Below, piece after piece: positions 1 through 64,000 of a DNA stretch of 64,000 bases (position 1 is the stretch's first letter; the number at the start of each line of letters is the position of its first letter). This stretch comes from a virus (lineage: Duplodnaviria > Heunggongvirae > Uroviricota > Caudoviricetes). The DNA is taken from IMG/VR virus record IMGVR_UViG_3300021405_000008, one strand, 5' to 3'. The notes under the pieces were generated by a model. That model did not search any database. It was not told the DNA's origin and was given only the letters and a program-made list of their open reading frames with translations. The position numbers and the translations under genes were made by a program.

Positions 1-257
1 CGCCACCTAACTATAACTTCTGGTCTGGTTTCGGTAGTGACATAGCCGAGGTCACTATTGTTGGCGCGCTTGTAGCAGTTTACAAGAAACATAATTGTCA
101 CGCCAGGTGGTGCTGGAGAGTAGGTCACCATGAATTCTTTGATGCATCGAAAGGTCTCACATATAACTTGTGCAGGAAGCATCACCCTGATCACCCCGGG
201 CGTAGGCAGATAACCAAAGAGTCTATTGCTAGCATTAGCGAGCAGGCGACTCCATGA
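1..257 (+). CDS. 3' end of upstream gene (partial, open from window start; stop TGA 255-257 overlaps next ATG)
   Basis: Frame ending at 257 is stop-free from position 3 (85 codons); ATGA overlap with next gene. Confidence 0.3.
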   Translation, partial: PPNYNFWSGFGSDIAEVTIVGALVAVYKKHNCHARWCWRVGHHEFFDASKGLTYNLCRKHHPDHPGRRQITKESIASISEQATP

Positions 258-724
258 CGATATACATCGACGTTACTCTGCGGGGATCAATACCGGCTGG
301 TATCGTTCCCGGCATAATACACAGATACAAGGTGCATCTTGAGGGTGTACTCGGAGACATGAGCGTTAACCTGATTCGAGCTTGCCTGCCGACGCAGTAC
401 ATGTATCTTGGGAATAATGGCGGTGATCCCAGACATAATCCGATTCCGCCGAATGCTGGCGCTCTAGTAGCGTCTATTCACACCAGGCGCGACACGCAAG
501 ATTCAGAGCTTGTTGTTGGAGATGACCTGATATATGGCCCATGGATTGAGGGTGTGGCAGTTGGCAATACATTCTTTTACCCGGGGCGCGTCAAGCGTGG
601 CATGGGCGGCCGGTTCCCGGGATACCACACCTTCCGGAAAATGACTCAGATTGTTGATTCAGCAACACCGGATATCGCATATACAGAGATACAGCCTTAC
701 ATACGTGAAATCAATGACTACTGA
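254..724 (+). CDS. hypothetical virion structural protein
   Basis: 156-aa ORF at head of co-directional structural gene block; no recognisable motif. Confidence 0.45.
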   Translation: MTIYIDVTLRGSIPAGIVPGIIHRYKVHLEGVLGDMSVNLIRACLPTQYMYLGNNGGDPRHNPIPPNAGALVASIHTRRDTQDSELVVGDDLIYGPWIEGVAVGNTFFYPGRVKRGMGGRFPGYHTFRKMTQIVDSATPDIAYTEIQPYIREINDY

Positions 725-736
725 GAAGAGGATACA

Positions 737-1096
737 GTGACCGAGCGGAATCTGTTTAGTTACAATGGCAAGATCATGGATGAGAGGATCATCGAGGGCG
801 AGGTAATTTCCGCAGCGACTTACCCGATGTGCCTGTCTTGCGTTTCTGAATATGTGCTTGCCAGGAACAAGTGGATAGAGAGTGGTCAGCCCGATGGGCA
901 AGAGCCATCATACTCAGATTCCGTTCGACCTGCCATAACGAACGCTGCTGCCTGGCAGCAGCAGGTAGTAGGTGGCCAGATGATAATGGCTTGTGTTGCA
1001 CTACCAACATGCATGCAGCACCTCGGGGTTCGTGAGAAGACGGCTATGGAGCGTGCTGCTGGAAGCGGCCTCATGGTTCCCGGTAATCTATCCTGA
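737..1096 (+). CDS. hypothetical protein
   Basis: 119-aa ORF, tight spacing in structural block. Confidence 0.4.
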   Translation: MTERNLFSYNGKIMDERIIEGEVISAATYPMCLSCVSEYVLARNKWIESGQPDGQEPSYSDSVRPAITNAAAWQQQVVGGQMIMACVALPTCMQHLGVREKTAMERAAGSGLMVPGNLS

Positions 1097-1111
1097 TAGG
1101 AGCATTATGTA

Positions 1112-1585
1112 ATGGCCGTTGTTACCTCGCACGTTTACCCGTATGCACAGAGCCTGATAAATGCGGGCTCCATCAACCTAACATCTGCCACCGCTGGTGC
1201 ATTCAAAATGGGCCTCTGCACGTCTGCGGCGGCCACCTGGGGTGCTACACAGTGGGCATACCAGTTTGTGTCATCGATTACCGGTGCATACACGGAAGTG
1301 AGCACGGGTGGCTATGCAAGAGTCAGCCTTGCGTCACTTGCAGTTGGAACTGGGACCACCGCCCAGTATGAAAAGTGGACTTGCACTAGCCCAATCAGCT
1401 TCGGCTCGACGATTACCCTCGCGGCTGCCAGCGGGTTCATATATACCACATTGGTTGGATCGGCTGATGCTTCCTACCCTGTGGTCGCAATCATCGACTT
1501 CGGGCAGACGGTAACATCTACCGCCGGTAACTGGACGTACACGATCGACCCAACTTATGGCCTAGCGTCTTGGGAATCGATTTAG
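1112..1585 (+). CDS. hypothetical structural protein (Thr/Gly/Ala-rich)
   Basis: 157 aa; N-terminus SLINAGSINLTSATAGA shared with next gene. Confidence 0.5.
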   Translation: MAVVTSHVYPYAQSLINAGSINLTSATAGAFKMGLCTSAAATWGATQWAYQFVSSITGAYTEVSTGGYARVSLASLAVGTGTTAQYEKWTCTSPISFGSTITLAAASGFIYTTLVGSADASYPVVAIIDFGQTVTSTAGNWTYTIDPTYGLASWESI

Positions 1586-1586
1586 C

Positions 1587-2204
1587 ATGGCCAACCAGAG
1601 CTGGGTCTCTCTGATCAATGCCGGCAGCTCGCGGGCAACCGGGGCCGGCACTGCTCTCAACACCGCTGCTACCGCTACGATATCTCCCTGTCAGGCTGCG
1701 GCTCTAACATCCGATGTGGCATCGGTTAACCCAGATGGTCAGCCGCTCGGATGGTATCCCGGACTTGTTATCCGCTGTATGGCACGCGGATACATGACCA
1801 CAACGGGCACAAGCACAACAGCAACCTGGCTCCTACGTTGCAACAAGGGCAACAACAACACATATACAACGTTCGCCACCACTGTTGGCCTCACTACCGG
1901 CACGGGTTCTGTAACTGGTCTGCAGTGGCATATGGATGCTACTTTGCGATGCACAGCAGTCGGCAGCGGAACCTCGGGTAGCGTTTCGACGCAGGCATGG
2001 CTTGAAATTTCCTCTTCTGTACCGGCTAACCCGGTCGCGCTTGGAAGCGCAGGGAACACGGTTTTGCCCATGCCAAACATCACCGGCGAAACTGCGCTAG
2101 GCATAGACACAACGCAGGTTACGGGGATTGGCTTGGCTGCTACTCTGGCCGGGGCAAATGCTACCATTCAGTGTACAGAGTGGATTGTCGAAGCTCTCGA
2201 CTAA
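1587..2204 (+). CDS. hypothetical structural protein, N-terminal paralog of previous gene
   Basis: 205 aa; SLINAGSSRATGAGTALNTAATA N-terminus; Thr/Gly-rich; 1-nt spacing to previous stop. Confidence 0.5.
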   Translation: MANQSWVSLINAGSSRATGAGTALNTAATATISPCQAAALTSDVASVNPDGQPLGWYPGLVIRCMARGYMTTTGTSTTATWLLRCNKGNNNTYTTFATTVGLTTGTGSVTGLQWHMDATLRCTAVGSGTSGSVSTQAWLEISSSVPANPVALGSAGNTVLPMPNITGETALGIDTTQVTGIGLAATLAGANATIQCTEWIVEALD

Positions 2205-2220
2205 TCGATAGCGGAGGGAG

Positions 2221-5200
2221 GTGACATTAGTGGCGACATTCGTACAGTTTCAATCTAGCAACGGCAATTCGAGTGCGTCACTAGTCATCTCGATAACGGG
2301 TACGGCCAATGACACGTACTTTGCTGCAATCACTGCGTGGATGACCGGCAATAACCCGATCAGCCTTAGCTCTGTATCTGATAATGCATCCGGAGGGACT
2401 AACAACTGGACATATACTACTGCTACCCCTCTCAACCAGAATCCGCCTTGTGCAGGTGTATATGACTCTGCAAATACACTATATGCATTCACTACTATTG
2501 CTACCTGTCTTCCATCTAATAATAATGGTGCCACTAAGGCATTCACTTCTGTTACAGTCACCTTTACTACGACTCCCACAAGCTGGTCTGAGGCTGGCGT
2601 AATAGAATTCAGCGGGATACCGCCGAATGCTGTTATTCTAAATGCAGCAGCTACCAATGTTCTTGCATCGGTTGTGTCCAGCTATACGGTGCCCGGCATT
2701 GGCATGAAGGGCAATGGGACCGCTGTAGTATCGACTTCCGACCTTAATGGAGAGTTCACAGGGGTAACTTCTGGCTGGACAATTATCAACACCGGCGACA
2801 CGATTGATGCCTATGCCACTAGCGTTGGCCCTGGCCTCGTGCAGCCTACATTTACGCAGTCGCCCGCTGATGACGTCCCTGGCTCCTGCATTATGGCCAT
2901 AGGCGTGCCGATCTATGCGACGATCCCGCAATTGGCCCCGCCCGGTCGCAATTCCCCGGCAGCCTGGAAGACGCATTACTCGCTTCCGCCGCTCCCGCCT
3001 GTAGTTATCAGTACACCTGCCAATGTTACCGGCGTTGGCGCGCTAGTAGACATTACTGGCGGAGTCGGAGTATTCGAGGGTGATGCCAACGTAACGGGCG
3101 TTGGGGCGCTAATAGATGTAACTGGCGGTTCCGGCACAAATACGTCTGATCAGAAAATAACAGGCGTCGGAGCACTAGTCGATGTAACTGGCGGGGTCGG
3201 TTCCCCATCCGGTTCCGCTCCGGTTACGGGCGTCGGGGCACTGGTAGATATAATCGGTGGAGTTGGCACTCCGTCCGGTCCTGCTAATGTAACCGGGGTT
3301 GGCGCGCTAGTAGATATCACCGGGGGCATTGGCTCACTTCGCTCTGACCAGAAAATCACCGGTACTGGCGCAATAATTGACGTTACCGGGGGCGTTGGTG
3401 CAGCGAGCGGTTCTGCACCGGTTACCGGAGTCGGCGCGCTAGTCGATGTAACCGGAGGGATAGGCACTCCATCCGGCAGTGGCTCTGTTACGGGCGTCGG
3501 AGCTGCGGTACATATCAATGGTGGCTCTGGCACTCTAATTGGATCTGCAAACGTAACAGGCGTTGGCGCGCTAGTTTCGGTTATTGGTGGTGCAGGTACA
3601 AATACATCCGACCAGAAGATCACGGGCGTCGGGGCGCTCGTAGATGTAACTGGCGGAATAGGCACAGCCACCGGTACTTCACCTAGCGCAAATGTAACGG
3701 GCGTCGGGGCGCTAGTAGATGTTACCGGCGGTGCAGGCGCGGTATCTGGATCGGCCAATGTAGTCGGTGTCGGTGCGCTAGTCGACGTAACCGGGGGTAC
3801 TGGCTCCCCGGCCGGTTATGGTAATGTTACCGGGGTCGGCGCGCTAGTCGATGTTTCTGGCGGCATAGGAGTACTTGCCGGGTCGGCCAATGTACCCGGG
3901 GTCGGCGCAATAGTCGATGTAACTGGCGGAGCAGGATCTCTCCGTTCCGACCAGAAGATAACGGGCACCGGTGCGCTAGTAGATGTAACTGGTGGCACAG
4001 GCACCTTCTCTGCTTCAGCCGGGGTTACCGGTGTTGGGGCGACGGTAGATGTAACTGGTGGTATTGGTGCAGCCGGTGGCGGATCGAATGTCACTGGCGT
4101 CGGAGCAACGGTAGCGGTAACCGGCGGATCGGGCGCCCTATCAGGGTCGGCAAATCCCACCGGCACGGGCGCACTGGTAAATGTAATTGGCGGGGCGGGA
4201 ACAGCTACTGGCACTGCTCCCAATGCTAACATAACTGGCGTCGGGGCGCTAGTCGGTGTAATTGCCGGGATTGGGACCCCGGCTGGATACGCCAACGTTA
4301 CAGGAGTCGGCGCACTCGTCGACGTTTCTGGCGGGGCAGGCTCACTTCGATCGGACCAGAACAATACCGGCGTCGGGGCTGCCGTTTCAATACTCGGTGG
4401 CATTGGCGTGCCATCCGGCTCAGCGAATGTAGCAGGCTCGGGCGCGCTCGTAGATGTTACTGGCGGAATAGGCAGCCCGTCTGGTTCAGGAATTGTCACC
4501 GGGGTAGGCGCTACAGTAGATGTAACTGGCGGCTCTGGTACAGTTTCTGGATCCGGGGCGGTCGCGGCTACCGGCGCTTTGGTAGATGTTGCTGGAGGGT
4601 CTGGTGCGGCTACCGGTTCTGCGATAATTGCAGGTACTGGTGCAATAGTAGTAGCGACAGCCGGTACCGGTATCCCGACGGGTGCTGGGGTAGTCACTGG
4701 AGCTGGCAGCCTAGTTTCGGTCACCGGTGGTGCTGGAGTGGCCACGGGATCTGGGTCTACAGCTGGCACTGGTGCCCTAGTCGCGGTTACTGGCGGGATT
4801 GGTAATCCGTCCGGTAGTGGTTCGGTGACTGGCACCGGTGCGCTAGTAGATGTAACTGGTGGCGCCGGCACCTTCCTGACGGACCAGCATGTAACCGGTA
4901 CCGGGGCCCAGCAGCATGTCATAGCTGGAATCGGGACATTCGAGGGCAACGCCAATGTAATCGGAGTTGGCGCGCTAGTAAGTGTAGATGGCGGAGTAGG
5001 GTACTTCCCGAATGCCAATGTTAATGGCACTGGCGGCCATGTATTCGTACAGGCTGGAATAGGACAGCTTGCTGCCAGCGCAAATGTACAGGGCATGGCG
5101 GCTCTGGTCAATATCCTTGGCGGGTCCGGTACGCCATCGGGTCCAAGTAATGTGCCAGGAGTGGGACCGAATGTATCGATATTTGGTGGTGCCGGCACTT

Positions 5201-5763
5201 TCCGTGCTGATCTGAGTTTCACCGGGAATGCTGCAATGTCCCTTGTCCAAGGTGGCATGGGTAGGCCCGTGGGAGAAACGGTAGACATAATCGTGCCATT
5301 CAGTGATGCAGAAATAAATGACATTATTGATCGACTGCAGAGTCACGCTCAGAATAGCGGGCGTTTTGACAGCGTAAATGGGCACGAGCCAAAGAGTGCT
5401 CCTGGCAATGGCATTACTTGCTCGATATGGGTGCAGGCAATAACTCCTGTTAATAGCTCCGGCCAGTCAGCTACCAGCGGCATGCTGATTCTACAGGAGA
5501 GAATATATGCGTCTATGACATCACAGCCGTTTGACATGATAGACCCTAATATTACAGCGGCTACGGCTGAGCTGATGAATGATCTGTCCAATGATTTCCA
5601 GCTCGGCGGTAATGATGATGTCAGAGCGCTGGACCTACTTGGGATGACAGGGACATCTCTTTCGGCCCAGGCCGGTTATGTAGAAATCGACAGGCATATG
5701 TACCGAGTTATGACTGTTACCATTCCCGTAATTATAAACGACATGTATGCGCAGATATCGTAA
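2221..5763 (+). CDS. giant glycine-rich tandem-repeat virion protein (fibre/decoration-like)
   Basis: 1180 aa, GTG start after GGAGGGAGG RBS; about 45 tandem copies of a 20-21 aa unit NVTGVGALVDVTGG-IG-xPSGSA; unique N- and C-terminal domains. Confidence 0.7.
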   Translation: MTLVATFVQFQSSNGNSSASLVISITGTANDTYFAAITAWMTGNNPISLSSVSDNASGGTNNWTYTTATPLNQNPPCAGVYDSANTLYAFTTIATCLPSNNNGATKAFTSVTVTFTTTPTSWSEAGVIEFSGIPPNAVILNAAATNVLASVVSSYTVPGIGMKGNGTAVVSTSDLNGEFTGVTSGWTIINTGDTIDAYATSVGPGLVQPTFTQSPADDVPGSCIMAIGVPIYATIPQLAPPGRNSPAAWKTHYSLPPLPPVVISTPANVTGVGALVDITGGVGVFEGDANVTGVGALIDVTGGSGTNTSDQKITGVGALVDVTGGVGSPSGSAPVTGVGALVDIIGGVGTPSGPANVTGVGALVDITGGIGSLRSDQKITGTGAIIDVTGGVGAASGSAPVTGVGALVDVTGGIGTPSGSGSVTGVGAAVHINGGSGTLIGSANVTGVGALVSVIGGAGTNTSDQKITGVGALVDVTGGIGTATGTSPSANVTGVGALVDVTGGAGAVSGSANVVGVGALVDVTGGTGSPAGYGNVTGVGALVDVSGGIGVLAGSANVPGVGAIVDVTGGAGSLRSDQKITGTGALVDVTGGTGTFSASAGVTGVGATVDVTGGIGAAGGGSNVTGVGATVAVTGGSGALSGSANPTGTGALVNVIGGAGTATGTAPNANITGVGALVGVIAGIGTPAGYANVTGVGALVDVSGGAGSLRSDQNNTGVGAAVSILGGIGVPSGSANVAGSGALVDVTGGIGSPSGSGIVTGVGATVDVTGGSGTVSGSGAVAATGALVDVAGGSGAATGSAIIAGTGAIVVATAGTGIPTGAGVVTGAGSLVSVTGGAGVATGSGSTAGTGALVAVTGGIGNPSGSGSVTGTGALVDVTGGAGTFLTDQHVTGTGAQQHVIAGIGTFEGNANVIGVGALVSVDGGVGYFPNANVNGTGGHVFVQAGIGQLAASANVQGMAALVNILGGSGTPSGPSNVPGVGPNVSIFGGAGTFRADLSFTGNAAMSLVQGGMGRPVGETVDIIVPFSDAEINDIIDRLQSHAQNSGRFDSVNGHEPKSAPGNGITCSIWVQAITPVNSSGQSATSGMLILQERIYASMTSQPFDMIDPNITAATAELMNDLSNDFQLGGNDDVRALDLLGMTGTSLSAQAGYVEIDRHMYRVMTVTIPVIINDMYAQIS
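3000..5250 (+). repeat. tandem 60-63-nt coding repeat array inside the giant protein gene
   Basis: Repeated gttaccggcgtcggggcgctagtagatgtaactggcgg-like units visible throughout. Confidence 0.8.
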
Positions 5764-5775
5764 GGAGAGGGTGCA

Positions 5776-6720
5776 ATGGCAAAGCAGTCAGGCCTAGGCG
5801 ACAACTTCTACATTGGCGGTTTTGATCTGTCTGGAGACATTGCCTCCCTTGACTCGATCAGCGGAGCCATTGCCGTCCTTGAGGCTACATCAATCAAGCA
5901 GTCTGCGGAGGCGCGGCTATTCGGTCTTCGCTCTGGCACTATGAAGTTCACATCGCTGTTCGAGGATGCGACAACAGTTACAAATCCGCTTGTTCCCGGG
6001 AGCACGGTGCCGTATGTTAGCACATACAATTTCGCCGTACTGGTAACTATTACCGGGACTGTGACGAATGTGTCTATTAATGGCGTAACTGCTGGCACTG
6101 CAGCTGGCACCTACCTCCTCCCTGCTTCCGCGAGTATCGCCATGACGTACTCGTCAGCTCCCACATGGAACTGGATTGCTGTTGGTGCTATGCACAATGC
6201 ATTGGCTCCGCTTCCCCGGGGGAATACGGTTTGCATGTATGCTCGTGGCACTGCTGTTGGCAACCCTGCTGCTTGCATGACCGGGGTTCAGCTGAACTAC
6301 GATGGCACGCGCGATACCAACGGCAACCTGACATTCCAGGTAGAGGTGGACGCAAGCGGATTCGGGTATGAGTGGGGAACCCTCCTAACATCTGGTATTC
6401 GGACGGATACTGCAGCGACTGTCGGAGGCGCAGTCGACCAGGGTGCTGCGACTAACTTTGGGGCTCAGGCTTACCTAGAGATACTGGACTTTGTCGGAAC
6501 ATCGGTAGACATTACAATCACACATGCCACTACCTCGGGTGGTACTTACTCGACGCTGATGGACTTCGGATCGCAGACAGCAATCGGGGGATTCCGCCAG
6601 TCTGTATCAAACACTACCACTGTAGATGAATTCCTAAAGGTAGTTACGACTGGTACATTTACGTACTGTTCTTTCGTCGTCGCAATGAATAGGAACCTTA
6701 CAGCAGGACAGGTGTTCTAA
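5776..6720 (+). CDS. major tail protein-like (paralog of 7198-7626)
   Basis: 314 aa; N-terminus MAKQSGLGDNFYIGGFDLSGDI similar to MAKTSGLGGAIIVQDSGSV of downstream gene; position upstream of chaperones/tape measure. Confidence 0.45.
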   Translation: MAKQSGLGDNFYIGGFDLSGDIASLDSISGAIAVLEATSIKQSAEARLFGLRSGTMKFTSLFEDATTVTNPLVPGSTVPYVSTYNFAVLVTITGTVTNVSINGVTAGTAAGTYLLPASASIAMTYSSAPTWNWIAVGAMHNALAPLPRGNTVCMYARGTAVGNPAACMTGVQLNYDGTRDTNGNLTFQVEVDASGFGYEWGTLLTSGIRTDTAATVGGAVDQGAATNFGAQAYLEILDFVGTSVDITITHATTSGGTYSTLMDFGSQTAIGGFRQSVSNTTTVDEFLKVVTTGTFTYCSFVVAMNRNLTAGQVF

Positions 6721-7193
6721 TGCCTCCAAGATTCACTCCGCCGCCTCTAAACAGACTGGTGTCTAAGGTCGGACCGGAAAATTACAAGACATACTCCTGG
6801 TCGCGTCCCTTGAGTACACACTGGCGTAAAGCGACATGTGAGGAGGTGAACTGTGAAGACTTCCTGAACGGATTCGTTCTTACCATTGACAAGAGCACCC
6901 CTCTTGGCGAGAAGCAATTCGACTATGTCACGCACGATAAGACACGATCATACACGATAGATCGAGAGGGAATGTATCTATTCCATTTCATTTATCCTCC
7001 CGGCAACGAGGGGTTTGCCGGAACGAAACATGACCACCGGCTACCGGTCGGCCGGGAACCGCTTCTGTTCGTTAGGGCAGGGGACTGGCGTAAGTACTTC
7101 GCGCCGCCGGTGCAGCATAAGTACATCGATGACTGGGTCGAGGATTTCTCGATCAACCAGAACAAAATTATAGAAACACAGAAGAGAGGGTAA
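6720..7193 (+). CDS. hypothetical protein
   Basis: 157 aa, start overlaps previous stop. Confidence 0.45.
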   Translation: MPPRFTPPPLNRLVSKVGPENYKTYSWSRPLSTHWRKATCEEVNCEDFLNGFVLTIDKSTPLGEKQFDYVTHDKTRSYTIDREGMYLFHFIYPPGNEGFAGTKHDHRLPVGREPLLFVRAGDWRKYFAPPVQHKYIDDWVEDFSINQNKIIETQKRG

Positions 7194-7197
7194 TTCA

Positions 7198-7626
7198 ATG
7201 GCAAAGACCTCTGGACTTGGTGGCGCAATTATCGTGCAGGACTCGGGCTCTGTGGCTCGCACGATCACCAATGACTGCACGAACTATGCGTTCACGACGC
7301 CCCGCGCGACGCAGGATGTCACCGGTGTTGACAAGTTTGCGAATGAGACGATCCTGCTCCTCGCGGACTACACGCTGACCCTCAACGGGGTTTTCAATAC
7401 TGCTGCCAATATGTCGCACGCGGTGTTCGCGACAGTACCATCCACGACAGTAGTCCGGTCGGTCGAGATTGACCCTCTGGGAGCTACCACCGGTCAGCCG
7501 AGCCTCGTGGTAAACAATGTTTTGACTGACTACCAGATCACTCGTGCGAATACCGGCGAGCTTACCTGGCAGGTTCCAGGGCAACTCGCGGATGGTAATT
7601 CCCCTACATGGACAACGCACGCTTAA
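7198..7626 (+). CDS. major tail subunit-like protein
   Basis: 142 aa immediately upstream of chaperone pair and tape measure; RBS AGAGGG upstream. Confidence 0.5.
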   Translation: MAKTSGLGGAIIVQDSGSVARTITNDCTNYAFTTPRATQDVTGVDKFANETILLLADYTLTLNGVFNTAANMSHAVFATVPSTTVVRSVEIDPLGATTGQPSLVVNNVLTDYQITRANTGELTWQVPGQLADGNSPTWTTHA

Positions 7627-7640
7627 CCAGGGGAGTCCCG

Positions 7641-8150
7641 ATGGATATTACATCTCATCTGTCGGGACTCGCCTGCTACATCGCATATACAATCACATAC
7701 ATAATGCAAGGGATTATAATGGGATTCCGTCCGGAGAAGACTGTCTACAATCTACATTTCGAGGGCACATTCCTTGATGGGCTTAGGATCAAGGTGGGAT
7801 GCCCGACGGTCGCGGAGTTCAACGAAATGCTTCGCTGGCAGGCCGCAACAAACGTCGATGTGGCTGACAATAATGACAAAGCAACGCAGAGGTTCCTTGA
7901 CTACCTGATTGACTGGAACCTGGAAAACCCTCAGAATGGACCGATCAAGGAGGGTGAGGATACCCCTTCCATCCGAGAGGGAGAGCCGACTCCGCACACC
8001 CTGGAGGGATGTTCCGTTCACGAGCAGGTGGTGATCCGGGAAATTCTGCAGCAGTGGCAGAAGGCTATTGCGGGCGTATCCGAGGAACTGGGAAAAGGCT
8101 CGATGAATGGAAGCGATTCGCTGGAGCGATCACTCGGGATGGGCGGATAA
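7641..8150 (+). CDS. tail assembly chaperone (G-like, unshifted product)
   Basis: ATG 7641 with GGGGAG RBS; located between major tail and tape measure; contains slippery heptamer. Confidence 0.65.
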   Translation: MDITSHLSGLACYIAYTITYIMQGIIMGFRPEKTVYNLHFEGTFLDGLRIKVGCPTVAEFNEMLRWQAATNVDVADNNDKATQRFLDYLIDWNLENPQNGPIKEGEDTPSIREGEPTPHTLEGCSVHEQVVIREILQQWQKAIAGVSEELGKGSMNGSDSLERSLGMGG

Positions 8151-8329
8151 TAACCAAGCCAAACGAACTGTACGAAGCAGAGTTTATCGTCGGGCTCTGC
8201 GACAGATTTCACACCGTCCCTAGCGTCGTTAAGCAGGAGGAAGCTGGCATCATTAGTCTTCTCAAGATATACCATATGGGGCATATCGAGGACGAGGGCG
8301 CACCACGGGAGGAGGATTACTATGGCTAA
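7641..8329 (+). CDS. tail assembly chaperone frameshift fusion (GT-like; 7641-8096 joined to 8096-8329 in -1 frame)
   Basis: Overlapping ORF 8009-8329 in -1 frame relative to 7641 ORF, canonical slippery site, ends 4 nt into tape measure start. Confidence 0.55.
8090..8096 (+). promoter_or_regulatory. -1 programmed frameshift slippery heptamer G_GGA_AAA
   Basis: GGGAAAA in X_XXY_YYZ phase of the 7641 frame; -1 frame stays open to 8329 (…GKRLDEWKRF…). Confidence 0.6.
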
Positions 8330-11300
8330 TGAAGTAAACATTAGGATTACGGCTACAGATCTGACCGGGCCTGCATTTGCTGCTGCCCTCGCCAAGATGG
8401 AGGCGCTGAAGAGTGCGTCCAAGGGTGCCATTGATACAAGCACTATGTCGGATAACATCGATAGTGTATCAGACAAGATAGACAAGCTCAAGGAAAATAT
8501 CAGTGATATGTCAATCGTCAAGATTGGCACGAGTGAAATTAACTCGTCACTGACGTCAATTAAGTCTAGGGTGCAGTCCCTAGGAATCGCAGACATAGCG
8601 GATATTAACATTCCGCAGGGCAGGATCATCACACAGCTGCAGTTCCTGAAGAGACTTATTCAGCAAGCTGGCATTGCTGACATCATGGACATGAACATTA
8701 ACCAGTCTAGTCTGACTAAGCAGCTAGGATGGATTGGGCAGCTTAGCGAAACAATCCCGGTAAACTTTGATATCGGTAAACTACCCAAGTTTAGTATGAC
8801 GGGGCTTAGTGTCCCCATTAATTATGATGCATCTAAAATTCCGAAGTTTGGCGATGTATCTTCCCTGACGGCATGGGATGATGCAGTAAAGCTCGCGAAT
8901 GCGGATATGGGGCATCTTGCTATATCCTGGGATGATGCGGTTAAAGCTTCCGAGGATATGGGCAGTTCCCTTCGTGACTCTGATAATGCCTTCAGCGATG
9001 CACTAAAGGACGTTCTAGATTATTCTGCTGGCCTTGATGATGGCACTAGGTATGGCGCTATGTTCGGTGATCTTTTCTCGAACATGCTACCTAATCTAGC
9101 TAATATGTGGGATAATGTAACAAACGGTGCTTCGGGTACATATAGAGTCCTGCAGTTTCTCGGGCAGTACATGCAAGATAAAATGCTTAATGCCGCGACT
9201 TCCGCTGGCAATGCGTGGCGTGCCTTCCCGTCTTCTGTCGGTGATGCTTTCAATGCCCTGCGTGATATCGGAAGTTACATGGGCGGTCAGGCCATCACTG
9301 GCGCGAGGCTATATGCAAGCTCTATCGGCGATGGTCTAGTTAGTGCTATGGCATCGGCAGGAAGTGGAACCCGTTCTCTTCTTGGCGACCTCCGTGCTCT
9401 GAGCAGTAGTGGATTCGCAGTAGCTTCCGCCGTCCTATCGCAATTCAATGACAACTTTACCAGGGGTATCCCGATGTGGCAGTCGGGCGGAATCCTATGG
9501 GGCGGGCTTGGAGGACACCTCTCTCTCTTCGGTGGAGCACTTAATGGAATGCTGCCGGCATTTATTGCTACGGCATCCGGCATTCACATGCTCATTGATG
9601 GCATAATTGAAGTTGGCGCGACTCTGATACCTGCTGCACTTGGCCTCGCGGCGTTTGCGGCCGCCGGAGTTGACAGTGCGGATGAGATATACAATCACTT
9701 TGTGAACATGGACAAGGTCATTGATATGACCGGGCAATCTGTGTATCCACTAACTGGTGCATTCTCCAAAATGAATCAGGCCGCTCAGCCAGAGGTGTAT
9801 GTCCTTCTCGGGGAGGGCCTGCAGGTAGTCAATAAGAATGCCGGACTTCTACAGAGCGTAGCGCTAGCCGCCGGATCTGTTCTAGATCAGCTAGGGGCTC
9901 GCTTCACTTATGCGATGACGCAGGGTGCTGGGTTCAGCGGGTTCATGAAGAACTCTGCATCTGACCTGGCTGGCTGGGGTGACCTGATAGGTAACATTGG
10001 TGGCATTCTTGGCAACTTCTTCAAGGTGATGCCGGGTTATGCCGAGGTCATCCTGAATGTTGCGGATGCATTCTCGCACTTTGTGGAGAACGTTACGGGG
10101 TCTGGTATAGGCGAGAAACTGATAGGGATTGGTCTCGCAGCACATGGAGCATTCCTTTACATAGGTCTTCTAGGGACTGCCGCAGCTCTCCTTGTGTCCA
10201 AGACCCTAGCGGGTCTGGCTCCTATGCTACTCAATATTGGATTGGGATTTGGCAAGATCGGGGCTAGTGGCGCAGCTAATGTTATGGGCGACTTTGCAGC
10301 TCAAGCCGAAAGTGCTGCAACTCTGCCATGGGGATGGATTACTATTGCAGCAGCTGCGATAGGTGTCCTTATCTATTCTCTGGTAAATGCGAAAAGTGCC
10401 GCACAGCAGTTTGCCTCGGGAGTCCAGCAGTCTATCACGGCCGTAAAGCTATCTGCACTAGGCTCTACTATAACTGATGATATAACTAATTACAGCACAG
10501 CTCTCTATTATGCGAAGCAGCAGCAAAATGATCTTGCAAGTTCTGCGCACGAAGTAAAGCTACCTGATTTCCATGGTGTAACACATGAAGTAATAGAATA
10601 CTCACAGGCTTATTACCAAGCCAAACAAAATGTTGAAGATTATTCTGCGGTTATTCAGACGGCACAGCAGGACCAATCAATATACAATAGCAATATGAAA
10701 ATTGCTGCTGGTGTATTTGGGAGTGCTAGCAATGCTCTCGCTGCATTTAATAATGCGGGAATAAGTAGCAGCCAATTCCTGACCACAAGTAAGCAGCAAT
10801 TTGCAGAAAGTATTATTGAGGCTGAGGGATACAATGATGCTATCAAGTCGCTAGCTACCGGCACCGGACGGTACGCTGCTGCAATGAATGCTCTGAGTGG
10901 TCCGGAGCAGTTCTTGGGCGACATGCTGCATAGTATCCAGAGCATCACACAGGCGCAGGATAATCTGATGACTGTTGTGACCGAAGGCGAGTCGAGTCTA
11001 GACACGTTCGCTCTTGGACTCGCTACCATGACTAGCAACTTCGGTGCAACGAGCAACGCTGCATCTACTGCTAGTCACACTCTAGGTGATATCAAGAACT
11101 CGGTGAGCCTAGTCGGTGCTGCTATGGGCGGGACTACCCAGGCTGACTATACTATGCAGCAATCATTCTACTCGCAGGTGACTAGCGGCCAGCAGGTAAT
11201 CGATGCACTTGAACAGCAGGAAGCTAGCACCAAGAATCTAACGACGGCGACAGCTACGATAGCCGCGCAGATGATCCCATTCGCTGGCAACAATGACGCA

Positions 11301-12629
11301 GCCCGCGCTACGATTGTTGCAATGATCAATGATGCGCTTGGCCCTGGCACGGTTAGCCTGAAGAACCTGAATACATGGGTCAATAATAATAGCACATCTC
11401 TGCAGGGCCTGAATGGGATCATAGCCCAGTCTACGATTAAGGCCGGGCAGCTCGCCAATGTATTGCAGACACAGCTTACCAGTCAGTTCCAGGCCGACTT
11501 GCTGAAGTCTAGTGGTGCGACCCAAGCCATGCAGCAGTTCACCGATGCCCTGACGCACGGCGGTGATGAGACTAGCGCATATCATAATGCAAGGCAGAAC
11601 CTCATCAATGACCTTGAGAAGACCGGAATTTCCGCACAGGATGCTAAGAGCTATGTGCAGAACTTGCAGGGCCAGATCAATGCGCTGAAGGGCAAGACGG
11701 TTTCGGTCGGTCTACACATGAGTGGTAGCGGCGGGATATCTGAAACTTCTACTCTGCCCGGTATGAGCCAGACTACTGCACATATGGTGCTCGGTGGTCT
11801 CAGTACTGGTGGTCTACTGCCCGGTTTCGGTGGCGGAGACAAACTACTGCGACTCCTGGAGCCTGGCGAGGCTGTCGTCGATAAATACAGGACAAGGAAG
11901 TATGCAGGGCTACTCGCGATGATGGGTGTGCCCGGGATGTCCGCTGGCGGCCTGGTCGATACCGCCGGTGGCTACGGGGTCACATTCACGAAGGACTGGG
12001 AGGGGGCATTCGGACAGTCTGCGGCTAACGACCTAAAATCTGCTCTTGGGAAAATAAAGCCAACGGGCGGTGGCCCGTACCCTTCCGGCGGCGGGAGTGC
12101 TTCTACAAACCAGGCTATCGCCAGGGCTCTCATGCCATCATGGACGGACGTATTTAACTGGACAGACTGGGTCGCGCTTTGGAACCAGGAATCAGGATGG
12201 AACCAGTTTGCGAATAACCCGTCTTCCGGTGCATATGGAATTCCCCAGGCCCTGCCATTCACAAAGATGCCGCAGGCCGCATGGCCGGCCAGCGCGGGCG
12301 GTAGCTCGAACGTATACGCCCAGGAGCAGTGGGGGATCGGATATATCTCTGGGCGTTATGGCAATCCGCAGAATGCCTGGGCGCACGAGTTGCAGTATAA
12401 CTGGTATGACAATGGGGGCTGGCTCAAGCCCGGTATGAACCTGGCCTACAATGGGACCGGAAGACCGGAGCATCTGTCTAATGATACCGGGGGTGGTAGT
12501 GGATCGACTTGCCTCGAAGTGACTGGCGGCAATTCTGATTTTGAACAGTTCATGGTAAAGATGCTAAAGAAGTGGGTCCGTGTTCGTGGCGGAGGTAACG
12601 TGCAGAGTGCGTTCGGGAAGAATAACTGA
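8322..12629 (+). CDS. tape measure protein with C-terminal lytic transglycosylase-like motif
   Basis: 1435 aa, coiled-coil/Ala-Gly-rich, TM-like segments; QESGWN…SSGAYGIPQ motif near C-terminus; position after chaperones. Confidence 0.9.
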   Translation: MANEVNIRITATDLTGPAFAAALAKMEALKSASKGAIDTSTMSDNIDSVSDKIDKLKENISDMSIVKIGTSEINSSLTSIKSRVQSLGIADIADINIPQGRIITQLQFLKRLIQQAGIADIMDMNINQSSLTKQLGWIGQLSETIPVNFDIGKLPKFSMTGLSVPINYDASKIPKFGDVSSLTAWDDAVKLANADMGHLAISWDDAVKASEDMGSSLRDSDNAFSDALKDVLDYSAGLDDGTRYGAMFGDLFSNMLPNLANMWDNVTNGASGTYRVLQFLGQYMQDKMLNAATSAGNAWRAFPSSVGDAFNALRDIGSYMGGQAITGARLYASSIGDGLVSAMASAGSGTRSLLGDLRALSSSGFAVASAVLSQFNDNFTRGIPMWQSGGILWGGLGGHLSLFGGALNGMLPAFIATASGIHMLIDGIIEVGATLIPAALGLAAFAAAGVDSADEIYNHFVNMDKVIDMTGQSVYPLTGAFSKMNQAAQPEVYVLLGEGLQVVNKNAGLLQSVALAAGSVLDQLGARFTYAMTQGAGFSGFMKNSASDLAGWGDLIGNIGGILGNFFKVMPGYAEVILNVADAFSHFVENVTGSGIGEKLIGIGLAAHGAFLYIGLLGTAAALLVSKTLAGLAPMLLNIGLGFGKIGASGAANVMGDFAAQAESAATLPWGWITIAAAAIGVLIYSLVNAKSAAQQFASGVQQSITAVKLSALGSTITDDITNYSTALYYAKQQQNDLASSAHEVKLPDFHGVTHEVIEYSQAYYQAKQNVEDYSAVIQTAQQDQSIYNSNMKIAAGVFGSASNALAAFNNAGISSSQFLTTSKQQFAESIIEAEGYNDAIKSLATGTGRYAAAMNALSGPEQFLGDMLHSIQSITQAQDNLMTVVTEGESSLDTFALGLATMTSNFGATSNAASTASHTLGDIKNSVSLVGAAMGGTTQADYTMQQSFYSQVTSGQQVIDALEQQEASTKNLTTATATIAAQMIPFAGNNDAARATIVAMINDALGPGTVSLKNLNTWVNNNSTSLQGLNGIIAQSTIKAGQLANVLQTQLTSQFQADLLKSSGATQAMQQFTDALTHGGDETSAYHNARQNLINDLEKTGISAQDAKSYVQNLQGQINALKGKTVSVGLHMSGSGGISETSTLPGMSQTTAHMVLGGLSTGGLLPGFGGGDKLLRLLEPGEAVVDKYRTRKYAGLLAMMGVPGMSAGGLVDTAGGYGVTFTKDWEGAFGQSAANDLKSALGKIKPTGGGPYPSGGGSASTNQAIARALMPSWTDVFNWTDWVALWNQESGWNQFANNPSSGAYGIPQALPFTKMPQAAWPASAGGSSNVYAQEQWGIGYISGRYGNPQNAWAHELQYNWYDNGGWLKPGMNLAYNGTGRPEHLSNDTGGGSGSTCLEVTGGNSDFEQFMVKMLKKWVRVRGGGNVQSAFGKNN

Positions 12630-15600
12630 TGGTAGCTCCGTTCCCGGCTAATATCCTCGGCGTCAAAGTCGAGCTATTGGTCAATGCTACGTGGACTGAT
12701 ATATCTACGTATGTTTATCAGCGTAATCCAATACAGATAACCGGCATTGGTCGAGCCGATGAGCAGTCTACGATACAGGCTGCTCAGGCAACACTCACTC
12801 TGAATAACCGAGATGGGCGTTTCAGCCCGATTAATACATCCGGGGCTTACTACCCGTACATCACTCGAAATACTCAGCTCCGGATTTCGGTGAACTCCGA
12901 GTCCTCCACTTTTGTTACTTATAGTGGATATCGATTCTGGGGCGAGGTATCTGAATGGCCGCCAGCCTTTGACTCTACCGGCACTGATGTATATGCCAAC
13001 ATTACGGTTAGCGGTATCGTACGGCGTCTGTCACAGAATACAGTAACAATAGGCAGCCCCTATTACCGGTACAATATGATTAGCCTGACCGGTTCTAGCG
13101 CCCCGCATGCTTACTGGGCCATGGAGGATGGCTCTGGATCAACAGCCTGGGTCGCGGCTCTACCGGGCGAGTCTAATGGTACATTTAGCGGAGGTCCGCC
13201 CAGCTTCGGGGCTGTATCTAATTTCCAGGGCAGTGATGCGATCTGCCAGCTAAATGCATCGATATCTACATTCACAGTTCCTTCTGGTGGGACCCCAACA
13301 AATAATGTAACCAGATATCTTCTGTACGTGCCGACTGGTGGTGATAGTGCCTCGGGTACTTCCGATTGGTGTATATCAGAGACCGATAGCTCCGGTACAG
13401 TTGCAAAACTTGAAGTGTATCTGAATTTCAATGGCACGCTGACTATTGATGGCAGGAACTCCGGCGGAACCATTCTGTTTACTGGAACAACCACCGGTAA
13501 CTACCAGGGGGTTGCGATACTGGTAAGCGCGGAGCTTACCCCGTCTGGATCTAATATTGCCTGGGCGCTCCGTGTTATCAAACCGGGAGCATCATCCATT
13601 ACGGAGAGCGTAACTGGCACCTACTCTACGTCCTCCACTATTGCTGCTGTGTCTAAGGTCCTGATAAATCGTGCAGGAGTGCTGTATAGTACGGCCGTCG
13701 GGCACCTATACGTTGATTATCAGGTGCCAAGTCTTACCAGTGCTCAGTATCCTCTGAATGGGTACATCGGTGAATATGCCATGGACCGGTTCACTCGGCT
13801 TTGCTCTGAATTGGGAATTGCATCTGAGACCATAGGGACTAACACTAGTACTGCTACCATGGGCCCGCAGGTCGATGATACAATCATGAACGTTTTGCAG
13901 TTGATTGAGAATACTGACTGTGGCTTGCTATATGAAAGTAGAGATCAGTTTGGACTTGGTTATCGTTCCCTAGCTAGTATGCAAAGTCAATCGGCTGCAC
14001 TCGTAGTTAGCTTCACTAGTGCAACTCTAGCTGGCTCGATGACCCCAACCTACGATGATCAGATGGCAAGGAATAATGTATCTGTATCCAACTATGACGG
14101 ATTCACGGTAAATGCTATCCTGACCGTTGGAGTTATGAGTGTACAGGCTCCGCCAAATGGCATTGGGCCCGGATACAATTATTCCCGTAATGTAAGTACA
14201 TCACTAGACTCGCAGATTTCCGGGATAGCGAACTGGCTACTGCTGCAGGGCACGGTAAGTCAGGAGCGTTACCCCACTGTTCAATTTGATCTTTCAAGAT
14301 CGCAGGTTGCTTCGTTCTTCTCGTCAATTCCCTCGATGCGGATTGGCGACTACCTGCAGATCACGAATCCGCCATCGTTCCTTGTAAACACTACGATACA
14401 GCAATTGGTGTTCGGATGGTCCGAAACTATAAATGCTCTCACATGGACCATAACATTCAACACCGTTCCTGAAATTCCGTACAGTAGCGGTTACTCGCCT
14501 GGTACTGTTGTTTCGAATCAGGTCATAGGATCGCCCGTATCTGGGAATACTTCGGCTAGTACATCTAATATTGAAGGCCTGATCCAGAATGCTATTCTCC
14601 AATCGGAGATGCTAGGGCAGGCTATCGTATCGCTATCTCCGGATAGCCAGCTAGTCACGATTAGCTCTACTGCTCCGGCCACCCCTAACAACGGAGACAT
14701 ATGGATTAATAGCACCACCGGACTAATTAGCCAATGGGAATCCGGGGCGTGGCAGCCAACCACCTTCAATGCTACTGATGTTATTCAAGCTGGTACAATC
14801 ATATCATCCCTAATCCAGGCTGGCACGATTGTTGCGAGCAATATTGCTGCCAACACTATTACCGGTAGCAATATTGCCGCCAATACGATTTCTGCAGGGG
14901 AACTTGTTAGTGGAATTGTAGTTGCCGGAATTGTAAATGCCACTACAATTACCGGTGCACAGTTTATAGCAACTGGCACTAGTGAAAGCTATATGGCATA
15001 CTCCGGTACCCCGACTACTGGCAACCTGCTTGTGTCTATTTCCGGGGTGTCCGGAACCGATGCTTACAGTAATTCGTTCCCACAGGGATTGCAGGTTGTT
15101 GGTAGCCTGGTACTGGGTACCACATCTGGCAGTAGCCCTTCTGCTAGTCCAATCGGAACGACAATATGGTCTGATGCTGTAGGGGTGCCGGCCTTTACAA
15201 GCCCGAATGGCACCATCGGTCGCATGGTAGCTTCAACGGGGCAGAATGCTGCGGGGAGTAGCAATGCTACTTCAAGCATGAATTATCTCACCCCGGCCTA
15301 TGTGATCGAGGCTAATGATACGATACAGTTTACGGCATATCGGATAAGCTGTGGCGGACATGGGACGATGGGGTCAACCTCAGTTGCCCTGAAATTTCAG
15401 ATATTCACATTTAACACTGTAATGGGTCTTACACAAACAGGACCAGACCTGGCTACAAGTAATGGATTCCACTGGCATTGTATTGCGCAGATAGTATTCG
15501 GAAGTGGTGGATCAAGTGCTGCTGCTACACTGTCAGGATTCTTCACCTGGACGACTTCAGTGGCTGGTAGTTCCAGCAAAAGTTATGCATTTGACTTGCA

Positions 15601-15724
15601 GAGCACATCCGGTCTTGACTGCACTTCGACAACTAATATTGGATTTCAGGCTGGCTGGGTGGCAACTACTGGTAGCCCAAGCATTGTTTGCACCAACTCG
15701 ATAGTGGAAAGGCTAGGCATATGA
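12629..15724 (+). CDS. minor tail protein (distal tail/tip protein with beta-helix-like repeats)
   Basis: 1031 aa, TGATG overlap with tape measure stop; internal IQAGTII/ANTITGSNIAANTI repeats. Confidence 0.65.
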   Translation: MVAPFPANILGVKVELLVNATWTDISTYVYQRNPIQITGIGRADEQSTIQAAQATLTLNNRDGRFSPINTSGAYYPYITRNTQLRISVNSESSTFVTYSGYRFWGEVSEWPPAFDSTGTDVYANITVSGIVRRLSQNTVTIGSPYYRYNMISLTGSSAPHAYWAMEDGSGSTAWVAALPGESNGTFSGGPPSFGAVSNFQGSDAICQLNASISTFTVPSGGTPTNNVTRYLLYVPTGGDSASGTSDWCISETDSSGTVAKLEVYLNFNGTLTIDGRNSGGTILFTGTTTGNYQGVAILVSAELTPSGSNIAWALRVIKPGASSITESVTGTYSTSSTIAAVSKVLINRAGVLYSTAVGHLYVDYQVPSLTSAQYPLNGYIGEYAMDRFTRLCSELGIASETIGTNTSTATMGPQVDDTIMNVLQLIENTDCGLLYESRDQFGLGYRSLASMQSQSAALVVSFTSATLAGSMTPTYDDQMARNNVSVSNYDGFTVNAILTVGVMSVQAPPNGIGPGYNYSRNVSTSLDSQISGIANWLLLQGTVSQERYPTVQFDLSRSQVASFFSSIPSMRIGDYLQITNPPSFLVNTTIQQLVFGWSETINALTWTITFNTVPEIPYSSGYSPGTVVSNQVIGSPVSGNTSASTSNIEGLIQNAILQSEMLGQAIVSLSPDSQLVTISSTAPATPNNGDIWINSTTGLISQWESGAWQPTTFNATDVIQAGTIISSLIQAGTIVASNIAANTITGSNIAANTISAGELVSGIVVAGIVNATTITGAQFIATGTSESYMAYSGTPTTGNLLVSISGVSGTDAYSNSFPQGLQVVGSLVLGTTSGSSPSASPIGTTIWSDAVGVPAFTSPNGTIGRMVASTGQNAAGSSNATSSMNYLTPAYVIEANDTIQFTAYRISCGGHGTMGSTSVALKFQIFTFNTVMGLTQTGPDLATSNGFHWHCIAQIVFGSGGSSAAATLSGFFTWTTSVAGSSSKSYAFDLQSTSGLDCTSTTNIGFQAGWVATTGSPSIVCTNSIVERLGI

Positions 15725-16044
15725 CCGTCGGAGCACAGTCTAATTCGGCATCAATAAGTCAGAACATCACCAACCTCTCAGTCGCGCTACGTAACCTGCT
15801 ACAGTCGGCATCAAATCTATCACTGCAGATAAATGGTACGGGTACCGGCCTCGCGACTCTTGAGGCAATGGGTTTTGGTTCTACCGCGAATGATGCAAAT
15901 CCTGGAAGTATCAGTGATGCAGCTTACGCACTACAGCTCATAGGGTACCTGAATACTATAGCTGAAATATACTATGGCGATGCCACTCAGCCTGCCACAT
16001 TTGATTACAACAACGCTCTTGCTGCAATGTGGGCGGGGCAGTGA
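15721..16044 (+). CDS. hypothetical protein
   Basis: ATGA overlap with previous stop; 107 aa. Confidence 0.4.
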   Translation: MTVGAQSNSASISQNITNLSVALRNLLQSASNLSLQINGTGTGLATLEAMGFGSTANDANPGSISDAAYALQLIGYLNTIAEIYYGDATQPATFDYNNALAAMWAGQ

Positions 16045-16433
16045 CCAATGCTGTTCCATCTGTTAATGAAATGCAGTATCTCATCGGAACCTACTCCTCG
16101 GCTTCAGGGATTTCGATAGGTGAGATATCAACATTCATAGGCATATTCGTATTCGTAGTTGCAATTACCGGCGGAGTTGTAACATATATTTTGAGGAGGC
16201 GCGAGACAACCGGAACCACTAGGACTAGTGAGGCTACAGTCCTATGGGATCAGGCACAGAAAATGCGTGCCGAACTAACTTCGCAGATTGAGAGGCTTAC
16301 TGAGCAAAGGGACCGTCTCATTGAACTGCAAACATCTCAGACTGTGCCGGTCCTACATATGATCATAGATGCACTGAAAGAGATTACAGACTCCCTAGCT
16401 CGCATAGATGGAAAACTAAATGGAAAGAAATGA
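16029..16433 (+). CDS. membrane protein, holin-like candidate
   Basis: 134 aa; one TM helix FIGIFVFVVAITGGVVTYIL followed by charged coiled-coil. Confidence 0.4.
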   Translation: MGGAVTNAVPSVNEMQYLIGTYSSASGISIGEISTFIGIFVFVVAITGGVVTYILRRRETTGTTRTSEATVLWDQAQKMRAELTSQIERLTEQRDRLIELQTSQTVPVLHMIIDALKEITDSLARIDGKLNGKK

Positions 16434-16571
16434 GCACAAGAAGGATGAAGAGATTGACGAGCTAATAGAACAAGCGGAAAAGATAATGGGGGACCTCAGC
16501 GAGACCGTGGAGGACATGAAAAGTATCCTCGCGGGCGTACTCGGACAGGACCCGGGACACGGGGAGCAATA

Positions 16572-17024
16572 GTGGCAGGTACAGGTAACGGCCATGAGGC
16601 CGAAAGGAAAATAGATGCCGATGAGGCTGCACGTAAGGCTATGGTGCTTGCCGAGTCACTGTCCCAGTCTATGGACAAGATTTCCAAGAGCCTTGCAAAT
16701 CTCAAGAAAACCAAGGCAAGTCGTAGGCTAGTTGTATCACTTGTGATATCGATCATCCTCGATGTTGCACTCACAATCGGACTTACATACAATAGTGTGC
16801 AGGAGGCGGGCACACAAAAATCTGTGCAGCAAGTAAATCTCACCCAGTGTGATCAAAGTAATACTGACCGGCAGGAAGACAAGCTAGTCTGGGATACATT
16901 CATCAATGATATAGTTCCGCCAGGGACAAAGATATCCAAGACGGCTGCTGATGATATAAAGAAGCTGCGATCTCTAATATCCCAAAAGGATACACTAAGG
17001 GACTGCAAGGATCTCTACGGTTAG
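16572..17024 (+). CDS. membrane protein
   Basis: 150 aa, GTG start; TM segment LVVSLVISIILDVALTIGL. Confidence 0.4.
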   Translation: MAGTGNGHEAERKIDADEAARKAMVLAESLSQSMDKISKSLANLKKTKASRRLVVSLVISIILDVALTIGLTYNSVQEAGTQKSVQQVNLTQCDQSNTDRQEDKLVWDTFINDIVPPGTKISKTAADDIKKLRSLISQKDTLRDCKDLYG

Positions 17025-17026
17025 GG

Positions 17027-17755
17027 GTGCACGTGACTGTCCCAAATGGTGACATTTCATCAATGCTTAGCATGATTCATGACGCTATGCATGCCGAAAT
17101 GTCATCTATGGAGCAGCTACTGAATTCCAAAATAGATGCGGCTTCTGAGGCAAGAGTTATTCTTCTTGATGGCCTTGAGACGAGAACTAGACTGCTACAG
17201 GAGGAAATAGATCGGCGGTTCAGTTCATTGCAGAATCTTATGGATGAGAGGCGCGACAGCTCCTTGCTTTCCGATAGGCTTCTGCAGGAAGAACTAGACC
17301 GACGCATGTCAGAGTCTGAAAGGATGAATTCCCATAGGCATAACAGTCTTAGAGAACTCATGATAAATGGGCAGCACGCGGCTCATGAGGCTGTGGCTGC
17401 AGCACTGGCATCAGCAGAGAAGGCGGTGGGCAAGGCAGAGCTAGCGGCAGAGCGCCGTTTCGAAAGTGTCAATGAATTTCGGAAAACGCTATCCGATCAG
17501 ACATCAACATTCATTCCGCGTGCGGAATATGATGCATCAAATAGTGCGATAGAAAGCAAAGTTTCTATCAACTCTGATCGGGTGAGCGCACTAGAGCTAA
17601 GACTGACAAGTCGCCTTGATCGAGGCGAGGGCTCCGAAGATGGGGCTAATGTGCAAAGACAGGAAACTCGTCTGAACGTAGGTGCTGCTGTTTCCATAGC
17701 TGCACTGCTGATTACCGTTCTGACATTCATTATCCTGTATGTTATCAAGAAGTGA
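17027..17755 (+). CDS. coiled-coil protein with C-terminal membrane anchor
   Basis: 242 aa; long heptad-like region, C-terminal TM AVSIAALLITVLTFIILYVIKK. Confidence 0.4.
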   Translation: MHVTVPNGDISSMLSMIHDAMHAEMSSMEQLLNSKIDAASEARVILLDGLETRTRLLQEEIDRRFSSLQNLMDERRDSSLLSDRLLQEELDRRMSESERMNSHRHNSLRELMINGQHAAHEAVAAALASAEKAVGKAELAAERRFESVNEFRKTLSDQTSTFIPRAEYDASNSAIESKVSINSDRVSALELRLTSRLDRGEGSEDGANVQRQETRLNVGAAVSIAALLITVLTFIILYVIKK

Positions 17756-17764
17756 GGTCACGGA

Positions 17765-18712
17765 ATGATTGTCGATTACTCAACTGCTAGGCCCACAATG
17801 GCTGCACTGAAATCGGCAGGGGTAACCGCCGTCGGCCGGTACATCGGATGGGACTCTGTGCCCGGTTACAAGAGCATAGGGAAAAATATCACTACGGCCG
17901 AGGCCGCCGAACTGCGTGGTGTGGGGATATCGATCTTCCTTGCATTTGAATATGCAGCTAATGCGGCAGTAAATGGTGCTACGCAAGGCACCTCTGACGG
18001 CGGTCTCGCTATTGCGCAGCTAATTGCGCTTTCTGCTCCTATGGGTATGGCGGTCTACTTCGCGGTTGACTTCGATATTCCCGACTACGCCCCCGGCCTA
18101 CCCGATATCCCCGCTAATGCCCGGGCAAAGCTAGGGCCGGTAGCCGACTACTTCGCGGCTATCGTCAATCTGAAGCCACCGTATGAAGTCGGAGTGTACG
18201 GCGGATACTACGCGGTAAACCGACTACTCAATGCGGGCCTAGTCACAAAGGCCTGGCAGGCCACGGCATGGTCCGGGGGAAATCTTGACCCGCGTGCCGT
18301 TCTCTATCAGACTACCTCTGCTGCACCGGTATCGGGCGGCGATACCGATATCAGGGGGCATGCCACTACCGTTGAGGATTACGGGCAGTGGCCTCGTCCA
18401 TCAATTACTCCTCCGAAACCAGGACCAGTACCACAAGGGAGCGGAATGGCATACGTCCTTGATCTACCCGATAAACTCGCTCGCGTTCTGCCGGTACCGA
18501 CTGGATGCGCGAAGATGGTGGTATACGCTGACTCTGCGGCGTCAACTGTATCACCAATCATTAGAGTCGGTTTCGGCCCCGCATGGTCCGAGGTGGAGGT
18601 AAAACCAACATGGAGTAGTCCATCCGTAATTACCGTGCCTCCTGGTGAAAGTAGGGTGACTATTTCACGCCAGGATGTGGGATCGGTTCCAGTCACAATC
18701 GATTTCCCGTAG
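17765..18712 (+). CDS. putative endolysin, glycoside hydrolase-like (GH25/DUF1906-like) domain
   Basis: 315 aa; N-terminal VDYSTARP…AGVTAVGRYIGW resembles glycoside-hydrolase-like lysin domains; follows TM proteins. Confidence 0.45.
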   Translation: MIVDYSTARPTMAALKSAGVTAVGRYIGWDSVPGYKSIGKNITTAEAAELRGVGISIFLAFEYAANAAVNGATQGTSDGGLAIAQLIALSAPMGMAVYFAVDFDIPDYAPGLPDIPANARAKLGPVADYFAAIVNLKPPYEVGVYGGYYAVNRLLNAGLVTKAWQATAWSGGNLDPRAVLYQTTSAAPVSGGDTDIRGHATTVEDYGQWPRPSITPPKPGPVPQGSGMAYVLDLPDKLARVLPVPTGCAKMVVYADSAASTVSPIIRVGFGPAWSEVEVKPTWSSPSVITVPPGESRVTISRQDVGSVPVTIDFP

Positions 18713-18746
18713 GGTATACTAGAACCCTACCGCAATAGGAGTCCTC

Positions 18747-19085
18747 ATGTGGGGATGGCCATGGGAGAATGATGTATCAAGTCTCCAGGCACAAATCAAT
18801 GAACTCAACAAGAAAGTGAATGCTATGACTACCGCCCAGAACGATGTTGACAATGCTACCGCTGCTCTCCAGGCAGTTGCTGCAGACCTGACTACGGCCG
18901 CTACCACGATTCAGACGGAGCTGACGGCTGCTGCTGCCGCTGCTGGAGTAACCGTCAATACCTCGGGGCTTGACTCTGCGGTGACAGCTCTCCAGACCGC
19001 GCAGGCGGCGATCGATGCCCTGGAGACTTCGACGACTACCCCGACGACTACCCCGACCACACCGACGCCGACGCCATCTAGCTGA
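18747..19085 (+). CDS. small coiled-coil protein with Pro/Thr-rich tail
   Basis: 112 aa; Ala/Thr-rich helical region then TTTPTTTPTTPTPTP. Confidence 0.4.
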   Translation: MWGWPWENDVSSLQAQINELNKKVNAMTTAQNDVDNATAALQAVAADLTTAATTIQTELTAAAAAAGVTVNTSGLDSAVTALQTAQAAIDALETSTTTPTTTPTTPTPTPSS

Positions 19086-19170
19086 TATCCGTGAACCGGT
19101 AGCGCGCCGACGCGGCGCGCGGTAGGGTATCGTACGCCCGGCAGGTAGCATCGATTGCTATCTGCCGGGC

Positions 19171-19404
19171 GTGATGCTCATCGAGACAAGGAGAATCATG
19201 AAAGATCTTGGTCTGCTGAACTGGTACAAGTCTACATTCTCGGCTCACAACGGTGGCTGCGTCGAGGTCGCGCACTTGCCTAACGGTGGCATGGCAGTCC
19301 GTGACACGAAGGACCGTAGCAAGGCTCCCCATGAATACAATAACGAGGAATGGTCGGCGTTCATCGCTGGCGCCAAGGCCGGAGAATTCGACCCGATCGT
19401 TTAA
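19171..19404 (+). CDS. DUF397 domain protein (BldB-like)
   Basis: 77 aa; WYKSTFSAHNGGCVEVA…VRDTKD…EWSAFIAGAKAGEFD matches DUF397 signature. Confidence 0.75.
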   Translation: MMLIETRRIMKDLGLLNWYKSTFSAHNGGCVEVAHLPNGGMAVRDTKDRSKAPHEYNNEEWSAFIAGAKAGEFDPIV

Positions 19405-19542
19405 TCCTTAGCGCTGCCCCGGATAGCGCGCTACGCTAGAGGCTACTCGTCCTAGCGGGCGGCTGAAGGGTGGTGGGTCCGATGGTCGGCTAACGCTGCC
19501 AGCAGCAAGCAGGAACCTACAGCAAGAAAGAGAAGACAAAGA

Positions 19543-19579
19543 GGCCGCGTCCCATTTAGGGACGCGGCCTCTTTTTGTT
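19543..19579. terminator. bidirectional rho-independent terminator between convergent modules
   Basis: Perfect 11-bp stem GGCCGCGTCCC/GGGACGCGGCC, loop ATTTA, T-run on + strand and T-rich run on - strand. Confidence 0.7.
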
Positions 19580-19589
19580 CTAGAGCAAG

Positions 19590-20375
19590 CTAGCATCCAT
19601 CATAGGGTGCCCAGTTGTCAGCACCACCTGGGCTTGCCATCGCGTTATCGAATACTTGTGTCTGCTCAGCAGGCGTGGCATCACCGAATTCGGCGGCGCT
19701 ACCGCCATACTCTTCCCAGGTCGACTCACTGAACTGGTATAGGCCGTAATGCCCGCTGGAGTTCATGACCTGGCTGTTGCCGCCGGACTCGGCTCGAATC
19801 ACGCAAGACTGGAATGAGCTTGTTACTGCGTACCCCTGCTGGGAAGATTGGGGCGTAGCAGCTGCGGCTACGCTGTGATGTGTGCTCTGTACGGCTGCGT
19901 CTACGGTCACCACTGGTGCCGGAGCGGCCGGAGCAATATCACTTTGTGGCACCGGTGCATACCGGTGCGAAGCAGGGATGAGCAGATTCTGCCCGACTTC
20001 GATGTCATTGGCGTATTCGATGGACTTCTTGTTCGCCCAGTAGATAGCGGGCCAATCAGAAGCGTTGCCGTATTTGTCAATAGCAATGCTAGATAGGGTA
20101 TCACCGGACTCGACGCGGTAGTACTGGTTTGGCATATGAGCCAGGGTCGGGCGCGAGATCTCCTTTGGCGCGGTCGTGCCTCCAATCTTCAGATGATTGA
20201 TTTTCGCGCTCGGGCTCTGAACAGCAGCCGGCACATAGAATGAACTTCCGTTTGTCGCGCTGGCTGGTCCATTGAATGACTGATTCTTCATAGCCCCTGT
20301 TGCGAGGGCTCCGATGACAAGCACTGCTGCCGCCGATGTTGCGACAATGCCTGCTAGGCCACGCAGTCGATGCAT
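19590..20375 (-). CDS. secreted Rpf-like transglycosylase with LysM domain
   Basis: 261 aa; signal peptide; LysM (YRVESGDTLSSIA…); C-terminal CVIRAESGGNSQV…GLYQFSESTW…WAPYDGC Rpf/transglycosylase-like domain. Confidence 0.7.
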   Translation of the reverse strand: MHRLRGLAGIVATSAAAVLVIGALATGAMKNQSFNGPASATNGSSFYVPAAVQSPSAKINHLKIGGTTAPKEISRPTLAHMPNQYYRVESGDTLSSIAIDKYGNASDWPAIYWANKKSIEYANDIEVGQNLLIPASHRYAPVPQSDIAPAAPAPVVTVDAAVQSTHHSVAAAATPQSSQQGYAVTSSFQSCVIRAESGGNSQVMNSSGHYGLYQFSESTWEEYGGSAAEFGDATPAEQTQVFDNAMASPGGADNWAPYDGC

Positions 20376-20679
20376 TGTACTCCAGACATAGATGTTACGC
20401 GCCAGGTATAATGCAGTTGCAGCGCGTCCGTCGAGAGAAACCTACTCCTAAATCGGAATGCATATAACGAGAACGTATCGGGGCGTTATATAACCGTTAT
20501 AATCATATGCACCAGTAATCCCGGTTCCGCATGGCATCCTTTCCTCGGCGCGGGGGCGGTCCGGGCCGGGAATAGAACACCCCCGTGAGGGCGGTAAATC
20601 CGGCCGCTCGCGGGGGTCTAGGGGAATCGTCGGGGGTACCGGCCGGGAGGGGGTCTAAGCCGTCCTAGGCCCTTCCCTA

Positions 20680-20964
20680 TTAGACCGGTAGGTATACTAA
20701 TTCCTGGTGCTCGTGGCCAAGATCAAAGCGCAGTCTGTGCAGGGTTCTATGAAAGGCTCGATAGCAGCGCTCGATATACTCAGTATTGTCTGCAAAGAAA
20801 AATCTTGGGAGCTTCCCTGCGTACCCAAGACTCTCTTGGTGCCTGTGATTCATATGAACACGAAAAGTGCCGCTATCCATATCATCAATACTTACGACCA
20901 GAAGTTTACTGGTAGAATCCACAGTCATCTGGCCCATCTTTTGGCTCCTCCTTGATGATTCCAA
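20680..20964 (-). CDS. hypothetical protein
   Basis: ORF only. Confidence 0.3.
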   Translation of the reverse strand: MESSRRSQKMGQMTVDSTSKLLVVSIDDMDSGTFRVHMNHRHQESLGYAGKLPRFFFADNTEYIERCYRAFHRTLHRLRFDLGHEHQELVYLPV

Positions 20965-21229
20965 TTTCCCTCAACTGCTTCGTAATCTGGGCAATTACAA
21001 CTAGGGCGATGAACCCGGATAGGTTCTCAATTGGGTCGCCAAGCTTCCATCCAGAACGGATAATGCCATCACGAGCCGCGCGCAGTATTGGCCCCAGTAT
21101 CTCCATATCCTCCTCTGATATATCCATTCCATTTCTCCTGCGTTTAGACGCCATATTTGCTCGACAGTAGCCTCCAAGTTTCAATGGCTTTTTCTCTTGT
21201 GGTCGATTCAGAGATCCCCATTTCCACAT
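20906..21229 (-). CDS. hypothetical protein
   Basis: ORF only. Confidence 0.3.
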   Translation of the reverse strand: MWKWGSLNRPQEKKPLKLGGYCRANMASKRRRNGMDISEEDMEILGPILRAARDGIIRSGWKLGDPIENLSGFIALVVIAQITKQLREIGIIKEEPKDGPDDCGFYQ

Positions 21230-21473
21230 TCATTGATCCGAGTATTTCGTACAGAAGGCATTCCTTGTGGGCATGCGAAATATTACCATTGACATCCGGG
21301 ATTGCCTTCCCAGAGTCCCCCGCCTCCTCATCGAAGATATGCTTACAGTACAGGCATGACTCGCCGATCGGAAATGGCTTGCGCATTTCCTCATCAAGCT
21401 GCCCATTGTCGTTATAGCATATAACACTAGGCCACGGTTCACCGAACCATCCAAACATTGCTCGCTTATCCAT
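21144..21473 (-). CDS. hypothetical protein (Cys/His-containing)
   Basis: 109 aa ORF. Confidence 0.35.
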   Translation of the reverse strand: MDKRAMFGWFGEPWPSVICYNDNGQLDEEMRKPFPIGESCLYCKHIFDEEAGDSGKAIPDVNGNISHAHKECLLYEILGSMNVEMGISESTTREKAIETWRLLSSKYGV

Positions 21474-21690
21474 TGACTATCGCATCCAGAATGTATTCCC
21501 TCGTCAACTTGCCGGATATGCTATCATCGCAGTGCTTATTGCCCACGCATCTCCCGCATATCACAACTCCCTCGGCTATCAGCTCCGGTTCATATTCATC
21601 GCCGTTGTTATCGGTCCAGCCGAACATAGGGTTTCCGCAGCACGGGCAAAGTTTCCTAATCCATGCATCTCTAATATATGATTTATCGAT
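21466..21690 (-). CDS. small zinc-ribbon protein (probable true part of ORF 21466-21864)
   Basis: MDIDKSY…CPCCGNP…CGRCVGNKHC; upstream half of ORF overlaps another frame. Confidence 0.3.
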   Translation of the reverse strand: MDKSYIRDAWIRKLCPCCGNPMFGWTDNNGDEYEPELIAEGVVICGRCVGNKHCDDSISGKLTREYILDAIVNG

Positions 21691-22085
21691 ATCCATAAGA
21701 CACTTGCTCCCATCTCCCGGGCTATTGCATGTATGCGTTTGGCTGACCAGCATGCACGGTGAAGCGGATTCGTTATTGCGATGTCTACCTTGCCACTCGC
21801 GGCATGGAGGAGTCGCAGCCACTCTACGTCTACCCAAACCATTTGCGAGTGTTCTAGGCTGCAACCGGTCGGACCTTCTAGAGACATACCGAAGCAGCCA
21901 ACGCCGACAAGTTTGTTTGAGTATACTCCCATCATAATATCGCAGTCAGGGTGATTGCTGAGGGCTGGCATAGAGCGTTCCGGTACGTATGGCTCGTGAC
22001 GTTCATAATTGGATATCACTAGTGCTGGATTATGGCTTGTGCATATCAACTCGTATATCCGACTCATTTGAAAGTAGCACCTCAT
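21579..22085 (-). CDS. hypothetical protein (3' extent uncertain, overlaps 21466-21864 in another frame)
   Basis: 168-aa ORF; N-terminal two thirds protein-like. Confidence 0.3.
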   Translation of the reverse strand: MRCYFQMSRIYELICTSHNPALVISNYERHEPYVPERSMPALSNHPDCDIMMGVYSNKLVGVGCFGMSLEGPTGCSLEHSQMVWVDVEWLRLLHAASGKVDIAITNPLHRACWSAKRIHAIAREMGASVLWISINHILEMHGLGNFARAAETLCSAGPITTAMNMNRS

Positions 22086-22371
22086 CCTGGATTATCATGA
22101 TCCTTTTGACAAGCCTAGACACTCGCTTATTTCTGTGATTTGTATTGTCCACCAGTCTTTTCTCGTATGCCTTTATGGCTGCACCCTCTTCCCTTTCAAA
22201 GTCAGTGATGATCCATTCTCCAAACCTGGAGCTTCGAGTTTCGACTTCATATATTACCATTTCACGCGGCGGCCTATTCATATCATATAATCCCATCTTC
22301 TCCACCTGATTACGATTGTAGGTATTATGCATACATAGTGGTACTTCCTGCCACGGTAATATCCGATCCAC
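22030..22371 (-). CDS. hypothetical protein
   Basis: 113 aa ORF. Confidence 0.35.
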   Translation of the reverse strand: MDRILPWQEVPLCMHNTYNRNQVEKMGLYDMNRPPREMVIYEVETRSSRFGEWIITDFEREEGAAIKAYEKRLVDNTNHRNKRVSRLVKRIMIIQDEVLLSNESDIRVDMHKP

Positions 22372-22395
22372 CAGTCATTGAAGTCAAAGTAAACT

Positions 22396-24726
22396 TTAAT
22401 CATCCGGGTCTACTACCCATATCTGTTCGGCTAGAATCGGGGTGCCGAATCCAGCAATACGGTTGCCGGAGCAAACTACCACATCATGGTCGACATTAAT
22501 CGAGTCAACGAACCTGCGAAGTTTCGGAAACACGAATCGGTTAATCCTGATGTATATTTCCTCATCGCTATTATCATAACAGCGGAGCGAGCAGTACTTG
22601 AGAAGGTCGGGCCGATACATACTAGCTAGGATATCCTCCATCTCCTCGCCAGACCTTGACCTCTGGTTCTCAGCCGCATCCTGATAGGCGCGCTCGCGAA
22701 CGATACCGGCGTATACTATGTGCGGCCCTTTCGTGAACTTGTGCTTTTTGCCGCTTCCCCTATCATCATCCATTCTGATCGCGGCTAGCATTGCCCCGTC
22801 GTGTGTTAGGCGCGGTACGCGCGCCTGGCTCTTGATCCAGGAATTGACCCTGCCTAGTCGTCGCTCGGTTAGCTTCAGCTCAAATGGGTCATCTGATGTT
22901 GCAAATGCCTGGATCTTCTCTACTGTCTTCGGGCCAATTCCGTGGATGCGCTCCATATCAGACCAATGTTTGAATGGACCATTGTCCTTCACGTCCTGCT
23001 CGATGTTCACTGAGACGATAGGGCCGATGCCCGGTATCTCGCGCCATCCTGCAATTAGTTCGCCCGTTCCATCGGCCTTGAGCCATGGAGTCCATGATCT
23101 ACGGCTGTACTTAAGTCTTGGCGGGCTGATTCGGATATCGTGTTGCATCGCATCCCGCATTAGGCGGAACCGGGCTTCCTTGTCGTCGGTCTTCGCAAGG
23201 TGCGAGGCATAGAATTCCAGCGGGTGGTGCGCTTTGAGCCACGCGCACCACAGGGCTAGTATTGCATAGCTCACGGAGTGTGCATAGACAAAGGCGTAGG
23301 TTCCGCTGGTGACTAGTCTCTTCCATATTCTGTCTGCTGTCTCTGGGCTAATACCATGGAGCCTCGCGGCCCCCTCCATGAATCGTTCCTTGTTGACGTC
23401 GAATGCCGCTTCACCCATCTTCTTCGAGATGATGCGACGGATCTCGACGGCATGTGTCCAGTCGAAGTCCCCGACATCCCGTACAGTTTGCAGGATCTGC
23501 TCCTGATAGATAATCTGACCCTTGGTGTGCTTTGTGATATTTGTTACTACGTCGTGGTATCGTTCTGGCTTTCGTCGTCCGTGTTTGACGTCAACATATT
23601 CAGCAGTTGTTCCAGAAAAGAGCGGACCTGGGCGCGAGAGCGCGTTGATATCAATGACCTCTCCAAAGTTATCAGGACTGACATCTCTATTGATGAGCCG
23701 GGTTGCTCTTCCCTCATACTGAAAGAGACCAACCACATCTCCCTGCTTGAAGACTGCGAGAGCTGATGGATCATCATCCGGGATGGCATAGAGATCCTCC
23801 AAGGTAAGCCCGATCATCTCAAGGCATTTCGCAATGACGCCCATGGTGCTTAGCCCGAGTAGGTCCATCTTCAGCATGCCGGCCGAGTCGACGTCATACT
23901 TATCGATGCTGAGGATGGAGCGGCCATCGCGGTCGTAGATCGCGCAGATATCGGTAATCGGGGTCGGGGTAACGATCAGACCGGCGGCATGTACGCTCAT
24001 CCCGCGCATGTTGCCTTCGAGACGGACCGCATTCCATAGATCAGGGTAGGTATCGAATACCTCTTTGGCAGCCGGGAAGAGTTCCACGGTGTCCACAAGA
24101 CTCGCGTCAAATCGCGAGTCGCCGCCTGATCGTTCAATAACTAGATTGCTAACTACTTCCTTGGCGTAAGACGGAACATTATAGACACGAGCCACGTCAG
24201 CCAGGCTATTCTTGCCACGATAGCGAACAAAGTTAGCGACAGTTCCCACGCAGTCAGCACCGTAACGCCGAGACATATAGTCACGCACCAAATACCGGTG
24301 CTCGTCTGAAATGTCCAGGTCAATATCCGGCGGGTCAGATCGCGTGACATCAATGAACCTTTCGAACAGTAGATTGGGGTACCGGATCGGATCAACTTCG
24401 GTAATCCTCAGCATCCAGGCCACATTACTCGCGGCTACCGAGCCGCGCCCCGGTCCCATAGGTATGCCATGTGGAGCTTCTGGCCCTCGGTAGTCCTTGG
24501 CCCAGCGTACCATGTCGCTCGTAGCAAGGAAGAAGTCTGCAAAGTCTTTCCCGAGAATTAGGCCAGATTCATACTTTGTTCGCTCACCGTACCAGTTCCT
24601 TTCGGCTACTGGTCGCTTGCCAAGCTGCCGGTAATTCCAGCCGAATCGGAGCCACTGCCAATATAGATCTTCTGATGTCATTTTACGGCCGCCTTGTTCT
24701 TTTTTGTGACCCAGCAAGTTTGGCAC
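22396..24726 (-). CDS. dnaE: DNA polymerase III alpha (DnaE-type) catalytic core, C-terminal fragment of split gene
   Basis: 776 aa; GPGRGSVAASN…, PDIDLDISDEHR palm motifs, fingers/HhH region (GIGPKTVEKI). Confidence 0.85.
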   Translation of the reverse strand: MPNLLGHKKEQGGRKMTSEDLYWQWLRFGWNYRQLGKRPVAERNWYGERTKYESGLILGKDFADFFLATSDMVRWAKDYRGPEAPHGIPMGPGRGSVAASNVAWMLRITEVDPIRYPNLLFERFIDVTRSDPPDIDLDISDEHRYLVRDYMSRRYGADCVGTVANFVRYRGKNSLADVARVYNVPSYAKEVVSNLVIERSGGDSRFDASLVDTVELFPAAKEVFDTYPDLWNAVRLEGNMRGMSVHAAGLIVTPTPITDICAIYDRDGRSILSIDKYDVDSAGMLKMDLLGLSTMGVIAKCLEMIGLTLEDLYAIPDDDPSALAVFKQGDVVGLFQYEGRATRLINRDVSPDNFGEVIDINALSRPGPLFSGTTAEYVDVKHGRRKPERYHDVVTNITKHTKGQIIYQEQILQTVRDVGDFDWTHAVEIRRIISKKMGEAAFDVNKERFMEGAARLHGISPETADRIWKRLVTSGTYAFVYAHSVSYAILALWCAWLKAHHPLEFYASHLAKTDDKEARFRLMRDAMQHDIRISPPRLKYSRRSWTPWLKADGTGELIAGWREIPGIGPIVSVNIEQDVKDNGPFKHWSDMERIHGIGPKTVEKIQAFATSDDPFELKLTERRLGRVNSWIKSQARVPRLTHDGAMLAAIRMDDDRGSGKKHKFTKGPHIVYAGIVRERAYQDAAENQRSRSGEEMEDILASMYRPDLLKYCSLRCYDNSDEEIYIRINRFVFPKLRRFVDSINVDHDVVVCSGNRIAGFGTPILAEQIWVVDPDD

Positions 24727-25097
24727 AATCCGGTCTTGCCGGTGCCCGTTATGAAATTATCACAATCACTGCATTTGGCGGAAATTCTATTTATTGCATA
24801 CAGCTCTGATATTCGACGTTTGTTCCATTTATCGGGTGCAAGTTTAATTATTGTCGGGCAAGGCCAGTAATCTACGGTGACGTGATTATGTATGCCTCGC
24901 ATTATTCTACGGTATGCTTCGGTGGCTTCTGTATCAGTTTTTATTCCATCCCTTTCCCATCTCTGTACTGTTCCTCTTGTGCATCCTATGATCATCGCGA
25001 TCCGGTACAATCTTATCCTGCAGAATGTTCGCTCTAGTCTGCGACGTTCATTCAGATCCTCTGATGTTAGTTCCTCATCAAAGTCATTGTTGCTCAT
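24678..25097 (-). CDS. small HTH / CxxC zinc-finger protein (paralog A) inside dnaE-splitting cassette
   Basis: 139 aa; ERTFCRIRLYRIAMIIGCTRGTVQRWERDG HTH; IHNHVTVDYWPCP; CSDC…CQTC. Confidence 0.5.
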   Translation of the reverse strand: MSNNDFDEELTSEDLNERRRLERTFCRIRLYRIAMIIGCTRGTVQRWERDGIKTDTEATEAYRRIMRGIHNHVTVDYWPCPTIIKLAPDKWNKRRISELYAINRISAKCSDCDNFITGTGKTGLCQTCWVTKKNKAAVK

Positions 25098-25410
25098 ACC
25101 ATCTCCGAATCGTACGCATATTCATTAGTCTGTACTTGGTCCATTTCTCGGGTGCGAGCTTAACTAGCGTAGGGCAAGGCCAGTAATCGAGTGAAGCATG
25201 ATTGTGTATAGCATGCGCTATCCTTTGGTATGATATCCTGTCTGATGTAATTGGATCGACACCGGTCTTCTCCCAGGCATATATAGACTGCCTGTGGCAC
25301 CCTATCGTTTGCGCTATCTGATGCATTTTTATGCCGCAAAATATTCGCTCTAGCCTAGCTCGCTCTCCGTCATATTTTCTTCTTGTTATCTCTAGGTATA
25401 CATACCTCAC
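25084..25410 (-). CDS. small HTH protein (paralog B), tandem duplicate of 24678-25097
   Basis: 108 aa; ERIFCGIKMHQIAQTIGCHRQSIYAWEKTG…AIHNHASLDYWPCPTLVKLAPEKW colinear with paralog A. Confidence 0.5.
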   Translation of the reverse strand: MRYVYLEITRRKYDGERARLERIFCGIKMHQIAQTIGCHRQSIYAWEKTGVDPITSDRISYQRIAHAIHNHASLDYWPCPTLVKLAPEKWTKYRLMNMRTIRRWYEQQ

Positions 25411-25751
25411 TGATCCTCCGGGATCTTATTGATCCTGTATGAAAGTCTTTGCAGCATAATTCTCTTTGTGGATTCGACATCCTTTGTGAAATGCTGTATC
25501 CCCACGATTCCGGTTATTGCAACATCGGCTAGCTCGTTGAATACATCCTCCATTTCACTGCTGAATCCCTTCCTTGGATTCTGTCCCGTGTAACCCAGGA
25601 ATGCCTCGAATGCTTCTCCTGCTTCCTCCCCTGCCTTTGCTACTCTTGCTAGATCTTGTGCTAGTGGCTGTACCTTGTATTCATTACTGGTGTTATCATC
25701 CAACCAGTCATCAATTCGTTCGATTGCAGAAAGTACGTCATTCATGTCCAT
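25407..25751 (-). CDS. MazG-like nucleotide pyrophosphohydrolase
   Basis: 114 aa; KAGEEAGEAFEAF and NELADVAITGI acidic helix motifs typical of MazG/all-alpha NTP-PPase. Confidence 0.55.
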   Translation of the reverse strand: MDMNDVLSAIERIDDWLDDNTSNEYKVQPLAQDLARVAKAGEEAGEAFEAFLGYTGQNPRKGFSSEMEDVFNELADVAITGIVGIQHFTKDVESTKRIMLQRLSYRINKIPEDQ

Positions 25752-26734
25752 GGCTGCATATCCCTTTCCGTTGCATTGTAGCGGAGACGTTCCGCTTTAG
25801 GCAAAGTCACGTTACATAGGCTGCCAACGTAGGCGCTTGCCTCGATCGCGGCCCACGCGGAGTCCCGCGATATCCCGGTGCGCTTCAGGCGATTAGCTAG
25901 TGCCTTATCTGATGATGGCAGCGTCAGCGGCACCTTGTAGTTCCATTCGCGCATGGCGTCGTCCACGCTAGCCTTACCGCGACCTACGGCATGTAGTACG
26001 GCTTGCATTTCCGCATCGGCCATCTCAGGGTAATGCACATCATGCGTAACTACTAGTGGTACATCAAATTCTCTGCTCAGCCGTTCATATGCCTTGTTCA
26101 TGGCGCAGCTACGTGGTAGTTCATAGAATGGCTGGATCTCTAGGAAGTACCTGTCTCCGAAGAGTGCTCTGAAGTTTTCAATGACTACTCCTGCTGTACC
26201 ATAGTCTGGCCTATCGATGTGCTCTGGAGTTCCCTTACCTCCAAGCAGTGCACAGGCAAGTAGACTCCCGCTGCATCCCGAAAGAACAATGATTCCTTCG
26301 GAGTTATCCGCAAGGTTGTCACCAGAGACCGTTGGATGGTAATGGTGATCGAGGTAGGACTGGGTGACGATTCTGTTGAGGCTTCGGTATCCAGCGGCAT
26401 TTTCGGCGAGGATTGTGAGGTGGTGCTTGTATTGTCCTCTCGCTGGCCGAAGGATCGTATTCCCCTGTTCATTCAGGATGAACCGTGCCTCGTCATTTTC
26501 TTCAAGAACAGATCCACAGTATGCCTCCATACCGAAGATGGGCTTTATGCCCGCTTTGATGGCTGCTTTCTCGAACTGGAAGTGAGAGCTAACATTCCCG
26601 TGCTCGGTCGCAGCTACCGCCGAGTATCCCAGCTCCACTGCACGCTGTACGTGGGAGGCTGGACTCCCATATCCATCCATAAATGAGAATGTAGTGTGAT
26701 GGTGTAGGTTAACGAAATTTACCGGCGTTTTCAT
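25742..26734 (-). CDS. dnaE: DNA polymerase III alpha PHP (N-terminal) domain, N-terminal fragment of split dnaE
   Basis: 330 aa; FVNLHHHTTFSFMDG…ATEHGNV…GMEAY classic PHP motifs; ends before palm domain. Confidence 0.85.
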   Translation of the reverse strand: MKTPVNFVNLHHHTTFSFMDGYGSPASHVQRAVELGYSAVAATEHGNVSSHFQFEKAAIKAGIKPIFGMEAYCGSVLEENDEARFILNEQGNTILRPARGQYKHHLTILAENAAGYRSLNRIVTQSYLDHHYHPTVSGDNLADNSEGIIVLSGCSGSLLACALLGGKGTPEHIDRPDYGTAGVVIENFRALFGDRYFLEIQPFYELPRSCAMNKAYERLSREFDVPLVVTHDVHYPEMADAEMQAVLHAVGRGKASVDDAMREWNYKVPLTLPSSDKALANRLKRTGISRDSAWAAIEASAYVGSLCNVTLPKAERLRYNATERDMQPWT

Positions 26735-26780
26735 TCAAGCATCATCTCATTTAATTGCAGTTCTCCTTCAGTCAATTCGA

Positions 26781-27017
26781 CTACTTACCCTGGGTGACGT
26801 TTCGTATGTAACGGTCTGCACATGATTTTGCTGCCGCTTGTGTTTTGTGGTTGTGTTCACAAGTCCAAACTACCTTGCCTCTTTCATTTTTAACTATTCC
26901 GTGCATTGGCTCTGCAGTCTTGCTGCTCTTTGCTTGTGCTCCTCTCCTTTTCTTCTTGCTAGACAGAGATTTCGAGTATCGAAGTGGGCCAATACCAAAT
27001 GACAGTCTGAATCCCAT
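26781..27017 (-). CDS. small basic protein
   Basis: 78 aa Lys-rich ORF. Confidence 0.3.
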   Translation of the reverse strand: MGFRLSFGIGPLRYSKSLSSKKKRRGAQAKSSKTAEPMHGIVKNERGKVVWTCEHNHKTQAAAKSCADRYIRNVTQGK

Positions 27018-27063
27018 TTCATGTCCTTCTGTGATGGTGGCAGTTAATGAATTTCAAAGCGGG

Positions 27064-27501
27064 CTACTCCCTAATGCTTAGCATCTCTCCTCGACCACCG
27101 CAAGTCCTGCAGTCGTGAACATTGGCCTGTGGCGGGTTGAAGAATGGGCCTCTGCTATCCTGCCCTTGATCTAGGCCGAGATGTTTTGGAAGTGGTCTTC
27201 CGAGGAGCTGGGCGCCTCCCGTGCAGTCTGTACATTTCACCCTGATCTGCTTTCCATCATCATACCTTGCAACCACCAACCTTGTTTTAGATAGTTGCTT
27301 GGCGATAATCATGAGAGTGATAGGTAGCGCAGTGGTGCAGATAAGATACAGAACTAGGGTTGCCCGCCATGTGAAGTCCATTGGCACGAGTACTAGTGCT
27401 GATACAACTAGCACCCAGCTAACTATTACTCCGGACACTATGTTAAACATTATCCCTGTCCGTTGGTCCAGGCTCTCCCCATTCACCCCATCCATTGTCA
27501 T
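27064..27501 (-). CDS. membrane protein with C-terminal zinc-ribbon
   Basis: 145 aa; two TM helices; CTDCTGG…CRTCGG. Confidence 0.4.
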   Translation of the reverse strand: MTMDGVNGESLDQRTGIMFNIVSGVIVSWVLVVSALVLVPMDFTWRATLVLYLICTTALPITLMIIAKQLSKTRLVVARYDDGKQIRVKCTDCTGGAQLLGRPLPKHLGLDQGQDSRGPFFNPPQANVHDCRTCGGRGEMLSIRE

Positions 27502-28063
27502 CCGACCTAAGAGTGAACCCTATGAAGTTGATGAGGTCTAGTCCTGAATCGTCATGGAGTTTCCCGTGCCTCCAGAGTCGGAACCAGAACCTATCCCACT
27601 TCTTGTGGGCGTCGGTTAGTACACCGAGCCTGCCCGACCTACGCCATGTACTACCATCTGGCTCCCATGGACGACTGCACATAATCCGGAGGCATGGTAT
27701 GAATACCTCAACTAGCTGCGATAGGGCATCGGGGGTTGGGGTGATTCCCATGTCCTCAAGGAACCTTCCGGCCAGGTCACGCGTTGTTTCCCTGTCCATT
27801 TGCACATCGTCATCTTCCGAGCCCATTAGAATTCGTACTCCTTGATCTGTAAGTGTGCCCTTGAGGTGAATGCTATATCCGGTGATGCCTATGGGGTGCC
27901 GGCCGGGGATTCCCGCTACCCCGTAGCCTAGCGCGGGGTCGGCCGCCGCGTCCGGCGTTTCGCTATTTTGCTCTGTCACCATAATGACTCCCGGTGGACA
28001 CTTTATCCAGCAGTAACGCCCATTGCCATCGCAGTTGGGCCAGTCTACACAGGCGGCCATCAC
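27443..28063 (-). CDS. hypothetical protein
   Basis: 206 aa ORF. Confidence 0.4.
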   Translation of the reverse strand: MMAACVDWPNCDGNGRYCWIKCPPGVIMVTEQNSETPDAAADPALGYGVAGIPGRHPIGITGYSIHLKGTLTDQGVRILMGSEDDDVQMDRETTRDLAGRFLEDMGITPTPDALSQLVEVFIPCLRIMCSRPWEPDGSTWRRSGRLGVLTDAHKKWDRFWFRLWRHGKLHDDSGLDLINFIGFTLRSDDNGWGEWGEPGPTDRDNV

Positions 28064-28386
28064 CTATCCCTATCTTCTACTTCGATCAGCTTTGTGATCT
28101 GAGACTCATCGACGCCGAGCGAGCCGAGGTGCTCCAGCAAATCATTCCCTACCGACATTATGCTATTGCCCTCAAGGTGCAGCTCCATAGCATGGCACAT
28201 TGGCCATGGGTTCTCTACCCTAGCTTTGAACTGCTTCTTCAAATTCTTCTGCATAACTTTGTCTCTGTTTTGTGCTCGATATGATCCTGTTTCTGGCATC
28301 AAGCCCCCTTTGTGAGCTTTGTTACCAGTACCGTATTTCGTTCGGTGAATCCCATAATCATGTTGAATTCGATCTTTAGCTTCCAC
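28060..28386 (-). CDS. hypothetical protein
   Basis: 108 aa ORF, ATGA-type overlap. Confidence 0.35.
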   Translation of the reverse strand: MEAKDRIQHDYGIHRTKYGTGNKAHKGGLMPETGSYRAQNRDKVMQKNLKKQFKARVENPWPMCHAMELHLEGNSIMSVGNDLLEHLGSLGVDESQITKLIEVEDRDR

Positions 28387-28847
28387 TCTACATGGCCCTC
28401 GACGGCAGCGTGATCATAGTGCCTCGTGCTGAATACGCTGCGCCAGGTTTCGGTGCCGAACTGGCTGACATGTGTCAGATCAGAGTGCCAGAGTTCCGAG
28501 TCGTAATGTGGAACTATATTTACAAACCATCCACCTGTCTTTAGCACACGCTGAATCTCTGACAGTAGCGGGATGACTCTTTTGATGTGGTCCAGAGTGT
28601 GATAAGACGCAATACCGGCGATCGAGTCATTCTCATAAGGCAGAGGCATTTTCTCTGCATCCCATTCCGGGTAGTCGAGGTTATCCCAGTACTGGATCAA
28701 CTTTTTGCCGGCCCCTAGCTGCACATACTTCTCGCCTCGCAGATACGGAGTCGAGTTGAAATCCATAGCCTTACCCATGGCTATGGCGACATGCCCGATT
28801 AGCCCGAACGGGTGTGGGAAAACTTCTGCATTCATGTCTTGATTCAC
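28299..28847 (-). CDS. class I SAM-dependent methyltransferase-like protein
   Basis: 182 aa; VQLGAGKK glycine-rich motif I and LKTGGWFV post-I motif. Confidence 0.45.
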   Translation of the reverse strand: MNQDMNAEVFPHPFGLIGHVAIAMGKAMDFNSTPYLRGEKYVQLGAGKKLIQYWDNLDYPEWDAEKMPLPYENDSIAGIASYHTLDHIKRVIPLLSEIQRVLKTGGWFVNIVPHYDSELWHSDLTHVSQFGTETWRSVFSTRHYDHAAVEGHVEWKLKIEFNMIMGFTERNTVLVTKLTKGA

Positions 28848-29134
28848 GGGAAAATCTCCATATAGTCATTGTGGTCGGACCATAGGCCAGCTATGAGGTT
28901 TAGCGAGTCTATTCCATGATTTGCTCGATGGCATTCCCCGCTACGAATCTCCTCTGTATTGTGGTAGCATTTTGTTTCGTCTATGCCCGATTCATAATCT
29001 ATTATATTGCTTATAATCGCATCCATAGTTTCAGTGAATATTATTCTCTGACTAACTTCATCGTCTGTACCGGGTACGCTTGCGTGCTGCCTGAGCCTCG
29101 CATCTATAAAGGCGAGTTGTGCTACAATATTCAC
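28844..29134 (-). CDS. hypothetical protein
   Basis: 96 aa ORF. Confidence 0.3.
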   Translation of the reverse strand: MNIVAQLAFIDARLRQHASVPGTDDEVSQRIIFTETMDAIISNIIDYESGIDETKCYHNTEEIRSGECHRANHGIDSLNLIAGLWSDHNDYMEIFP

Positions 29135-29325
29135 TTCTTCTCCTCCGGCAAGTCAATGTAAGTGCGTTCGCCGCTCTTAACGCGGAGCGCATCGATAGCG
29201 TCCATTATGCGTTCTGGGGTTTCATCCCAGCGTTTCGACAGATCTCTTATTTTACTCTGCGGTTCTTTATTGTGGGCTTCATCGACCAGCTCCATGAGTT
29301 TCTCGAATGGACGACGCAGCTTCAC
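29131..29325 (-). CDS. hypothetical small protein
   Basis: 64 aa ORF. Confidence 0.3.
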   Translation of the reverse strand: MKLRRPFEKLMELVDEAHNKEPQSKIRDLSKRWDETPERIMDAIDALRVKSGERTYIDLPEEKK

Positions 29326-29951
29326 TACTTCCTCCGACTTTCAGCCTCGTGGATTAGGGCCATAAGTAGGCGGCCCTGACCGATAGCGTCGTCTACAGCG
29401 ACGTGGGGCCGTAGCCCAGATCTATCAACATTGTATTTCTTGTACAGATCACCCTCTGAAATCTTCTCATAGTATCCCGGTGTATTGAATAGCCCATTCG
29501 CGTAGCTTCGAATGTCCAGACATGCGAAGCCAAGAGGGTTTATGCCATAGAACTGATGTAGATAGTAGTTAACATGCCCGAAGTCGAAGGCGGCTGGCCA
29601 AGCTGCCGGAATTAGCTTTGCGTTGCACGTGCTCTGCATTTGGTCCAGAAGTAGACCGAATTCACCCATCACTTCATGCGGGGCTCTCTGATTTCGATTG
29701 ACCTCTAGCCATGCAGCGGGCTGAGTGTTCCACCATATCATGGTATCGTTATTTTGCATGCCATCCGGCAGAGGTTCAATTGTGCTATAGAATGTTTCGA
29801 TTTCTTTGCCATTTAGGTACATGGCCGCGCCTATTGCTAGCATGCTATTTAGACCCGGGCAAGGCCCATCGGTCTCGATGTCCAGAGATACGTAAAGCTC
29901 GGTCTTACTCATTGACATCATCGAACTGAATAGATAGCGTGGCCGGTTCAT
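29325..29951 (-). CDS. DnaQ-like 3'-5' exonuclease (DEDDh)
   Basis: 208 aa; Exo I LDIETDG, Exo II AFDFGHV, Exo III HVAVDDA. Confidence 0.75.
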   Translation of the reverse strand: MNRPRYLFSSMMSMSKTELYVSLDIETDGPCPGLNSMLAIGAAMYLNGKEIETFYSTIEPLPDGMQNNDTMIWWNTQPAAWLEVNRNQRAPHEVMGEFGLLLDQMQSTCNAKLIPAAWPAAFDFGHVNYYLHQFYGINPLGFACLDIRSYANGLFNTPGYYEKISEGDLYKKYNVDRSGLRPHVAVDDAIGQGRLLMALIHEAESRRK

Positions 29952-30198
29952 CTACCGACGGATCTGCTGGGTTGAATGACAAATCTACTGCCAATTCCCC
30001 GGTGTCCTCATCTCCGACTACTGCATCATCTGGTACATTATTCTGGCTAGCCCAATCCCTCAGATATCCCCAGGTGATCTGACTCATTGTCTGACTTACC
30101 TCTCCGAATGATTCTGACATTATCTCTTCTAGCGCTATGTCGCTCAGTTCAAATCCCGTGTCTGTCTGGCTTACATCCTCCTCGCCCCAGCTTGGCAT
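29905..30198 (-). CDS. small acidic protein
   Basis: 97 aa, Asp/Glu-rich. Confidence 0.35.
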   Translation of the reverse strand: MPSWGEEDVSQTDTGFELSDIALEEIMSESFGEVSQTMSQITWGYLRDWASQNNVPDDAVVGDEDTGELAVDLSFNPADPSVDEPATLSIQFDDVNE

Positions 30199-31394
30199 TA
30201 CTCACCCTTTACATTAATAATCTGGTGCAGGGTGTGCTCTATCTTGACTAGGTCTGCCGCATCTCGCATGACGACATCGACATCCTTGTAGGCGGCGGGG
30301 ATTTCATCGATGAACTTGTCTGAGTGCCTCCACTCGATACCCTGCATTGCCTCTTCTAGGTCCGCGAAGCTGAATGCACGCTCTGCTGCCTTCCGCCCAT
30401 ACTGACGGCCTGCGCCGTGCGGTGATGAGTTCAGGGATAGCGTGTTGCCGAGTCCCGAGACAACGTAGGATGCCGTCCCCATGGATCCAGGGATAAGCCC
30501 CATACGGCCCTCACTGGCGTCGATCGCGCCCTTCCGCGAAAGCCATACATGTCCCTCTATATCTGCCGATGGCCTGAAGCGCCGCAGTAGATCTTCGGTC
30601 ATCGGCTCGGTGTAATTGTGATGGCACTGGATGCGCTCAGATACGTACCAGTCGTCTATCTCCTGAGTTATGCACCCAAGGACACGGTCCATCATCTCTT
30701 CGCGGTTCATACGCGCGAACTCCTGCGCCCAAAAGAGGCAGCGCAGGTAGTCCCTGAACTCTGGCGTGCCTTCGACAAGATATGCGAGGTCGGAATCAGG
30801 TAGCGTCACCCAATTGTACTTGCAGTATGCTTGGGCAATTGCGATGGACTTCATTGCTAGCTTATTGCCGACGCCTCGGCTGCCGCTGTGCAGGAATGCC
30901 CATACCCGGTCTTCCTCATCTACTGAGACTTCGATGAAGTGGTTGCCCGAGCCGAGCGATCCAAGCTGCATATCCCAGTCGGCTATCTGAGTGGCGTCCT
31001 CGGCCCCATCCATCTTTGCCAGGATATTGACCCGGTGTTCGGTCCTCCGGTCCCATAGTTTCTGATTGTACTTACCTACTGACAGCGGTATGGCTCGCTC
31101 GATCCGCTCCCGGATTCGCCGCCTGAGATCAGGGTCTTCTAGCTGTTCCGCGTATAGGCTTGTGCGGTGCGCGATCATGCCGCAGCCGATATCGACTCCC
31201 ACAGCTGCCGGCATAATTGCGCCAATTGTCGGGATGACTGATCCCACCGTCGCGCCTTTGCCCCAGTGAGCATCAGGCATAATTGCAACATGCGGAAAGA
31301 TGAATGGCATAGAGGCAGTATTAAGCGCCTGCTGCTTCGCGCCATCTTCGAGGATTGATGCCCAGCTGAACAAGCGATTGTCTATCTTCTCCAT
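30198..31394 (-). CDS. rtcB: RtcB-family RNA ligase
   Basis: 398 aa; MPDAHWGKGATVGSV, GVDIGCGM, GSGNHFIE, HNY, SPHGAGR motifs. Confidence 0.85.
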   Translation of the reverse strand: MEKIDNRLFSWASILEDGAKQQALNTASMPFIFPHVAIMPDAHWGKGATVGSVIPTIGAIMPAAVGVDIGCGMIAHRTSLYAEQLEDPDLRRRIRERIERAIPLSVGKYNQKLWDRRTEHRVNILAKMDGAEDATQIADWDMQLGSLGSGNHFIEVSVDEEDRVWAFLHSGSRGVGNKLAMKSIAIAQAYCKYNWVTLPDSDLAYLVEGTPEFRDYLRCLFWAQEFARMNREEMMDRVLGCITQEIDDWYVSERIQCHHNYTEPMTEDLLRRFRPSADIEGHVWLSRKGAIDASEGRMGLIPGSMGTASYVVSGLGNTLSLNSSPHGAGRQYGRKAAERAFSFADLEEAMQGIEWRHSDKFIDEIPAAYKDVDVVMRDAADLVKIEHTLHQIINVKGE

Positions 31395-31477
31395 TATTGT
31401 CCGTCCAAATTCAGGCCCGGTGTGGCCCGGTTACTCCGCAGTGGCCGAGCCACACCGGGGGCTTGTGTGTTGCTCTG

Positions 31478-32521
31478 CTACTTGGCGGGGGTTGTGTTGA
31501 GTGCGAGTCCGCTCGTTGAACCAGGGAAGCAGCTAAACCCAGCCGGAAGGTTGTTCTCGCTCTTGACGTCCGTAAGGCACTGTGCGATGAGCTGGGCCAC
31601 AGTCGGGTCACCTAGCTTAGCGAATGCCTGCGAGTTCTCCTGGTTGACTAGGACGTTGGTCTTAGCGATGACGAGATTGGCAGCAGCTTGCTGGATTGCC
31701 TGTAGCTGCGCTTCCACTGGTGCCGGATATTGCATGTTCGGGAACAAGACGCTGATCACGTCGATCCGATTGCCGATGTCATGCTGCATCTGCGCAAGGA
31801 TCTGTGAACTGAACCCGGTGAACTGGCTCTGGGCTCCGGCCGTCGTGTTTACGGTCGTGGTATCGGTAATAGGCGAGTAGTCACCCACCACGTTATTCAC
31901 GACCTGCTCCAGTTCCCGGATGACGACCGCATTCGTGATGGTTGACATCAGGCTACCCTGATTAGCGTAGTCTTCGAACAGTCCACCAGCGGCAGCAGGG
32001 AGGATCTTCCACTGAATGGTAACCTTGGCGCAGGCCTGGAAGTTTCCGCCGATTCGTACTGGCAGGGAGCCATCGCAGGATTCAGTACCATTCTGCATCA
32101 CGCCGTCGGTACCACCCGGTTCGAAGGTCGTGGTCTGAACAGTTTCGTCTTCGTCCACGACGCCGAGCCATGGTTGCCATGTCCAGTGTGTTCCCGGACT
32201 CAGTGTACTACCTGACACGGAATTGAATGCGATCGGGATTCCCACAGTCTTCGGCGGCACGCTCTTGATTCCGCCGACCGCGTAGAAGGCGATGCCAAGC
32301 ACGACGCATATAGCTCCAGCACCATACCTAGCTCCACGAGACCAGATCGAGTCTGAACGTGGGGATAGATCCGGACCCAGAGCACCCCAGGCGATAAATA
32401 CGATCGCAATGACCCAGAAGATGATTGCGATCACGAATAGGAAACTACTCACCCTTCCGTCGTTCCAGGCTGTCAAGCTCATCATCGGTAGTAGCCTGGT
32501 TGATCCTATCGATGAGGGCAT
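31478..32521 (-). CDS. membrane protein, SPFH/band-7-like (tentative)
   Basis: 347 aa; N-terminal TM helix, Gln/Ala-rich coiled C-terminal region. Confidence 0.4.
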   Translation of the reverse strand: MPSSIGSTRLLPMMSLTAWNDGRVSSFLFVIAIIFWVIAIVFIAWGALGPDLSPRSDSIWSRGARYGAGAICVVLGIAFYAVGGIKSVPPKTVGIPIAFNSVSGSTLSPGTHWTWQPWLGVVDEDETVQTTTFEPGGTDGVMQNGTESCDGSLPVRIGGNFQACAKVTIQWKILPAAAGGLFEDYANQGSLMSTITNAVVIRELEQVVNNVVGDYSPITDTTTVNTTAGAQSQFTGFSSQILAQMQHDIGNRIDVISVLFPNMQYPAPVEAQLQAIQQAAANLVIAKTNVLVNQENSQAFAKLGDPTVAQLIAQCLTDVKSENNLPAGFSCFPGSTSGLALNTTPAK

Positions 32522-32672
32522 TCAGATCTCGCAGCCTTTTCTGCATGACCTGTGGCTCATTGCGCCTAGCGATAGCATCACGGCGGCGTTTGCCTACCGC
32601 TACTATCATTATCATCACTAGACCGCTGAGCACGACCAGGAAGGCTATTAGCCCCAGAATCAGATCAGCCAT
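32445..32672 (-). CDS. small membrane-anchored coiled-coil protein
   Basis: 75 aa; TM then charged helix. Confidence 0.35.
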   Translation of the reverse strand: MADLILGLIAFLVVLSGLVMIMIVAVGKRRRDAIARRNEPQVMQKRLRDLNALIDRINQATTDDELDSLERRKGE

Positions 32673-32739
32673 TTTACCTCCCTAGCCGCTACCGTCCCTA
32701 GCCCTAGGGTAGTCGGATACCGACTGCAAGGCGAGCTTA

Positions 32740-33747
32740 CTAGCGAATCCCGAGGCACCTGTAATTGGCAAGATGGTATAGGTACTCGTGTTCCTCGTGC
32801 GTGTCTGTATCTCCGCAGTACCTTACCGGGAGCTTTAGATGCTCGGCCATTGCGGGCGAGAGTCGAGCTGCACCCTCACGAAGTGGTTCGAGTGGGTCGA
32901 TGTCAACCCACGTCGTGGGGTTATCTCCATTTGCAGTGTGGACGTCTACCCGGCTGCGGATGGCGCAGAATCGATCGGACTCCGCGTGGAACCCGCACCT
33001 GCCAGTTTGATAGCAGATTGGCTTGAATAGCTTGATGATCTCGCGCTGCTGCCAGCGCTCATGCACCGGTCCATAGTCGAGGATGGCACGGATCATTTCA
33101 TACCAGACTTGCTTCCATTCCCACTGAGCCTGAGAGCAGAGTCGCTTGCCAGCTAGCGGGATGAGATTGCGCAGGTTTGTCTTGTAATGCATGCGAGTGG
33201 TGATATTGTGTGGCAGACGACCCCTGGCATCCTCAGCCGGGATACCGCCGCCAATCAGACCATTGTAGACGCTTGCGTCATATTCATTGGCCTGATCCCA
33301 CAGGACACGCATCGGGTGATCATCGTCGAGACCCGCGATGCTCGGCGGGTATGCCACCTCAAGCTCGGCATTTTCCTTCACTGCGAAGCGCTGTGATTCC
33401 TGCACAAATACAGCTGTCCTCTGTCGTACAGCCTGGTGAGTGAAGGCCCTTGTGACACCCTCGAAGAAGAAGTGCAAATCGATGAATTCAAGACCCGATT
33501 GCAGCTCTGTCCTGGTCATTTCCTCTAGCCAGTGCATGGCTAGCGGCTTATTGATATCCATCGGGTCAGTTACCATGTGACCGATGTACAGTTCGCACGC
33601 AGCCGCCATCGTCCGGAGCGGCTGATGAGTCATTGAGACGAGGGTTACTCTTGGCTCCACCTGCTGTCCTGCATCAGCCATTGCATTGTGGGCTGATTCG
33701 TACATTGCTACGTCGGACCACTTCTGGACGCTATTACCGGGAGCCAT
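32740..33747 (-). CDS. thyX: flavin-dependent thymidylate synthase ThyX
   Basis: 335 aa; RQRTAVFVQESQRF (RHR-x7-S / ESQR ThyX signature) and downstream Arg-rich motif. Confidence 0.75.
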   Translation of the reverse strand: MAPGNSVQKWSDVAMYESAHNAMADAGQQVEPRVTLVSMTHQPLRTMAAACELYIGHMVTDPMDINKPLAMHWLEEMTRTELQSGLEFIDLHFFFEGVTRAFTHQAVRQRTAVFVQESQRFAVKENAELEVAYPPSIAGLDDDHPMRVLWDQANEYDASVYNGLIGGGIPAEDARGRLPHNITTRMHYKTNLRNLIPLAGKRLCSQAQWEWKQVWYEMIRAILDYGPVHERWQQREIIKLFKPICYQTGRCGFHAESDRFCAIRSRVDVHTANGDNPTTWVDIDPLEPLREGAARLSPAMAEHLKLPVRYCGDTDTHEEHEYLYHLANYRCLGIR

Positions 33748-34091
33748 TACCTCTTACCTCCGCTGCTTTTCTGGAATGCGATTCGACCGGCTTCAGCAGG
33801 TACAATATCGACATACATGTGTGGATAGATTTGCCCTACTTCGGAGCCGACTGGAATTACAATAGAGCAGGGCCCCCTAGACTTCATTGCGGCTAGCCTA
33901 ATTACCTGGGCGGTAATTGTGGGATTGGCCAATGCATCCTCGACATGTATCAGAGACGCTGCTACCGTATGCCCCGCCACGATAGGATCATCTGGCAGAA
34001 ATATGATGCCGTGCTCGGTACGTTCGATATAACCCCTGCTGCTGATTACCGTGCAGATCAGGCACGGGTTCTGGCTGCCGGTCAAATTCAT
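33747..34091 (-). CDS. HIT-like protein (start uncertain; overlaps upstream gene about 100 nt)
   Basis: N-terminal CLICTVIS…GIIFLPDDPIVAGHTV HIT-like; no clean HxHxHxx triad. Confidence 0.4.
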   Translation of the reverse strand: MNLTGSQNPCLICTVISSRGYIERTEHGIIFLPDDPIVAGHTVAASLIHVEDALANPTITAQVIRLAAMKSRGPCSIVIPVGSEVGQIYPHMYVDIVPAEAGRIAFQKSSGGKR

Positions 34092-34920
34092 CGCCCATGT
34101 CCTTCGGTATGCTGATATTCACTTGATTTGGATACAGATCGCCGATGTCCCTGATGTGTGCGCTATTGATACTTTCTATTGCGCTGTAAGTGTCCCAGTA
34201 TGCTGTATCGATCCACACTTCATTCTTCCAGGCACCGAAGCGCCCGGTGCGAAGTATGTTCGTGTAACAGTCACAGTCTGTTGAGATCGGCTTTCGAATG
34301 ATCCTGGCATTCGTAGGCATCCCGTGCTGTGAGCCGACTGCCCATTCCGTTACTGGTACACCAAAGACCCGCGAGCTGCGCACCCATGCTGGAGCCGGTG
34401 CTGCATTGAATATGATGGTGTTGTCAGGCTGGTCTGGGTACGAGAACTCCGGTGTGACTCCAACTTCTTTGTACAGAAAGTGGTGCCCGACGGTACACAT
34501 GGTTTGCGCACTGGCCGTGCTAACCACTAGATCGGCTTCGCGATGAATGTTGCGCATCTCACGAGGTGTGAGGACATAATCGGTGATCAGACCGCTGTAT
34601 AGCTGCCAGAGCCGTTCGTACGTCTCGCGGTGCCGCCATGCATGATAGTGCTGCCTGAGTATGTCACCGTTGATACCTACATTGATATCACCATACAGCT
34701 TGTAGCGATACTGCAGGATACTCCCGCCGATAACTACCTGATGAATGGTACCGTCGGGGTGATCGGTATTGATGCCCGGTATCGGCCTCTGCAGAAGTAG
34801 TGGGCCCTCCTGTGGAGTCATCCGAGCCGGTGCTAGAATTGTTACATCGGCTTTCTGTCCGGTCGCAGCGTGCGCTGCTGCTAGCCCGGCCGGTCCCGCA
34901 CCAATAACGATGACCTTCAT
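33988..34920 (-). CDS. FAD/NAD(P)-binding oxidoreductase
   Basis: 310 aa; N-terminal VIVIGAGPAGLAAAHAA Rossmann dinucleotide motif. Confidence 0.55.
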   Translation of the reverse strand: MKVIVIGAGPAGLAAAHAATGQKADVTILAPARMTPQEGPLLLQRPIPGINTDHPDGTIHQVVIGGSILQYRYKLYGDINVGINGDILRQHYHAWRHRETYERLWQLYSGLITDYVLTPREMRNIHREADLVVSTASAQTMCTVGHHFLYKEVGVTPEFSYPDQPDNTIIFNAAPAPAWVRSSRVFGVPVTEWAVGSQHGMPTNARIIRKPISTDCDCYTNILRTGRFGAWKNEVWIDTAYWDTYSAIESINSAHIRDIGDLYPNQVNISIPKDMGDEFDRQPEPVPDLHGNQQQGLYRTYRARHHISAR

Positions 34921-35197
34921 GATTCCTTGTGCCCCCTAGCTTGGTTCTGCTTTTTCTTGACCCTCCGATTCTGACCCGGCTTCAGCCTCCCGCTATTATT
35001 CTGCTTGATGTACCGGATTTTCAGTTCATTTGCCGAGAGCGGGATCGCCACTCCGTCAGAATTTTTCAATGTCCCTCTTGCCCTTCGGGCGTTCGCGGCG
35101 TGCCGACCTTCGCTTGGCTTCCTTCTTGTGCCTGCCTCCCGGAGACCACCACCATGACCTAATCCACTTTCCTATGCCCTTGGCGGTCAGTGGTTGC

Positions 35198-35533
35198 CTA
35201 TCCATCCTGATCAGGCTCCGTGCTAGGCCAATTAATCCCGAACGGCCCTACATCAGTTACATTCGGAGGATTCTCCGGATGTTGCCCGGTAAACATATGA
35301 TGGAATGCTGCATGCTGCATGTCCGCCTGGGCCTGTATCTTGGCTTCCTGTTCCTTTACGTATACTGGGTCCATAACTGCCTTCTGAGCCTCGAAGGCAA
35401 TCTTCCCGGCGCAGAGATTGCTCCATTCAGAATCGCTATAGGCGAACATGAATCCCAACCAGATATGTGCCGGTAGTGTAATTGTCACGGGCTCATTCAG
35501 TGACATGTTACGGAACCTCAGATCATCTGACAT
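35198..35533 (-). CDS. hypothetical protein
   Basis: 111 aa ORF. Confidence 0.35.
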   Translation of the reverse strand: MSDDLRFRNMSLNEPVTITLPAHIWLGFMFAYSDSEWSNLCAGKIAFEAQKAVMDPVYVKEQEAKIQAQADMQHAAFHHMFTGQHPENPPNVTDVGPFGINWPSTEPDQDG

Positions 35534-35652
35534 ACGCCATGCCTTTCTTCTGATTGTTGGCCCTCACTTCAGGGTCCTGCTCGAATCATGTTGTGCCAGA
35601 CGGGTTTGCGGCGAGTCGGCAGAGTAATTCGAGCAGGGCGCTCAGGGGAGGG

Positions 35653-36483
35653 TTAGCCCTGCGAGCCGGGGACTACTGCGATTGCCATGTCCTCAGAGAT
35701 CTCGGCCCCATTCTTGACTCCCTGGAAGTAGTACGAATGGATCCACGGGTGATCCTTGGCCAGATCCTGGAACTGGTTGTATGCGTCCTTCCCGGGGTCG
35801 TTACCATCCTCGTCGGGACCTTCCCCGAGGATGCCCACGGCCCAGGCCTCAATCCACTGCCCATGGTCACCATAACCGGCGGTCGGTCCTTCGCCCAGCT
35901 TGGCTTGCGACAGATAGCGCCGGACTTTGGCGATGTCATTCAGGATGCCGTCGCTCCAGAATACACGACCGCGGAATGGCCGGTCAGAGAACTTGCGATC
36001 CCCGAACTCGTCCATGAAGTGCTCGTCGCCAGCCTCGATGGCAGACATAGCTTCGGTACCGCCAGCCACGGGCTTCCCGCCCTGGAATAGCTGCGGGTAC
36101 AGTGACATGAAGTATGCGATACGTTCATCGGCATTGCTTGGGTTCATGTCGATGATGAGTTCGCCCTCCTCATCCCGCTTGTCGGACAGAGGAACGTACT
36201 GGTTGTTGAACGGGTAAGTAGCGACACCGCCACCCTCCGACTCCTTGCCCTTCTGGCTGTCGAGGATGGCGAACGGCTCCAGGAATCCCTTGATGGCTCC
36301 GGCTGTGATCGTGAATGTGCACAGTTCCGGGTTCTTCAGCCACGCCCAGCCAGTAGAGGCGGAAATGTCCCAGTACTGCTCGGGCTCCATCTCCTGACCG
36401 GCCTTGAACAGAGAAACGATGTCCTCCTCGCGCTTTGTGCGATCCTTGCCACCGGTGGTAAGTTCGGTGCGGTCGATCTTCAC
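35653..36483 (-). CDS. hypothetical protein
   Basis: 276 aa ORF, acidic. Confidence 0.4.
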   Translation of the reverse strand: MKIDRTELTTGGKDRTKREEDIVSLFKAGQEMEPEQYWDISASTGWAWLKNPELCTFTITAGAIKGFLEPFAILDSQKGKESEGGGVATYPFNNQYVPLSDKRDEEGELIIDMNPSNADERIAYFMSLYPQLFQGGKPVAGGTEAMSAIEAGDEHFMDEFGDRKFSDRPFRGRVFWSDGILNDIAKVRRYLSQAKLGEGPTAGYGDHGQWIEAWAVGILGEGPDEDGNDPGKDAYNQFQDLAKDHPWIHSYYFQGVKNGAEISEDMAIAVVPGSQG

Positions 36484-36639
36484 AGCGTTGCCTTCCGGTT
36501 GTTGTTCTTCTCCTGGTTGTTCGGCCCTGCCCGGTAGAATATCACAGGACGCAATGCCCGCTGGCTACCGAGCAGGGCCTTTATCCCGCCCGCAGAGAGG
36601 GCCGTGAGCGCTGGTCAACCACACCCGCGAGCGGGACGT

Positions 36640-36900
36640 TCATTCGGCTACGGTATGTAGCTTTGGCTTCTCAGAGAGGGCTATTAGACGCCCATCATCA
36701 TCCAGGTCGAATTCGCCATTCTTACATCCGCCGACGAATGCGTCCCATTCACCCTCGGTGAAGGTTAGCATGCCACCGTCCGGATCATTGCTATTCCGGA
36801 CTTGTGCTCCGCCATCGGGCAAGGCCTTGACTTCGACACAGCTGCCACTGAAGTTGCTAAGCGAGCTTTTCAGCCACTTCCCGTTCATACCATATACCAC
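36640..36900 (-). CDS. DUF397 domain protein (BldB-like), second copy
   Basis: 86 aa; WLKSSLSNFSGSCVEVKAL…VRNSNDPDG…EWDAFVGGCKNGEFD. Confidence 0.7.
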   Translation of the reverse strand: MVYGMNGKWLKSSLSNFSGSCVEVKALPDGGAQVRNSNDPDGGMLTFTEGEWDAFVGGCKNGEFDLDDDGRLIALSEKPKLHTVAE

Positions 36901-37003
36901 CAGTGTGACTGTGATGGCACTAGGTTAAGTGGTGCCACTTGCTCGTTCGCATAGCTACAGCCCGGGTTAGGCCCTGCGCCTACGGCCACGCTACGCTTGC
37001 GCA

Positions 37004-37159
37004 TTACAGCCTGCCCTGTGGTTCGAGCGGGTTGATCAGCTCATAGAAGTTGGTCGGCCGGATGTTCCATCCCTGCCGCTTTGAATTCCAGTACGGGTCA
37101 CCAGGGCCACTCTGCCCGTTAGCTCCACTCCCGCTATCACTGGTTCCCCTGCTGTTCAT
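37004..37159 (-). CDS. small protein, tandem paralog 3 of 3 (51 aa)
   Basis: MNSRGTSDSGSGANGQSGPGDPYWNSKRQGWNIRPTNFYELINPLEPQGRL; start overlaps previous stop (TAATG). Confidence 0.5.
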   Translation of the reverse strand: MNSRGTSDSGSGANGQSGPGDPYWNSKRQGWNIRPTNFYELINPLEPQGRL

Positions 37160-37311
37160 TACAGCCTACCCTGAGGGGTGAGCGGGTTGATGAGTTCATA
37201 GAAGTTGTATGGGCGGATATTCCAGCCCTGGCGCCAAGAGCTGTAGTATGGATCGCCAGGGCCGCTCTGCCCGTTTGCGCCGTTGCCGTTGCCTAGACTT
37301 TTGTTGCCCAT
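37159..37311 (-). CDS. small protein, tandem paralog 2 of 3 (50 aa)
   Basis: MGNKSLGNGNGANGQSGPGDPYYSSWRQGWNIRPYNFYELINPLTPQGRL. Confidence 0.5.
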   Translation of the reverse strand: MGNKSLGNGNGANGQSGPGDPYYSSWRQGWNIRPYNFYELINPLTPQGRL

Positions 37312-37460
37312 CAGATCCTTCCCTGGGGTGCGAGCGGGTTAATGAGCTCATAGAAGTTGTACGGTCGGATATCCCAGCCCTGATGCCGCATGCTCCAGTA
37401 CGGGTCACCAGGGCCCTGAGAGTTCGATGCGCCATTACCGTTGGCGAAGCTTCGGTTCAT
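37311..37460 (-). CDS. small protein, tandem paralog 1 of 3 (49 aa)
   Basis: MNRSFANGNGASNSQGPGDPYWSMRHQGWDIRPYNFYELINPLAPQGRI; not in ORF track because under 60 aa. Confidence 0.5.
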   Translation of the reverse strand: MNRSFANGNGASNSQGPGDPYWSMRHQGWDIRPYNFYELINPLAPQGRI

Positions 37461-37578
37461 TTCTTCTCCTTGGAATATTTGTGTCTGCCGCGAGTGAGGT
37501 GACAGAGTTGATCAGTCTCCTATCCCATTCCTCCGCAGACCCTGCCGCCCCCACTCGGTGGGAGACAGACGACATTGT

Positions 37579-38454
37579 CTAGAAGGGTGGTTCCTCGTCG
37601 CTACCCTGCGAGGTTGCCCGGCGGGGTCGCTTACCCGCTACCTTACCGGTTCGCGCGGCGCTACGGGCCGGAACGGGACGGCCGGAACGAGCGGCGGCGG
37701 TAGCGGTGCCCGGCTTAGCGGCGCGGCGCTTAGCGGGCCTTTCCGGGGCTGCCTCTTCTTCCTGGTCTTCATCCTCCTCGGGCTCGTCCTCATCCTCGTC
37801 CTCTACTGGCTCCGGTGCGGCCCTTCGCTTTGCAGCACCAGCCTTCGAAGTAGCGGCAGATTTCGCAGCGGGAGCGCGCACTCGCCTGGTAGGAGGGGGC
37901 TGCTCCTCTTCCTCATCGTCCTCATCATCCTCGTAGTCATCATCCTCCTCATCTTCATCTTCATAGGGTAGGTACTTGACCACGTTGACGCGCATTTCTC
38001 CGCCATTGTCGCGTTTGTTAGTGGTGATGATACGAACATCAGCGGACTCTTCGCCTGGGACCCACTTCCCTATCTTCTCGATTGGGGCACCGAGGTTAGG
38101 GTCATCCTCATCGCCGACGACGAACATCTTTTTCTTGACATCGTTCAGCGTCAAGCCGAATGCCTGGAGGAACGGGTACCATCGCCACTTACTCTTGGCG
38201 TTGAATGTGATGTTGTCCCAGACGCCCATCGTCTTGTACTTGCCGGCGTACTCGTCCGCTTCCCAGACAACCTTCATCATCCGGTCGTCACTCGCGGTGA
38301 ACGTCCACCATGCCTTCTTGATCCGCCCAGTAAGCAGCGTGTTGTTCGGGGGCATTGGTCCGGTATAAGGCTGGAACTGACTGTCCTCGTCATATTCTGC
38401 ATTTTCGAGTTCGTCGACATCGAACTCGTCATCATCCATGCGTAGCCTGGGCAT
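37579..38454 (-). CDS. protein with folded core plus poly-Asp/Glu blocks and Lys/Arg/Ala-rich tail
   Basis: 291 aa; EDEDEEDDDYEDDEDDEEEE and EDEDEDEPEEDEDQEEE blocks flanked by AAKSAATSKAGAAKRRA / AKRRAAKPGTATAAARSGRP. Confidence 0.5.
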   Translation of the reverse strand: MPRLRMDDDEFDVDELENAEYDEDSQFQPYTGPMPPNNTLLTGRIKKAWWTFTASDDRMMKVVWEADEYAGKYKTMGVWDNITFNAKSKWRWYPFLQAFGLTLNDVKKKMFVVGDEDDPNLGAPIEKIGKWVPGEESADVRIITTNKRDNGGEMRVNVVKYLPYEDEDEEDDDYEDDEDDEEEEQPPPTRRVRAPAAKSAATSKAGAAKRRAAPEPVEDEDEDEPEEDEDQEEEAAPERPAKRRAAKPGTATAAARSGRPVPARSAARTGKVAGKRPRRATSQGSDEEPPF

Positions 38455-38477
38455 TGTGGCCTACCCTTCGTTCTGTA

Positions 38478-38831
38478 TTATGAGTTTTCCGCGAGCTTAT
38501 CGGCTACATCGGCCAATGAGCTATCATTCCTGAGTAGTCCCTCAAGAAGTCTGTCCACGCGTCCGCGCTCGTGCAGGTAATCGGATCGGACGGTGTGCAT
38601 GTCGCTGGCACCCTGGTAGTGTCGCATCAGAGTATCGAGCATTGCCATGCCTACATCATTTGGTAGAGTTAGCGTCGGGCTTTGGAGCACGGAATCTTCA
38701 ATTTCCGTCCATGACTCCACATCTTTTTCCACTTTCATGAGATGGCGCTTGCTGCCGTACTCCCGGACGATGTAGATCCCTATAGCGTCGATATCCCGAT
38801 TGCTTATGAATACCTTGATACCGTCACTCAT
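38478..38831 (-). CDS. hypothetical protein
   Basis: 117 aa ORF. Confidence 0.35.
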   Translation of the reverse strand: MSDGIKVFISNRDIDAIGIYIVREYGSKRHLMKVEKDVESWTEIEDSVLQSPTLTLPNDVGMAMLDTLMRHYQGASDMHTVRSDYLHERGRVDRLLEGLLRNDSSLADVADKLAENS

Positions 38832-39171
38832 CTTTCACCACCCATGTAATAGCCTGGTAGTGCCAGTCTCCTACCTCGAACGAGGGTTTCACGTCCATTG
38901 CGAAGTAGAATGCATTGTGGTGATCGAGATCCTTCTGGTCATACTGACGCCATGTGGATTCCCACTCTGCACCGGGAGCACGTTTTAGCCCGTGTTCCGC
39001 TAGCCAGCGATCCGGGATATTCTCTATGTACCATTCACATGCCCGGACATCCTCGCATAGCTCTTTTGTGATGTCACTATGGATTCGCAACTCGCGGGGC
39101 CAGGGCATGCCGTTGTCTCCGAGACACCCATACTCATCATCGTGAAATTCCAGGTCTATATTAGTGTCCAA
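38824..39171 (-). CDS. hypothetical protein
   Basis: 115 aa ORF. Confidence 0.35.
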   Translation of the reverse strand: MDTNIDLEFHDDEYGCLGDNGMPWPRELRIHSDITKELCEDVRACEWYIENIPDRWLAEHGLKRAPGAEWESTWRQYDQKDLDHHNAFYFAMDVKPSFEVGDWHYQAITWVVKDE

Positions 39172-39376
39172 TTTCGGCCTGTATTCCAGCCTCGATCCGA
39201 TCGGACCATTCTAGAGCCTCACCACGGCTAAGTATGGTAGTACGGACTAGCGTGATACGAGCGCTGTCACAGAGGCCGCCGCTCTTCTTGTGAATGATAC
39301 GGTCACTCGTGCCGCTACGGGTAACTATTGAGTTGTGACTTGTGCACCTCAAGTAGGTATCCATTTGCACCACCAT
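39161..39376 (-). CDS. hypothetical small protein
   Basis: 71 aa ORF. Confidence 0.3.
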   Translation of the reverse strand: MVVQMDTYLRCTSHNSIVTRSGTSDRIIHKKSGGLCDSARITLVRTTILSRGEALEWSDRIEAGIQAEIGH

Positions 39377-40224
39377 TACTCGTCTTCATCCTCATCCTCG
39401 ATATCGATACCGCTGGACTCGATTAGAGCAACGATATCTTCCATAGCATTATACTCACCCTCTTCGACGTCATAGTACTTGCCCAGGCAGTCATACCGGT
39501 CCTTGGCGGTGTAGGGCGGGTAGGGCTGGGCGAGAATCCGTCGCACCGTATGCTTCTCGGTACTCGCAGTCTTGCTAACTGCGTAGTATAGTACCATGTC
39601 AGCTTCAGCACAGAAGTTCTGTGCCATGGTGAAGTTCTTGCCGACAATGTTGGGGAGAACAATTTCATCGCCCTCCTCATCATCCTTTATCATCGAGGTG
39701 GCGACCATAATGGAATTGTAGGGCGCATCGATGATATTCTGGATGAAGCGACTAAACATGTTCTGCCACTTCTGGTGGTCCTTGACCGCCGGAATGTCAA
39801 GGTCGCGGCTTACGTTGCGCTTGTTATTCTCCTTTAGAATCCAACGGATCAGGAGCTGCTGCATCTTCGTCACGGAGTCGACTACAAGCCAGTCCTCAGG
39901 CCCAAGCTTCTCCTCTGCTAGCTTGAGTCCGGCCACAACATGCTCCCAGCTCGGGGCATAAATAAGGCCAGCCTGATGGCCGGCCCTCTGTGCTGCTACC
40001 ACGCCCGTTTCGGTGCTGAGGAAGGTGGCGTTTGGCGCTCCTCCGGCTAGCACGGTCTTCCCGACACCCGACGGCCCGTAGATGATAATGTTCTTGCTCT
40101 TGGTGAATGCTCCAAGGTCTTCGATGGCAACATCGACGACCTCCACCTCCATACTCTGCGGCTCCTCATCAAAGGATGACTTTGCCCTGGGCTTCCGTGC
40201 ACCGCGCCGAGTCGAAGTAGCCAT
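39376..40224 (-). CDS. P-loop ATPase (RecA-fold, Sak4/AAA_24-like)
   Basis: 282 aa; Walker A IIIYGPSGVGKT; acidic C-terminal tail. Confidence 0.55.
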   Translation of the reverse strand: MATSTRRGARKPRAKSSFDEEPQSMEVEVVDVAIEDLGAFTKSKNIIIYGPSGVGKTVLAGGAPNATFLSTETGVVAAQRAGHQAGLIYAPSWEHVVAGLKLAEEKLGPEDWLVVDSVTKMQQLLIRWILKENNKRNVSRDLDIPAVKDHQKWQNMFSRFIQNIIDAPYNSIMVATSMIKDDEEGDEIVLPNIVGKNFTMAQNFCAEADMVLYYAVSKTASTEKHTVRRILAQPYPPYTAKDRYDCLGKYYDVEEGEYNAMEDIVALIESSGIDIEDEDEDE

Positions 40225-40308
40225 ATGCGCTCCCTAAGGGTTCCGAGGTAGGTCTAGTATACTCGCGCGGCCGGAACCGCGCTAGCGAATCGGAAAACTC
40301 AGACTGCG

Positions 40309-40512
40309 TTACGCTCCGAAGAATACCGGTGTATCTGGCGGCTTACCGTTCATATCCAGTATGGCCTTCACATCTTGCATCGCCTTGCGGTAGCCATCGG
40401 AATGGCCTACTCGATAATTATCCACAGGTGGATACGACGGCAATTCGAGCATGCGTTTTACAAGCACTCGAATAGTTTCCAGAGTTATCTGCTCGGCGGT
40501 TGGCTCGCTCAC
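40309..40512 (-). CDS. hypothetical small protein
   Basis: 67 aa ORF. Confidence 0.3.
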   Translation of the reverse strand: MSEPTAEQITLETIRVLVKRMLELPSYPPVDNYRVGHSDGYRKAMQDVKAILDMNGKPPDTPVFFGA

Positions 40513-41522
40513 GCTGCGCTCTTGACGTACCTGTCGAATGGATCAACGACATCGAAGTCTGCCTTCATGACTTCCTTCCATGCGTTGCTACCTCGCTCGT
40601 GCATCTTGCACGCCATGAAGAACTGGCAGAATGAGCACTCTTTAGTGGTGCTCTTTGTCACCGGGACGGTGCCCTCTATCATGCCCTTCATGAGCCACAC
40701 TTCATCTGCTAGCCGATCAAGCTGAGTCTTGCGCTCGCGCGCTGAGCGCTCCACTAGCTCGCGGACGTAACGGTCCGGGGGCTGCTTCTTGCTGACGGTG
40801 CCATTCTTATTGAGATACTCTCCGCCAGAATTCCGGGCCCGCTCATCCTCCATGGACTTCCGCAGGAAGTTGTATGTGATACCTGCGATCTCCTCGCCCT
40901 CTTTCAGGACACCCTCAGAGCGCAGAATAGAACCGGCTAGCGCCCAGTAGATTCCACCCTGGTCATCCAGCTCAAGATAGGCGAGCTGAATCTGGGCCGC
41001 GCTCTTGTGCTCCATGAGGTAGATCCGCCCATCGCGGCGGTCGCGGTAGACCCCATCCCACGTTGACATGAAGTAGGCAATTACTTTGCCATCTTTGATT
41101 ACGCGGACCTTGAATGGCCGTTCGATTGCAATTACTACCCAGTCTGGGTCTCTGCCGTACTCGTCAATGTATCCCTCAAGCATACTTACGCCGAGATCGA
41201 GTGAGTTTTCATATTTAGCCTCATCCATCTCTCCCCGATCGCGATCAGCATAAGATGCACGAATTTCTCGGACTTCCTCGCCATGCCAGGCCGCGAAGGT
41301 ATCGGCGGGATGCGGTCCACGTTTAAAACCTTTCAGGTACCATTCAGCCAGAGCCTCGTGAATACCGATCCCGAACCAGAGAGCATCACTAGCGCGCCGC
41401 TCGCGGTAACCTATGACGTACTGCCAGTACCAGCGCTGCGGACAGCGTCTGAAAGCAGAGCGCGAGCTAGTCGTTACTATCAGTTGACTTGGGTCGATTA
41501 TCTGCTTTGTCATCTGATTCAT
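40509..41522 (-). CDS. Cas4/RecB-family PD-(D/E)XK exonuclease with Fe-S cysteine cluster
   Basis: 337 aa; N-terminal Cys, D…EHK nuclease motif (IYLMEHKSAA), C-terminal CSFCQFFMAC (C-x2-C-x5-C). Confidence 0.65.
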   Translation of the reverse strand: MNQMTKQIIDPSQLIVTTSSRSAFRRCPQRWYWQYVIGYRERRASDALWFGIGIHEALAEWYLKGFKRGPHPADTFAAWHGEEVREIRASYADRDRGEMDEAKYENSLDLGVSMLEGYIDEYGRDPDWVVIAIERPFKVRVIKDGKVIAYFMSTWDGVYRDRRDGRIYLMEHKSAAQIQLAYLELDDQGGIYWALAGSILRSEGVLKEGEEIAGITYNFLRKSMEDERARNSGGEYLNKNGTVSKKQPPDRYVRELVERSARERKTQLDRLADEVWLMKGMIEGTVPVTKSTTKECSFCQFFMACKMHERGSNAWKEVMKADFDVVDPFDRYVKSAA

Positions 41523-41664
41523 CCTTGGCTACGTGATGCTTCCCGGATGCACTTGCCCAGCAAAACCAAGGCGAAGGATGCCTCGGATGCGTAGCGTATA
41601 CCGTGCCGTTTGGATCTACACTTACCATGGTGTTGCAGTAATGGCACGGTACCGGGCTACTCAT
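41467..41664 (-). CDS. small zinc-ribbon-like protein
   Basis: 65 aa; CHYCN…. Confidence 0.3.
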   Translation of the reverse strand: MSSPVPCHYCNTMVSVDPNGTVYATHPRHPSPWFCWASASGKHHVAKDESDDKADNRPKSTDSND

Positions 41665-41925
41665 TGAGTTCGTTGGCTCCTGCCCAAGACCAGAATTTGT
41701 CCTTGAAGTCTCCGCTAGCGATCCACTTATCGACTAGTGATCGCATATATTCATTCGGCAGGTTAATGATAACCTGGAATCCCGTCGGGTTATCCCCAGA
41801 TGTCACTTCATTCAGATGGTATGTCATCTGATTTCTTCTTGATCTGTCGTCCGCATGCGTGGCATTTTACCGCCTTGATTATGCTATTCCAGTATACAGC
41901 TTGCCTCTTGCAAGAATTGCACTTC

Positions 41926-42192
41926 TTATTCAAAGGTAATCTGATCCCTAGTCGTATCCGGAATTTTGACGTCCCACATGTGATCCCTCTGCCAGTCTAT
42001 AACTTTCTGCCGAGCCCCCTGTATAGCCTCCAGGTGATGCTCACTTGCACCGGATTCCTTACAGACTTCAAGATAGTATGCGAGTATCATTGGTAGCAGT
42101 GCGTCCTGGCCACGGAACAGGAACACTGGCTCGAAGTAGTCGATGCCTGTGATATCAATTTGCCCGTATTTGCTGTCAATTGCCATAACCAT
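41926..42192 (-). CDS. hypothetical protein
   Basis: 88 aa ORF. Confidence 0.35.
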   Translation of the reverse strand: MVMAIDSKYGQIDITGIDYFEPVFLFRGQDALLPMILAYYLEVCKESGASEHHLEAIQGARQKVIDWQRDHMWDVKIPDTTRDQITFE

Positions 42193-42300
42193 TCCTCTTC
42201 TGCGGGGGTATCAGCGTCACGAGCACAGGGCGACCATGTTGGCCATTTCCCGGCATATGCCCATCTACACCAGCATGTCAAGTCATGCCTCTCATCATGG

Positions 42301-42540
42301 TTAGCTCTCGGCATCAATGTTCTGCGTTAGTTTAATCCACTTCGGACCATTCTCTCGGTCATCGAAGTGAAATGTTAGGTCTACTGATTCGTCCATGACC
42401 ATACTGCCGTCAAATCGATGCTCTATGCCTCTAGCTATGGAAGTACTAGTTATCAGATCGGCATCGAATTCGATAGCGTACTTTTCTCCATTTATTTCTG
42501 CAGATACCACGGGTATCTGAATGATCACATCAATCTCCCG
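42301..42540 (-). CDS. hypothetical protein (N-terminus of track ORF trimmed to avoid RNA element)
   Basis: ORF 42301-42600; upstream part overlaps tRNA-like structure. Confidence 0.3.
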   Translation of the reverse strand, partial: REIDVIIQIPVVSAEINGEKYAIEFDADLITSTSIARGIEHRFDGSMVMDESVDLTFHFDDRENGPKWIKLTQNIDAES

Positions 42541-42552
42541 ACTTATGTGGGG

Positions 42553-42591
42553 TGAGCAGGGACGGAATTGAACCGTCATCCCATGCTGCTC
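42553..42591 (-). ncRNA. tRNA-like T-arm/acceptor minihelix (unresolved tRNA-like element)
   Basis: GACGG-TTCAATT-CCGTC T-arm followed by CCTGCTC-A; only 5' partner GAGCAGC lies 8 nt before T-stem; no D/anticodon arms found. Confidence 0.25.
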
Positions 42592-42777
42592 TCTACCCAC
42601 CCCTGGGCGCCCGCAGCAACTTTAGGGAGGATGCTGCTTGCCACACTATCCCGTGTGGCAGGGCGGACTCCACTACGCCCACAGCACCCTCCGGTCCGGG
42701 GAGCGTACGGGCAGCAAGATGCCCGGCGGATACTCCAGCAGGGACAAAGCCCGTCGAGCAATACCCGTACGCTCCGG

Positions 42778-42849
42778 TGGGGAGAGCAGGATTTGAACCC
42801 ACACTCTTGGCTTCGGAAGCCAAAGCTCTATCCATTGAGCTACCTCCCC
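42778..42849 (-). tRNA. tRNA-Arg (anticodon CCG)
   Basis: Cloverleaf: GGGGAGG acceptor, GCTC/GAGC D-stem, TTGGC-TTCCGAA-GCCAA anticodon arm, TTCAAAT T-loop. Confidence 0.8.
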
Positions 42850-42870
42850 GTGATGAGATCATTCTTGCTG

Positions 42871-43236
42871 CTAGATTTTGTCGCCACGCCACATACGACG
42901 TTTGGTAAGACGTATGACGATAGATCGCGCAGCCTCTAGTAGACTACCAGTATCCCCGTCCTCCATTTCTAGCTGAGTGAGGTAAGTGAGACAGTCGAGA
43001 GCCTCATCGAGCGCGTCAATTAGGGTATCCCTGCCATTGTAAGTCTGCAGGGGAACCCCGTACTTGCTGATGCCTAGCTCGCGGCGAGCCTCGATGCTCC
43101 GGATGATTGCATCGCGGAGTTCATCGTCCATCCCCATATCATCGTTCAGTTCGCGTATCATGTATTCCTGAACGTATTCCTTGCCGGGCGTCGGCAGGGG
43201 CTGGTCGGAAGCCGGATCTCTTACCTCACTCATTTT
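42871..43236 (-). CDS. hypothetical acidic protein
   Basis: Start taken at MSEVRDPASD to avoid tRNA region. Confidence 0.35.
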   Translation of the reverse strand, partial: KMSEVRDPASDQPLPTPGKEYVQEYMIRELNDDMGMDDELRDAIIRSIEARRELGISKYGVPLQTYNGRDTLIDALDEALDCLTYLTQLEMEDGDTGSLLEAARSIVIRLTKRRMWRGDKI

Positions 43237-43362
43237 ACCTCCTCTGTGACATTTTCTGATGGCCGGGAGTACCCCTGGAGAACTACTCCCGGCCAACACT
43301 GTCCTCGCGGATACAGCATCTCTACCCGACCGCGCAGCGTCCTGCGCCGAGCCCAGAGATCG

Positions 43363-43437
43363 TAGCGGGGGCCAGATTTGAACTGGCGTGTATGCAGATT
43401 ATGAGTCTGCTGAGCGACCATACTGCTCGACCCCGCC
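43363..43437 (-). tRNA. tRNA-Met (anticodon CAT; elongator-type or Ile-lysidine possible)
   Basis: GGCGGGG acceptor, GAGC/GCTC D-stem, GCAGA-CTCATAA-TCTGC anticodon arm, GCCAG-TTCAAAT-CTGGC T-arm, discriminator A. Confidence 0.8.
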
Positions 43438-43444
43438 CCGTGTA

Positions 43445-43969
43445 CTATCCTTCTGTAAAATCATCTATCGATGGAACTGAATTGACATCCGGGCATTTAC
43501 CGCATGGAGCTTCTGCCGACCCCAGAAAACGTCCACAGCTTTCACAGACCCAATCTGAGTCCGGGTACCGCTCGCCTTCCGGGAGCGGGATGTCGACATG
43601 GTATGGCGGTCGGGACTCCCCGGAGCCTGTTATCCTACCCTTGTAGATCTTCGGGGTGCCATCGGATATTTCCTTGGGTCCCACATCAATATGCTGTACC
43701 AGAGAGCTGTGATCTGTATACTGCTGAACTTCGATGGCCGGCTTCTCTTCGATCACTTCGAATTTGCTGTCATCGTAGTTGCGATGAGTTATGTGGTGCT
43801 GTGCCTCGGCAACATGCCGGCCGTTAGGCAGGCGACGAACTACATGCACACCAGCACCATACTGGTCCTCATGGCCGCCAACGATCCAGCTACCCTCCGG
43901 CAGTTCACCGCCGGTCTCATCAATGCCAATGATTCCATCGTGAACAGAGATATTAATCCTGTAGCTCAC
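43445..43969 (-). CDS. hypothetical protein
   Basis: 174 aa ORF. Confidence 0.4.
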   Translation of the reverse strand: MSYRINISVHDGIIGIDETGGELPEGSWIVGGHEDQYGAGVHVVRRLPNGRHVAEAQHHITHRNYDDSKFEVIEEKPAIEVQQYTDHSSLVQHIDVGPKEISDGTPKIYKGRITGSGESRPPYHVDIPLPEGERYPDSDWVCESCGRFLGSAEAPCGKCPDVNSVPSIDDFTEG

Positions 43970-44385
43970 GAGTGATTTCTCCTCCAGTGCCGACGGTAGG
44001 CAGACTTAGTTCGAAAGCGCGAGGGGGCATGATTGCTGCCAGGGACCTCGCAGTTGTGGATCTGTACGTTTTTGCCGTGCCTCTCCTCTGTCCTCCACTG
44101 ACAGTAGTAGAACGTTCCGCCACGCTTTGGCTCAGGAACATACGATATGCCGAATAGCTCCGTGATCTGCCTTCGATTTAGCTCAACTTTGGCAGAGAAG
44201 TCATCAATGGCTATCATGACCTGCGCGTAGCCATTATCAGGCATAGTTGTTATCCAGAATGAATTTGACCCAGTCAGATGGCTCAGTGTTGGTATTGATG
44301 GCATACCTCGGGTATGCGCACGGAGCTTTCTGATACGCGAAGACTGCGGACGAGGAGCAGACGACGTGCCCGGATATTTCCCCAT
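43966..44385 (-). CDS. hypothetical protein with Cys/His cluster
   Basis: 139 aa; YYCQW…HNC…H…H. Confidence 0.3.
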   Translation of the reverse strand: MGKYPGTSSAPRPQSSRIRKLRAHTRGMPSIPTLSHLTGSNSFWITTMPDNGYAQVMIAIDDFSAKVELNRRQITELFGISYVPEPKRGGTFYYCQWRTEERHGKNVQIHNCEVPGSNHAPSRFRTKSAYRRHWRRNHS

Positions 44386-44812
44386 TAGTATCCTTCACCG
44401 ACCACGGGTCTGGTATTGCCGGAAGGTGCAAGTCGCGGAGATCATCGCCGACGATCGCATCCCAGTCATACTTGGTGTTGATCAGGCGATTCATCCAGTA
44501 GCAGATCTCGGTGCGCTGCTCGTCGGTCTTCGGCTGATGGCGGTTCGTGACGGTGTACTGGCTCATGAGGTAGCCGGTCGCGTCCCGCCATCCTACGCCG
44601 CCTGGGCGGCCCTCCAGGCACCACCAGGTGCTCTTGGCATCGATGTGGTCGAGGACCGCAATGTGGTTGTCAAGTCCGGGCTCGCCTAGCAGCGTCGAGC
44701 CAAAGTTGATCACTTCGGCTGCTAGTCCGCTGGTGCGAACACAGAGTACATCTCCGGCTTGCACCCCGACGGTATTGTCAGGAAGCTTGAGGGCAGTTGT
44801 AGTGCTGGTCAT
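44237..44812 (-). CDS. hypothetical protein, possible Cys-peptidase-like domain
   Basis: 191 aa; translationally coupled (ATGA) to upstream PT-rich membrane protein. Confidence 0.35.
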   Translation of the reverse strand: MTSTTTALKLPDNTVGVQAGDVLCVRTSGLAAEVINFGSTLLGEPGLDNHIAVLDHIDAKSTWWCLEGRPGGVGWRDATGYLMSQYTVTNRHQPKTDEQRTEICYWMNRLINTKYDWDAIVGDDLRDLHLPAIPDPWSVKDTNGEISGHVVCSSSAVFAYQKAPCAYPRYAINTNTEPSDWVKFILDNNYA

Positions 44813-45489
44813 GAAGGCGATCCCGATGGTGCGGTTGAAGTGGGGGCGATAGTCGTCAGAGTGGGGGTTGGAGTAGCTGTAGTAGGGGTGTCAGTCGGAC
44901 TGGTAGGAGGGGTTGATACTGGGCTGGTGGGAGGCGTTGTCGTAGGCGGCGCTGACGTTGGGCTACTGTGCGTCGGGGGAGCGGTCGTCGGCGCGGCCGA
45001 GGTAGGCGGCGGGGACGTAGGACGGCGCGTAGGCGGCGTGGTCGTCGGTGCCCGGGTAGGGACGGCCGACGCGGACGGCGCGGCGCTTACCGTCCGGCTA
45101 GGCGTCGCAGAGATTTTACTGGTGGCTGTGGTCGTCGGGGTAGAAGTGGGCGCTGTCGTATCCAGGAAGACGTTGCTCGGCAGTTTCTTCGGCGCAGGCT
45201 TAGCAGCAGGTGTGATTGCGATGCGTTTGGATGGAGTTGCCGTTGGATCTATGAATGCCTCCACGGGGCTAGATACCTGTCCCTTGCTGCTGACGGTCGG
45301 GGTCGTCGGAGTGCTCGATGGGTTGCTCTCGAACCTGGCCACCCCGATGTACCCCGCCGTCGCAACTGTGCCTACCCCGACGATAAACAGGATGAGAATC
45401 GTCGCGTTCCGGTACGGCCATCTCAGTTTCTTCTTCTGCTTTACGATCGGAATCCCGACCGTATCATCATGCCCTATATTTCTTGTCAC
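44809..45489 (-). CDS. membrane-anchored Pro/Thr/Ser-rich protein
   Basis: 226 aa; N-terminal TM ILILFIVGVGTVATAGYIGV then about 150 aa PT/S-rich low complexity. Confidence 0.45.
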   Translation of the reverse strand: MTRNIGHDDTVGIPIVKQKKKLRWPYRNATILILFIVGVGTVATAGYIGVARFESNPSSTPTTPTVSSKGQVSSPVEAFIDPTATPSKRIAITPAAKPAPKKLPSNVFLDTTAPTSTPTTTATSKISATPSRTVSAAPSASAVPTRAPTTTPPTRRPTSPPPTSAAPTTAPPTHSSPTSAPPTTTPPTSPVSTPPTSPTDTPTTATPTPTLTTIAPTSTAPSGSPS

Positions 45490-45695
45490 AGCAGTCCCTC
45501 CTCTGGGATTGTATGCCGATTATCACTTATGGTCTTTCGGCTTGTGTCCGCAAACGCCGCATTTCCTCTTCGGAATAAGGAATGACCCGGTCATTATGCT
45601 ACTAGCAAGTCTCGCTGTACCTACGGTAGCATTGCCTGCTGCACTTCCACAGCATCTCTTGCAGTTTGAGCAACCAGTCAGAACTCGTCTCATGG

Positions 45696-46727
45696 CTAGC
45701 TCCAGCAGTGCACGTAGTCGATGACCATCTTGGCTGATGGGAGCAGAGACGGGTTCGGGTTAACGCTGTTCGTACCGGTGCCGTTGGTCGCGATGTTGAG
45801 CAGACAGTACGAGCCACCGTTGTTGTCGAACGGCCACGGCGTAAGATTGGACGGCGTGGCGGATGCATACAGGGTATTGTCAATGAACAGTTGTACCGAA
45901 CCCTTTGCCCAGTCCAGGCGATAGGTATGGAACCCGCCGTCCATCTGGTTACTAGCGCGGCCACCCTGGCTAGCGGTAGCGATGCCGTTCCAGATTGTGC
46001 CCTCGGTGAAACCGGTACCGTAGTTCTCCATGACGTCGATCTCGCCGCAGCCCGGCCAGGAGCCTTCACCGAGCAGCCAGAACGCAGGCCAGCATCCCGG
46101 CACATTCGGTACCGCAATGGATGCCTCCCAGTGTCCGAACTGCTGGTGGAAGTTGCTCTTAATCCTCGCGCTGTTGAACCCGCCGCCGTCGGCCGGGGTG
46201 ACAGCAATAACGAGGTGCCCGTTGCCGTCGAGATAAGAGTTGGCAGTTGACTTGACGTAGTTCTCGGTCTCATTGTTTCCGCCGATAGAGGCCCCAGAAC
46301 CGACATCCCAAAGCCAGTTGGTCGCGCTGGGCAGTGTGCCCGCAGGGCCGTTGAACTCATCGGCAAAGGTGTACGTCGGAGGAGGTGTAACCACCACGGG
46401 CGGCGGGGTAGTCGCCGGGGGCTGGTGTGCGAAAGCTGGCTGCCCCCAACTACAAACCGGGGCCGTAGTTGCCGTGTGCTCGCCTACTGCGTTTCGAGTC
46501 CTCATTGATATCTCCGCATCTGATCCGGCCACTATTAGACCGGCAGCCGATATGCCGATTGTTGCCAGGAACCTCCTGCGGTCCCTGATTCTTACCTGCT
46601 GCGCCTCAGAAACTTCGGCCGAGGTAGGCCCCCGATCGCTGAACAGAATGCGATCGCGGTATTTATGTAGAGGAAGATGTATGCGCCATTTATTACGTCG
46701 TGGGCTGTCAATTGGATTCACCTCCAT
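45696..46727 (-). CDS. secreted glycoside hydrolase family 16 (beta-glucanase/laminarinase-like) with Tat signal
   Basis: 343 aa; DRRRFLATIGISAAGLIVAGS twin-arginine signal; GH16 catalytic GEIDVMENYG. Confidence 0.75.
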   Translation of the reverse strand: MEVNPIDSPRRNKWRIHLPLHKYRDRILFSDRGPTSAEVSEAQQVRIRDRRRFLATIGISAAGLIVAGSDAEISMRTRNAVGEHTATTAPVCSWGQPAFAHQPPATTPPPVVVTPPPTYTFADEFNGPAGTLPSATNWLWDVGSGASIGGNNETENYVKSTANSYLDGNGHLVIAVTPADGGGFNSARIKSNFHQQFGHWEASIAVPNVPGCWPAFWLLGEGSWPGCGEIDVMENYGTGFTEGTIWNGIATASQGGRASNQMDGGFHTYRLDWAKGSVQLFIDNTLYASATPSNLTPWPFDNNGGSYCLLNIATNGTGTNSVNPNPSLLPSAKMVIDYVHCWS

Positions 46728-47812
46728 GCCCAGGACTGTGACAACAAGTAGCCATTAATGGCAGACTTGAAGTCGGACAGTGTATCGAGTGCGTGAATTT
46801 CATAGCGGAACCGCTCGTTGCGAATGCCATTCCGCGTCGGGTCTTGGACGAATGCCGCGTGGAACGTGGTGGCGGCGTAGGAAACTAGCCATCCGCTTGG
46901 CCCGTCGTAACTCTCGTATGCTGTGCAGGTCTTCGGACAGGTATAGCCCAGGTCGGAGTATGGCACGACCCAGGCATCCCCGTTGAAACGACTGCCCAGC
47001 TCCGAGGTCAGCTCGGCAATGCCATCTGACATCTCCGACTTGACCCGGATAGTGTATGCTGCGTCGCTCTCGCCAGGTAGCTTACAGGCATTGAAGGCGA
47101 AGCAGTTCTTGTCATAGTCTTGCTGGTAATGCCCGTCCTGCCCAGCCTCGATACTAAACGAGTAGACGCTTGGACTTAGGGCCTTGAGCTGTGGCCATGT
47201 CAGATCCCATCCAATGTCGCCCTTTGGGCACTCCGGCTGGACATTTACCCCGCTGATCTTTGGGCCGCATTTGCCATTCGCGCCATCCGCGAACCCGGTC
47301 ACGAGGAATGCGACGGCTGTGAAACGGTAGTGGTAGAGGATCGGCTGTGCTCCCTCTAGGAAGTCACCGATGCCATTGTCTACCGTGATGAAGAATGGCT
47401 TCGTGGGTAGCTTGTACTGCTTGTTTGCTAGCCAAGCGAGGTACTGACTCATTGTCACTGTGTGGTAGCCCTGATCGTACATCCAGGCCATCTCGGCCGT
47501 GAACTGGGATGTACTCACGCTCTCATAGTCATGTGATTGGCAGATCGGAGCAGATGCCGCACAGTCATTATCCATCTCGTGATATACTAGGACCGGGACC
47601 TGCGATGCGGTGGCTACCGGAACCTTATGGCCGGCTACCTGCTTGACGCTCGCCAGGGTTGATGCCGGGGCGGTTGCCGATGATGATTCTGTATTGCTAG
47701 ATCCATACGTGAGCACCACGGTGTGTATCACCAGCATAGAGCCAGCGATTATGACTACTAGAATGGTGGAGAAGATGCCTATCATCATGTAACGGCGGCG
47801 ACGGAAGCTCAT
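46718..47812 (-). CDS. membrane-anchored polysaccharide deacetylase (CE4/NodB-like)
   Basis: Start at MSFRRRRYMM (ATGA coupling to upstream stop); TM; PVLVYHEM…FITVDNG NodB-homology-like motifs. Confidence 0.6.
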   Translation of the reverse strand: MSFRRRRYMMIGIFSTILVVIIAGSMLVIHTVVLTYGSSNTESSSATAPASTLASVKQVAGHKVPVATASQVPVLVYHEMDNDCAASAPICQSHDYESVSTSQFTAEMAWMYDQGYHTVTMSQYLAWLANKQYKLPTKPFFITVDNGIGDFLEGAQPILYHYRFTAVAFLVTGFADGANGKCGPKISGVNVQPECPKGDIGWDLTWPQLKALSPSVYSFSIEAGQDGHYQQDYDKNCFAFNACKLPGESDAAYTIRVKSEMSDGIAELTSELGSRFNGDAWVVPYSDLGYTCPKTCTAYESYDGPSGWLVSYAATTFHAAFVQDPTRNGIRNERFRYEIHALDTLSDFKSAINGYLLSQSWAWR

Positions 47813-49050
47813 GAGTCGATACCCACCTTCATCGCTTCGGCCTGCATGCCCTCGGCTTTGTACTGCGGGGCCCATAGATCGCCCATAGATGCACTTAGCA
47901 CCTTGTACCAGCTCACTACGCCCCAGGCGATAGCAATCAGGTTATAGATGATCATGTGCACGAGGAGGACCGCTAGCAGGGTATCTTTCCAGTCGCGCGC
48001 CCAGTCGTGTCCTCGGATGCGTCGGACATGGATGAATTCCACTAGCATGAGGAATCCCGTCAGTAGCTGCCACTTCCAGTTGAAGCGCCCGGGGTCGACG
48101 ATTGCCTCGGTACCGTTCAGGGCAGTCCATATCATCCAGAAGCTGATGTTCATGAACAGGAATCCGCGCTGTAGCCACTCGCGGTAGTTCAGGCGATTGC
48201 ACCCGAATCGAAGCAAGTCACCGCATGTGCCGGCTTCCCACTTGATACGCTGATACCAGAGTGACTTCCATGTCTTCATGCTACCGGTGTAGCAGAAGAC
48301 CGTTTCCGACATCCAGCATTTCCAGCCCTTCTGCCGGAGTCGGTATGTGAGGTGGTAGTCCTCGACTACGCTTTCGTAAGTCCAGGGGCCTTCCTGGTTC
48401 GGACGGGCGGCCACTGCTTGTAGAGCGATATTCCGGAACGCGCATCCAGTACCAGATATCACCCGGCACCAGCCACGGCTTAGGGTCTGTGTTGCGCTCT
48501 TTGCGAACTCGTACCTTTGCAGCCTAGGCAGGTAGCCCTTGCCCGTCATGATTGGCTGACTCGATGACCCTCCAAGTTGGGGATCATTAGCGAACTCCGC
48601 TTCCCAGTCGGCTACCGCGTGCGGAGGCATCGTAGTATCACCATCAGCGCAGATGATGATGTCGGCGGTCTGGCAGTACTTGTTCCATGCCATGTTTAGT
48701 GCGCCGGACTTGCGGTGGGTGTTGCCTTCCGTTTCGATCACCCGGACACCGTACAGATTGGCGATTACTACAGTCCAGTCCGTAGAGTTATCCGAGATAA
48801 CGATAATGTCATCCAGTCTTCTAGTCTGATCTAGAAGAGACTGAATTGTATTGCCGATGTCCTCTTGCTCATTGTGGGCCGGGATGAGAGCTACAATCCT
48901 CGGCGATAGCTTGTGTGGCACGGTATTTGCCAGCATAGATTCTAGATCGCTGCGGGTGGTAATGTCGCAGGCTGAAACTGCTCTGGCTGGATTGGCATGG
49001 TTGGTAGTCCTTGCCCTCATCCAGGAAAACTCATCGTTGCTTGGAGTCAC
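47809..49050 (-). CDS. processive family-2 glycosyltransferase (PgaC/NodC/cellulose-synthase-like)
   Basis: 413 aa; IPAHNEQEDI, ICADGDT (D,D,D), QRIKW (Q-x-x-R-W) motifs; multiple C-terminal TM helices. Confidence 0.75.
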   Translation of the reverse strand: MTPSNDEFSWMRARTTNHANPARAVSACDITTRSDLESMLANTVPHKLSPRIVALIPAHNEQEDIGNTIQSLLDQTRRLDDIIVISDNSTDWTVVIANLYGVRVIETEGNTHRKSGALNMAWNKYCQTADIIICADGDTTMPPHAVADWEAEFANDPQLGGSSSQPIMTGKGYLPRLQRYEFAKSATQTLSRGWCRVISGTGCAFRNIALQAVAARPNQEGPWTYESVVEDYHLTYRLRQKGWKCWMSETVFCYTGSMKTWKSLWYQRIKWEAGTCGDLLRFGCNRLNYREWLQRGFLFMNISFWMIWTALNGTEAIVDPGRFNWKWQLLTGFLMLVEFIHVRRIRGHDWARDWKDTLLAVLLVHMIIYNLIAIAWGVVSWYKVLSASMGDLWAPQYKAEGMQAEAMKVGIDS

Positions 49051-49254
49051 TTGGTTTCCCTTTGGTTATCGGCTATTTAGTCAGCCGAAGATAGTAGATC
49101 TTGACCTTCTCTGGTTCTATCTCGATCTCGCAAATATTGATATCCTCAAACGGCTGCGGCTGCGGCGCTTGCTTGCCGCTTATATACCAGCGCCATTCGA
49201 CACTAATCATAGCCAAACTCTAGGATTGAGTGGGTCAGGCTCATTCCTGACATA

Positions 49255-49300
49255 GCACTCGGCTCGTGCCCGGGCGGGGTCACGAGCCGAGTGGCTTTTG
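49255..49300 (+). terminator. strong hairpin with T-run (terminator-like, + orientation)
   Basis: 13-bp perfect stem CACTCGGCTCGTG/CACGAGCCGAGTG then GCTTTTGT. Confidence 0.4.
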
Positions 49301-49591
49301 TCCGCTCGGCCCGTCCGAGCAACGGGCCGAGCAGAACCAGCCCCGCAATCGGTACTGCCCGAAGCTATGCCTTTGCCGTCCCAGAGGAGGAGATTCGACA
49401 TTGGCTAGACTCTCCGTTCAGTCCGTTCGCGGGGCTGGTCTTTCCACCTCCCCTGATGCTCTGGACCCCAGCGTCACGACACGCTAGTTGCACCAGGGAA
49501 GCTTTGGCGGGACTCCTGAACTACGGGGTATCCAGGAGTCCCTGTCACTTTACCTGCCGAGGTGGGGCAGCAGGCAAAGCGGTCTAGCGGT

Positions 49592-49762
49592 TTAGTAGGG
49601 AGCTGCACCCTTCTTGCGGGTGACCGGGCGACCCCCGGCGGGCTTCGCAGTCGCAGCTGTGGCCTTGGCGGTAGCAGCCTTGGCGGCAGCCGGCCTAGCC
49701 TTGGTGGCGACCTTAGCGACTGGCGCAGCAGCCTTGGCCTTGGCAACCGGCTTGGCCGACGC
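49592..49762 (-). pseudogene. in-frame 57-codon Lys/Ala-rich continuation downstream of TAG (readthrough extension or recently truncated tail)
   Basis: Same frame stays open to TAA 49592-49594: ASAKPVAKAAAPVAKVATKARPAAAKAATAKATAATAKPAGGRPVTRKKGAAPY. Confidence 0.35.
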
Positions 49763-49789
49763 CTAGGCAACCGGCTTGGCCGACGCCTT
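49742..49789. repeat. perfect 24-bp tandem duplication differing at one base (Lys AAG vs stop TAG on - strand)
   Basis: ggcaaccggcttggccgacgcct(a/t) x2. Confidence 0.8.
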
Positions 49790-50296
49790 GGCGGCGGGCT
49801 TGGCCTTAGGCGCAGCAGCCTTGGCGGCCTTGGCCGCCGCAGCCTCGGCCTGACGCTCGGACCGGCGCTCCTTGTTGAAGGCCGATCGCTGGAACTCCAT
49901 GCGGGCAGTACCAGCGATGGCGACTAGGCGAACCGGGTCATCCGCGCCAACCTCAGCGATGGAAGTACCAGTGGGCTCGAAGATGGCGAAGTCCATCCAT
50001 GCAGCAAAGTCCTGCATGACGGGTGTGATGGGCTTGGATGCGTACGGGGTGTAGTCGGGGGTGTCGTCGTCTTCGTCATCCTCGTCGTCGTCATCCTCCT
50101 CTTCATCCTCGTCCTCATCCTCCTCCTCTTCATCCTCCTCTTCATCGTCCAGCTCGTCGTCCTCGTCTTCCAGTTCCTCGTCGTCTTCGTCTTCCAGTTC
50201 CTCGTCCTCCAGCTCCAGGTCGTCGTCGACCTCTTCTGGTTCCTCGACTGGCGCAGACTTGGCTTTGGACTTGGACGTGGCAGTGCGGGTGGCCAT
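49763..50296 (-). CDS. highly acidic protein (about 60-residue poly-Asp/Glu block) with Lys/Ala-rich C-terminus; alternative start 50686
   Basis: ATG 50296 preceded by GAAGGAGAAGG RBS; EEPEEVDDDLELEDEELEDEDDEELEDEDDELDDEEEDEEEEDEDEDEEEDDDDEDDEDDD; ends AKPVAKASAKPVA at TAG. Confidence 0.5.
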   Translation of the reverse strand: MATRTATSKSKAKSAPVEEPEEVDDDLELEDEELEDEDDEELEDEDDELDDEEEDEEEEDEDEDEEEDDDDEDDEDDDTPDYTPYASKPITPVMQDFAAWMDFAIFEPTGTSIAEVGADDPVRLVAIAGTARMEFQRSAFNKERRSERQAEAAAAKAAKAAAPKAKPAAKASAKPVA

Positions 50297-50666
50297 AACC
50301 TTCTCCTTCAGGGGTCTTACATTTTTGAGACGTAGTGGAGCGATAGGCTTATCGTACCGTACCGCCGGACGCGCCGCTACCGGAACGGGGCGATGAGGTC
50401 GATTACTTTCGGTATTTCCGGGGCCATGCTCAAGGATTATCGACGCGAGTGACCCCTCTTCAATGAGGAATCGGGCGGGCTCTCGGCTTCTGACATGGAC
50501 CGCAAAATACCCCTGACTAGACGACCTGGCCGATATCCCATAGTTCCAGGCGGATCGCACAAGCATCCCCGCAGCATCAGGTGTCTCTTCATATTTCTCC
50601 TTGATGTACTGCTCTGCGGATCGGCCGGTCATGGGCCTGGTGAGCGCCCCATATATCTTCCAGCCA

Positions 50667-50891
50667 TTAATCCTCGTCAGTGACATCTGCCTCGGACACC
50701 TCCTGGAACACCCTGGACTCTGTGTGGATGATATTAATGTTTCGGTCCTCTGCCCCGATAGCTATCTCTGCTGACAACTCGGCCGCACTCGTGGCATGAA
50801 TAATCTTGCCCCACGATATGGCATCGAGTGGCTTGTTCATTGGGCGGATCACTCGGTATATGACCGACCGCTCGATGATTACTTCGCTCAT
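50667..50891 (-). CDS. hypothetical protein
   Basis: 74 aa ORF. Confidence 0.3.
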   Translation of the reverse strand: MSEVIIERSVIYRVIRPMNKPLDAISWGKIIHATSAAELSAEIAIGAEDRNINIIHTESRVFQEVSEADVTDED

Positions 50892-51649
50892 AACAGTATA
50901 ACCCTTCCTATGAGGGCGTCCATGGCTTCCTCGACCCCCAGTGTTCCGTTTCTTGCCCGACGAGTTATGCTAGCCATCTTCAGGCAGCCCTGGTACTGCC
51001 AGCAGCCCTGCCAGTAGACTCGCTTCCGGTACTTCGCGTGTAGCTTCCGCATACCGGGTAGATTATCATCATCAATCGCTGGCCAGATATCATGCCAGGC
51101 GAAATCCCATTTAGTCCCACGTGGCCATTGCATATCATATGCATCGCCACTATGAATGGTAACCCTGTCATCTGTTATGAGTGGCCTAACAAGATCAACA
51201 ATTGCTTCGTTATGTTCCACAACGTCAATGTGTGATATCTTGTACTGGAGTGCACCGTGTACTGCTACACCAAGACCAAGCCCGTTAATGAGCAGCCTAA
51301 TGCCAGGACCACTATCCAATTCGGCCCACCAGAGCCTATTGAACAATGGTGTGTGTTCCATTATCTCGGCCCGAGTATCACTCATCCATATCTTACGGAG
51401 ATTAGAACCATTTTCACCAGCACCAGGCACAGTCTCGACTAGTCTAGTGAATGTACCCGAGCCCGGGTCACGATCCATACCTTCCTTAGCTATGATCTCT
51501 GCCCTATGCTTGTCAATCTTGCCGATGCTGAATTTCTCAATGGAGAATCTGCCGAGCTTGGCTTCTGGATAATTCAGCTGGAATTTCTTCCATTCTGTAT
51601 TCGCATCTAGCTGATCGATAGCTTCCCTGACAGTTATCATTTTCCCCAT
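50888..51649 (-). CDS. hypothetical protein, possible Rossmann-fold SAM methyltransferase
   Basis: 253 aa; LLINGLGLGVAVHG…DVVEHN…HSGDAYD. Confidence 0.35.
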   Translation of the reverse strand: MGKMITVREAIDQLDANTEWKKFQLNYPEAKLGRFSIEKFSIGKIDKHRAEIIAKEGMDRDPGSGTFTRLVETVPGAGENGSNLRKIWMSDTRAEIMEHTPLFNRLWWAELDSGPGIRLLINGLGLGVAVHGALQYKISHIDVVEHNEAIVDLVRPLITDDRVTIHSGDAYDMQWPRGTKWDFAWHDIWPAIDDDNLPGMRKLHAKYRKRVYWQGCWQYQGCLKMASITRRARNGTLGVEEAMDALIGRVILL

Positions 51650-53589
51650 CGGACTGCCTCCAAGGCTGCTACCTCGCGTGCCTTCGGCTTAGACGACTGT
51701 ACCACTGCGCGCTGCTCGTCTGTGTTGACTGCGATCCATTCTTCTACGGTGCCTATGCTGATAGGACGATGTACGGTCACCTGGTGCATACGCGATACCC
51801 TGTGGATTCGCGAGACGAGCTGGAACTGTGCATCATCCGTCCAGAGTGGGTCCATGATTACCATTTCATCGCAGCAGGCATCAAGGGTGATCGACTCACC
51901 GCCTGCCTTCGAGTTGAGGATGGCCACCTGTACCTCGCTGTCCGGGTCATTGAACTGCTGGACTAGCTCCAGGCGCTTCCGGTCGCTGGTAGCCCCGGTT
52001 AGCGTCAGTGTGTGAATGCCGGCATCATTCAGTATCCCCTCAATCAGGTGCACTATCTGCGTGAATGAGGATGCCACGATTATCTTGGCGTCGCTACCCT
52101 CGCGCTCCTCCATGAACTGCATGAACCAGTCGATCTTATTTGACGGCAGAGCGGGCCTGAAGTCCTCGCCATCCATCCTGCCATATGTGATCGCAAATTG
52201 CCGAAGTCTTGATATCTCCGCGAGCGTGCCATTGGCCATAAGCCTGCCATTAAGAATATGGGCCTCGGCCAGATCGGCCATCTCTCGGTATGCTCGGTGC
52301 TGCTTCGGCTCCATATCTAGCCAGATGTAATTGCTGCTATTGTCTGATATCAAGCTAGGTGTCCCTGTGTATATGATCGGGGGCAGGTCGGGCGCTGCCA
52401 TCTCTTTGGTACGTGCGAGGTAGTATGGCCGGATAGCCGCATCCCATGCAGCATCGTCGAGTGGCTTCGGAACCTTGGCCGGCTTGCCTTTAGCGTCGGG
52501 CTGTATCACCTTGGAGTAGCGACCTTCCGTTACTCCAAAATGGGTTTCGGCAAATCTCCAGTAGCTCCCGAACACGTCGGGGCGGCACCAGTTCAGTGTT
52601 CCCCAGAGCCTGGTCAGATTTGATTTGCCAGGAGTTCCAGATAGCGCGATAGCAAGACCACCATCCTTACTAACTCGCTTTCGGAGCAGAATCGCGCCAT
52701 ACCGGCCTTGTGTGATTCGCTTGCTCTGCACGTTAGCGGTAGAGGCAAGCATATTGTGAGCCTCATCGATGACGACCGCATCCCATGTCTGCTCGAATAG
52801 GAATGGCCATTCATGTTCGACTATTGTCTTATGCTTCTTCATGTGATCGCTGTCTTCGAGACATTCCATGGGCCACTTACTCTTAACCTGCTCCACGCCA
52901 TCAGGGCAGATCTCAATCCGCTTGGCCCTGATCATCTCGTTATTAATGATGAGCATCTTACGACCACCAGTGTGATAATAGAATGCCTTCATGACATCCT
53001 CACGCTGCTGGTGAGAGCCCTGGGCCACGAATGTGGCTATCCCCGGGGCCCATCGGTTGACCTCACGCTCCCATGTGGCATAGGTCGCGGTACGCGGGCA
53101 GCCGACAAGGATGTTCTTGGCATCACATTCAATCAATGTAGCTATAGTCTGCAAGGTTTTGCCGAGGCCGGGCTCATCACCGAGGATGCCCTGGCCCGCC
53201 AATGTCATGAATCCAACACCGCTAGCCTGGTACGGACGATCCTCAATGGCGGCCGCCAGGAATGGGGCCTCTTCATGTGTCCGGCTCAGCTTGACCGTAG
53301 CGCCGGATCGCATCTCTTCTAGCATCTCGCCAGCCTTGATGGCGGCGCGAGCCCAGTCAGAAAGAGGCTGCCGGATGGTCAGCTGCGCGCCGAACACGCG
53401 GCGGAAGGACCGGCAGGTGTCCATGGTAAGCGGGTACTGCCAGCAGACAAACTTATCCTTCTGTCCTTCCCGCTTCTCATACTTTGGCTTCGCGCCCGGC
53501 ACCATCTTCGCCCAGTCCTTGCCAGCGCCGCCCGCATACGGGATCTTGGCGAGTACATACTCGCCATCAGTGGTAATATCAGCCTGCAT
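51637..53589 (-). CDS. SNF2-family DNA helicase/translocase
   Basis: 650 aa; Walker A GDEPGLGKT, DEAH box VVIDEAHNM, C-terminal helicase motifs. Confidence 0.85.
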   Translation of the reverse strand: MQADITTDGEYVLAKIPYAGGAGKDWAKMVPGAKPKYEKREGQKDKFVCWQYPLTMDTCRSFRRVFGAQLTIRQPLSDWARAAIKAGEMLEEMRSGATVKLSRTHEEAPFLAAAIEDRPYQASGVGFMTLAGQGILGDEPGLGKTLQTIATLIECDAKNILVGCPRTATYATWEREVNRWAPGIATFVAQGSHQQREDVMKAFYYHTGGRKMLIINNEMIRAKRIEICPDGVEQVKSKWPMECLEDSDHMKKHKTIVEHEWPFLFEQTWDAVVIDEAHNMLASTANVQSKRITQGRYGAILLRKRVSKDGGLAIALSGTPGKSNLTRLWGTLNWCRPDVFGSYWRFAETHFGVTEGRYSKVIQPDAKGKPAKVPKPLDDAAWDAAIRPYYLARTKEMAAPDLPPIIYTGTPSLISDNSSNYIWLDMEPKQHRAYREMADLAEAHILNGRLMANGTLAEISRLRQFAITYGRMDGEDFRPALPSNKIDWFMQFMEEREGSDAKIIVASSFTQIVHLIEGILNDAGIHTLTLTGATSDRKRLELVQQFNDPDSEVQVAILNSKAGGESITLDACCDEMVIMDPLWTDDAQFQLVSRIHRVSRMHQVTVHRPISIGTVEEWIAVNTDEQRAVVQSSKPKAREVAALEAVRWGK

Positions 53590-53594
53590 AGTTC

Positions 53595-53690
53595 ATCGCC
53601 TCGTTGCTATGAGTCCGATAATTATTGCCAGTTCAGCCACTATTACGATCAGCAGCAGTATTACTCCCTGCTCGAATCCTGGTACCATGA
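53595..53690 (-). CDS. hydrophobic micropeptide (31 aa)
   Basis: MVPGFEQGVILLLIVIVAELAIIIGLIATRR; AGGAG RBS 6 nt upstream; below ORF-track cutoff. Confidence 0.3.
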
Positions 53691-53691
53691 T

Positions 53692-54039
53692 TTACTCCTG
53701 AAATATATCTGGATGGGCGTACTTGCCCGTGTTTGCGTTCTTGTCCCATCCCTCGGGATCTGTATCGTCTGCGCCGTCCCACTTCGCTGCGGCCTCGATC
53801 GTGCGAAGGAAGTTGAACAGCCCCTTGCCGTAGTAGCACCAGTTACGATCATACGTCATCGGGCTGTCTTTCGGCTGACGGCTAATCCGGAAGCTGAATA
53901 TCAGCCTAGTTTGCACGACTATATTATGGGTTGGTGTTTCCTTGACTACGAACTCGCCACTATCTTCTCTGAATGTAATTGGAGTATCGTGCAAGACGCT
54001 CAGGGCTTCCGCCATAGTGCGATCTATCATGGCTCCCAT
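53692..54039 (-). CDS. hypothetical protein
   Basis: 115 aa ORF. Confidence 0.35.
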   Translation of the reverse strand: MGAMIDRTMAEALSVLHDTPITFREDSGEFVVKETPTHNIVVQTRLIFSFRISRQPKDSPMTYDRNWCYYGKGLFNFLRTIEAAAKWDGADDTDPEGWDKNANTGKYAHPDIFQE

Positions 54040-54368
54040 TCCCTATTGATAGGCTCCGGCCTTGGCACTCCGGCACCCAATGATGCTACAATACGGTTCA
54101 TCCTGCGCCGAAGCATATAGATTCGCCAGTAACACCAAGGCGTATTGTTGGCATTCTCGCGCAGCTCCGGAATTGCCTGCCTGATGTCAATGACCAGTGC
54201 TTCCAACTGGTTTGCGGCTGCGACTGCCTTCTCGGTCATAGCTCGCCGCGCCCCACGAGGTATACAGTCCGAGTTGCTTTGCTGGCCCGGGGCTTCCGGC
54301 CTACGCCCAGATTCAGGATGGTCTGATTCGGCCGATCCTTCGGCAATACGGCCGGCCAGCTCTCGCAA
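54027..54368 (-). CDS. hypothetical protein
   Basis: 113 aa ORF. Confidence 0.35.
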   Translation of the reverse strand: MRELAGRIAEGSAESDHPESGRRPEAPGQQSNSDCIPRGARRAMTEKAVAAANQLEALVIDIRQAIPELRENANNTPWCYWRIYMLRRRMNRIVASLGAGVPRPEPINREWEP

Positions 54369-54401
54369 CCATCCTGCTCGAATGGATGGTCATCCTTGCA
54401 C

Positions 54402-54644
54402 TTACGGCAATACCGAGTTTCCATTATCACCATCCATCGCATTTACGTAGTCTTGGGTTAGCTCATGCATAGCTAGCATGGCATCATCGCCACGCATGAA
54501 ATTAGCGGTGGCGATCCGCTCGGCCTCGTCCGCATCCGTAGCGAACACAGCGCCAAGCACGAACATGAAACAGTGAAGTCCAGTGGCGGACTTGTACCCA
54601 TCGTTGGTAGATCTACTGGTTTGTATCACGTCTATTGGGGGCAT
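54402..54644 (-). CDS. hypothetical protein
   Basis: 80 aa ORF. Confidence 0.3.
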   Translation of the reverse strand: MPPIDVIQTSRSTNDGYKSATGLHCFMFVLGAVFATDADEAERIATANFMRGDDAMLAMHELTQDYVNAMDGDNGNSVLP

Positions 54645-55021
54645 CAGATCTGCTCGATCCTGGTTACGTGGAAACCGGCCTCCACGTAGTTCCTTCGCAC
54701 ATCGTCCGGGTTGTCACCAAAGCACAGTTCACTGTGGTGCTCGCCGGTAACGTCAGTGCAGGTATTACTAGACAGGGGGCATGGCCCGATGACCTTATTC
54801 TGCGGGTTGTGCGCCGGGTTCCGCTTCAGTTTCACCGTCACGATGTAACGGTTCTGACCGGTAGCCCTGCTGATGCTTGATGCCATGGTCTCAGCCTCAC
54901 GGGCATCCACCAAGGCTGACTTGTACTCCGGGCTTGCCGCCTCACGCGCCGCGAAGTAGTCGCCTGCTCCAGTCGGCATCGTGCGCTCCTGCCCGCCAGG
55001 GCCCATTCCGTTGTCTAGCAT
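54644..55021 (-). CDS. hypothetical protein
   Basis: 125 aa ORF. Confidence 0.35.
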   Translation of the reverse strand: MLDNGMGPGGQERTMPTGAGDYFAAREAASPEYKSALVDAREAETMASSISRATGQNRYIVTVKLKRNPAHNPQNKVIGPCPLSSNTCTDVTGEHHSELCFGDNPDDVRRNYVEAGFHVTRIEQI

Positions 55022-55227
55022 AATTTCTCCTTCAGTTCCGGTAGCCTTAGCTGCTCTCGTGCCAGAGCATATCCACTCTTGTATTGCTCGGGGCAGGGCC
55101 CGCCCTCAAGGAAGGCCCGAATGGCAGCAACTTCTTCAGCGGGCAGTCCGCGAAATGCCCAGCCCCTTACTGCGCGGTCGCGGGCTAGCTGTTCGGTCGC
55201 TTTTGCTCTTTCGCTAGCGTTCATCAC
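55015..55227 (-). CDS. small protein, tandem paralog (with 55214-55450)
   Basis: LARDRAVRGWAFRGLPAEEVAAIRAFLEGGPCPEQYKSGYALAREQLRLPE. Confidence 0.45.
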   Translation of the reverse strand: MMNASERAKATEQLARDRAVRGWAFRGLPAEEVAAIRAFLEGGPCPEQYKSGYALAREQLRLPELKEKLC

Positions 55228-55450
55228 TACTCCCCCGCATAGGTACGTCGGGCTTGAATGGATCCGGTAGCCCTAGTTGCCTGCAGCTGAGAGCATATAG
55301 ACGTTTGTAGCTTTCAGGACAGGTGCCGCCATTTATAAATGCAATGATTGCGTCATTCTCCTCTTCGGGCAGGCCTTTGAATGCCCATCCCTTGACGGCC
55401 CTGTTCCTTGCCAGCTTCTCCTTCTCCGCTGCCTTGTCTATCTTGCCCAT
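55214..55450 (-). CDS. small protein, tandem paralog (with 55015-55227)
   Basis: LARNRAVKGWAFKGLPEEENDAIIAFINGGTCPESYKRLYALSCRQLGLPD. Confidence 0.45.
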   Translation of the reverse strand: MGKIDKAAEKEKLARNRAVKGWAFKGLPEEENDAIIAFINGGTCPESYKRLYALSCRQLGLPDPFKPDVPMRGSSDER

Positions 55451-55770
55451 CAGGCAAATGCCTTCGTGATTTTCCGACGTGCATACTTCACGGCGTCTTG
55501 CACATCGATCAGATAGCTCGTGTGATCCTTGACGGTGCCATGCGCCTTGGTCGTCTTGTACAGCTGGATGTAGGCGTGCTTGGCGCAGCCCGAGAGCAGG
55601 AATGTGCAGGCCTCCAGGTAGGCCGCCGCAGCCATAGATTTCTGCAAGTCTTCCGACGGCATGTCAGCCTGAATGGTCTCGCCGTGCGGCGGACTCATGC
55701 ACAGGCCAATGTGGTCATCGCCGTAGGTAATCGTTGCGGACCAGCGTCGGTCACGCCCGTCTACGTTCAT
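55450..55770 (-). CDS. hypothetical protein
   Basis: 106 aa ORF. Confidence 0.35.
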   Translation of the reverse strand: MNVDGRDRRWSATITYGDDHIGLCMSPPHGETIQADMPSEDLQKSMAAAAYLEACTFLLSGCAKHAYIQLYKTTKAHGTVKDHTSYLIDVQDAVKYARRKITKAFA

Positions 55771-56183
55771 ATTGCATCTCGCATGGCGGCGGTCAGGGTC
55801 TTGATCGTGCGGGACAGCTTGGTGATGCTCGACCGGAGCGGGCGGGTCGAGCTGCCCTGAAGCTTGCCGAGGATGTCGATGAGTTCGCTGCTGAGTTCGT
55901 ACATCTCGCTCATGATCTCGATTGCCCGCTCCTCATCGGTCAGCGGCCGGTCATCGAGAGCTGGCGGTCCTGCTGGTGACGAGATGACCGGCACTTCCGG
56001 CATCACCATGACTGCCTCGATGACTGCGATGTCGGAAAATCCATTTGCCTTCGCGTATGCGGCTGCGTTTGCCTCAGCGTCCGGGCTCTTGAATGTCTTC
56101 TTGTGTGCTGAGCTTGCCATCGTCCCCAACAAGTTGCAGCTCACCAGTAGCCTGCGATCACCGCTGTCGATCTTCTTTAGCAC
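55767..56183 (-). CDS. hypothetical protein
   Basis: 138 aa ORF. Confidence 0.35.
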   Translation of the reverse strand: MLKKIDSGDRRLLVSCNLLGTMASSAHKKTFKSPDAEANAAAYAKANGFSDIAVIEAVMVMPEVPVISSPAGPPALDDRPLTDEERAIEIMSEMYELSSELIDILGKLQGSSTRPLRSSITKLSRTIKTLTAAMRDAI

Positions 56184-56389
56184 TTTTCCTCCTCTGGTTA
56201 TTGGCCGGTCGCGCGGCCGGGCATAGCCTTATTCTAACTCCGATTCGGGATGCAAGGGAATACTTTCAGTTAGCTTATTCCGAAACCAGGTCGCCGGGTA
56301 ATCCGGCGGCCGGACGCGGTTACGGCGGCCGGGCGAACCGCCCGTTAAACCCCGCTGCAAGAGCCGTAGGCGGGTCCGGGCGAATCGCC

Positions 56390-56422
56390 GGGGGTAGGTA
56401 CCCGGGAGCGCTACCTACCCCC
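56390..56422. promoter_or_regulatory. 11-bp perfect inverted repeat GGGGGTAGGTA/TACCTACCCCC (candidate protein-binding site downstream of parB)
   Basis: Within 265-bp repeat-rich intergenic region that also has direct repeats CGGCGGCCGG x2. Confidence 0.35.
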
Positions 56423-56449
56423 TTCATCGGCCGCTACGCGCTTCGCAGG

Positions 56450-56647
56450 CTATGCGTACTTAGCCGCTTCCACGCCTGTGATCTCGAAGGTCTGTATGTG
56501 ACTTGGGCAAGACAGTGGAAGCTTCCCGTCGTCAAGTCCGCTGTTCACCTTGGAATGAACATGTGCGATTGCACCAGACATCCCCTCGGACGATTCCACG
56601 CGCATCTTGATGGTTGCTGTGATATCGTAAGTGTGAAGCGCAGACAT
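56450..56647 (-). CDS. hypothetical small protein
   Basis: 65 aa ORF coupled to parB stop. Confidence 0.3.
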   Translation of the reverse strand: MSALHTYDITATIKMRVESSEGMSGAIAHVHSKVNSGLDDGKLPLSCPSHIQTFEITGVEAAKYA

Positions 56648-57504
56648 TACGCCCTCCTCCCATTGCCGTTGTTTGTGGGGTGCCAGTCGGTTCGGATGTC
56701 GCCATCAGGCGAGATCGGCATCAGCGGGGCTGGGGACACGAAAGGGATGGCCAGGCCCGCATCGCCATAGTCGGCCGTGTCGATCGTGGTCTGATCCTGA
56801 CGGATTGCCATCTCCCAGCAGGCATGGCACGCACCAGCGTACCGGCGACGGCCACCGTGTTCGCGAGCCGCACACATCACCTTTGCCTTTTTGTTCTGGG
56901 GGTGAGTCGGGTTGAACGGGTCCGGGTCCCAGCCGAGGTTGACCGGCTTCTTGCCCTCCTTGGACCTGTTCTTCTGCCGGTGCTCTCGGACCGCAGACAC
57001 GGCCCTGTCGGCCGACATCTTGCCCTCGCGCACCTTTTGCTTGGAGTCTTCCGACAGCTCCAGGAGCGACATGTAGTAGCCGATGGTGGTCGTCGTGAAT
57101 CCGGTCTGCTTCGCGATCTGCGTCTGCGTCAGGCCGAACTCGTTGTGGAGCCTGCCGTATGCCTCGGCCCGCTCCATGGCGCTGAGCGGCTCCTTGTGGG
57201 CGTCCGTAACCAGGCCCATAAGGACAGCCATCATCGGAATGTTCTCTTCCGGGCGCGGGTACCGGATGTGGCAGGGAAGCGAGCGACGGATGTGTCGGCC
57301 AGCTGACCAGCGCCGGAACCCGTCCACGATCATGAAGTGATCCCCGCCGAACTGTGGCGCGGGGATAACATCAATAGCCTGCTCCAGCTCCCTCTCGTCG
57401 ATTGACCTGGACAGGGCCGATACGTTGCCGGCCTCATGCCGGGGGTTATCCGGGTTTGGGTGGATGTGATCCACCGGGATGAAACGTACTTCAAAACCTG
57501 GCAT
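56647..57504 (-). CDS. parB: ParB-like nuclease/partition protein
   Basis: 285 aa; VDHIHPNPDNPRH ParB box, HTH LTQTQIAKQTGFTTTTIGYYMSL. Confidence 0.8.
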   Translation of the reverse strand: MPGFEVRFIPVDHIHPNPDNPRHEAGNVSALSRSIDERELEQAIDVIPAPQFGGDHFMIVDGFRRWSAGRHIRRSLPCHIRYPRPEENIPMMAVLMGLVTDAHKEPLSAMERAEAYGRLHNEFGLTQTQIAKQTGFTTTTIGYYMSLLELSEDSKQKVREGKMSADRAVSAVREHRQKNRSKEGKKPVNLGWDPDPFNPTHPQNKKAKVMCAAREHGGRRRYAGACHACWEMAIRQDQTTIDTADYGDAGLAIPFVSPAPLMPISPDGDIRTDWHPTNNGNGRRA

Positions 57505-57506
57505 AT

Positions 57507-57656
57507 CTACTCCTGGGCATCTTCCATTTTCTCGATGTGCTCGACGATGACGGCGTCATCGCCCCATTCCTTGATGAACACCTCATTGAGGGTGCTGATG
57601 AGTATGTCCATTTCCTTGATGTCCTTGTCGGCCACGGTGATGATGTACCTAGCCAT
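57507..57656 (-). CDS. hypothetical small protein (start trimmed to MARYIIT)
   Basis: Track ORF 57507-57725 overlaps upstream gene; internal Met avoids overlap. Confidence 0.3.
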   Translation of the reverse strand: MARYIITVADKDIKEMDILISTLNEVFIKEWGDDAVIVEHIEKMEDAQE

Positions 57657-57900
57657 CGCGGCCCTCCCTGAACTTGATGACATCTTCCATCGATGCGCGT
57701 AGCCGGGCATTCGGCCGATCCACATCGATCAGCTCAGCATCAAGGTAGTTAAGTGCCTCCTGCACTGCGCCATCCTGGACTAGCTCGTCGCGTGGCACTT
57801 CTGAGGATATATAGCCGGTGCCGTCGCTGACCACGATAGCAACATTTCCGACGGACGGCAGCGGGATCGGGACCATCTTGGTCAGTTCATCTCGGTTCAC
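57649..57900 (-). CDS. hypothetical protein
   Basis: 83 aa ORF. Confidence 0.3.
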   Translation of the reverse strand: MNRDELTKMVPIPLPSVGNVAIVVSDGTGYISSEVPRDELVQDGAVQEALNYLDAELIDVDRPNARLRASMEDVIKFREGRDG

Positions 57901-58121
57901 TTACGGCTCCTCATCCTGCCAGACTTCGGGTTTGGCCTGTGGTCGGGCCTATCAGCTACATCTTCTAGATCACTGGTAGGATAGATGAATAGCACCGGGA
58001 ATGACTTATCCCTACGACCATTCTCGCCCTTGCGCCATACCTCCTTATTGTCCTGGACATACTGTAGGAAAGCAGAAGCATTGGCATCGCCTTCGATTGA
58101 GATTATGAATGTCTGGCTCAT
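57897..58121 (-). CDS. hypothetical protein
   Basis: 74 aa ORF. Confidence 0.3.
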   Translation of the reverse strand: MSQTFIISIEGDANASAFLQYVQDNKEVWRKGENGRRDKSFPVLFIYPTSDLEDVADRPDHRPNPKSGRMRSRK

Positions 58122-58234
58122 ATCTCTCTGTTCCGTATAAGTGCCCTGCCCGGGCGGTATCTTCCCCGGTACACACCCGGGCAGGACTGGCCATATGCGC
58201 GCTTAGGCGTCCAACCTGCACACATGGCCGGCTC

Positions 58235-58489
58235 TTATAGATTTGGGAATACTAGGACCAGAAGGATGATTACGCCAATAGCGACGATAACTGACATCAT
58301 CACCCTATCAGCAGTTATCTTTCGCAATTGCCTGGCAGATCTATCCCGGTATCCGCACTGATACCCAGCCTCGAAGTGCGTCCTGGCTACTTGGTCGGTT
58401 TCTTCTGCCAAAGTTGACCGGCAGTAACGCATCCACTCATCAGTGTGATCTACGGAGTCCTTGATATAACTCTTGTAATGCCATTTCAA
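58235..58489 (-). CDS. small membrane protein
   Basis: 84 aa; C-terminal TM VMMSVIVAIGVIILLVLVF. Confidence 0.35.
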   Translation of the reverse strand: MKWHYKSYIKDSVDHTDEWMRYCRSTLAEETDQVARTHFEAGYQCGYRDRSARQLRKITADRVMMSVIVAIGVIILLVLVFPNL

Positions 58490-58797
58490 GACTTATGCTC
58501 CATATCATCGTCTGGCACCAGTACTACCGTAACTCGGGACGGGTCCATATTCCAGTCATGGTGACGCCAGATAACCTCCGGGTTGAAGATGTACTGTGTG
58601 GGCTCGTCATATCGGAACAGCATGCCCGGGATATTCGCCTCATTCTGGTACACAACCCCGAATACAATCTGCCCAGCCTTGTTCCGATACCTGACGATTC
58701 GCACAACTGGCATATCCTCATCGCCCGGGTAAATCCCATTGCCCTGCATGAGCTTGCCGGCAGTCACCTTGTCTACCGTCGCCATAGTCTGTCCCAT
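58486..58797 (-). CDS. hypothetical protein
   Basis: 103 aa ORF. Confidence 0.35.
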   Translation of the reverse strand: MGQTMATVDKVTAGKLMQGNGIYPGDEDMPVVRIVRYRNKAGQIVFGVVYQNEANIPGMLFRYDEPTQYIFNPEVIWRHHDWNMDPSRVTVVLVPDDDMEHKS

Positions 58798-59099
58798 GCC
58801 TTCCTAATTGCACTCGGGTGAATTTCTGGATCGGGTTCCCCGGTGAACAACCACTCTGTTGTCTCGCCGGACAGCTGAACATTCTCGCCAGTCACGCTCC
58901 GAGTTTCATGGTTGCCCGAGTTTTCCGATTCCATTTTTCTCCATTTTGAAATTCTAGCGGGAGGCAGTTTTGAACTATATCCGACTAACCCTATCGGGAA
59001 TAACGGATACATAATGCCTCCGCTTATGAATGTAACCCAGCATATTAGCGCTACCCCTGTGGCCAGAAGTATCGTGAGTGTTACCAATCTAATGTTCAT
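58773..59099 (-). CDS. small membrane protein
   Basis: 108 aa; N-terminal TM helices. Confidence 0.35.
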   Translation of the reverse strand: MNIRLVTLTILLATGVALICWVTFISGGIMYPLFPIGLVGYSSKLPPARISKWRKMESENSGNHETRSVTGENVQLSGETTEWLFTGEPDPEIHPSAIRKAWDRLWRR

Positions 59100-60463
59100 A
59101 ATTCTCCCGTATATTCCCCCGCATAAGTACGGATAGCATCCGTGATCCTTTGATGGATCGGGTTTAGCTCGAATGGCTGCCTATTCAGGATATCCACGGT
59201 GCGCTTCAAAACTCGCTGCGGAACTTCCACTAGTGTATCGTCAAGAAGTGACCAGCTCAGCTTATTGAGGGCTGATCGGATATGCCAATCATCGCCGTTT
59301 CGGCAAATGGCTTCTAGTTCGCGGAATAGCCCAAGACTCTCGTACGGATATCCTAGTTCCATATCGAATACATCTACTGCGGGGATCGGCGAGTCGATCA
59401 TGGCCGCCGTCTCGAATGCGTTGAATAGCGGCGATACTTCCCCTGCAGTCTCATTGTCATAAAGCCCCGGAAACGACACCTCCTCGTAACCAGGGTCATA
59501 GCCGCTTATGTAGATAGGAGCGCAGGATAGATTTGATTCGAGAGTGCCAATTGCAACGTCTAGAAGGCTGACTGGCCATCCCAGATCATTAATGGCGTGA
59601 ATTAGGAACTGATCAAGTTTGGCACCGAGAGACGCCGCGAGGAGGAGCTGGGATGACTCAAGAGCTGACTGCACGTAGAATACGATATCCGAGCTATGCA
59701 GCCTAACTATGCCATCCTCGGTATTGGCCCATTTCTTGAGCTTTGTATAGAAGATTGAATTGTCGATAACGTGGGTGAACCTGGCGGCGGAAACCAGCAT
59801 TTCAGCGCAGGAACTGCTTGCGTAGCACTCCGCAGCACGCTTCGATGCAGAGTAGATTTCGGGCGAATAGGGGCGAAGCGCTTTGCCAGTAGAGGCACAA
59901 ACCACCTGCGGAATGCCACTCATGGCCGCTGAATCCAGAACGTTCCTAGTGCCAAACAGATTAGTTGTTACCGTGCGATGCACCTCGATTTCGGCAAGAG
60001 ACGGGCTGTGCTGCGCGGCTACATGGAATATGATATCCGGACGGACTTCTGCTATAATCTCGTCTAGACGTCCACGGTCCCTAATGTCACATATCATGTA
60101 TTCCGCGCTACGCTGCGCCGTCCAGTTGACTGTGATACCCCGGCTAATGCTAACTAGCCGATCTGGCCGATACTTAACCAGCTGCGACATGAGCATCGAC
60201 CCGACGCAGCCGGTACCACCGGTAACAAGGATAACCGCACCGCCTAGCTTGTTCTGGAGCAATTGCTCCGGCAATGTAATGCTTCTATTCTGTATCTCAA
60301 GAAAACGCTTATATTCTGCGTGTGCGTCCGGCTTGGCGGCTATTAGCTGTTTCGTGAGAAATTTCAGATCATTGATTTCGCCGATACCAAGTTCAGCCTT
60401 GTGCGGTGGCACAGCCCGCTTCATTTCTGAAATTACTTCTGATGCAGTCATCACAAATATCAT
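59096..60463 (-). CDS. NAD-dependent nucleotide-sugar epimerase/dehydratase (CapD/PseB/WbpM-like polysaccharide biosynthesis protein)
   Basis: 455 aa; VILVTGGTGCVGSML (TGxxGxxG), catalytic YSASK. Confidence 0.7.
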   Translation of the reverse strand: MIFVMTASEVISEMKRAVPPHKAELGIGEINDLKFLTKQLIAAKPDAHAEYKRFLEIQNRSITLPEQLLQNKLGGAVILVTGGTGCVGSMLMSQLVKYRPDRLVSISRGITVNWTAQRSAEYMICDIRDRGRLDEIIAEVRPDIIFHVAAQHSPSLAEIEVHRTVTTNLFGTRNVLDSAAMSGIPQVVCASTGKALRPYSPEIYSASKRAAECYASSSCAEMLVSAARFTHVIDNSIFYTKLKKWANTEDGIVRLHSSDIVFYVQSALESSQLLLAASLGAKLDQFLIHAINDLGWPVSLLDVAIGTLESNLSCAPIYISGYDPGYEEVSFPGLYDNETAGEVSPLFNAFETAAMIDSPIPAVDVFDMELGYPYESLGLFRELEAICRNGDDWHIRSALNKLSWSLLDDTLVEVPQRVLKRTVDILNRQPFELNPIHQRITDAIRTYAGEYTGEL

Positions 60464-60786
60464 CCTTCTTCCTGCTGGAGTCTAAATCGATCCTGCCGGG
60501 TCCACTTCACCTATGTGATCAATGGCTCTATGGACCCGGCAGTGGTCCAGCCTGCTCGGCCTCTAACTGGTCCAGCGTCCCAGCCAGATCGCAGCCAGAG
60601 GGGGACTATCCGAGCAGGACGTATTTGGCCTGCCCGGGTGACGAGGCCATCATCCCGTCGCTTTCGGCGCGATTTGTTATCTGCCAGTTTGCTCTGGCCC
60701 CGGGCAGGAATCCCGTTCCGGATGATCCGGCCAAGAAGAGGCTTGGCATGGCCGGGTCTACGAGCCCAGAACGGGACGTTCATATG

Positions 60787-61125
60787 TTATGTCTCTCGTG
60801 CTACGTAGCGGAGTCCGAGGTGCCTTGGCACCTCTTTGACGCTAATTAGCCAGCGACGATCAATAGCCTGCGTATGGCCAAAGTTTCCATCACACCTGCG
60901 GTTCGGCCCGCGTGCATCAAATAGCAGAATCCTGTTCCCATTTCTGTTGCTGCCGATATATCCCACACGAGATCGGCGCGGAGCACGATGTGTGCCGTTG
61001 TCTATCATCCAAATGATCTCGTAGTCATGGCCAACCTCAAACACGAACTTCTGCGGGGCTACTTCCTCACCTACCATTTCAGGCAAAGCTTGTCCTGCCT
61101 CTTCTGGTGTCATCGCTACTTCCAT
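60787..61125 (-). CDS. hypothetical protein
   Basis: 112 aa ORF. Confidence 0.35.
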   Translation of the reverse strand: MEVAMTPEEAGQALPEMVGEEVAPQKFVFEVGHDYEIIWMIDNGTHRAPRRSRVGYIGSNRNGNRILLFDARGPNRRCDGNFGHTQAIDRRWLISVKEVPRHLGLRYVARET

Positions 61126-62030
61126 GTCGCACTTTCCGGGTCATTGTCCGCCAGATAATCGGTTACGGCGTCCTTTGGCTCTAGATCATATTTGTGATCA
61201 GGGGCGCGATTGGATACCCGCTCGAACCTGGCATACTCGTCATGGTCCAGAGTTGCTTCGAATGGGTCATCGGAGATCGCATGGAGCCCGGCCCTTTCAT
61301 CGGCCTCCCATTTGCGCTGGATTGCGTCCCATTCCGCGCCTTGGCCGCACTTACCGGCACAGGTCCGGCCCTTGCCTAGCTGGCGACTCGCGTATTTGGT
61401 CAGTTCGATGTCACACTTGTTGCAGCGCCTGGTCTCGTTCGAGTAGATCATGGCCGCAACTTCTGGGCCAGTCTCTGCGATTACCCTCAGGACGTCATGC
61501 CGGCGCGCACTCTTGACCGGTATTCTGTCGTGGCCGCCGACGATCATGCTGACGAACGTGTACCCCGCCCATCGACCGGAAGTTGGCTTATCGACCATGT
61601 AGAAGTCTAGGTCATTGTTCCCGCTGAGCGAGTCTACTGCGTACCGGCCCTCGGTGATTGTCGCAATCACCGCATCGAGCTTATTTGCAGATTTAGTCTT
61701 GGGCAGGCCCTTGAGACGGGCAATTTCGAGTTTGGCCCATTCCTTGGTCTGGTTATTGCTGGCCTCCTCATAGCCCCGGAGGTCTGGGGCCTCGCCACGC
61801 TCGATCCGCAGCTTGTTCATGAAGTTGTACTGGCTCTCGGAAAGCGGTTCCAGTTCCCGCGCATTTCCGGCGGCCGTCCATACTTCTTGTTTCTGGCCGT
61901 CAATTTCCACGACGCCGTAGCATGCCCTTACCTCAGCAACGGTTTCGTGGTCTCCCTTGCAGCTTCCGCATTTCATAATACCCTCCTCCGGGTCATATAG
62001 GTCTACCCTACCTCCGGACCCCTCCTGCAC
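61116..62030 (-). CDS. hypothetical protein with Cys clusters
   Basis: 304 aa; CGSCKG…C and CNKCD…CAGKCGQ. Confidence 0.4.
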   Translation of the reverse strand: MQEGSGGRVDLYDPEEGIMKCGSCKGDHETVAEVRACYGVVEIDGQKQEVWTAAGNARELEPLSESQYNFMNKLRIERGEAPDLRGYEEASNNQTKEWAKLEIARLKGLPKTKSANKLDAVIATITEGRYAVDSLSGNNDLDFYMVDKPTSGRWAGYTFVSMIVGGHDRIPVKSARRHDVLRVIAETGPEVAAMIYSNETRRCNKCDIELTKYASRQLGKGRTCAGKCGQGAEWDAIQRKWEADERAGLHAISDDPFEATLDHDEYARFERVSNRAPDHKYDLEPKDAVTDYLADNDPESATWK

Positions 62031-62062
62031 GCTAGCGGTTTCCGAAATTAGCTATGCTGGTT

Positions 62063-62413
62063 TTATTCCGATTTGCTGGCCTTTGGTCCCTCGAACTCCC
62101 ATCCCATGCTCGCCGACACATCAACCATCATATCAAGTACGGGCTCTAGCTCTGCTCTTCCAAGCCTTTCCTGGACTTCTGCGGTCTTCTCCTCGGTGAC
62201 TTTCCTGGCATGAGCAGCACGCTGCTGGTTTCTTTGCTGGAGCAGCCTAACTCTAAGCTTCTCCTGCTTCCGCATTAGCGACATCTCGATCAGACGGGGG
62301 TCGCGTGGCTTGGTCTTCCTTGTGTTGCTCATTATTTCCCTCTCCCGGCATATGTCCGTGTATTTTGTAATACATGTCCTGGTATCTCTGATAGAACCAG
62401 TAATCATTTTCAT
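62063..62413 (-). CDS. hypothetical basic protein
   Basis: 116 aa ORF. Confidence 0.3.
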   Translation of the reverse strand: MKMITGSIRDTRTCITKYTDICREREIMSNTRKTKPRDPRLIEMSLMRKQEKLRVRLLQQRNQQRAAHARKVTEEKTAEVQERLGRAELEPVLDMMVDVSASMGWEFEGPKASKSE

Positions 62414-62585
62414 TTGTCATTGCCAACGCACCATTCCGCGAATGACTTGAGGTAATCACCACTCCTAATCCAATCACGGAATTGTAGGGCCGTTTCGATA
62501 TCGCCATCGAAATCAATCTGTACTATTGGGCCTACGCCGCCGCCAATCCTCATTGCTGGCGACGGCCTCCCCTCTTGCGACGACA

Positions 62586-63050
62586 TTATGCCTCGTCGGG
62601 ATTTACGCCTGTGAGCTGCTTACCGTTTGGAGTCCAGTAAGTTGACTTCTGCCGGGTACGCCAGGAGAATAGAACGGTAACCAGACCCGGGCTCACCTCG
62701 GTAATACTGTGCGCCTGTGTGTAGCGTAGAAGGTGAGCCGAGAACCGACGGTGCCTGAGGAGCCTGCTGTTATTGAGGTTATTCGGGTCATAATACACCT
62801 GCTCGTTGTACCACCCGAGCAGCCATGTGATGAAGGAGTGGCTGTGGTCGTGCGGGTACTTCCGGATGTCGTCGGCCGTGTGAATCCGGGTGACCGAAAC
62901 CCCGAACCAGGGCGAACGGAACAGGATAAACCTGGTCAGGAATCGCTTCCCGTCGACATCTACCCACCATGGGTAGAGAAATGCGTATTTCGGCAGTCCG
63001 CCATCCTTCCGGGTGACCTGGGCTTCCTCGTTACTTTCCCTGACTTTCAT
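62586..63050 (-). CDS. hypothetical protein
   Basis: 154 aa ORF. Confidence 0.4.
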   Translation of the reverse strand: MKVRESNEEAQVTRKDGGLPKYAFLYPWWVDVDGKRFLTRFILFRSPWFGVSVTRIHTADDIRKYPHDHSHSFITWLLGWYNEQVYYDPNNLNNSRLLRHRRFSAHLLRYTQAHSITEVSPGLVTVLFSWRTRQKSTYWTPNGKQLTGVNPDEA

Positions 63051-63345
63051 TTTTCTCCCTACATATTGGGCAGAGTCGGACGGCCCCGCCTCGATTCTTG
63101 AGCTGGCGCTCGCGGTTCTTGTCGCCTGGCTCGCTAGCCGCTAGTTGCCAGGTTATACCGCGTGCTTTTGCTACCGCTAGCATGCGTGCGCCAGTACCGG
63201 CCGCGTTATGCCTCTGCCTAGACTCCATGTCCAGCGCCCAGCCTCGATAATGCCTGGCGTGTTCAAGAGGCTGGTCTAGATGGAGCAGATATACTGTACC
63301 CTGCACCCCTGTACCTGGCTCTGCACTCAGCGGGCGATATGGCAT
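63031..63345 (-). CDS. hypothetical protein with C-terminal CxxC
   Basis: 104 aa ORF. Confidence 0.35.
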   Translation of the reverse strand: MPYRPLSAEPGTGVQGTVYLLHLDQPLEHARHYRGWALDMESRQRHNAAGTGARMLAVAKARGITWQLAASEPGDKNRERQLKNRGGAVRLCPICREKNESQGK

Positions 63346-63346
63346 G

Positions 63347-63580
63347 CTACCTTATGACCCCCTCTTGCTCCAGTAGCTCCGATAGCTTGGCGCAGAGAAC
63401 ACCCTGGTCCCGTAGGTACTCTCCCCTGCGCTTGCTGCGCTCGGTCTGGATGTGTTCCTCGCGCCCGCAGATCCCTATTGGGCCGCAGCATGAATACTCG
63501 TTCTTTGGATAGAACTCATCCGCCACCTCAGAGCTAGCTTCGATAAATATCTGCTCGAAGTGCTCTCTGCTCATTATCAC
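63347..63580 (-). CDS. hypothetical small protein
   Basis: 77 aa ORF. Confidence 0.3.
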   Translation of the reverse strand: MIMSREHFEQIFIEASSEVADEFYPKNEYSCCGPIGICGREEHIQTERSKRRGEYLRDQGVLCAKLSELLEQEGVIR

Positions 63581-64000
63581 ATGTACCTTCGGAATTGTAT
63601 GCAGACCATACCGGTCTTGCCAGTGTTGATGTAGAATCCGTTGACCGTGCGCCAGGATGTATGGCCCTTTAGCACGGGGCCTCCATTCTTATTGGCGTGC
63701 AGAATACCCATTCCCCTGAATGACCGGACTCTCTTGTACCTGTCGACTTTCATTCTAGCGGCTCGCTAGCAGGCACGGTTCGGCCGAAGCCGTCACCGAC
63801 TAGTTCATAAGCTGTCACTATGTTCTCGATGCCCTTCCGCATGAGATCCTCGGCTATATAACGCTGCCTCCCCATAATGGTGTCGACTCTACGGATTCGA
63901 TGTAGAAGTTGGGATGGTCGGTCTTGTAATGTATGCCGGCCATAAATGCACTATTTGCGAGAGTAGGTGCATCTACTCCATAGACAGGGATTTCACTGAT

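Follow-up and report, generated by a model that had tools for sequence, protein, structure and literature searches.

The locus analysed here lies in a window (the whole stretch of DNA that was analysed, 64 kb long, from a contig that extends to 95 kb or more) and consists of five minus-strand genes, in which a DnaE-type DNA polymerase is encoded in two pieces, a PHP-only protein (N piece) and a polymerase core (C piece), separated by a cassette of three small genes. ORF and Pfam analyses agree with the initial annotation on this arrangement. The features are:

25742-26734, minus strand: N piece, PHP-only ORF of 330 aa (Pfam PHP, E = 7.5e-33)
25745-25762, minus strand: C-terminal tail of the PHP subunit, D-M-Q-P-W-T, an instance of the conserved DLxPW-x-stop motif
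25407-25751, minus strand: predicted MazG-like NTP pyrophosphohydrolase of 114 aa, gap cargo (motif and family profile)
25084-25410, minus strand: HTH1, predicted XRE-type helix-turn-helix protein of 108 aa, gap cargo (Pfam HTH_23, 3.5e-4; AlphaFold/Foldseek)
24678-25097, minus strand: HTH2, tandem paralogue of HTH1, 139 aa, gap cargo (identity to HTH1)
22396-24681, minus strand: C piece, DnaE core of 761 aa with palm, thumb, fingers, HhH domain and a phage-specific C-terminus (Pfam, phrog_11165)
22396-24726, minus strand: longest ORF of the C piece, GTG start at 24726, 776 aa (ORF list)

Stop-to-start overlaps of 10, 4, 14 and 4 nt run across all five genes. No minus-strand terminator was found at the locus, and promoter-like matches there are fewer than the shuffle expectation. 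The five genes make up a single overlapping same-strand unit, and are probably co-transcribed and translationally coupled. The dN/dS values are 0.06-0.16 across all genes of the unit (0.086 for the PHP piece in comparison with L008, 0.058 for the core, 0.135 for the MazG-like gene) and are approximate, dS being saturated (above 1).

Residues 4-319 of the PHP piece align with residues 4-293 of Taq Pol III alpha, for which a structure has been solved, and all nine PHP metal ligands (H11, H13, D20, H45, E70, H105, C154, D232, and H234) are present. They are invariant in 14 aligned sequences, the sole exception being Leopard gp82, where the first three positions fall in an alignment gap. The nine-ligand set is the mark of an active PHP exonuclease (PMC5636811), and the PHP piece is probably a 3'-5' proofreading exonuclease. 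The initial annotation correctly recognised the C piece as a DnaE core. It has Pfam matches to DNA_pol3_alpha (9.4e-58), the finger domain (2.9e-35), and HHH_3 (4.4e-9), and phrog_11165, a core-only protein family, matches it end to end (1.9e-242). Its residues 10-576 align with residues 314-885 of M. tuberculosis DnaE1 (solved structure), and its three catalytic Asp residues, located in PDIDLD and KMDLLG, do not vary in the alignment. The start of the C piece was probably placed too far upstream in that annotation: an ATGA at 24681 joins a start codon to the stop codon of the preceding gene, and the close homologues in L006 and L008 start at the equivalent position, so that translation probably begins at 24681 to give 761 aa, the GTG at 24726 being unused.

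Alignment to intact DnaE, recommended earlier as a check, places the break in a short and poorly conserved linker between the PHP domain and the palm. In phrog_405, a full-length phage DnaE profile, the N piece covers positions 41-325 and the C piece positions 332-899, i.e., adjacent and non-overlapping parts; only about 10 residues of the N piece extend past the end of the alignable PHP sequence, and the alignable palm sequence sets in where the C piece starts. The N piece has 512 homologues, of which the best 120 were inspected (59-100% identity); all of these 120 are stand-alone PHP proteins of 294-368 aa. The tail LPKAERLRYP...DLxPW is found in 118 of these 120, with the stop codon exactly one residue past PW in 87 and at most three residues past it in 104; the DLxPW motif is absent from the four intact DnaEs aligned. 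Conservation of the PW tail is partly confounded with nucleotide-level constraint because the start codon of the next gene sits inside it (the Pro-Trp codons CCATGG include the ATG). The embedded start codon also serves unrelated genes in L006 and L010-L013, and PW is kept without an embedded start in L008, L009, Leopard, Ajin, and LittleFella.

At least 120 distinct protein clusters share this residue-exact break, and the split was seen in every sampled context (L005, L006, L008-L013, L018, and L020). The initial annotation looked to an uninterrupted dnaE in related phages to date the insertion. No intact DnaE was found among close relatives; the first appear at about 45% identity, and therefore nothing dates a recent insertion. 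A neighbour-joining tree interleaves split and intact forms, with only moderate support at several nodes. On these comparisons the break is an old, lineage-level trait, common to a large uncultured phage clade and present in cultured actinobacteriophages as well.

The first gene of the cassette encodes a predicted all-alpha NTP pyrophosphohydrolase of the MazG type. Its motif E42-E43-x-x-E46...E73-x-x-D76 is invariant in four homologues, and its family profile matches the nucleotide pyrophosphohydrolase of PDB 5IE9 (E = 4.5e-4); the Pfam PRA-PH match of the protein itself reaches 14.6 bits, under the threshold of that family. HTH1 and HTH2 (48% identity over 89 aa, E = 2e-33) are a duplicated XRE-type DNA-binding protein. 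HTH1 carries a conserved C-terminal extension, HNHAxxDYxPCPT; PF01381 is present in its homologues, which JGI names XRE regulators. AlphaFold models HTH1 (pLDDT 82.7) with six helices and no strands, and its Foldseek neighbours are all XRE/Cro-type proteins (Cro/C1/HipB/SinR-like), with no nuclease among them. HTH2 has an added C-terminal CxxC-x13-CxxC element, matches only itself and P0002 in 5.8 billion proteins, and occurs as gap cargo in this phage only. A tblastn search of 50,697 phage records gave no match to the MazG-like and HTH proteins. The small genes had been described as MazG-like and HTH, which stands, and also as candidate HNH or zinc-finger endonucleases, which does not: no nuclease domain was found in the three proteins by domain and profile searches, nor a nuclease fold in HTH1, and the cassette holds no nuclease.

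The gaps of relatives carry unrelated cargo of one to four genes, or none. MazG orthologues are located in the DnaE gap of four relatives at 67-90% core identity (among them L005, L006, and L008). The HTH family is very small (about nine members in 5.8 billion proteins) and occupies the DnaE gap in five of the seven contexts examined; HTH1 family members are found there in L006, L008, L018, and L020, in the last two as the sole gap gene, and two HTH homologues sit elsewhere in unrelated contexts. The position of HTH2 is taken in L006 and L008 by a cupin-like gene of 151-153 aa, and the gaps of L009-L013 contain unrelated small genes without MazG or HTH. The L005 gap encodes a 157-aa HNH-like/NUMOD3 protein (NUMOD3, 1.7e-7; phrog_314 homing endonuclease, 5.6e-6), and the L008 gap a 116-aa protein with a weak match to an HNH-endonuclease family. 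In the Gordonia phage LittleFella the gap is empty and the two halves abut with a 4-nt overlap. Compared across relatives, the gap behaves as a variable cargo bay whose content turns over. Elsewhere in these genes, the core gene of L006 contains a probable HNH intein, and the N piece of L005 contains a frameshift.

The cassette had been taken as the cause of the split. Precedents are Aeh1 nrdA, split by mobE, and T4 topoisomerase 60/39, split by mobA, both reassembled without splicing (PMC2988022); as in the window, an essential phage enzyme gene is present as two ORFs with an intervening ORF, but there an HNH homing endonuclease lies between the halves and intact close relatives exist, and the window has neither. 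Support for an endonuclease comes from relatives only, i.e., the gap proteins of L005 and L008 and the probable intein of L006, and not from the cassette of the window. The GC content of the cassette (0.44-0.45) is below that of the polymerase pieces (0.53), but small ORFs nearby and outside the gap are as low. A recent fracture of an intact dnaE by a free-standing homing-endonuclease cassette is improbable in view of the three non-nuclease proteins, the identical break in at least 120 clusters with unrelated cargo, the abutting halves of LittleFella, and the lack of an intact allele among relatives above about 47% identity. At most, the split may go back to an endonuclease in the distant past, or an endonuclease may have invaded a gene already split; the latter has been raised for T4-like gene 43 (PMC2988022). 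It is also unlikely, though less so, that the gap genes are dedicated replicase partners, with the HTH protein as a tether, origin-binder or regulator and MazG as a coupled sanitiser of the dNTP pool. Their recurrence in the gap, their purifying selection, and their stop-to-start overlaps with neighbours are consistent with such roles; many clade members lack both genes, however, two HTH homologues lie elsewhere, the LittleFella gap is empty, and the co-location is explicable by shared ancestry of close relatives.

Rejoining of the halves into a single-chain enzyme by a split intein, a group I or II intron or translational bypass is very improbable. Split-intein DnaE is known in cyanobacteria, where the polymerase is broken at a point far downstream, and in the relative L006 a probable intein lies elsewhere in the core gene. 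Metagenomic "fractured genes" likewise combine split inteins with an intervening endonuclease (Dassa et al. 2009, PMC2677866). In both cases dnaE or other replication genes are in two pieces as in the window, but the pieces carry split-intein halves that undergo trans-splicing, and the two DnaE pieces here lack intein blocks. The alignment contains no intein-sized extension, in agreement with the earlier reading of the junctions; neither an IntN (about 100 aa) nor an IntC (about 35 aa) would fit, and there is no terminal HN and no +1 Cys, Ser or Thr. A search of 22000-27200 against Rfam gave no intron and no other RNA at E <= 1, and the 1 kb or so between the halves is wholly filled by three conserved and constrained ORFs. 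The architecture is shared by many independent assemblies and by finished genomes of cultured phages, and no frameshift underlies the split, in agreement with the earlier view. Errors or decay do occur in such data, as in the N piece of L005, but decay of the polymerase into a pseudogene, or an error of sequencing or assembly, is scarcely credible here, where all catalytic residues are intact, dN/dS is about 0.06-0.09 (approximate) for both pieces, and tblastn with either piece detected no further DNA polymerase fragment in the window.

Since both pieces are intact and constrained and no splicing element accompanies them, a two-subunit enzyme is the natural reading, and the gene is genuinely in two pieces as first proposed. 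We propose, with good confidence, that this lineage encodes a DnaE (C-family) replicase in two genes, with the gap between them as a cargo bay. The first gene would supply a stand-alone PHP subunit whose trinuclear-metal exonuclease site is complete, and the second the core with palm, thumb, fingers, and HhH domain; both would assemble non-covalently via the normal interface of PHP with palm and thumb; the conserved DLxPW tail may contribute to assembly. The cargo of this phage, the MazG-like gene and the duplicated HTH gene, includes no nuclease and did not cause the split.

Split DnaE itself is not new, and the window is an ordinary member of a known, unstudied lineage. Cultured phages with split DnaE include AnnaSerena, Krampus, and Ajin (Microbacterium cluster EF/EC-type), Leopard and Onyinye (Mycobacterium, Onyinyevirus), and LittleFella (Gordonia, Terapinvirus). 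They share with the window the break in the PHP-palm linker, the gene order and strand, a PHP piece ending in D-[LW]-x-P-W, and a core of about 750-800 aa, but they are only about 45% identical to it, and their gaps hold no gene or one small gene (63 or 92 aa) in place of MazG and two HTH genes. Both pieces are annotated as "DnaE-like DNA polymerase III alpha". Jacobs-Sera 2020 (PMC7302621) mentions the split in a single sentence, and we found no functional study of any of these systems.

A two-polypeptide polymerase has an active counterpart in the Aeromonas T4-like phages 25 and 44RR, in which gene 43 is split into 43A and 43B and the polypeptides co-purify. That enzyme is of the B family and is broken elsewhere relative to its domains, with a gap that holds a seg homing-endonuclease gene in one phage and an untranslated spacer in another; the enzyme here is of the C family, and its gap cargo is not a homing endonuclease. 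E. coli Pol III also keeps polymerase (alpha) and proofreading nuclease (epsilon) on separate polypeptides, but there the proofreader is of the DEDD nuclease type and binds a PHP domain that is inactive. M. tuberculosis DnaE1 has a nine-ligand trinuclear PHP site (PMC5636811), and the same chemistry is expected of the window protein, in which the nine ligands are present. In DnaE1 the PHP domain and the polymerase form one covalent chain, whereas in the window an active-type PHP subunit is detached, and such a stand-alone protein could act independently of the core.

The DnaE polymerase of this phage is encoded by two separate ORFs with three small genes (the cassette) lying between them, all five on the minus strand and arranged as follows:

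25742-26734 (-): PHP subunit (N piece), 330 aa; Pfam PF02811, E=7.5e-33, no other domain
25407-25751 (-): MazG-like protein, 114 aa; cassette gene
25084-25410 (-): HTH1, 108 aa; cassette gene
24678-25097 (-): HTH2, 139 aa; cassette gene
22396-24726 (-): polymerase core ORF (C piece), 776 aa; DNA_pol3_alpha 9.4e-58, finger 2.9e-35, HhH 4.4e-9

The five ORFs and their domains agree with the initial annotation, which had described a dnaE in two pieces split by three small genes with the break just after the PHP domain. PF02811 scores 114.6 bits on the N piece (cut-off 26.4), and on the core the Pol-beta-like palm and the fingers domain are detected by PF07733 and PF17657 with 196.3 and 121.5 bits; the PHP domain and the core stand 1 kb apart in different frames and do not form a single-polypeptide DnaE. 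The N piece covers positions 41-325 and the C piece positions 332-899 of phrog_405, a profile of full-length phage DnaE, and against solved structures residues 4-319 of the N piece align with Taq Pol III alpha 4-293 and residues 10-576 of the C piece with Mycobacterium tuberculosis (Mtb) DnaE1 314-885; the break therefore falls within the short linker that follows the PHP domain.

Stop-to-start overlaps of 10, 4, 14, and 4 nt join all neighbours in the five-ORF array. The core ORF stands as first annotated except for its start, which is probably the ATG at 24681 rather than the GTG at 24726, judging from the overlap of this ATG with the upstream stop codon (ATGA) and from homologues that open at the equivalent Met (MTSEELFWQW in L006 and MTSEELYWQW in L008, two homologue-bearing loci of relatives; MTSEDLYWQW here). 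A promoter/terminator scan of the region gave no minus-strand terminator-like site and fewer promoter-like matches than shuffled sequence; with counts at or below shuffle expectation, the scan is uninformative. Pfam detected no domain in the core beyond HhH, that is, no OB-fold/tau-binding region of the bacterial DnaE1 kind, and the alignment to the Taq and Mtb structures stops at residue about 576 of 761. The last ~185 aa (22396-22950, -) are phage-specific, have neither a Pfam domain nor an equivalent in the alpha subunits of Taq, E. coli or Mtb, and occupy the place of the bacterial OB/tau-binding region.

As far as the sequence goes, trivial or splicing explanations of the two-piece gene are excluded. 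Rfam gave no match at E<=1 in 22000-27200, with group I and group II introns included in the search, and the interval between the two DnaE pieces is fully coding, which rules out an intron of either group. When the junctions were aligned with the intact DnaEs of phages Delton, Yara, P3.1, and Predator, the N piece was found to end (...QPWT) about 10 residues beyond the last alignable PHP residue, and the C piece to begin where the palm alignment begins, its opening MTSEDLYWQW aligning with the intact proteins. With at most 10 extra residues on either side, split-intein halves would not fit, and neither an IntN (~100 aa, Cys/Ser start) nor an IntC (~35 aa, HN then Cys/Ser/Thr) is present at the junctions, as the initial annotation had also noted.

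The break is shared by a large group of relatives. Searching 5.8 billion proteins with the PHP piece gave 512 matches at E<=1e-20, and the best 120 of the 512, which are 59-100% identical, are all stand-alone proteins of 294-368 aa. Among these best 120, the C-terminal pattern LPKAERLRYP....DLxPW is present in 118, and the stop codon lies exactly one residue past the Trp in 87 and no more than three residues past it in 104, so that a large clade conserves the PHP stop codon with single-residue precision. Every genomic context sampled across the 59-100% range is split and the content of the gap varies (see table). A comparison of 24 gap proteins by all-against-all BLAST found four small families and no universally conserved gap gene; the 94-aa gap protein of L010 was considered as a second MazG family and rejected (hhalign probability 2.5%).

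Table. Genes between the two DnaE pieces in homologue-bearing loci of relatives
L009: one 64-aa gene
L010: one 94-aa gene
L013: 50- and 100-aa genes
L012: 77- and 113-aa genes
L011: 44-, 55-, and 102-aa genes
L020: one 81-aa HTH gene
L018: one 113-aa HTH gene
L006: 50 aa, MazG, HTH, 151 aa
L008: MazG, HTH, 153 aa, 116 aa
L005: HNH-like/NUMOD3 (157 aa), MazG, 165 aa

Cultured phages carry the same split. In Mycobacterium phage Leopard the order is gp82, the 92-aa gp83, and gp84; in Microbacterium phage Ajin it is gp61, the 63-aa gp62, and gp63; in Gordonia phage LittleFella gp69 adjoins gp70 with a 4-nt overlap and the gap is empty. GenBank labels both halves as DnaE-like polymerase in these phages, and our literature search found no dedicated study of split phage DnaE, only one sentence in Jacobs-Sera 2020 (PMC7302621). 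Intact DnaE was encountered only at ~45% identity, for example in cluster D Delton, Predator, Streptomyces phage Yara, and Nocardia phage P3.1. In a neighbor-joining tree the window groups with L008-L013 in a monophyletic clade made up of split forms only; at deeper levels the two forms are intermixed, as with Ajin (split), whose sister is Yara (intact) at 100% bootstrap. Other nodes have moderate support, and for that reason no count of split or fusion events is claimed. No match to 22000-27100 was found by Megablast in 50,697 phage records. Two irregular PHP genes were noticed among the relatives. In the IMG/VR relative L005 (720-1716, +) the gene is frameshifted into ORFs 720-923 and 841-1716, which could stem from misassembly or from genuine decay. 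The annotated PHP piece of Leopard (gp82, L004:4747-5628, 293 aa) aligns without the N-terminal HxH...D ligands, and the true start probably lies further upstream than annotated.

Both halves retain their catalytic residues and are under constraint. The nine metal-ligand positions of the PHP domain, matched to the Taq motifs via alignment, are all present and invariant across relatives (H11, H13, D20, H45, E70, H105, C154, D232, and H234), and the same holds for the three catalytic Asp residues of the palm, two in PDIDLD and one in KMDLLG. This nine-residue trinuclear set separates the exonuclease-active PHP domains of Mtb DnaE1 and Taq from the inactive PHP of E. coli (PMC5636811); the N piece is thus predicted to be a 3'-5' proofreading exonuclease of the Mtb DnaE1/Taq type. 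Selective constraint is seen in the four genes measured against L008 (85-88% identical), dN/dS being 0.086 (PHP piece), 0.058 (core), 0.135 (MazG-like gene), and 0.155 (HTH1); these values are approximate because dS exceeds 1.

The 114-aa cassette protein has the metal-binding EExxE...ExxD motif typical of all-alpha NTP pyrophosphohydrolases (E42, E43, E46, E73, and D76 invariant in four gap orthologues), and its family profile matches the nucleotide pyrophosphohydrolase PDB 5IE9 with E=4.5e-4; the earlier MazG-like assignment is upheld by these two features but does not reach a curated family threshold, Pfam PRA-PH scoring 14.6 bits under a cut-off of 21.3 and NCBIfam and PHROGs giving no match. 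HTH1 and HTH2 are tandem paralogues in a very small family (about nine members in 5.8 billion proteins), whose members are named XRE-family regulators by JGI; three of them (P0128, P0149, and P0158) carry PF01381. The only Pfam match of HTH1 and HTH2 themselves is HTH_23, below threshold. Their NCBIfam match to the Streptomyces telomere protein Tap covers the N-terminal HTH only (25 bits, cut-off 600) and is treated as generic HTH similarity, and a small-terminase identity for the family, raised by a weak Terminase_5 match, was rejected on inspection of the neighbouring genes, the one downstream in L018 being the DnaE core. HTH2 has in addition a CxxC-x13-CxxC tail and, in the search of 5.8 billion proteins, is confined to this phage; its slot holds a cupin-like gene (phrog_4786) in L006 and L008, and its AlphaFold model, built from a three-sequence alignment, is unusable (pLDDT 49.6). 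Five of the seven contexts seen have a member of the family in the DnaE gap, which may reflect ancestry or a functional tie. In two more distant phages a family member fills the gap alone (L018:434-775 and L020:4001-4246), and members are found in unrelated contexts at L017:4001-4321 and L019:4001-4321. A tblastn search of 50,697 phage records with the MazG-like and HTH1 proteins gave no match, and the defence-system library PADLOC returned only HTH-level matches for the cassette proteins (RmrA and mad1), with no system assigned.

The initial annotation had proposed that the three-gene cassette fractured the gene, after the manner of free-standing homing endonucleases, and that an uninterrupted dnaE in related phages would date the insertion. 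The first part is contradicted by the relatives, in which the same break goes with differing cargo and, in LittleFella, with an empty gap; no uninterrupted gene was found among the best 120 of the 512 homologues, intact forms appearing at ~45% identity. In the Aeh1 nrdA-mobE type of split, an endonuclease gene lies between the halves and close relatives keep an uninterrupted allele, whereas the window offers neither. Searches of Pfam, PHROGs, NCBIfam, and PADLOC assigned none of the three cassette proteins to a nuclease family. The letters HNH in HNHAxxDYxPCPT, a segment conserved in the HTH family, do not represent an HNH nuclease motif. The AlphaFold model of HTH1 (nine-sequence alignment; pLDDT 82.7, pTM 0.71) has six helices and no strands, and its top 50 PDB neighbours in Foldseek, none at E<=0.001, are all HTH proteins of the Cro/C1/HipB/SinR/C-protein/Aca type, with no nuclease among them.

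The homing-endonuclease idea survives in relatives only. The first gap gene of L005, whose core is 67% identical, encodes a 157-aa protein (1629-2102, +; overlapping the PHP gene end by 88 nt as listed) with a NUMOD3 motif above threshold (1.7e-7), an HNH-like Cys/His pattern, and a weak match to a homing-endonuclease PHROG, and is likely a free-standing homing endonuclease. The 116-aa gap gene of L008 has a weak HNH-family match. In the close relative L006 an insert beginning with Cys (2860-3672, +), which the window lacks, interrupts the core gene at the conserved TSGTYAF|VYAHS site; its matches to Intein_splicing (E=3.3e-4) and HNH_2 (E=4.7e-3) are both below threshold and the contig ends inside it, and it is probably an HNH-containing intein. 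Mobile nucleases do therefore visit the locus, whose gap is a hotspot for gene turnover. The split DnaE itself is real and of a kind already known and essentially unstudied, and its fracture by the cassette is unsupported.

The end of the PHP piece is a signature of the split form. D-[LW]-x-P-W lies near the terminus in all split forms, the distant Leopard, Ajin, and LittleFella included, and is absent from the four intact DnaEs aligned; the window protein, ending ...ERDMQPWT-stop, carries the broader pattern D-[LMWFY]-x-P-W used in the lineage test. In the window (25745-25762, -), L006, and L010-L013, the Pro-Trp codons CC(A/G)TGG embed the ATG or GTG of the first gap gene with a 10-nt overlap, and L020 has the same overlap by coordinates. 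The PHP tail is therefore dual-coded in part, and first gap genes that are unrelated to each other all begin with M-[DEG]-[LIMV]. The CCATGG/CCGTGG site looks like a fixed junction for the exchange of cargo genes. Since the PW is kept without an embedded gene start in L008, L009, Leopard, Ajin, and LittleFella, a protein-level role of the tail is plausible, and a putative one is docking on the core.

We propose that the locus encodes a two-subunit C-family replicase, in which the polymerase core and a proofreading PHP subunit would be produced from one translationally coupled transcript and would assemble non-covalently, and the gap would act as a cargo bay, here occupied by a nucleotide-pool enzyme together with a DNA-binding regulator that has been duplicated. 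A further reading, which we consider improbable, is that the split is a functional design with a detachable exonuclease and tunable fidelity. If so, the DLxPW C-terminal tail would dock the PHP exonuclease on the core, and accessory roles in the replicase module would fall to the recurrent gap genes, namely those for the MazG-like NTPase and for the rare XRE-like HTH family that bears the HNHAxxDYxPCPT extension. Translational coupling usually gives less of the downstream product, and fidelity could on this reading be tuned by subunit stoichiometry.

Taken alone the window is ordinary, as one more two-gene DnaE of the sort that phage annotators have already recorded. The present analysis adds that the split is clade-wide, kept to the residue and marked by a signature tail, that the proofreading-type PHP sites are intact, and that the gap turns over its genes. 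Cultured representatives on Mycobacterium smegmatis, Microbacterium foliorum, and Gordonia terrae provide a natural system for asking how a PHP exonuclease communicates with a C-family core in the absence of a covalent link, whether the tail is a docking peptide, and how one cargo gene comes to replace another at a fixed junction.

The window belongs to the genome of a tailed phage; structural genes occupy the plus strand and a replication/nucleotide-metabolism arm the minus strand, the latter syntenic with the actinophages named here and including, upstream of the polymerase, genes for an oxidoreductase, ThyX, RtcB, an Rv2179c-like exoribonuclease, and a methyltransferase. The RtcB RNA ligase is full-length (30198-31394, -; Pfam E=1.7e-107) and is followed downstream by the Rv2179c-like 3'-5' exoribonuclease (29325-29951, -); the two may form an RNA-repair or anti-defence module. 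Between ThyX and RtcB lies a gene for an SPFH/Band 7 domain protein (31478-32521, -; E=1.3e-9), odd company for replication genes. A GH16 glycosyl hydrolase, a family-2 glycosyltransferase, and a polysaccharide-biosynthesis epimerase/dehydratase-like gene, found at 45696-49050 (-) and 59096-60463 (-), may serve in the modification of cell-envelope or virion glycans.

Follow-up and report, generated by a model that had tools for sequence, protein, structure and literature searches.

The minus-strand gene at positions 30198–31394 of the phage DNA analysed here (the window, a 64,000-nt stretch of a metagenomic contig of ~107 kb) is, judged by its sequence, a genuine full-length RtcB RNA ligase. 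We propose, with roughly even confidence, that an active RtcB-type ligase reseals translation RNAs cut by host ribonucleases and that two phage tRNA genes give separate, parallel help. The original prediction had joined the three genes into a coherent kit for surviving host tRNA-cleaving defences; the enzyme and its phage setting hold, whereas the coherent RtcB/tRNA unit is not borne out, its parts lying 11–12 kb apart without co-conservation. The examined region covers 84 kb, comprising the window and 10 kb on either side; other relevant genes could lie in the further ~23 kb of the contig.

The RtcB protein and its phage

The rtcB ORF starts with ATG and encodes a predicted 3'-phosphate/5'-hydroxyl RNA ligase of 398 amino acids. 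The Pfam profile PF01139 matches residues 22–397 from end to end (profile positions 1–426 of 426; E=1.7e-107, 360.8 bits against a cut-off of 27), and further matches were obtained to PHROG 1075, 'tRNA splicing ligase' (E=3.8e-132), and to the solved RtcB structures of P. horikoshii (1uc2, E=1.4e-29) and human (7p3b, E=6.8e-23). Nine residues line up with active-site positions of the P. horikoshii and human enzymes, namely D41 and H43 (in MPDAHWG), D68 and C71 (GVDIGCG), N151 and H152 (GSGNHF), H169 (LHSGSRG), H259 (CHHNY) and H326 (SSPHGAGR). Within this set, the metal ligands D41, D68, C71, H152, H169 and H259 correspond to P. horikoshii D65, D95, C98, H203, H234 and H329, while the GMP-histidine H326 corresponds to H404 in the HGAGR motif of that enzyme (STCHGAGR). 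All nine are invariant in a 20-sequence alignment with relatives at 54–79% identity. The RtcB call, made originally from the metal-binding and GMP-histidine motifs, is thus borne out by the full-length profile match and the complete set of catalytic residues, with no His or Cys ligand missing.

By profile score, the protein belongs to none of the named NCBIfam subfamilies: it falls below the cut-offs of the PRK09588 equivalog (144.5 against 407) and of the intein-containing RtcB model (332.9 against 1050; the product carries no intein), and it matches the release-factor-associated TIGR03073 weakly, at 117.2 bits against a cut-off of 271.8.

The phage setting is evident from capsid and prohead-protease genes immediately ahead of the window, tail-length ORFs on its plus strand, and DnaE, a primase-polymerase, an SNF2 helicase and ThyX on its minus strand. 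The rtcB gene lies inside a long run of leftward genes for replication and nucleotide metabolism; a scan for promoters and terminators gave no more hits than shuffled sequence did. Since rtcB is surrounded by the replication genes for a PD-(D/E)XK nuclease, DnaE, a DEDDh exonuclease and ThyX, and the E. coli enzyme can be active in vitro on 3'-phosphate ends of DNA, the phage enzyme might be imagined to seal or guanylyl-cap phage DNA 3'-phosphate ends in replication or repair. We regard such a role as very improbable, as nothing specific to the locus points to it and the established cellular substrates of the family are RNAs.

No DNA-level relative of the window was found among deposited phages by megablast. 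The closest cellular RtcBs, at 57–64% identity, come almost entirely from Actinomycetota genomes (more than 581 loci, including Microbacterium, Nocardioides and Saccharothrix), and the best matches among isolated phages are actinophages. By these similarities, the protein falls in an actinobacterial clade, and the host of the ~107-kb phage is most likely an actinobacterium. The 'RtcB-like RNA ligase' genes of Mycobacterium phages Omnicron (gp82), Rando14 (gp80) and DS6A (gp76), Corynebacterium phage Bran (gp67) and Gordonia phage Cucurbita (gp74) resemble it in family, length (~390–405 amino acids) and position among non-structural genes, with 52–55% identity over 98–99% of the protein, but differ in their neighbouring genes. 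Closer relatives, at 70–78% identity, come only from metagenomes. RtcB is annotated in 659 of 50,697 phage records, and its metagenomic relatives number in the thousands; no experimental test of a phage RtcB was found in the literature searched.

Gene surroundings and the proposed repair

The stop codon of rtcB overlaps the ATG of an acidic 97-amino-acid ORF on the same minus strand (29905–30198; TAATG), which has no Pfam or PHROG match and is unlike the genes that follow rtcB in Omnicron or Cucurbita. The second gene after rtcB (29325–29951, minus strand) encodes a DEDDh 3'-5' exonuclease that matches PF16473 (E=1.3e-6, 28.7 bits against a cut-off of 27) and PHROG 192, 'DNA polymerase exonuclease subunit' (E=5e-11). 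It could be an Rv2179c-like exoribonuclease or a DnaQ-like proofreading subunit, its tie to rtcB being uncertain, and nothing homologous to it follows rtcB in Omnicron or Cucurbita. A conserved three-gene module of rtcB, small ORF and exonuclease was rejected on the ground that the genes after rtcB are unrelated in those two phages; more broadly, phage relatives of rtcB occur in differing, unrelated gene neighbourhoods.

The phage protein shares its predicted fold and catalytic residues with cellular actinobacterial and E. coli RtcBs. The E. coli enzyme reportedly belongs to an rtcBA RNA-repair operon (work ascribed to Tanaka and Shuman, 2011); the phage gene, in contrast, has neither the RtcA cyclase nor RtcR nearby and, unlike damage-induced cellular RtcB, is presumably expressed with the phage programme. 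RtcA, RtcR, Hen1, Pnkp, archease and Ro (TROVE) are absent from the best 25 of the 43 Pfam families matched by 84 minus-strand ORFs, and these domains were likewise absent from targeted Pfam scans and from the Pfam labels of genes in the 10-kb flanks. Rfam returned nothing except two tRNAs, and hence no Y RNA. With no RtcA, RtcR, or Ro with Y RNA adjacent, both an rtcBA and an Rsr–Y RNA–RtcB operon context were set aside.

RtcB joins 2',3'-cyclic-phosphate or 3'-phosphate ends to 5'-OH ends, and it is ends of this type that PrrC, RloC, colicin D/E5 and MazF leave behind. The intact predicted RtcB encoded here would have the ligase chemistry suited to such nuclease products. The earlier argument from anticodon-nuclease products is therefore sound for PrrC, RloC and the colicins, as established knowledge, but probably not for VapC: this PIN-domain enzyme is metal-dependent and is generally expected to leave 5'-phosphate/3'-OH ends, which RtcB cannot seal.

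In the resealing that we propose, His326 would become guanylylated with Mn2+ and GTP, following established RtcB enzymology. Any 2',3'-cyclic phosphate would be opened first, GMP would then move onto the RNA 3'-phosphate, and attack by the 5'-OH of the other fragment would restore the phosphodiester with no separate kinase or phosphatase. The targets would chiefly be tRNA anticodon loops and possibly rRNA, encoded by either host or phage, and the cutters would be metal-independent host ribonucleases acting during infection, with anticodon nucleases, HEPN or MazF-type toxins and colicin-D/E5-like domains as candidates. The two tRNA genes would contribute to the upkeep of translation in parallel and from a separate location, replacing depleted tRNAs or supplying codons, rather than serving as dedicated substrates of a linked kit.

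An anti-tRNA-cleavage role for RtcB is plausible; earlier authors have suggested that phages use tRNAs and RNA ligases against the cutting of tRNA by the host (PMC7824862, PMC10264068, PMC13313380). The logic resembles that of phage T4, in which Pnkp and Rnl1 repair tRNA-Lys cut by PrrC (PMC10264068), so that a phage ligase undoes host anticodon-nuclease cleavage. Unlike Rnl1, RtcB is an unrelated, GTP-using enzyme; because it joins 3'-phosphate or cyclic-phosphate ends directly to 5'-OH, Pnkp would be unnecessary, and none was found.

Cut rRNA might instead be the main substrate, with RtcB resealing, for example, the 16S 3' region after cleavage by colicin-E3-like or MazF-like ribotoxins. This would parallel the bacterial MazF–RtcB and PrfH–RtcB2 systems: RtcB reverses MazF cleavage of 16S rRNA, according to work cited in PMC5408214, and PrfH–RtcB repairs damaged ribosomes (PMC9304027). 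The PrfH–RtcB2 rescue pair likewise uses an RtcB ligase, the TIGR03073 model does match weakly, and a phage contig with a 71% identical RtcB carries a small GGQ-motif RF-1-domain gene 2 kb ahead of rtcB. However, phmmer found no RF-1/PrfH-like protein in the window and its 10-kb flanks, and the TIGR03073 score lies far beneath its cut-off, leaving ribosome repair rather improbable as the principal role.

A check for more tRNAs or a Pnkp outside the window had been suggested. None lies within 10 kb of either end; instead, an ATP-dependent RNA-ligase-like gene is found ~7 kb past the right end (L003:2080–2880, on a contig that overlaps the window at 99.99% identity). Its product scores 30.5 bits against PF09414 (cut-off 27), has EKVDG as motif I and matches nothing in the PDB by sequence. 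It shares 42% identity with gp136 of Streptomyces phage JustBecause (AYD81305.1), which adjoins a Ro-like protein and a tRNA cluster and is listed as a divergent actinophage RNA ligase (PMC7824862). This second ligase could handle the complementary 3'-OH/5'-phosphate breaks.

The combination of tRNA genes, RtcB and an ATP-dependent RNA ligase is also present in Rhodococcus cluster CB and jumbo phages, where it has been read as countering host tRNA turnover (PMC13313380, PMC7824862). Those phages have 11–15 or more tRNAs, against two in the at least 84 kb examined here, and their elements are adjacent, whereas here they are scattered at ~12 kb and ~39 kb from rtcB. The pairing of RtcB with phage tRNAs is thus ordinary, having already been described in jumbo and Rhodococcus phages, and the idea that it resists host tRNA cleavage is not new but published as a hypothesis (PMC7824862, PMC13313380). 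What the present analysis adds is of little importance as it stands and is mostly negative or clarifying: a ligase–tRNA module that is not conserved, no end-healing partners in the examined region, a second ligase with putatively complementary chemistry and an RtcB of the actinobacterial clade.

The tRNA genes and a tRNA-like RNA

Two tRNA genes, both on the minus strand and neither encoding CCA, were identified by ARAGORN and Rfam: a tRNA-Arg with anticodon CCG at 42776–42849 (RF00005, 65.1 bits) and a tRNA with anticodon CAT at 43362–43437 (53.1 bits, permissive filters), both well above the Rfam gathering score of 29. Their identification by sequence reading, 11–12 kb from rtcB and on the same strand, was correct. 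They had been placed downstream of rtcB; since they and rtcB all lie on the minus strand, the tRNAs are in fact upstream in transcription. The measured distance is 11.4–12.0 kb (11.4 kb for tRNA-Arg), with ~25 unrelated genes in between. No further tRNAs were found in the window or in the 10 kb beyond either end.

The CAT anticodon agrees with the original prediction, but the assignment to Met is less certain. A G1.U72 pair and just one G-C pair beside the anticodon loop indicate that this tRNA is not an initiator, and it could be an elongator tRNA-Met or, equally, a lysidine-type tRNA-Ile2. As for tRNA-Arg(CCG), only 19% of the arginine codons of the phage are CGG, as against 27% for AGA and AGG, which lack a phage tRNA, and codon supply would therefore offer no obvious explanation for it. 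A sister phage (L017) has a homologue of the CAT tRNA that is 86% identical, with an anticodon stem that differs yet is fully paired. At the position of tRNA-Arg(CCG), the sister phage carries a tRNA-Ile(GAT), and the acceptor, D and T arms are common to both.

The comparison with relatives bears on whether RtcB mainly mends the phage's own tRNA-Arg(CCG) and tRNA-CAT, the three genes forming one dedicated unit. They do share a strand in one phage, and a tRNA follows rtcB by 0.5–2.9 kb in Corynebacterium phage Bran and in two viral contigs (L012 and L013). In E. coli, moreover, the rtc operon is induced both by colicin D, which cuts tRNA-Arg, and by VapC-LT2, which cuts tRNA-fMet (PMC7790460), a coincidence that is suggestive in view of the Arg and CAT tRNAs of this phage. 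Set against this are the 11–12 kb and ~25 genes that intervene, the two closest long phage contigs (RtcB 70–71% identical), where the 10 kb around rtcB contain no tRNA, and the Rhodococcus cluster CR phages, which encode RtcB with zero tRNAs (PMC13313380). Moreover, the sister phage keeps the CAT tRNA while replacing Arg(CCG) with Ile(GAT), so that the Arg identity is not fixed, and tRNA-CAT is not an initiator. The distance, the unconserved neighbours, the closest relatives lacking nearby tRNAs and the tRNA-less RtcB phages together indicate that no conserved module unites rtcB with the tRNAs, and we find it highly doubtful that they form a dedicated unit.

Directly after tRNA-Arg, at 42545–42775 on the minus strand, sequence and fold reveal a putative structured, tRNA-like non-coding RNA of ~230 nt with no matching Rfam family. 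It is predicted to fold into a long hairpin, a three-way junction that bears a D-arm-like hairpin, and a helix of 11 bp around a perfect T-arm. A tmRNA and intron-containing, split or permuted tRNAs were also considered and discarded; relaxed ARAGORN settings gave low-quality pseudo-tRNA calls only, with no tmRNA.

These unexplained conserved RNAs lend some appeal to a function for rtcB outside defence, either as a host-derived accessory gene for general RNA housekeeping or in the maturation of phage RNAs, where it might, for instance, ligate or circularise the tRNA-like RNAs or mend damage from a phage-encoded host-shut-off RNase. Cellular actinobacterial RtcBs are closer to the phage protein than those of isolated actinophages, and rtcB moves among unrelated neighbourhoods; many likely hosts have their own rtcB, so that the gene in the phage could be superfluous or a passenger recently acquired from a host. 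On the other hand, the search turned up neither introns nor split or permuted tRNAs, and the retention of rtcB with invariant catalytic residues over many phage lineages, both in deposited records and in metagenomes, argues for a selected function. We consider a role outside defence unlikely.

A more elaborate and decidedly speculative reading, to which we assign a low probability, takes the tRNA locus as a counter-defence cassette. A constant tRNA scaffold would have its anticodon arm swapped between sister phages (Arg-CCG here, Ile-GAT there); the tRNA-like RNAs, with a D-arm-like hairpin and a perfect T-arm and without an anticodon, would act as decoys or sponges for host tRNA nucleases; and RtcB and the ATP-dependent ligase, with complementary end chemistry, would reseal whatever is cut. 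Among its parts, the tRNA-like RNAs and the exchange of anticodon arms may be worth further work. When viral contigs were scanned for the exact pattern and metagenomes with a protein as anchor, more copies of the tRNA-like RNA turned up in one sister lineage only, and its architecture is kept in L009 and L017 with compensatory changes.

The phage RtcB, its relatives and likely host

The gene at 30198-31394 (minus strand) starts with ATG, 8 nt downstream of a ribosome-binding-like GGACGGA, and encodes a 398-aa protein. The Pfam RtcB profile PF01139 is matched over its whole length (E=1.7e-107; 360.8 bits against a cut-off of 27 bits), which confirms by HMM the identity first read from the metal-binding and GMP-histidine motifs. 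Further matches are PHROG 1075 'tRNA splicing ligase' (E=3.8e-132) and, among solved structures, the RtcBs of Pyrococcus horikoshii, Thermus and human (E values of 1e-29 to 7e-23). From alignments to these solved enzymes, the active-site residues are assigned as D41/H43 (MPDAHWG), D68/C71 (GVDIGCG), N151/H152 (GSGNHF), H169 (LHSGSRG), H259 (CHHNY) and the GMP-carrying histidine H326 (SSPHGAGR). The full His/Cys ligand set is thus present, and every one of these residues is invariant in an alignment of 20 relatives with 54-79% identity; the alignments demonstrate that the phage carries an RtcB active site predicted to be intact. The protein contains no intein and does not reach the cut-off of any named NCBIfam RtcB subgroup.

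A metagenomic contig of 107 kb (ENA ERZ27253566) and near-identical Logan contigs encode exactly this protein, and homologues were found by tblastn in 659 phage records, with thousands of relatives of about 400 aa in a large protein collection. It is therefore a new sequence in a very well populated kind. The closest RtcBs (70-78% identity) lie on metagenomic contigs, at least two of them phage-like. Among isolated phages, the best tblastn matches (52-55% identity) are all actinophages, namely Omnicron, Rando14, DS6A, Corynebacterium phage Bran, Gordonia phage Cucurbita and Rhodococcus phage Trogglehumper. Similarly, the nearest cellular RtcBs in reference genomes (57-64% identity, from more than 581 cellular rtcB loci) come nearly all from Actinomycetota, including Microbacterium, Nocardioides, Saccharothrix, Arthrobacter and Streptosporangiaceae. 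Judged by these relatives, the phage RtcB is of an actinobacterial type and the host is very probably an actinobacterium; many such hosts own an rtcB themselves.

No deposited phage matches the window at the DNA level. Genes for capsid and prohead protease immediately precede the window, very long tail-type ORFs occupy its plus strand from 1 to 19 kb, and all genes from 19.4 kb onward read leftward. Besides rtcB, this leftward block encodes a two-gene DnaE-type polymerase, a DEDDh exonuclease, a methyltransferase, an SPFH/Band-7 protein, ThyX, an AAA_24 ATPase, a PD-(D/E)XK nuclease, an SNF2 helicase, ParB and sugar-modifying enzymes. The DnaE-type polymerase (22396-26734, minus strand) is split into separate ORFs for the PHP domain (25742-26734) and the polymerase core (22396-24726), with three small ORFs of 114, 108 and 139 aa between them, one with a weak HTH match; the core shares 47% identity with its counterpart in Mycobacterium phage PBI1 and relatives of that phage. 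Between the SPFH/Band-7 gene and rtcB lie 83 nt, which contain a hairpin at 31417-31458 (minus strand) with a perfect stem of 10 bp (CCGGUGUGGC/GCCACACCGG) and a loop of 22 nt; as it has no U-tract, it may be a processing or regulatory element.

Sugar-related domains in the phage include glycosyltransferase family 2, GH16 and an NAD-dependent epimerase/dehydratase (Polysacc_synt_2), alongside ThyX and an FAD-binding protein. The epimerase/dehydratase is the sole sugar-enzyme domain placed on an ORF (59096-60463, minus strand). At 44-46 kb, within a stretch of note at about 44000-50000 (minus strand), GC rises to 57-58% and GC skew goes positive. These features may reflect DNA or cell-envelope modification, or an acquired block.

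Association of rtcB with tRNA genes

By ARAGORN, the window has exactly two tRNA genes, tRNA-Arg(CCG) at 42776-42849 and tRNA-CAT at 43362-43437, both on the minus strand and neither encoding CCA; Rfam confirms them with 65.1 and 53.1 bits, where the gathering threshold is 29 bits. The distance from rtcB first given holds (11.4-12.0 kb), but since all three genes read leftward, the tRNAs lie upstream of rtcB in transcription and not downstream. A G1.U72 pair and a single G-C pair beside the anticodon loop rule out tRNA-CAT as an initiator. It may be an elongator tRNA-Met or a lysidine-type tRNA-Ile2; ATA accounts for 13.2 per thousand phage codons, so an ATA-reading tRNA would be useful. The tRNA-Arg reads CGG, only 19% of the phage Arg codons, while AGA and AGG make up 27% and have no phage tRNA. 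This usage favours, suggestively only, replacement of depleted tRNAs over codon supply.

The presence of tRNAs near rtcB is mixed across relatives. Bran and two viral rtcB contigs (L012 and L013) have a tRNA 0.5-2.9 kb past rtcB. Omnicron and Cucurbita lack one within 4 kb of the gene, and L018 (RtcB 71% identical) and L020 (70%), the two closest of the long phage contigs, lack one within 10 kb; rtcB in Omnicron, Bran and Cucurbita has neighbours unrelated to those in the window. Rhodococcus phages of cluster CB have 11-15 tRNAs adjoining two RNA ligases, and those of cluster CR have RtcB and no tRNA (PMC13313380). Among cellular actinobacterial loci, 9 of 60 have a tRNA within 6 kb. From these comparisons, the association is loose and recurrent, not a module, and a dedicated kit in which RtcB serves the phage's own tRNAs is very unlikely. 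In one of the cellular loci, from an uncultured Actinomycetota MAG (L042, 7358-8349), a ten-tRNA array including Arg-CCG lies within 200 nt after rtcB, and four other cellular loci (L051, L054, L059 and L068) have a single tRNA (Met-CAT, Arg-ACG or Tyr) 40-600 nt before rtcB. Such adjacency could be a functional link or could mark tRNA-adjacent islands.

Ligase chemistry and a probable second ligase

In the RtcB family, a His-GMP intermediate forms with GTP and Mn2+, GMP is passed to an RNA 3'-phosphate and the 5'-OH then attacks, so that no kinase or phosphatase is needed to seal cyclic-phosphate breaks. Use of this chemistry on DNA ends is scarcely credible here. We propose that, during infection, the phage enzyme would seal breaks made by metal-independent host RNases in tRNAs and perhaps in rRNA, with the phage tRNAs as a possible parallel route to sustained translation. 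A role for rtcB outside defence is unlikely. The list of nucleases first put forward needs a caveat for VapC: these PIN-domain enzymes are metal-dependent and generally expected to leave 5'-P/3'-OH ends, which would be a job for the ATP-dependent ligase described below and not for RtcB.

Repair of rRNA or ribosomes by RtcB finds a hint in the phage-like contig L018 (JAFMOA010003231.1), where a 113-aa RF-1-domain protein with a GGQ motif (ArfB/PrfH-like; 7619-7960) is encoded 2 kb before rtcB, pointing to a ribosome-rescue link in some phages. However, neither the window nor its flanks encode a homologue, and we regard this role as quite improbable for the present phage.

None of the best 25 of 43 Pfam families matched by the 84 minus-strand ORFs is Pnkp, RtcA, Hen1, archease, 2H phosphoesterase or Ro/TROVE, three further targeted Pfam scans found none of these six either, and Rfam detects no Y RNA in the window. 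Near-identical contigs, whose overlaps are 99.99-100% identical, extend the view by 10 kb past each window end; no further tRNA and no Pnkp, both named at the outset as worth seeking outside the window, occurs over that distance on either side. What lies there is a second, ATP-dependent RNA-ligase-like gene, about 6.7-7.5 kb past position 64000 (2080-2880 of the overlapping contig L003, minus strand) and preceded by two HNH endonuclease genes. Its 266-aa product has the motif I sequence EKVDG and matches PF09414 RNA_ligase (30.5 bits; cut-off 27) and PHROG 548 'RNA ligase'. On these profile matches, the phage probably encodes two ligases whose chemistries complement each other, one GTP/3'-P and the other ATP/5'-P. 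The second protein is 42% identical to gp136 of Streptomyces phage JustBecause (AYD81305.1), cited by Iyer et al. as a divergent actinophage RNA ligase (PMC7824862); in JustBecause, that gene adjoins a Ro-like protein and a tRNA cluster.

The pairing of RtcB with phage tRNAs has already been interpreted in the literature, as a hypothesis: tRNAs of jumbo phages are described as supplemented by RtcB-like and ATP-grasp ligases that join cleaved tRNAs (PMC7824862), and phage tRNAs are set against VapC, PrrC and colicin D/E5 (PMC10264068). Our literature search found no experimental study of any phage RtcB.

The tRNA locus in a sister phage

Two contigs of one sister phage (L009 and L017, 99.2% identical to each other) share their layout with the window: tRNA-CAT comes first, then a 120-aa gene (62-63% identical in protein) and a second tRNA, after which a non-coding, structured segment precedes a small gene for a protein starting with MIIQIPVV. 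In the sister phage, this second tRNA is Ile(GAT) (L017 2741-2815; L009 957-1031), which reads the common Ile codons. It has the same nucleotide as tRNA-Arg(CCG) at 44 of 49 positions over the acceptor, D and T arms, and differs from it in three parts: the anticodon arm, the variable loop and, in the T stem, the 5' side. The window tRNA is left with two G.U pairs in its T stem. This pattern looks like an internal-segment exchange that would have switched tRNA identity.

Directly after the second tRNA lies a structured non-coding RNA of about 230 nt (window 42545-42775, minus strand; L009 1032-1262; L017 2816-3046) that folds into three tRNA-sized domains. In domain 1, GGAG...CUCC closes a long hairpin whose stem is wholly different in sequence between the two phages. 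Domain 2 is a three-way junction that includes a D-arm-like hairpin; one G-C pair is replaced by A-U in a compensatory change, and a second hairpin is entirely changed in sequence with pairing kept. Domain 3 is an 11-bp helix with three wobble-compatible changes around a perfect T-arm (GACGG UUCAAUU CCGUC). The RNA matches no Rfam family, and no homologues were found beyond this phage and its sister lineage; conservation of the architecture, in two lineages only, is suggestive. The domains could have arisen by decay of tRNA genes, or could function as tRNA mimics.

After tRNA-CAT, a further non-coding stretch of about 64 nt (window 43288-43351, minus strand; L017 1981-2044) is 89% identical between the phages, more conserved than the neighbouring protein-coding DNA (about 67%), and is followed in the window by a strong hairpin, GGCCGGGAGUA...UACUCCCGGCC.

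Follow-up and report, generated by a model that had tools for sequence, protein, structure and literature searches.

DUF397/BldB proteins are abundant in Streptomyces and their phages. Tandem arrays of paralogous small accessory or anti-defence genes are known from viruses as gene 'accordions', and multi-copy precursor loci are known for RiPPs, e.g. the prochlorosin or cyanobactin-type arrays. The AimP peptide of the arbitrium system is also phage-encoded; it carries an N-terminal signal peptide and has an AimR-type TPR receptor encoded next to it. BldB-family proteins do not bind DNA and act by hetero-oligomerisation and via WhiJ partners (PMC10294661), and within XRE-DUF397 modules the part of the toxin has been proposed for DUF397 (PMC7159879). 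Among the established motifs of translational coupling are spacings of -1 (TGATG/TAATG) and -4 (NTGA), and gene pairs coupled by stop and start often encode subunits of a complex (PMC12548453). Our search of the literature on phage DUF397 or small-peptide arrays returned only such background, on BldB/WhiJ, XRE-DUF397 modules and translational coupling. Saccharomonospora phage PIS 136 is the only GenBank phage with a similar DUF397, and there a 282-aa HTH_31/XRE gene overlaps the DUF397 gene by 4 nt (PIS_120/PIS_119).

The locus described here lies in a window of 64,000 nucleotides (the whole stretch of DNA analysed), which belongs to a large uncultivated soil actinophage of about 107 kb. Its DnaE-like polymerase shares 46 % identity with the one encoded by Mycobacterium cluster D phages, and an SNF2 helicase and ParB are also encoded. 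The small-ORF cassette is flanked by genes for a PD-(D/E)XK nuclease, AAA_24, an SSB-like protein, ThyX, RtcB and an Rv2179c-like exonuclease, and its position is in the replication and nucleotide-metabolism module. In the direction of transcription, the features of the cassette and its surroundings are:

37579-38454, minus strand: SSB-like protein of 291 aa just upstream of the cassette, with a long acidic/basic low-complexity tail ending DEEPPF
37461..37578, minus strand: leader, 118 nt intergenic between the SSB-like gene and P1
37311..37460, minus strand: P1, 49-aa micro-protein MNRSFANGNGASNSQGPGDPYWSMRHQGWDIRPYNFYELINPLAPQGRI, present in the protein collection as a called gene
37159..37311, minus strand: P2, 50-aa paralog identical to P0001, start overlapping the P1 stop (TGATG)
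37004..37159, minus strand: P3, 51-aa paralog with the N-module SRGTSDSGSG, start overlapping the P2 stop (TAATG)
36885..37004, minus strand: Q, fourth chained ORF of 39 aa MRKRSVAVGAGPNPGCSYANEQVAPLNLVPSQSHWWYMV, start overlapping the P3 stop (TAATG) and stop overlapping the DUF397 ATG (ATGA)
36640..36888, minus strand: DUF397 (BldB-like), 82 aa, PF04149 with E=9e-19 over residues 8-60, phrog_10815, last cistron
36523..36637, minus strand: two strong hairpins directly after the DUF397 stop, long and GC-rich, without a U-tract
32740-33747, minus strand: ThyX (Pfam match precomputed for the L001 contig), in a row with RtcB and Band_7
31478-32521, minus strand: Band_7 protein (Pfam match precomputed for L001), in the same row
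30198-31394, minus strand: RtcB RNA ligase (Pfam match precomputed for L001), downstream of the cassette
25742-26734, minus strand: PHP-domain protein, 330 aa, a gene separate from the DnaE-like gene and about 1 kb apart from it
22396-24726, minus strand: DnaE-like polymerase, 776 aa

The SSB-like protein had a weak match to an SSB family of PHROGs (E=5e-4) and no OB-fold match in Pfam; its DEEPPF end resembles the tip in which actinobacterial SSB proteins end at the C-terminus. Immediately downstream of the cassette, the 276-aa gene is an orphan with no family in Pfam or PHROGs, and its AF2 model (pLDDT 42) was unusable.

The sequence-only reading had described three minus-strand ORFs of 49, 50 and 51 aa between 37460 and 37004, and our ORF listing reproduced exactly these ORFs and the translations quoted for them. 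The overlaps of each stop with the next ATG were likewise found, as TGATG between P1 and P2 and TAATG between P2 and P3. Tandem Repeats Finder recovered the DNA repeat that had been seen by eye (period 155, 2.7 copies, 74 % matches, score 409) as the sole long-period tandem repeat within the 64-kb window, and the supposed conserved C-terminal half was borne out by an average identity of 80 % over the C-terminal 34 residues of P1-P3. Across the array, the 107-kb ENA contig k141_5014170 (L001) and a Logan contig from SRR7093795 (L002) are 99.995-100 % identical to the window; as these assemblies are independent, the array is no assembly artefact. It had also been stated that the array is directly upstream of a DUF397 gene. 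The gene is there, as the Pfam match shows, and it is downstream, but the two are not adjacent, as the 39-aa ORF Q lies in between. The stop of Q overlaps the DUF397 ATG (36888), and the unit therefore consists of five cistrons, P1-P2-P3-Q-DUF397.

As read from the translations, each P or Q peptide is built of two modules: at the N-terminus a short one rich in Gly, Ser and Asn, and at the C-terminus an aromatic core. The P-type core is GPGDPYW..QGW[DN]IRP.NFYELINPL.PQGR, and the Q core differs from it (GPNPG[CY] ... HWW); the two cores had no detectable relation to each other or to a WhiJ-like protein. Q was not called by gene callers, and two homologous ORFs are found at the equivalent place in the contig of a variant phage (L004); its frame is the only one open in all three Q copies. 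Neither the rest of the window nor the other loci that were fetched contained a further copy of P or Q.

Along the chain the junctions are TGATG, TAATG, TAATG and ATGA, with spacings of -1 or -4. The only stand-alone Shine-Dalgarno (SD) site of the cassette is AAGGAG at 37471-37466, 5 nt before the P1 ATG (pairing -8.5 kcal/mol). SD pairing at every start was -7 to -10 kcal/mol compared to a background of -4.8 ± 2.8 kcal/mol, and ahead of every internal start an SD-like site lies in the last codons of the preceding ORF, for example GGAAGG in the QGR codons of P1 before P2 and GGTGGT within the HWW codons of Q ahead of the DUF397 start. The Arg codon of the C-terminal QGR is AGG in every P ORF, giving GGNAGG just upstream of the next ATG, and 10 of the 11 remaining Arg codons of the P ORFs are CGN. 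It may be the embedded SD, rather than the peptide, that some of the conservation at the C-terminus serves. With their -1 or -4 spacing and an embedded SD-like site, the junctions look typical of termination-reinitiation, and translational coupling is predicted for them. A polyprotein made by frameshifting was considered and rejected, there being no slippery site at the junctions. In the 118-nt leader no significant RNA structure was found (z=-0.8), and a promoter scan found no sigma-70-like promoter on its strand. At the other end, the region 36480-36650 with the hairpins had an MFE of -73.2 kcal/mol (z=-2.5, 1 of 200 shuffles equally stable). The hairpins were not flagged by a simple scan for U-tract terminators; they are a probable transcript end (terminator) or processing site closing the cassette.

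The cassette resembles the XRE(WhiJ-like)-DUF397 pairs of actinobacteria and their phages, of which PIS 136 shows the canonical form, in that the small DUF397 gene is the downstream cistron, with an ATG overlapping the upstream stop by 4 nt, and the comparison is also based on the DUF397 family working through protein-protein interaction (PMC10294661). The upstream partner is different: in the pairs it is an XRE regulator of about 280 aa, whereas the cassette has four peptides of 39-51 aa without HTH. There was no HTH partner for this DUF397 among the upstream P/Q ORFs, the P profile matched a WhiJ-like protein with a probability of only 1 % in hhalign, and phmmer with PIS_120 found no WhiJ-like gene in the window. 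Despite the similar gene order and coupling, the cassette is thus not a member of the XRE-DUF397 pairs, as the defining HTH partner is missing. We classified the locus as a phage micro-protein array, or as a DUF397 module with a replaced partner. Compared to arbitrium AimP, the P peptides are similarly phage-encoded, about 40-50 aa long and conserved at a C-terminal ..GR[IL] end; unlike AimP they have a hydrophilic, Gly/Asn/Ser-rich N-terminus with no signal peptide, the host clade is a different one, and no TPR or AimR-type receptor gene was found within 10 kb of the cassette. A small ORF is coupled to DUF397 also on L007, a 50-kb temperate actinophage-like contig (10836-11173, plus strand), where the stop of a 40-aa Gly/Asn/Ser-rich ORF, MFGSYNGGNSMSNGNSFAEARETVVTEPPLLFPDPWRRLP, overlaps the start of a 72-aa DUF397 gene; this ORF has no detectable homology to P or Q.

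Codon-level comparison showed all four small ORFs (P1, P2, P3 and Q) to be genuine protein-coding genes under purifying selection. The Nei-Gojobori dN/dS of whole paralogs was 0.21 for P1 and P2, 0.28 for P1 and P3 and 0.07 for the third pair, with pS values of 0.57-0.73, i.e. near saturation. Over the gap-free core of 34 codons the values were 0.14, 0.24 and 0.10, with p = 8e-4, 1e-2 and 2e-4, respectively, for the excess of synonymous change. The paralogs differ mostly at third codon positions (e.g. 3/5/16), and conservation is highest in the annotated frame (80 % compared to 53-68 %), which is also the sole frame that is open throughout the P and Q copies. Between P2 and its ortholog in the variant phage, P0003, there are four synonymous and no non-synonymous changes. 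The decapeptide SRGTSDSGSG of P3 recurs on the second Q-type peptide of the variant (Q2v) with 9 of its 10 codons changed, all synonymously, and the 'low-complexity' N-terminal half is thus a selected module itself.

A search of 5.8 billion proteins returned only the window's own peptides and two others, P0002 and P0003, which originate from a 1068-bp JGI contig and the 579-bp ENA contig L004. The gene order of the variant phage is two P genes, two Q-type genes and DUF397, with TGATG or ATGA at all junctions, and in L004 the Q2v stop overlaps the DUF397 start as ATGA. Both Q-type genes of the variant were uncalled. Checking the copy number in related phages, as had been suggested, thus revealed a difference between close variants, 2P+2Q compared to 3P+1Q in the window, with four small ORFs chained to DUF397 in both. 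P0002 is a chimera in which the N-terminal part of P1 is joined to a P3-like core, and Q2v combines the P3 decapeptide with the other core. At the sequence level these combinations show that cores and N-modules have recombined, among the copies as well as among phage variants. The idea of small, multiplied and diverging peptides evolving by duplication was supported by the conservation of the ORFs and the selection on them, and could be extended by copy-number change and module shuffling. It was further observed that the three Q-type ORFs all encode GPNPG by the same CCTAACCCGGG, with CCCGGG inside it, despite diverged flanks (window 36955-36969, minus strand; L004 315-329 and 430-444); the invariant codons may reflect an extra constraint at the DNA level or a recombination hotspot.

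More distant members were found in high-GC contigs. An exhaustive HMMER search of 1.84 billion representatives returned P0002 and P0010 (45 aa, E=6e-4), together with P0007-P0009, three spurious repeat proteins that were rejected as family members, and a follow-up profile search returned P0011 (40 aa). P0010 and P0011 are from forest and farmland soil contigs of about 70 % GC (L005 and L006) and have in common with P the invariant core QGW[DN]IRP and a Y.[IFL]Y[DE][FL] segment. Downstream of each lies another small ORF, linked to it through a GTGA overlap (MRGNSIGNS... and MRGNSYANGQS...). The condition that had been named as refuting the coding reading, conservation of the DNA repeat alone, thus did not hold: the ORFs are conserved in the variant phage and in these distant relatives, and they are under purifying selection. 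The L005 pair is chained to an 86-aa TM/Zn-ribbon (CxxC) protein and not to DUF397; homologs of the 86-aa protein occur in temperate actinophage-like contigs. On two other contigs, L011 and L014, a gene for a basic protein of about 57 aa abuts the 86-aa gene with no peptides between, and the high-GC pair sits between these two genes (compared loci L005 127-652, plus strand; L011 9820-10261; L014 128-680). Given this empty junction, the pair behaves like an inserted, mobile mini-cassette. On L006 (208-404, plus strand), about 130 nt upstream of the P0011 gene, there is a sub-threshold tRNA-like element (Rfam tRNA 24 bits, YrlA-like 25 bits), which ARAGORN did not call.

Other collections gave no relatives. 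P1-P3, Q, P0010 and the L005 partner had no match at E≤1 in Pfam and NCBIfam, nor did the peptides in PHROGs and PADLOC, and the proposed search against precursor and phage-protein families (Pfam, NCBIfam and PHROGs) thus returned nothing. Only chance matches resulted from a PDB sequence search (E=0.55) and from tblastn against GenBank phages (queries P2 and P0010) and plasmids (query P0010), and megablast of the locus against GenBank phages gave no match. Scans of IMG/VR for the peptides, including the degenerate QGW[DN]IRP pattern, found none that was real; the 14 matches to the pattern were rejected, as all were chance once translated. Scans of GTDB genomes found nothing. The single match of the JGI metagenome scan, L003, was rejected, as its YRQGWNIRP occurs by chance in an unrelated protein, which is 155 aa or longer. 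The P/Q peptide family is previously undescribed, and judging from the collections searched it is extremely rare, with a narrow and patchy distribution.

As the best explanation we tentatively propose, at rather low confidence, that the P/Q peptides are trans-acting, disordered binding micro-proteins made together with DUF397, by which the phage modulates the DUF397/BldB-WhiJ network for host takeover. Ribosomes would load at the single strong SD before P1 and be relayed down the chain, and such a relay would make the peptides and DUF397 together in graded amounts. On their own the peptides would be disordered; as small binding proteins they would act in trans, with a partner contacted by the N-module and another contact made by the core. 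For P2, AF2 gave a low-confidence model (pLDDT 54) that is essentially disordered apart from one short helix over FYELI, which is compatible with peptides that need a partner to fold. Among candidate partner systems, the DUF397/BldB-WhiJ protein-interaction network of the actinobacterial host would be the most likely, with the peptide chain occupying the coupled upstream slot normally held by an XRE/WhiJ protein. The phage could in this way modulate its own DUF397 or host regulators of the BldB/WhiJ type, a form of host takeover, and specificities would have diversified by duplication and module swapping. By analogy, the unrelated 40-aa ORF of L007, also coupled to DUF397 by stop and start, lends this some support. 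The linkage of the peptides to DUF397 represents essentially one independent lineage, that of the window phage and its close variant. It also counts against this explanation that the second DUF397 gene of the window is not preceded by such peptides. The L005 relatives, coupled to a different gene in an insertion-like manner when compared to L011 and L014, indicate that the peptides may work independently of DUF397. A more far-reaching version, which we consider unlikely, is that P/Q form a new class of modular, disordered, bivalent adaptors, with N-module and core binding different partners, that replace the WhiJ/XRE partner of a BldB-like DUF397 and rewire the host's BldB-WhiJ developmental switch, e.g. 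by blocking sporulation, their specificities being generated by module shuffling in the chained array.

The main rival is nearly as likely as a partnership with DUF397. It is possible that the P/Q peptides are free-standing, mobile micro-proteins directed at the host or its defences, with a host target unrelated to DUF397, amplified and shuffled in an arms race, and that the linkage to DUF397 is incidental. An anti-defence or host-takeover role for the peptides is plausible, and the very narrow, patchy distribution is in line with such effectors, as are the coupled pairs of L005 and L006, which stand as insertions ahead of another gene and have no counterpart at the corresponding junction of L011 and L014, and the copy number and module combinations that vary between close variants. 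With gene accordions the array shares its tandem duplication, the recombination among its copies and a copy number that differs from one close variant to the other. It differs from these in that its core is under purifying selection and no known anti-defence family was matched, and the same points weigh against effectors of this kind: PADLOC and PHROGs were without a match, and selection is overall purifying, not diversifying. A further point against this rival is that in the two phage variants alike the number of small ORFs chained to DUF397 is exactly four.

Below these two readings the likelihood falls progressively. An improbable one is that the small ORFs act in cis as an upstream-ORF relay which feeds attenuated ribosomes to a potentially toxic DUF397, the peptides being by-products. 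Such a relay would account for the unbroken chain of -1 and -4 overlaps, the single stand-alone SD before P1 and the SD-like sequences fixed in the last codons of each ORF, including AGG in all P copies, and it would agree with the toxin role proposed for DUF397 in XRE-DUF397 modules (PMC7159879). It would have no need for three paralogs or conserved N-modules, however; moreover, conservation of the amino acid sequence extends far from the junctions, with synonymous sites saturated, and the QGW[DN]IRP core survives in the 70 %-GC relatives with a different downstream gene. An array of RiPP precursors, with maturation left to host enzymes or to a phage enzyme that escaped recognition, is more doubtful still, although it had been suggested from the outset. 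As in multi-copy RiPP loci, several paralogous ORFs of about 50 aa follow one another, and in each a conserved half is joined to a variable one; the Trp/Tyr/Pro-rich conserved segments are also reminiscent of multi-precursor loci, and the adjacent 276-aa protein is without a recognisable family. Pfam assignments, which covered every called gene in the 10 kb to either side plus 20 large ORFs from the rest of the window, included no radical-SAM, YcaO, lanthipeptide, lasso, P450, ATP-grasp or peptidase gene. The suggestion was thus not upheld: there is no maturation enzyme among the scanned genes, no Pfam or NCBIfam precursor model matched, the setting is that of replication genes, and the array is chained to a regulator-type gene. 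A conserved leader with a hypervariable core is lacking, and the hydrophilic N-terminus has no visible export signal. Lasso-peptide logic (ring-forming Gly...Asp, Thr at -2) was rejected on inspection, there being no Thr at -2, too short a leader and no cyclase. We regard as close to negligible that the array is a non-coding DNA or RNA repeat of 150 bp (iterons, an origin or a structured RNA) that is open in one frame by chance. The position inside the replication module next to the SSB-like gene and the detection by Tandem Repeats Finder at the DNA level would be in keeping with it, but the substitution pattern effectively refutes it, with changes clustered at third positions, other frames less conserved and containing stops, and dN/dS values well below 1. 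Rfam matched no RNA family over the cassette region, and conservation at the protein level persists across very different GC contents.

Micro-proteins of less than 60 aa are routinely missed by gene callers, and at this locus one of the four small ORFs in the window and two more in the variant contig were missed. It is an unusually clean case in which comparative sequence analysis alone establishes micro-ORFs as real, selected genes, and it shows micro-protein evolution by the swapping of two short modules. Should the peptides partner with DUF397, they would provide a small and experimentally tractable handle on the role of DUF397/BldB and on the ways in which development of multicellular actinobacteria is manipulated by phages. 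Otherwise they are simply a new, very rare family of orphan phage micro-proteins.

The window has a second DUF397 gene, which is solo, with no P- or Q-type ORFs upstream of it. It stands at the end of a plus-strand block, with the following neighbours:

17765-18712, plus-strand block: Rv2525c-like glycoside hydrolase, before the second DUF397 gene
18747-19085, plus-strand block: 112-aa Ala/Thr-rich ORF, before the second DUF397 gene
about 19198-19404, plus strand: second DUF397 gene
19590-20375, minus strand: Rpf-type transglycosylase/LysM gene, facing the second DUF397 gene

Short-period acidic repeats (periods of 9-45 nt) were observed at 50064-50228 (minus strand) inside a 307-aa ORF (49763-50686). 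Also on the minus strand, the window encodes a GH16 glycoside hydrolase (45696-46727), a family-2 glycosyltransferase (47809-49050) and a polysaccharide-biosynthesis/NAD-epimerase protein (59096-60463), and the presence of these three predicted enzymes suggests phage-encoded glycan modification.
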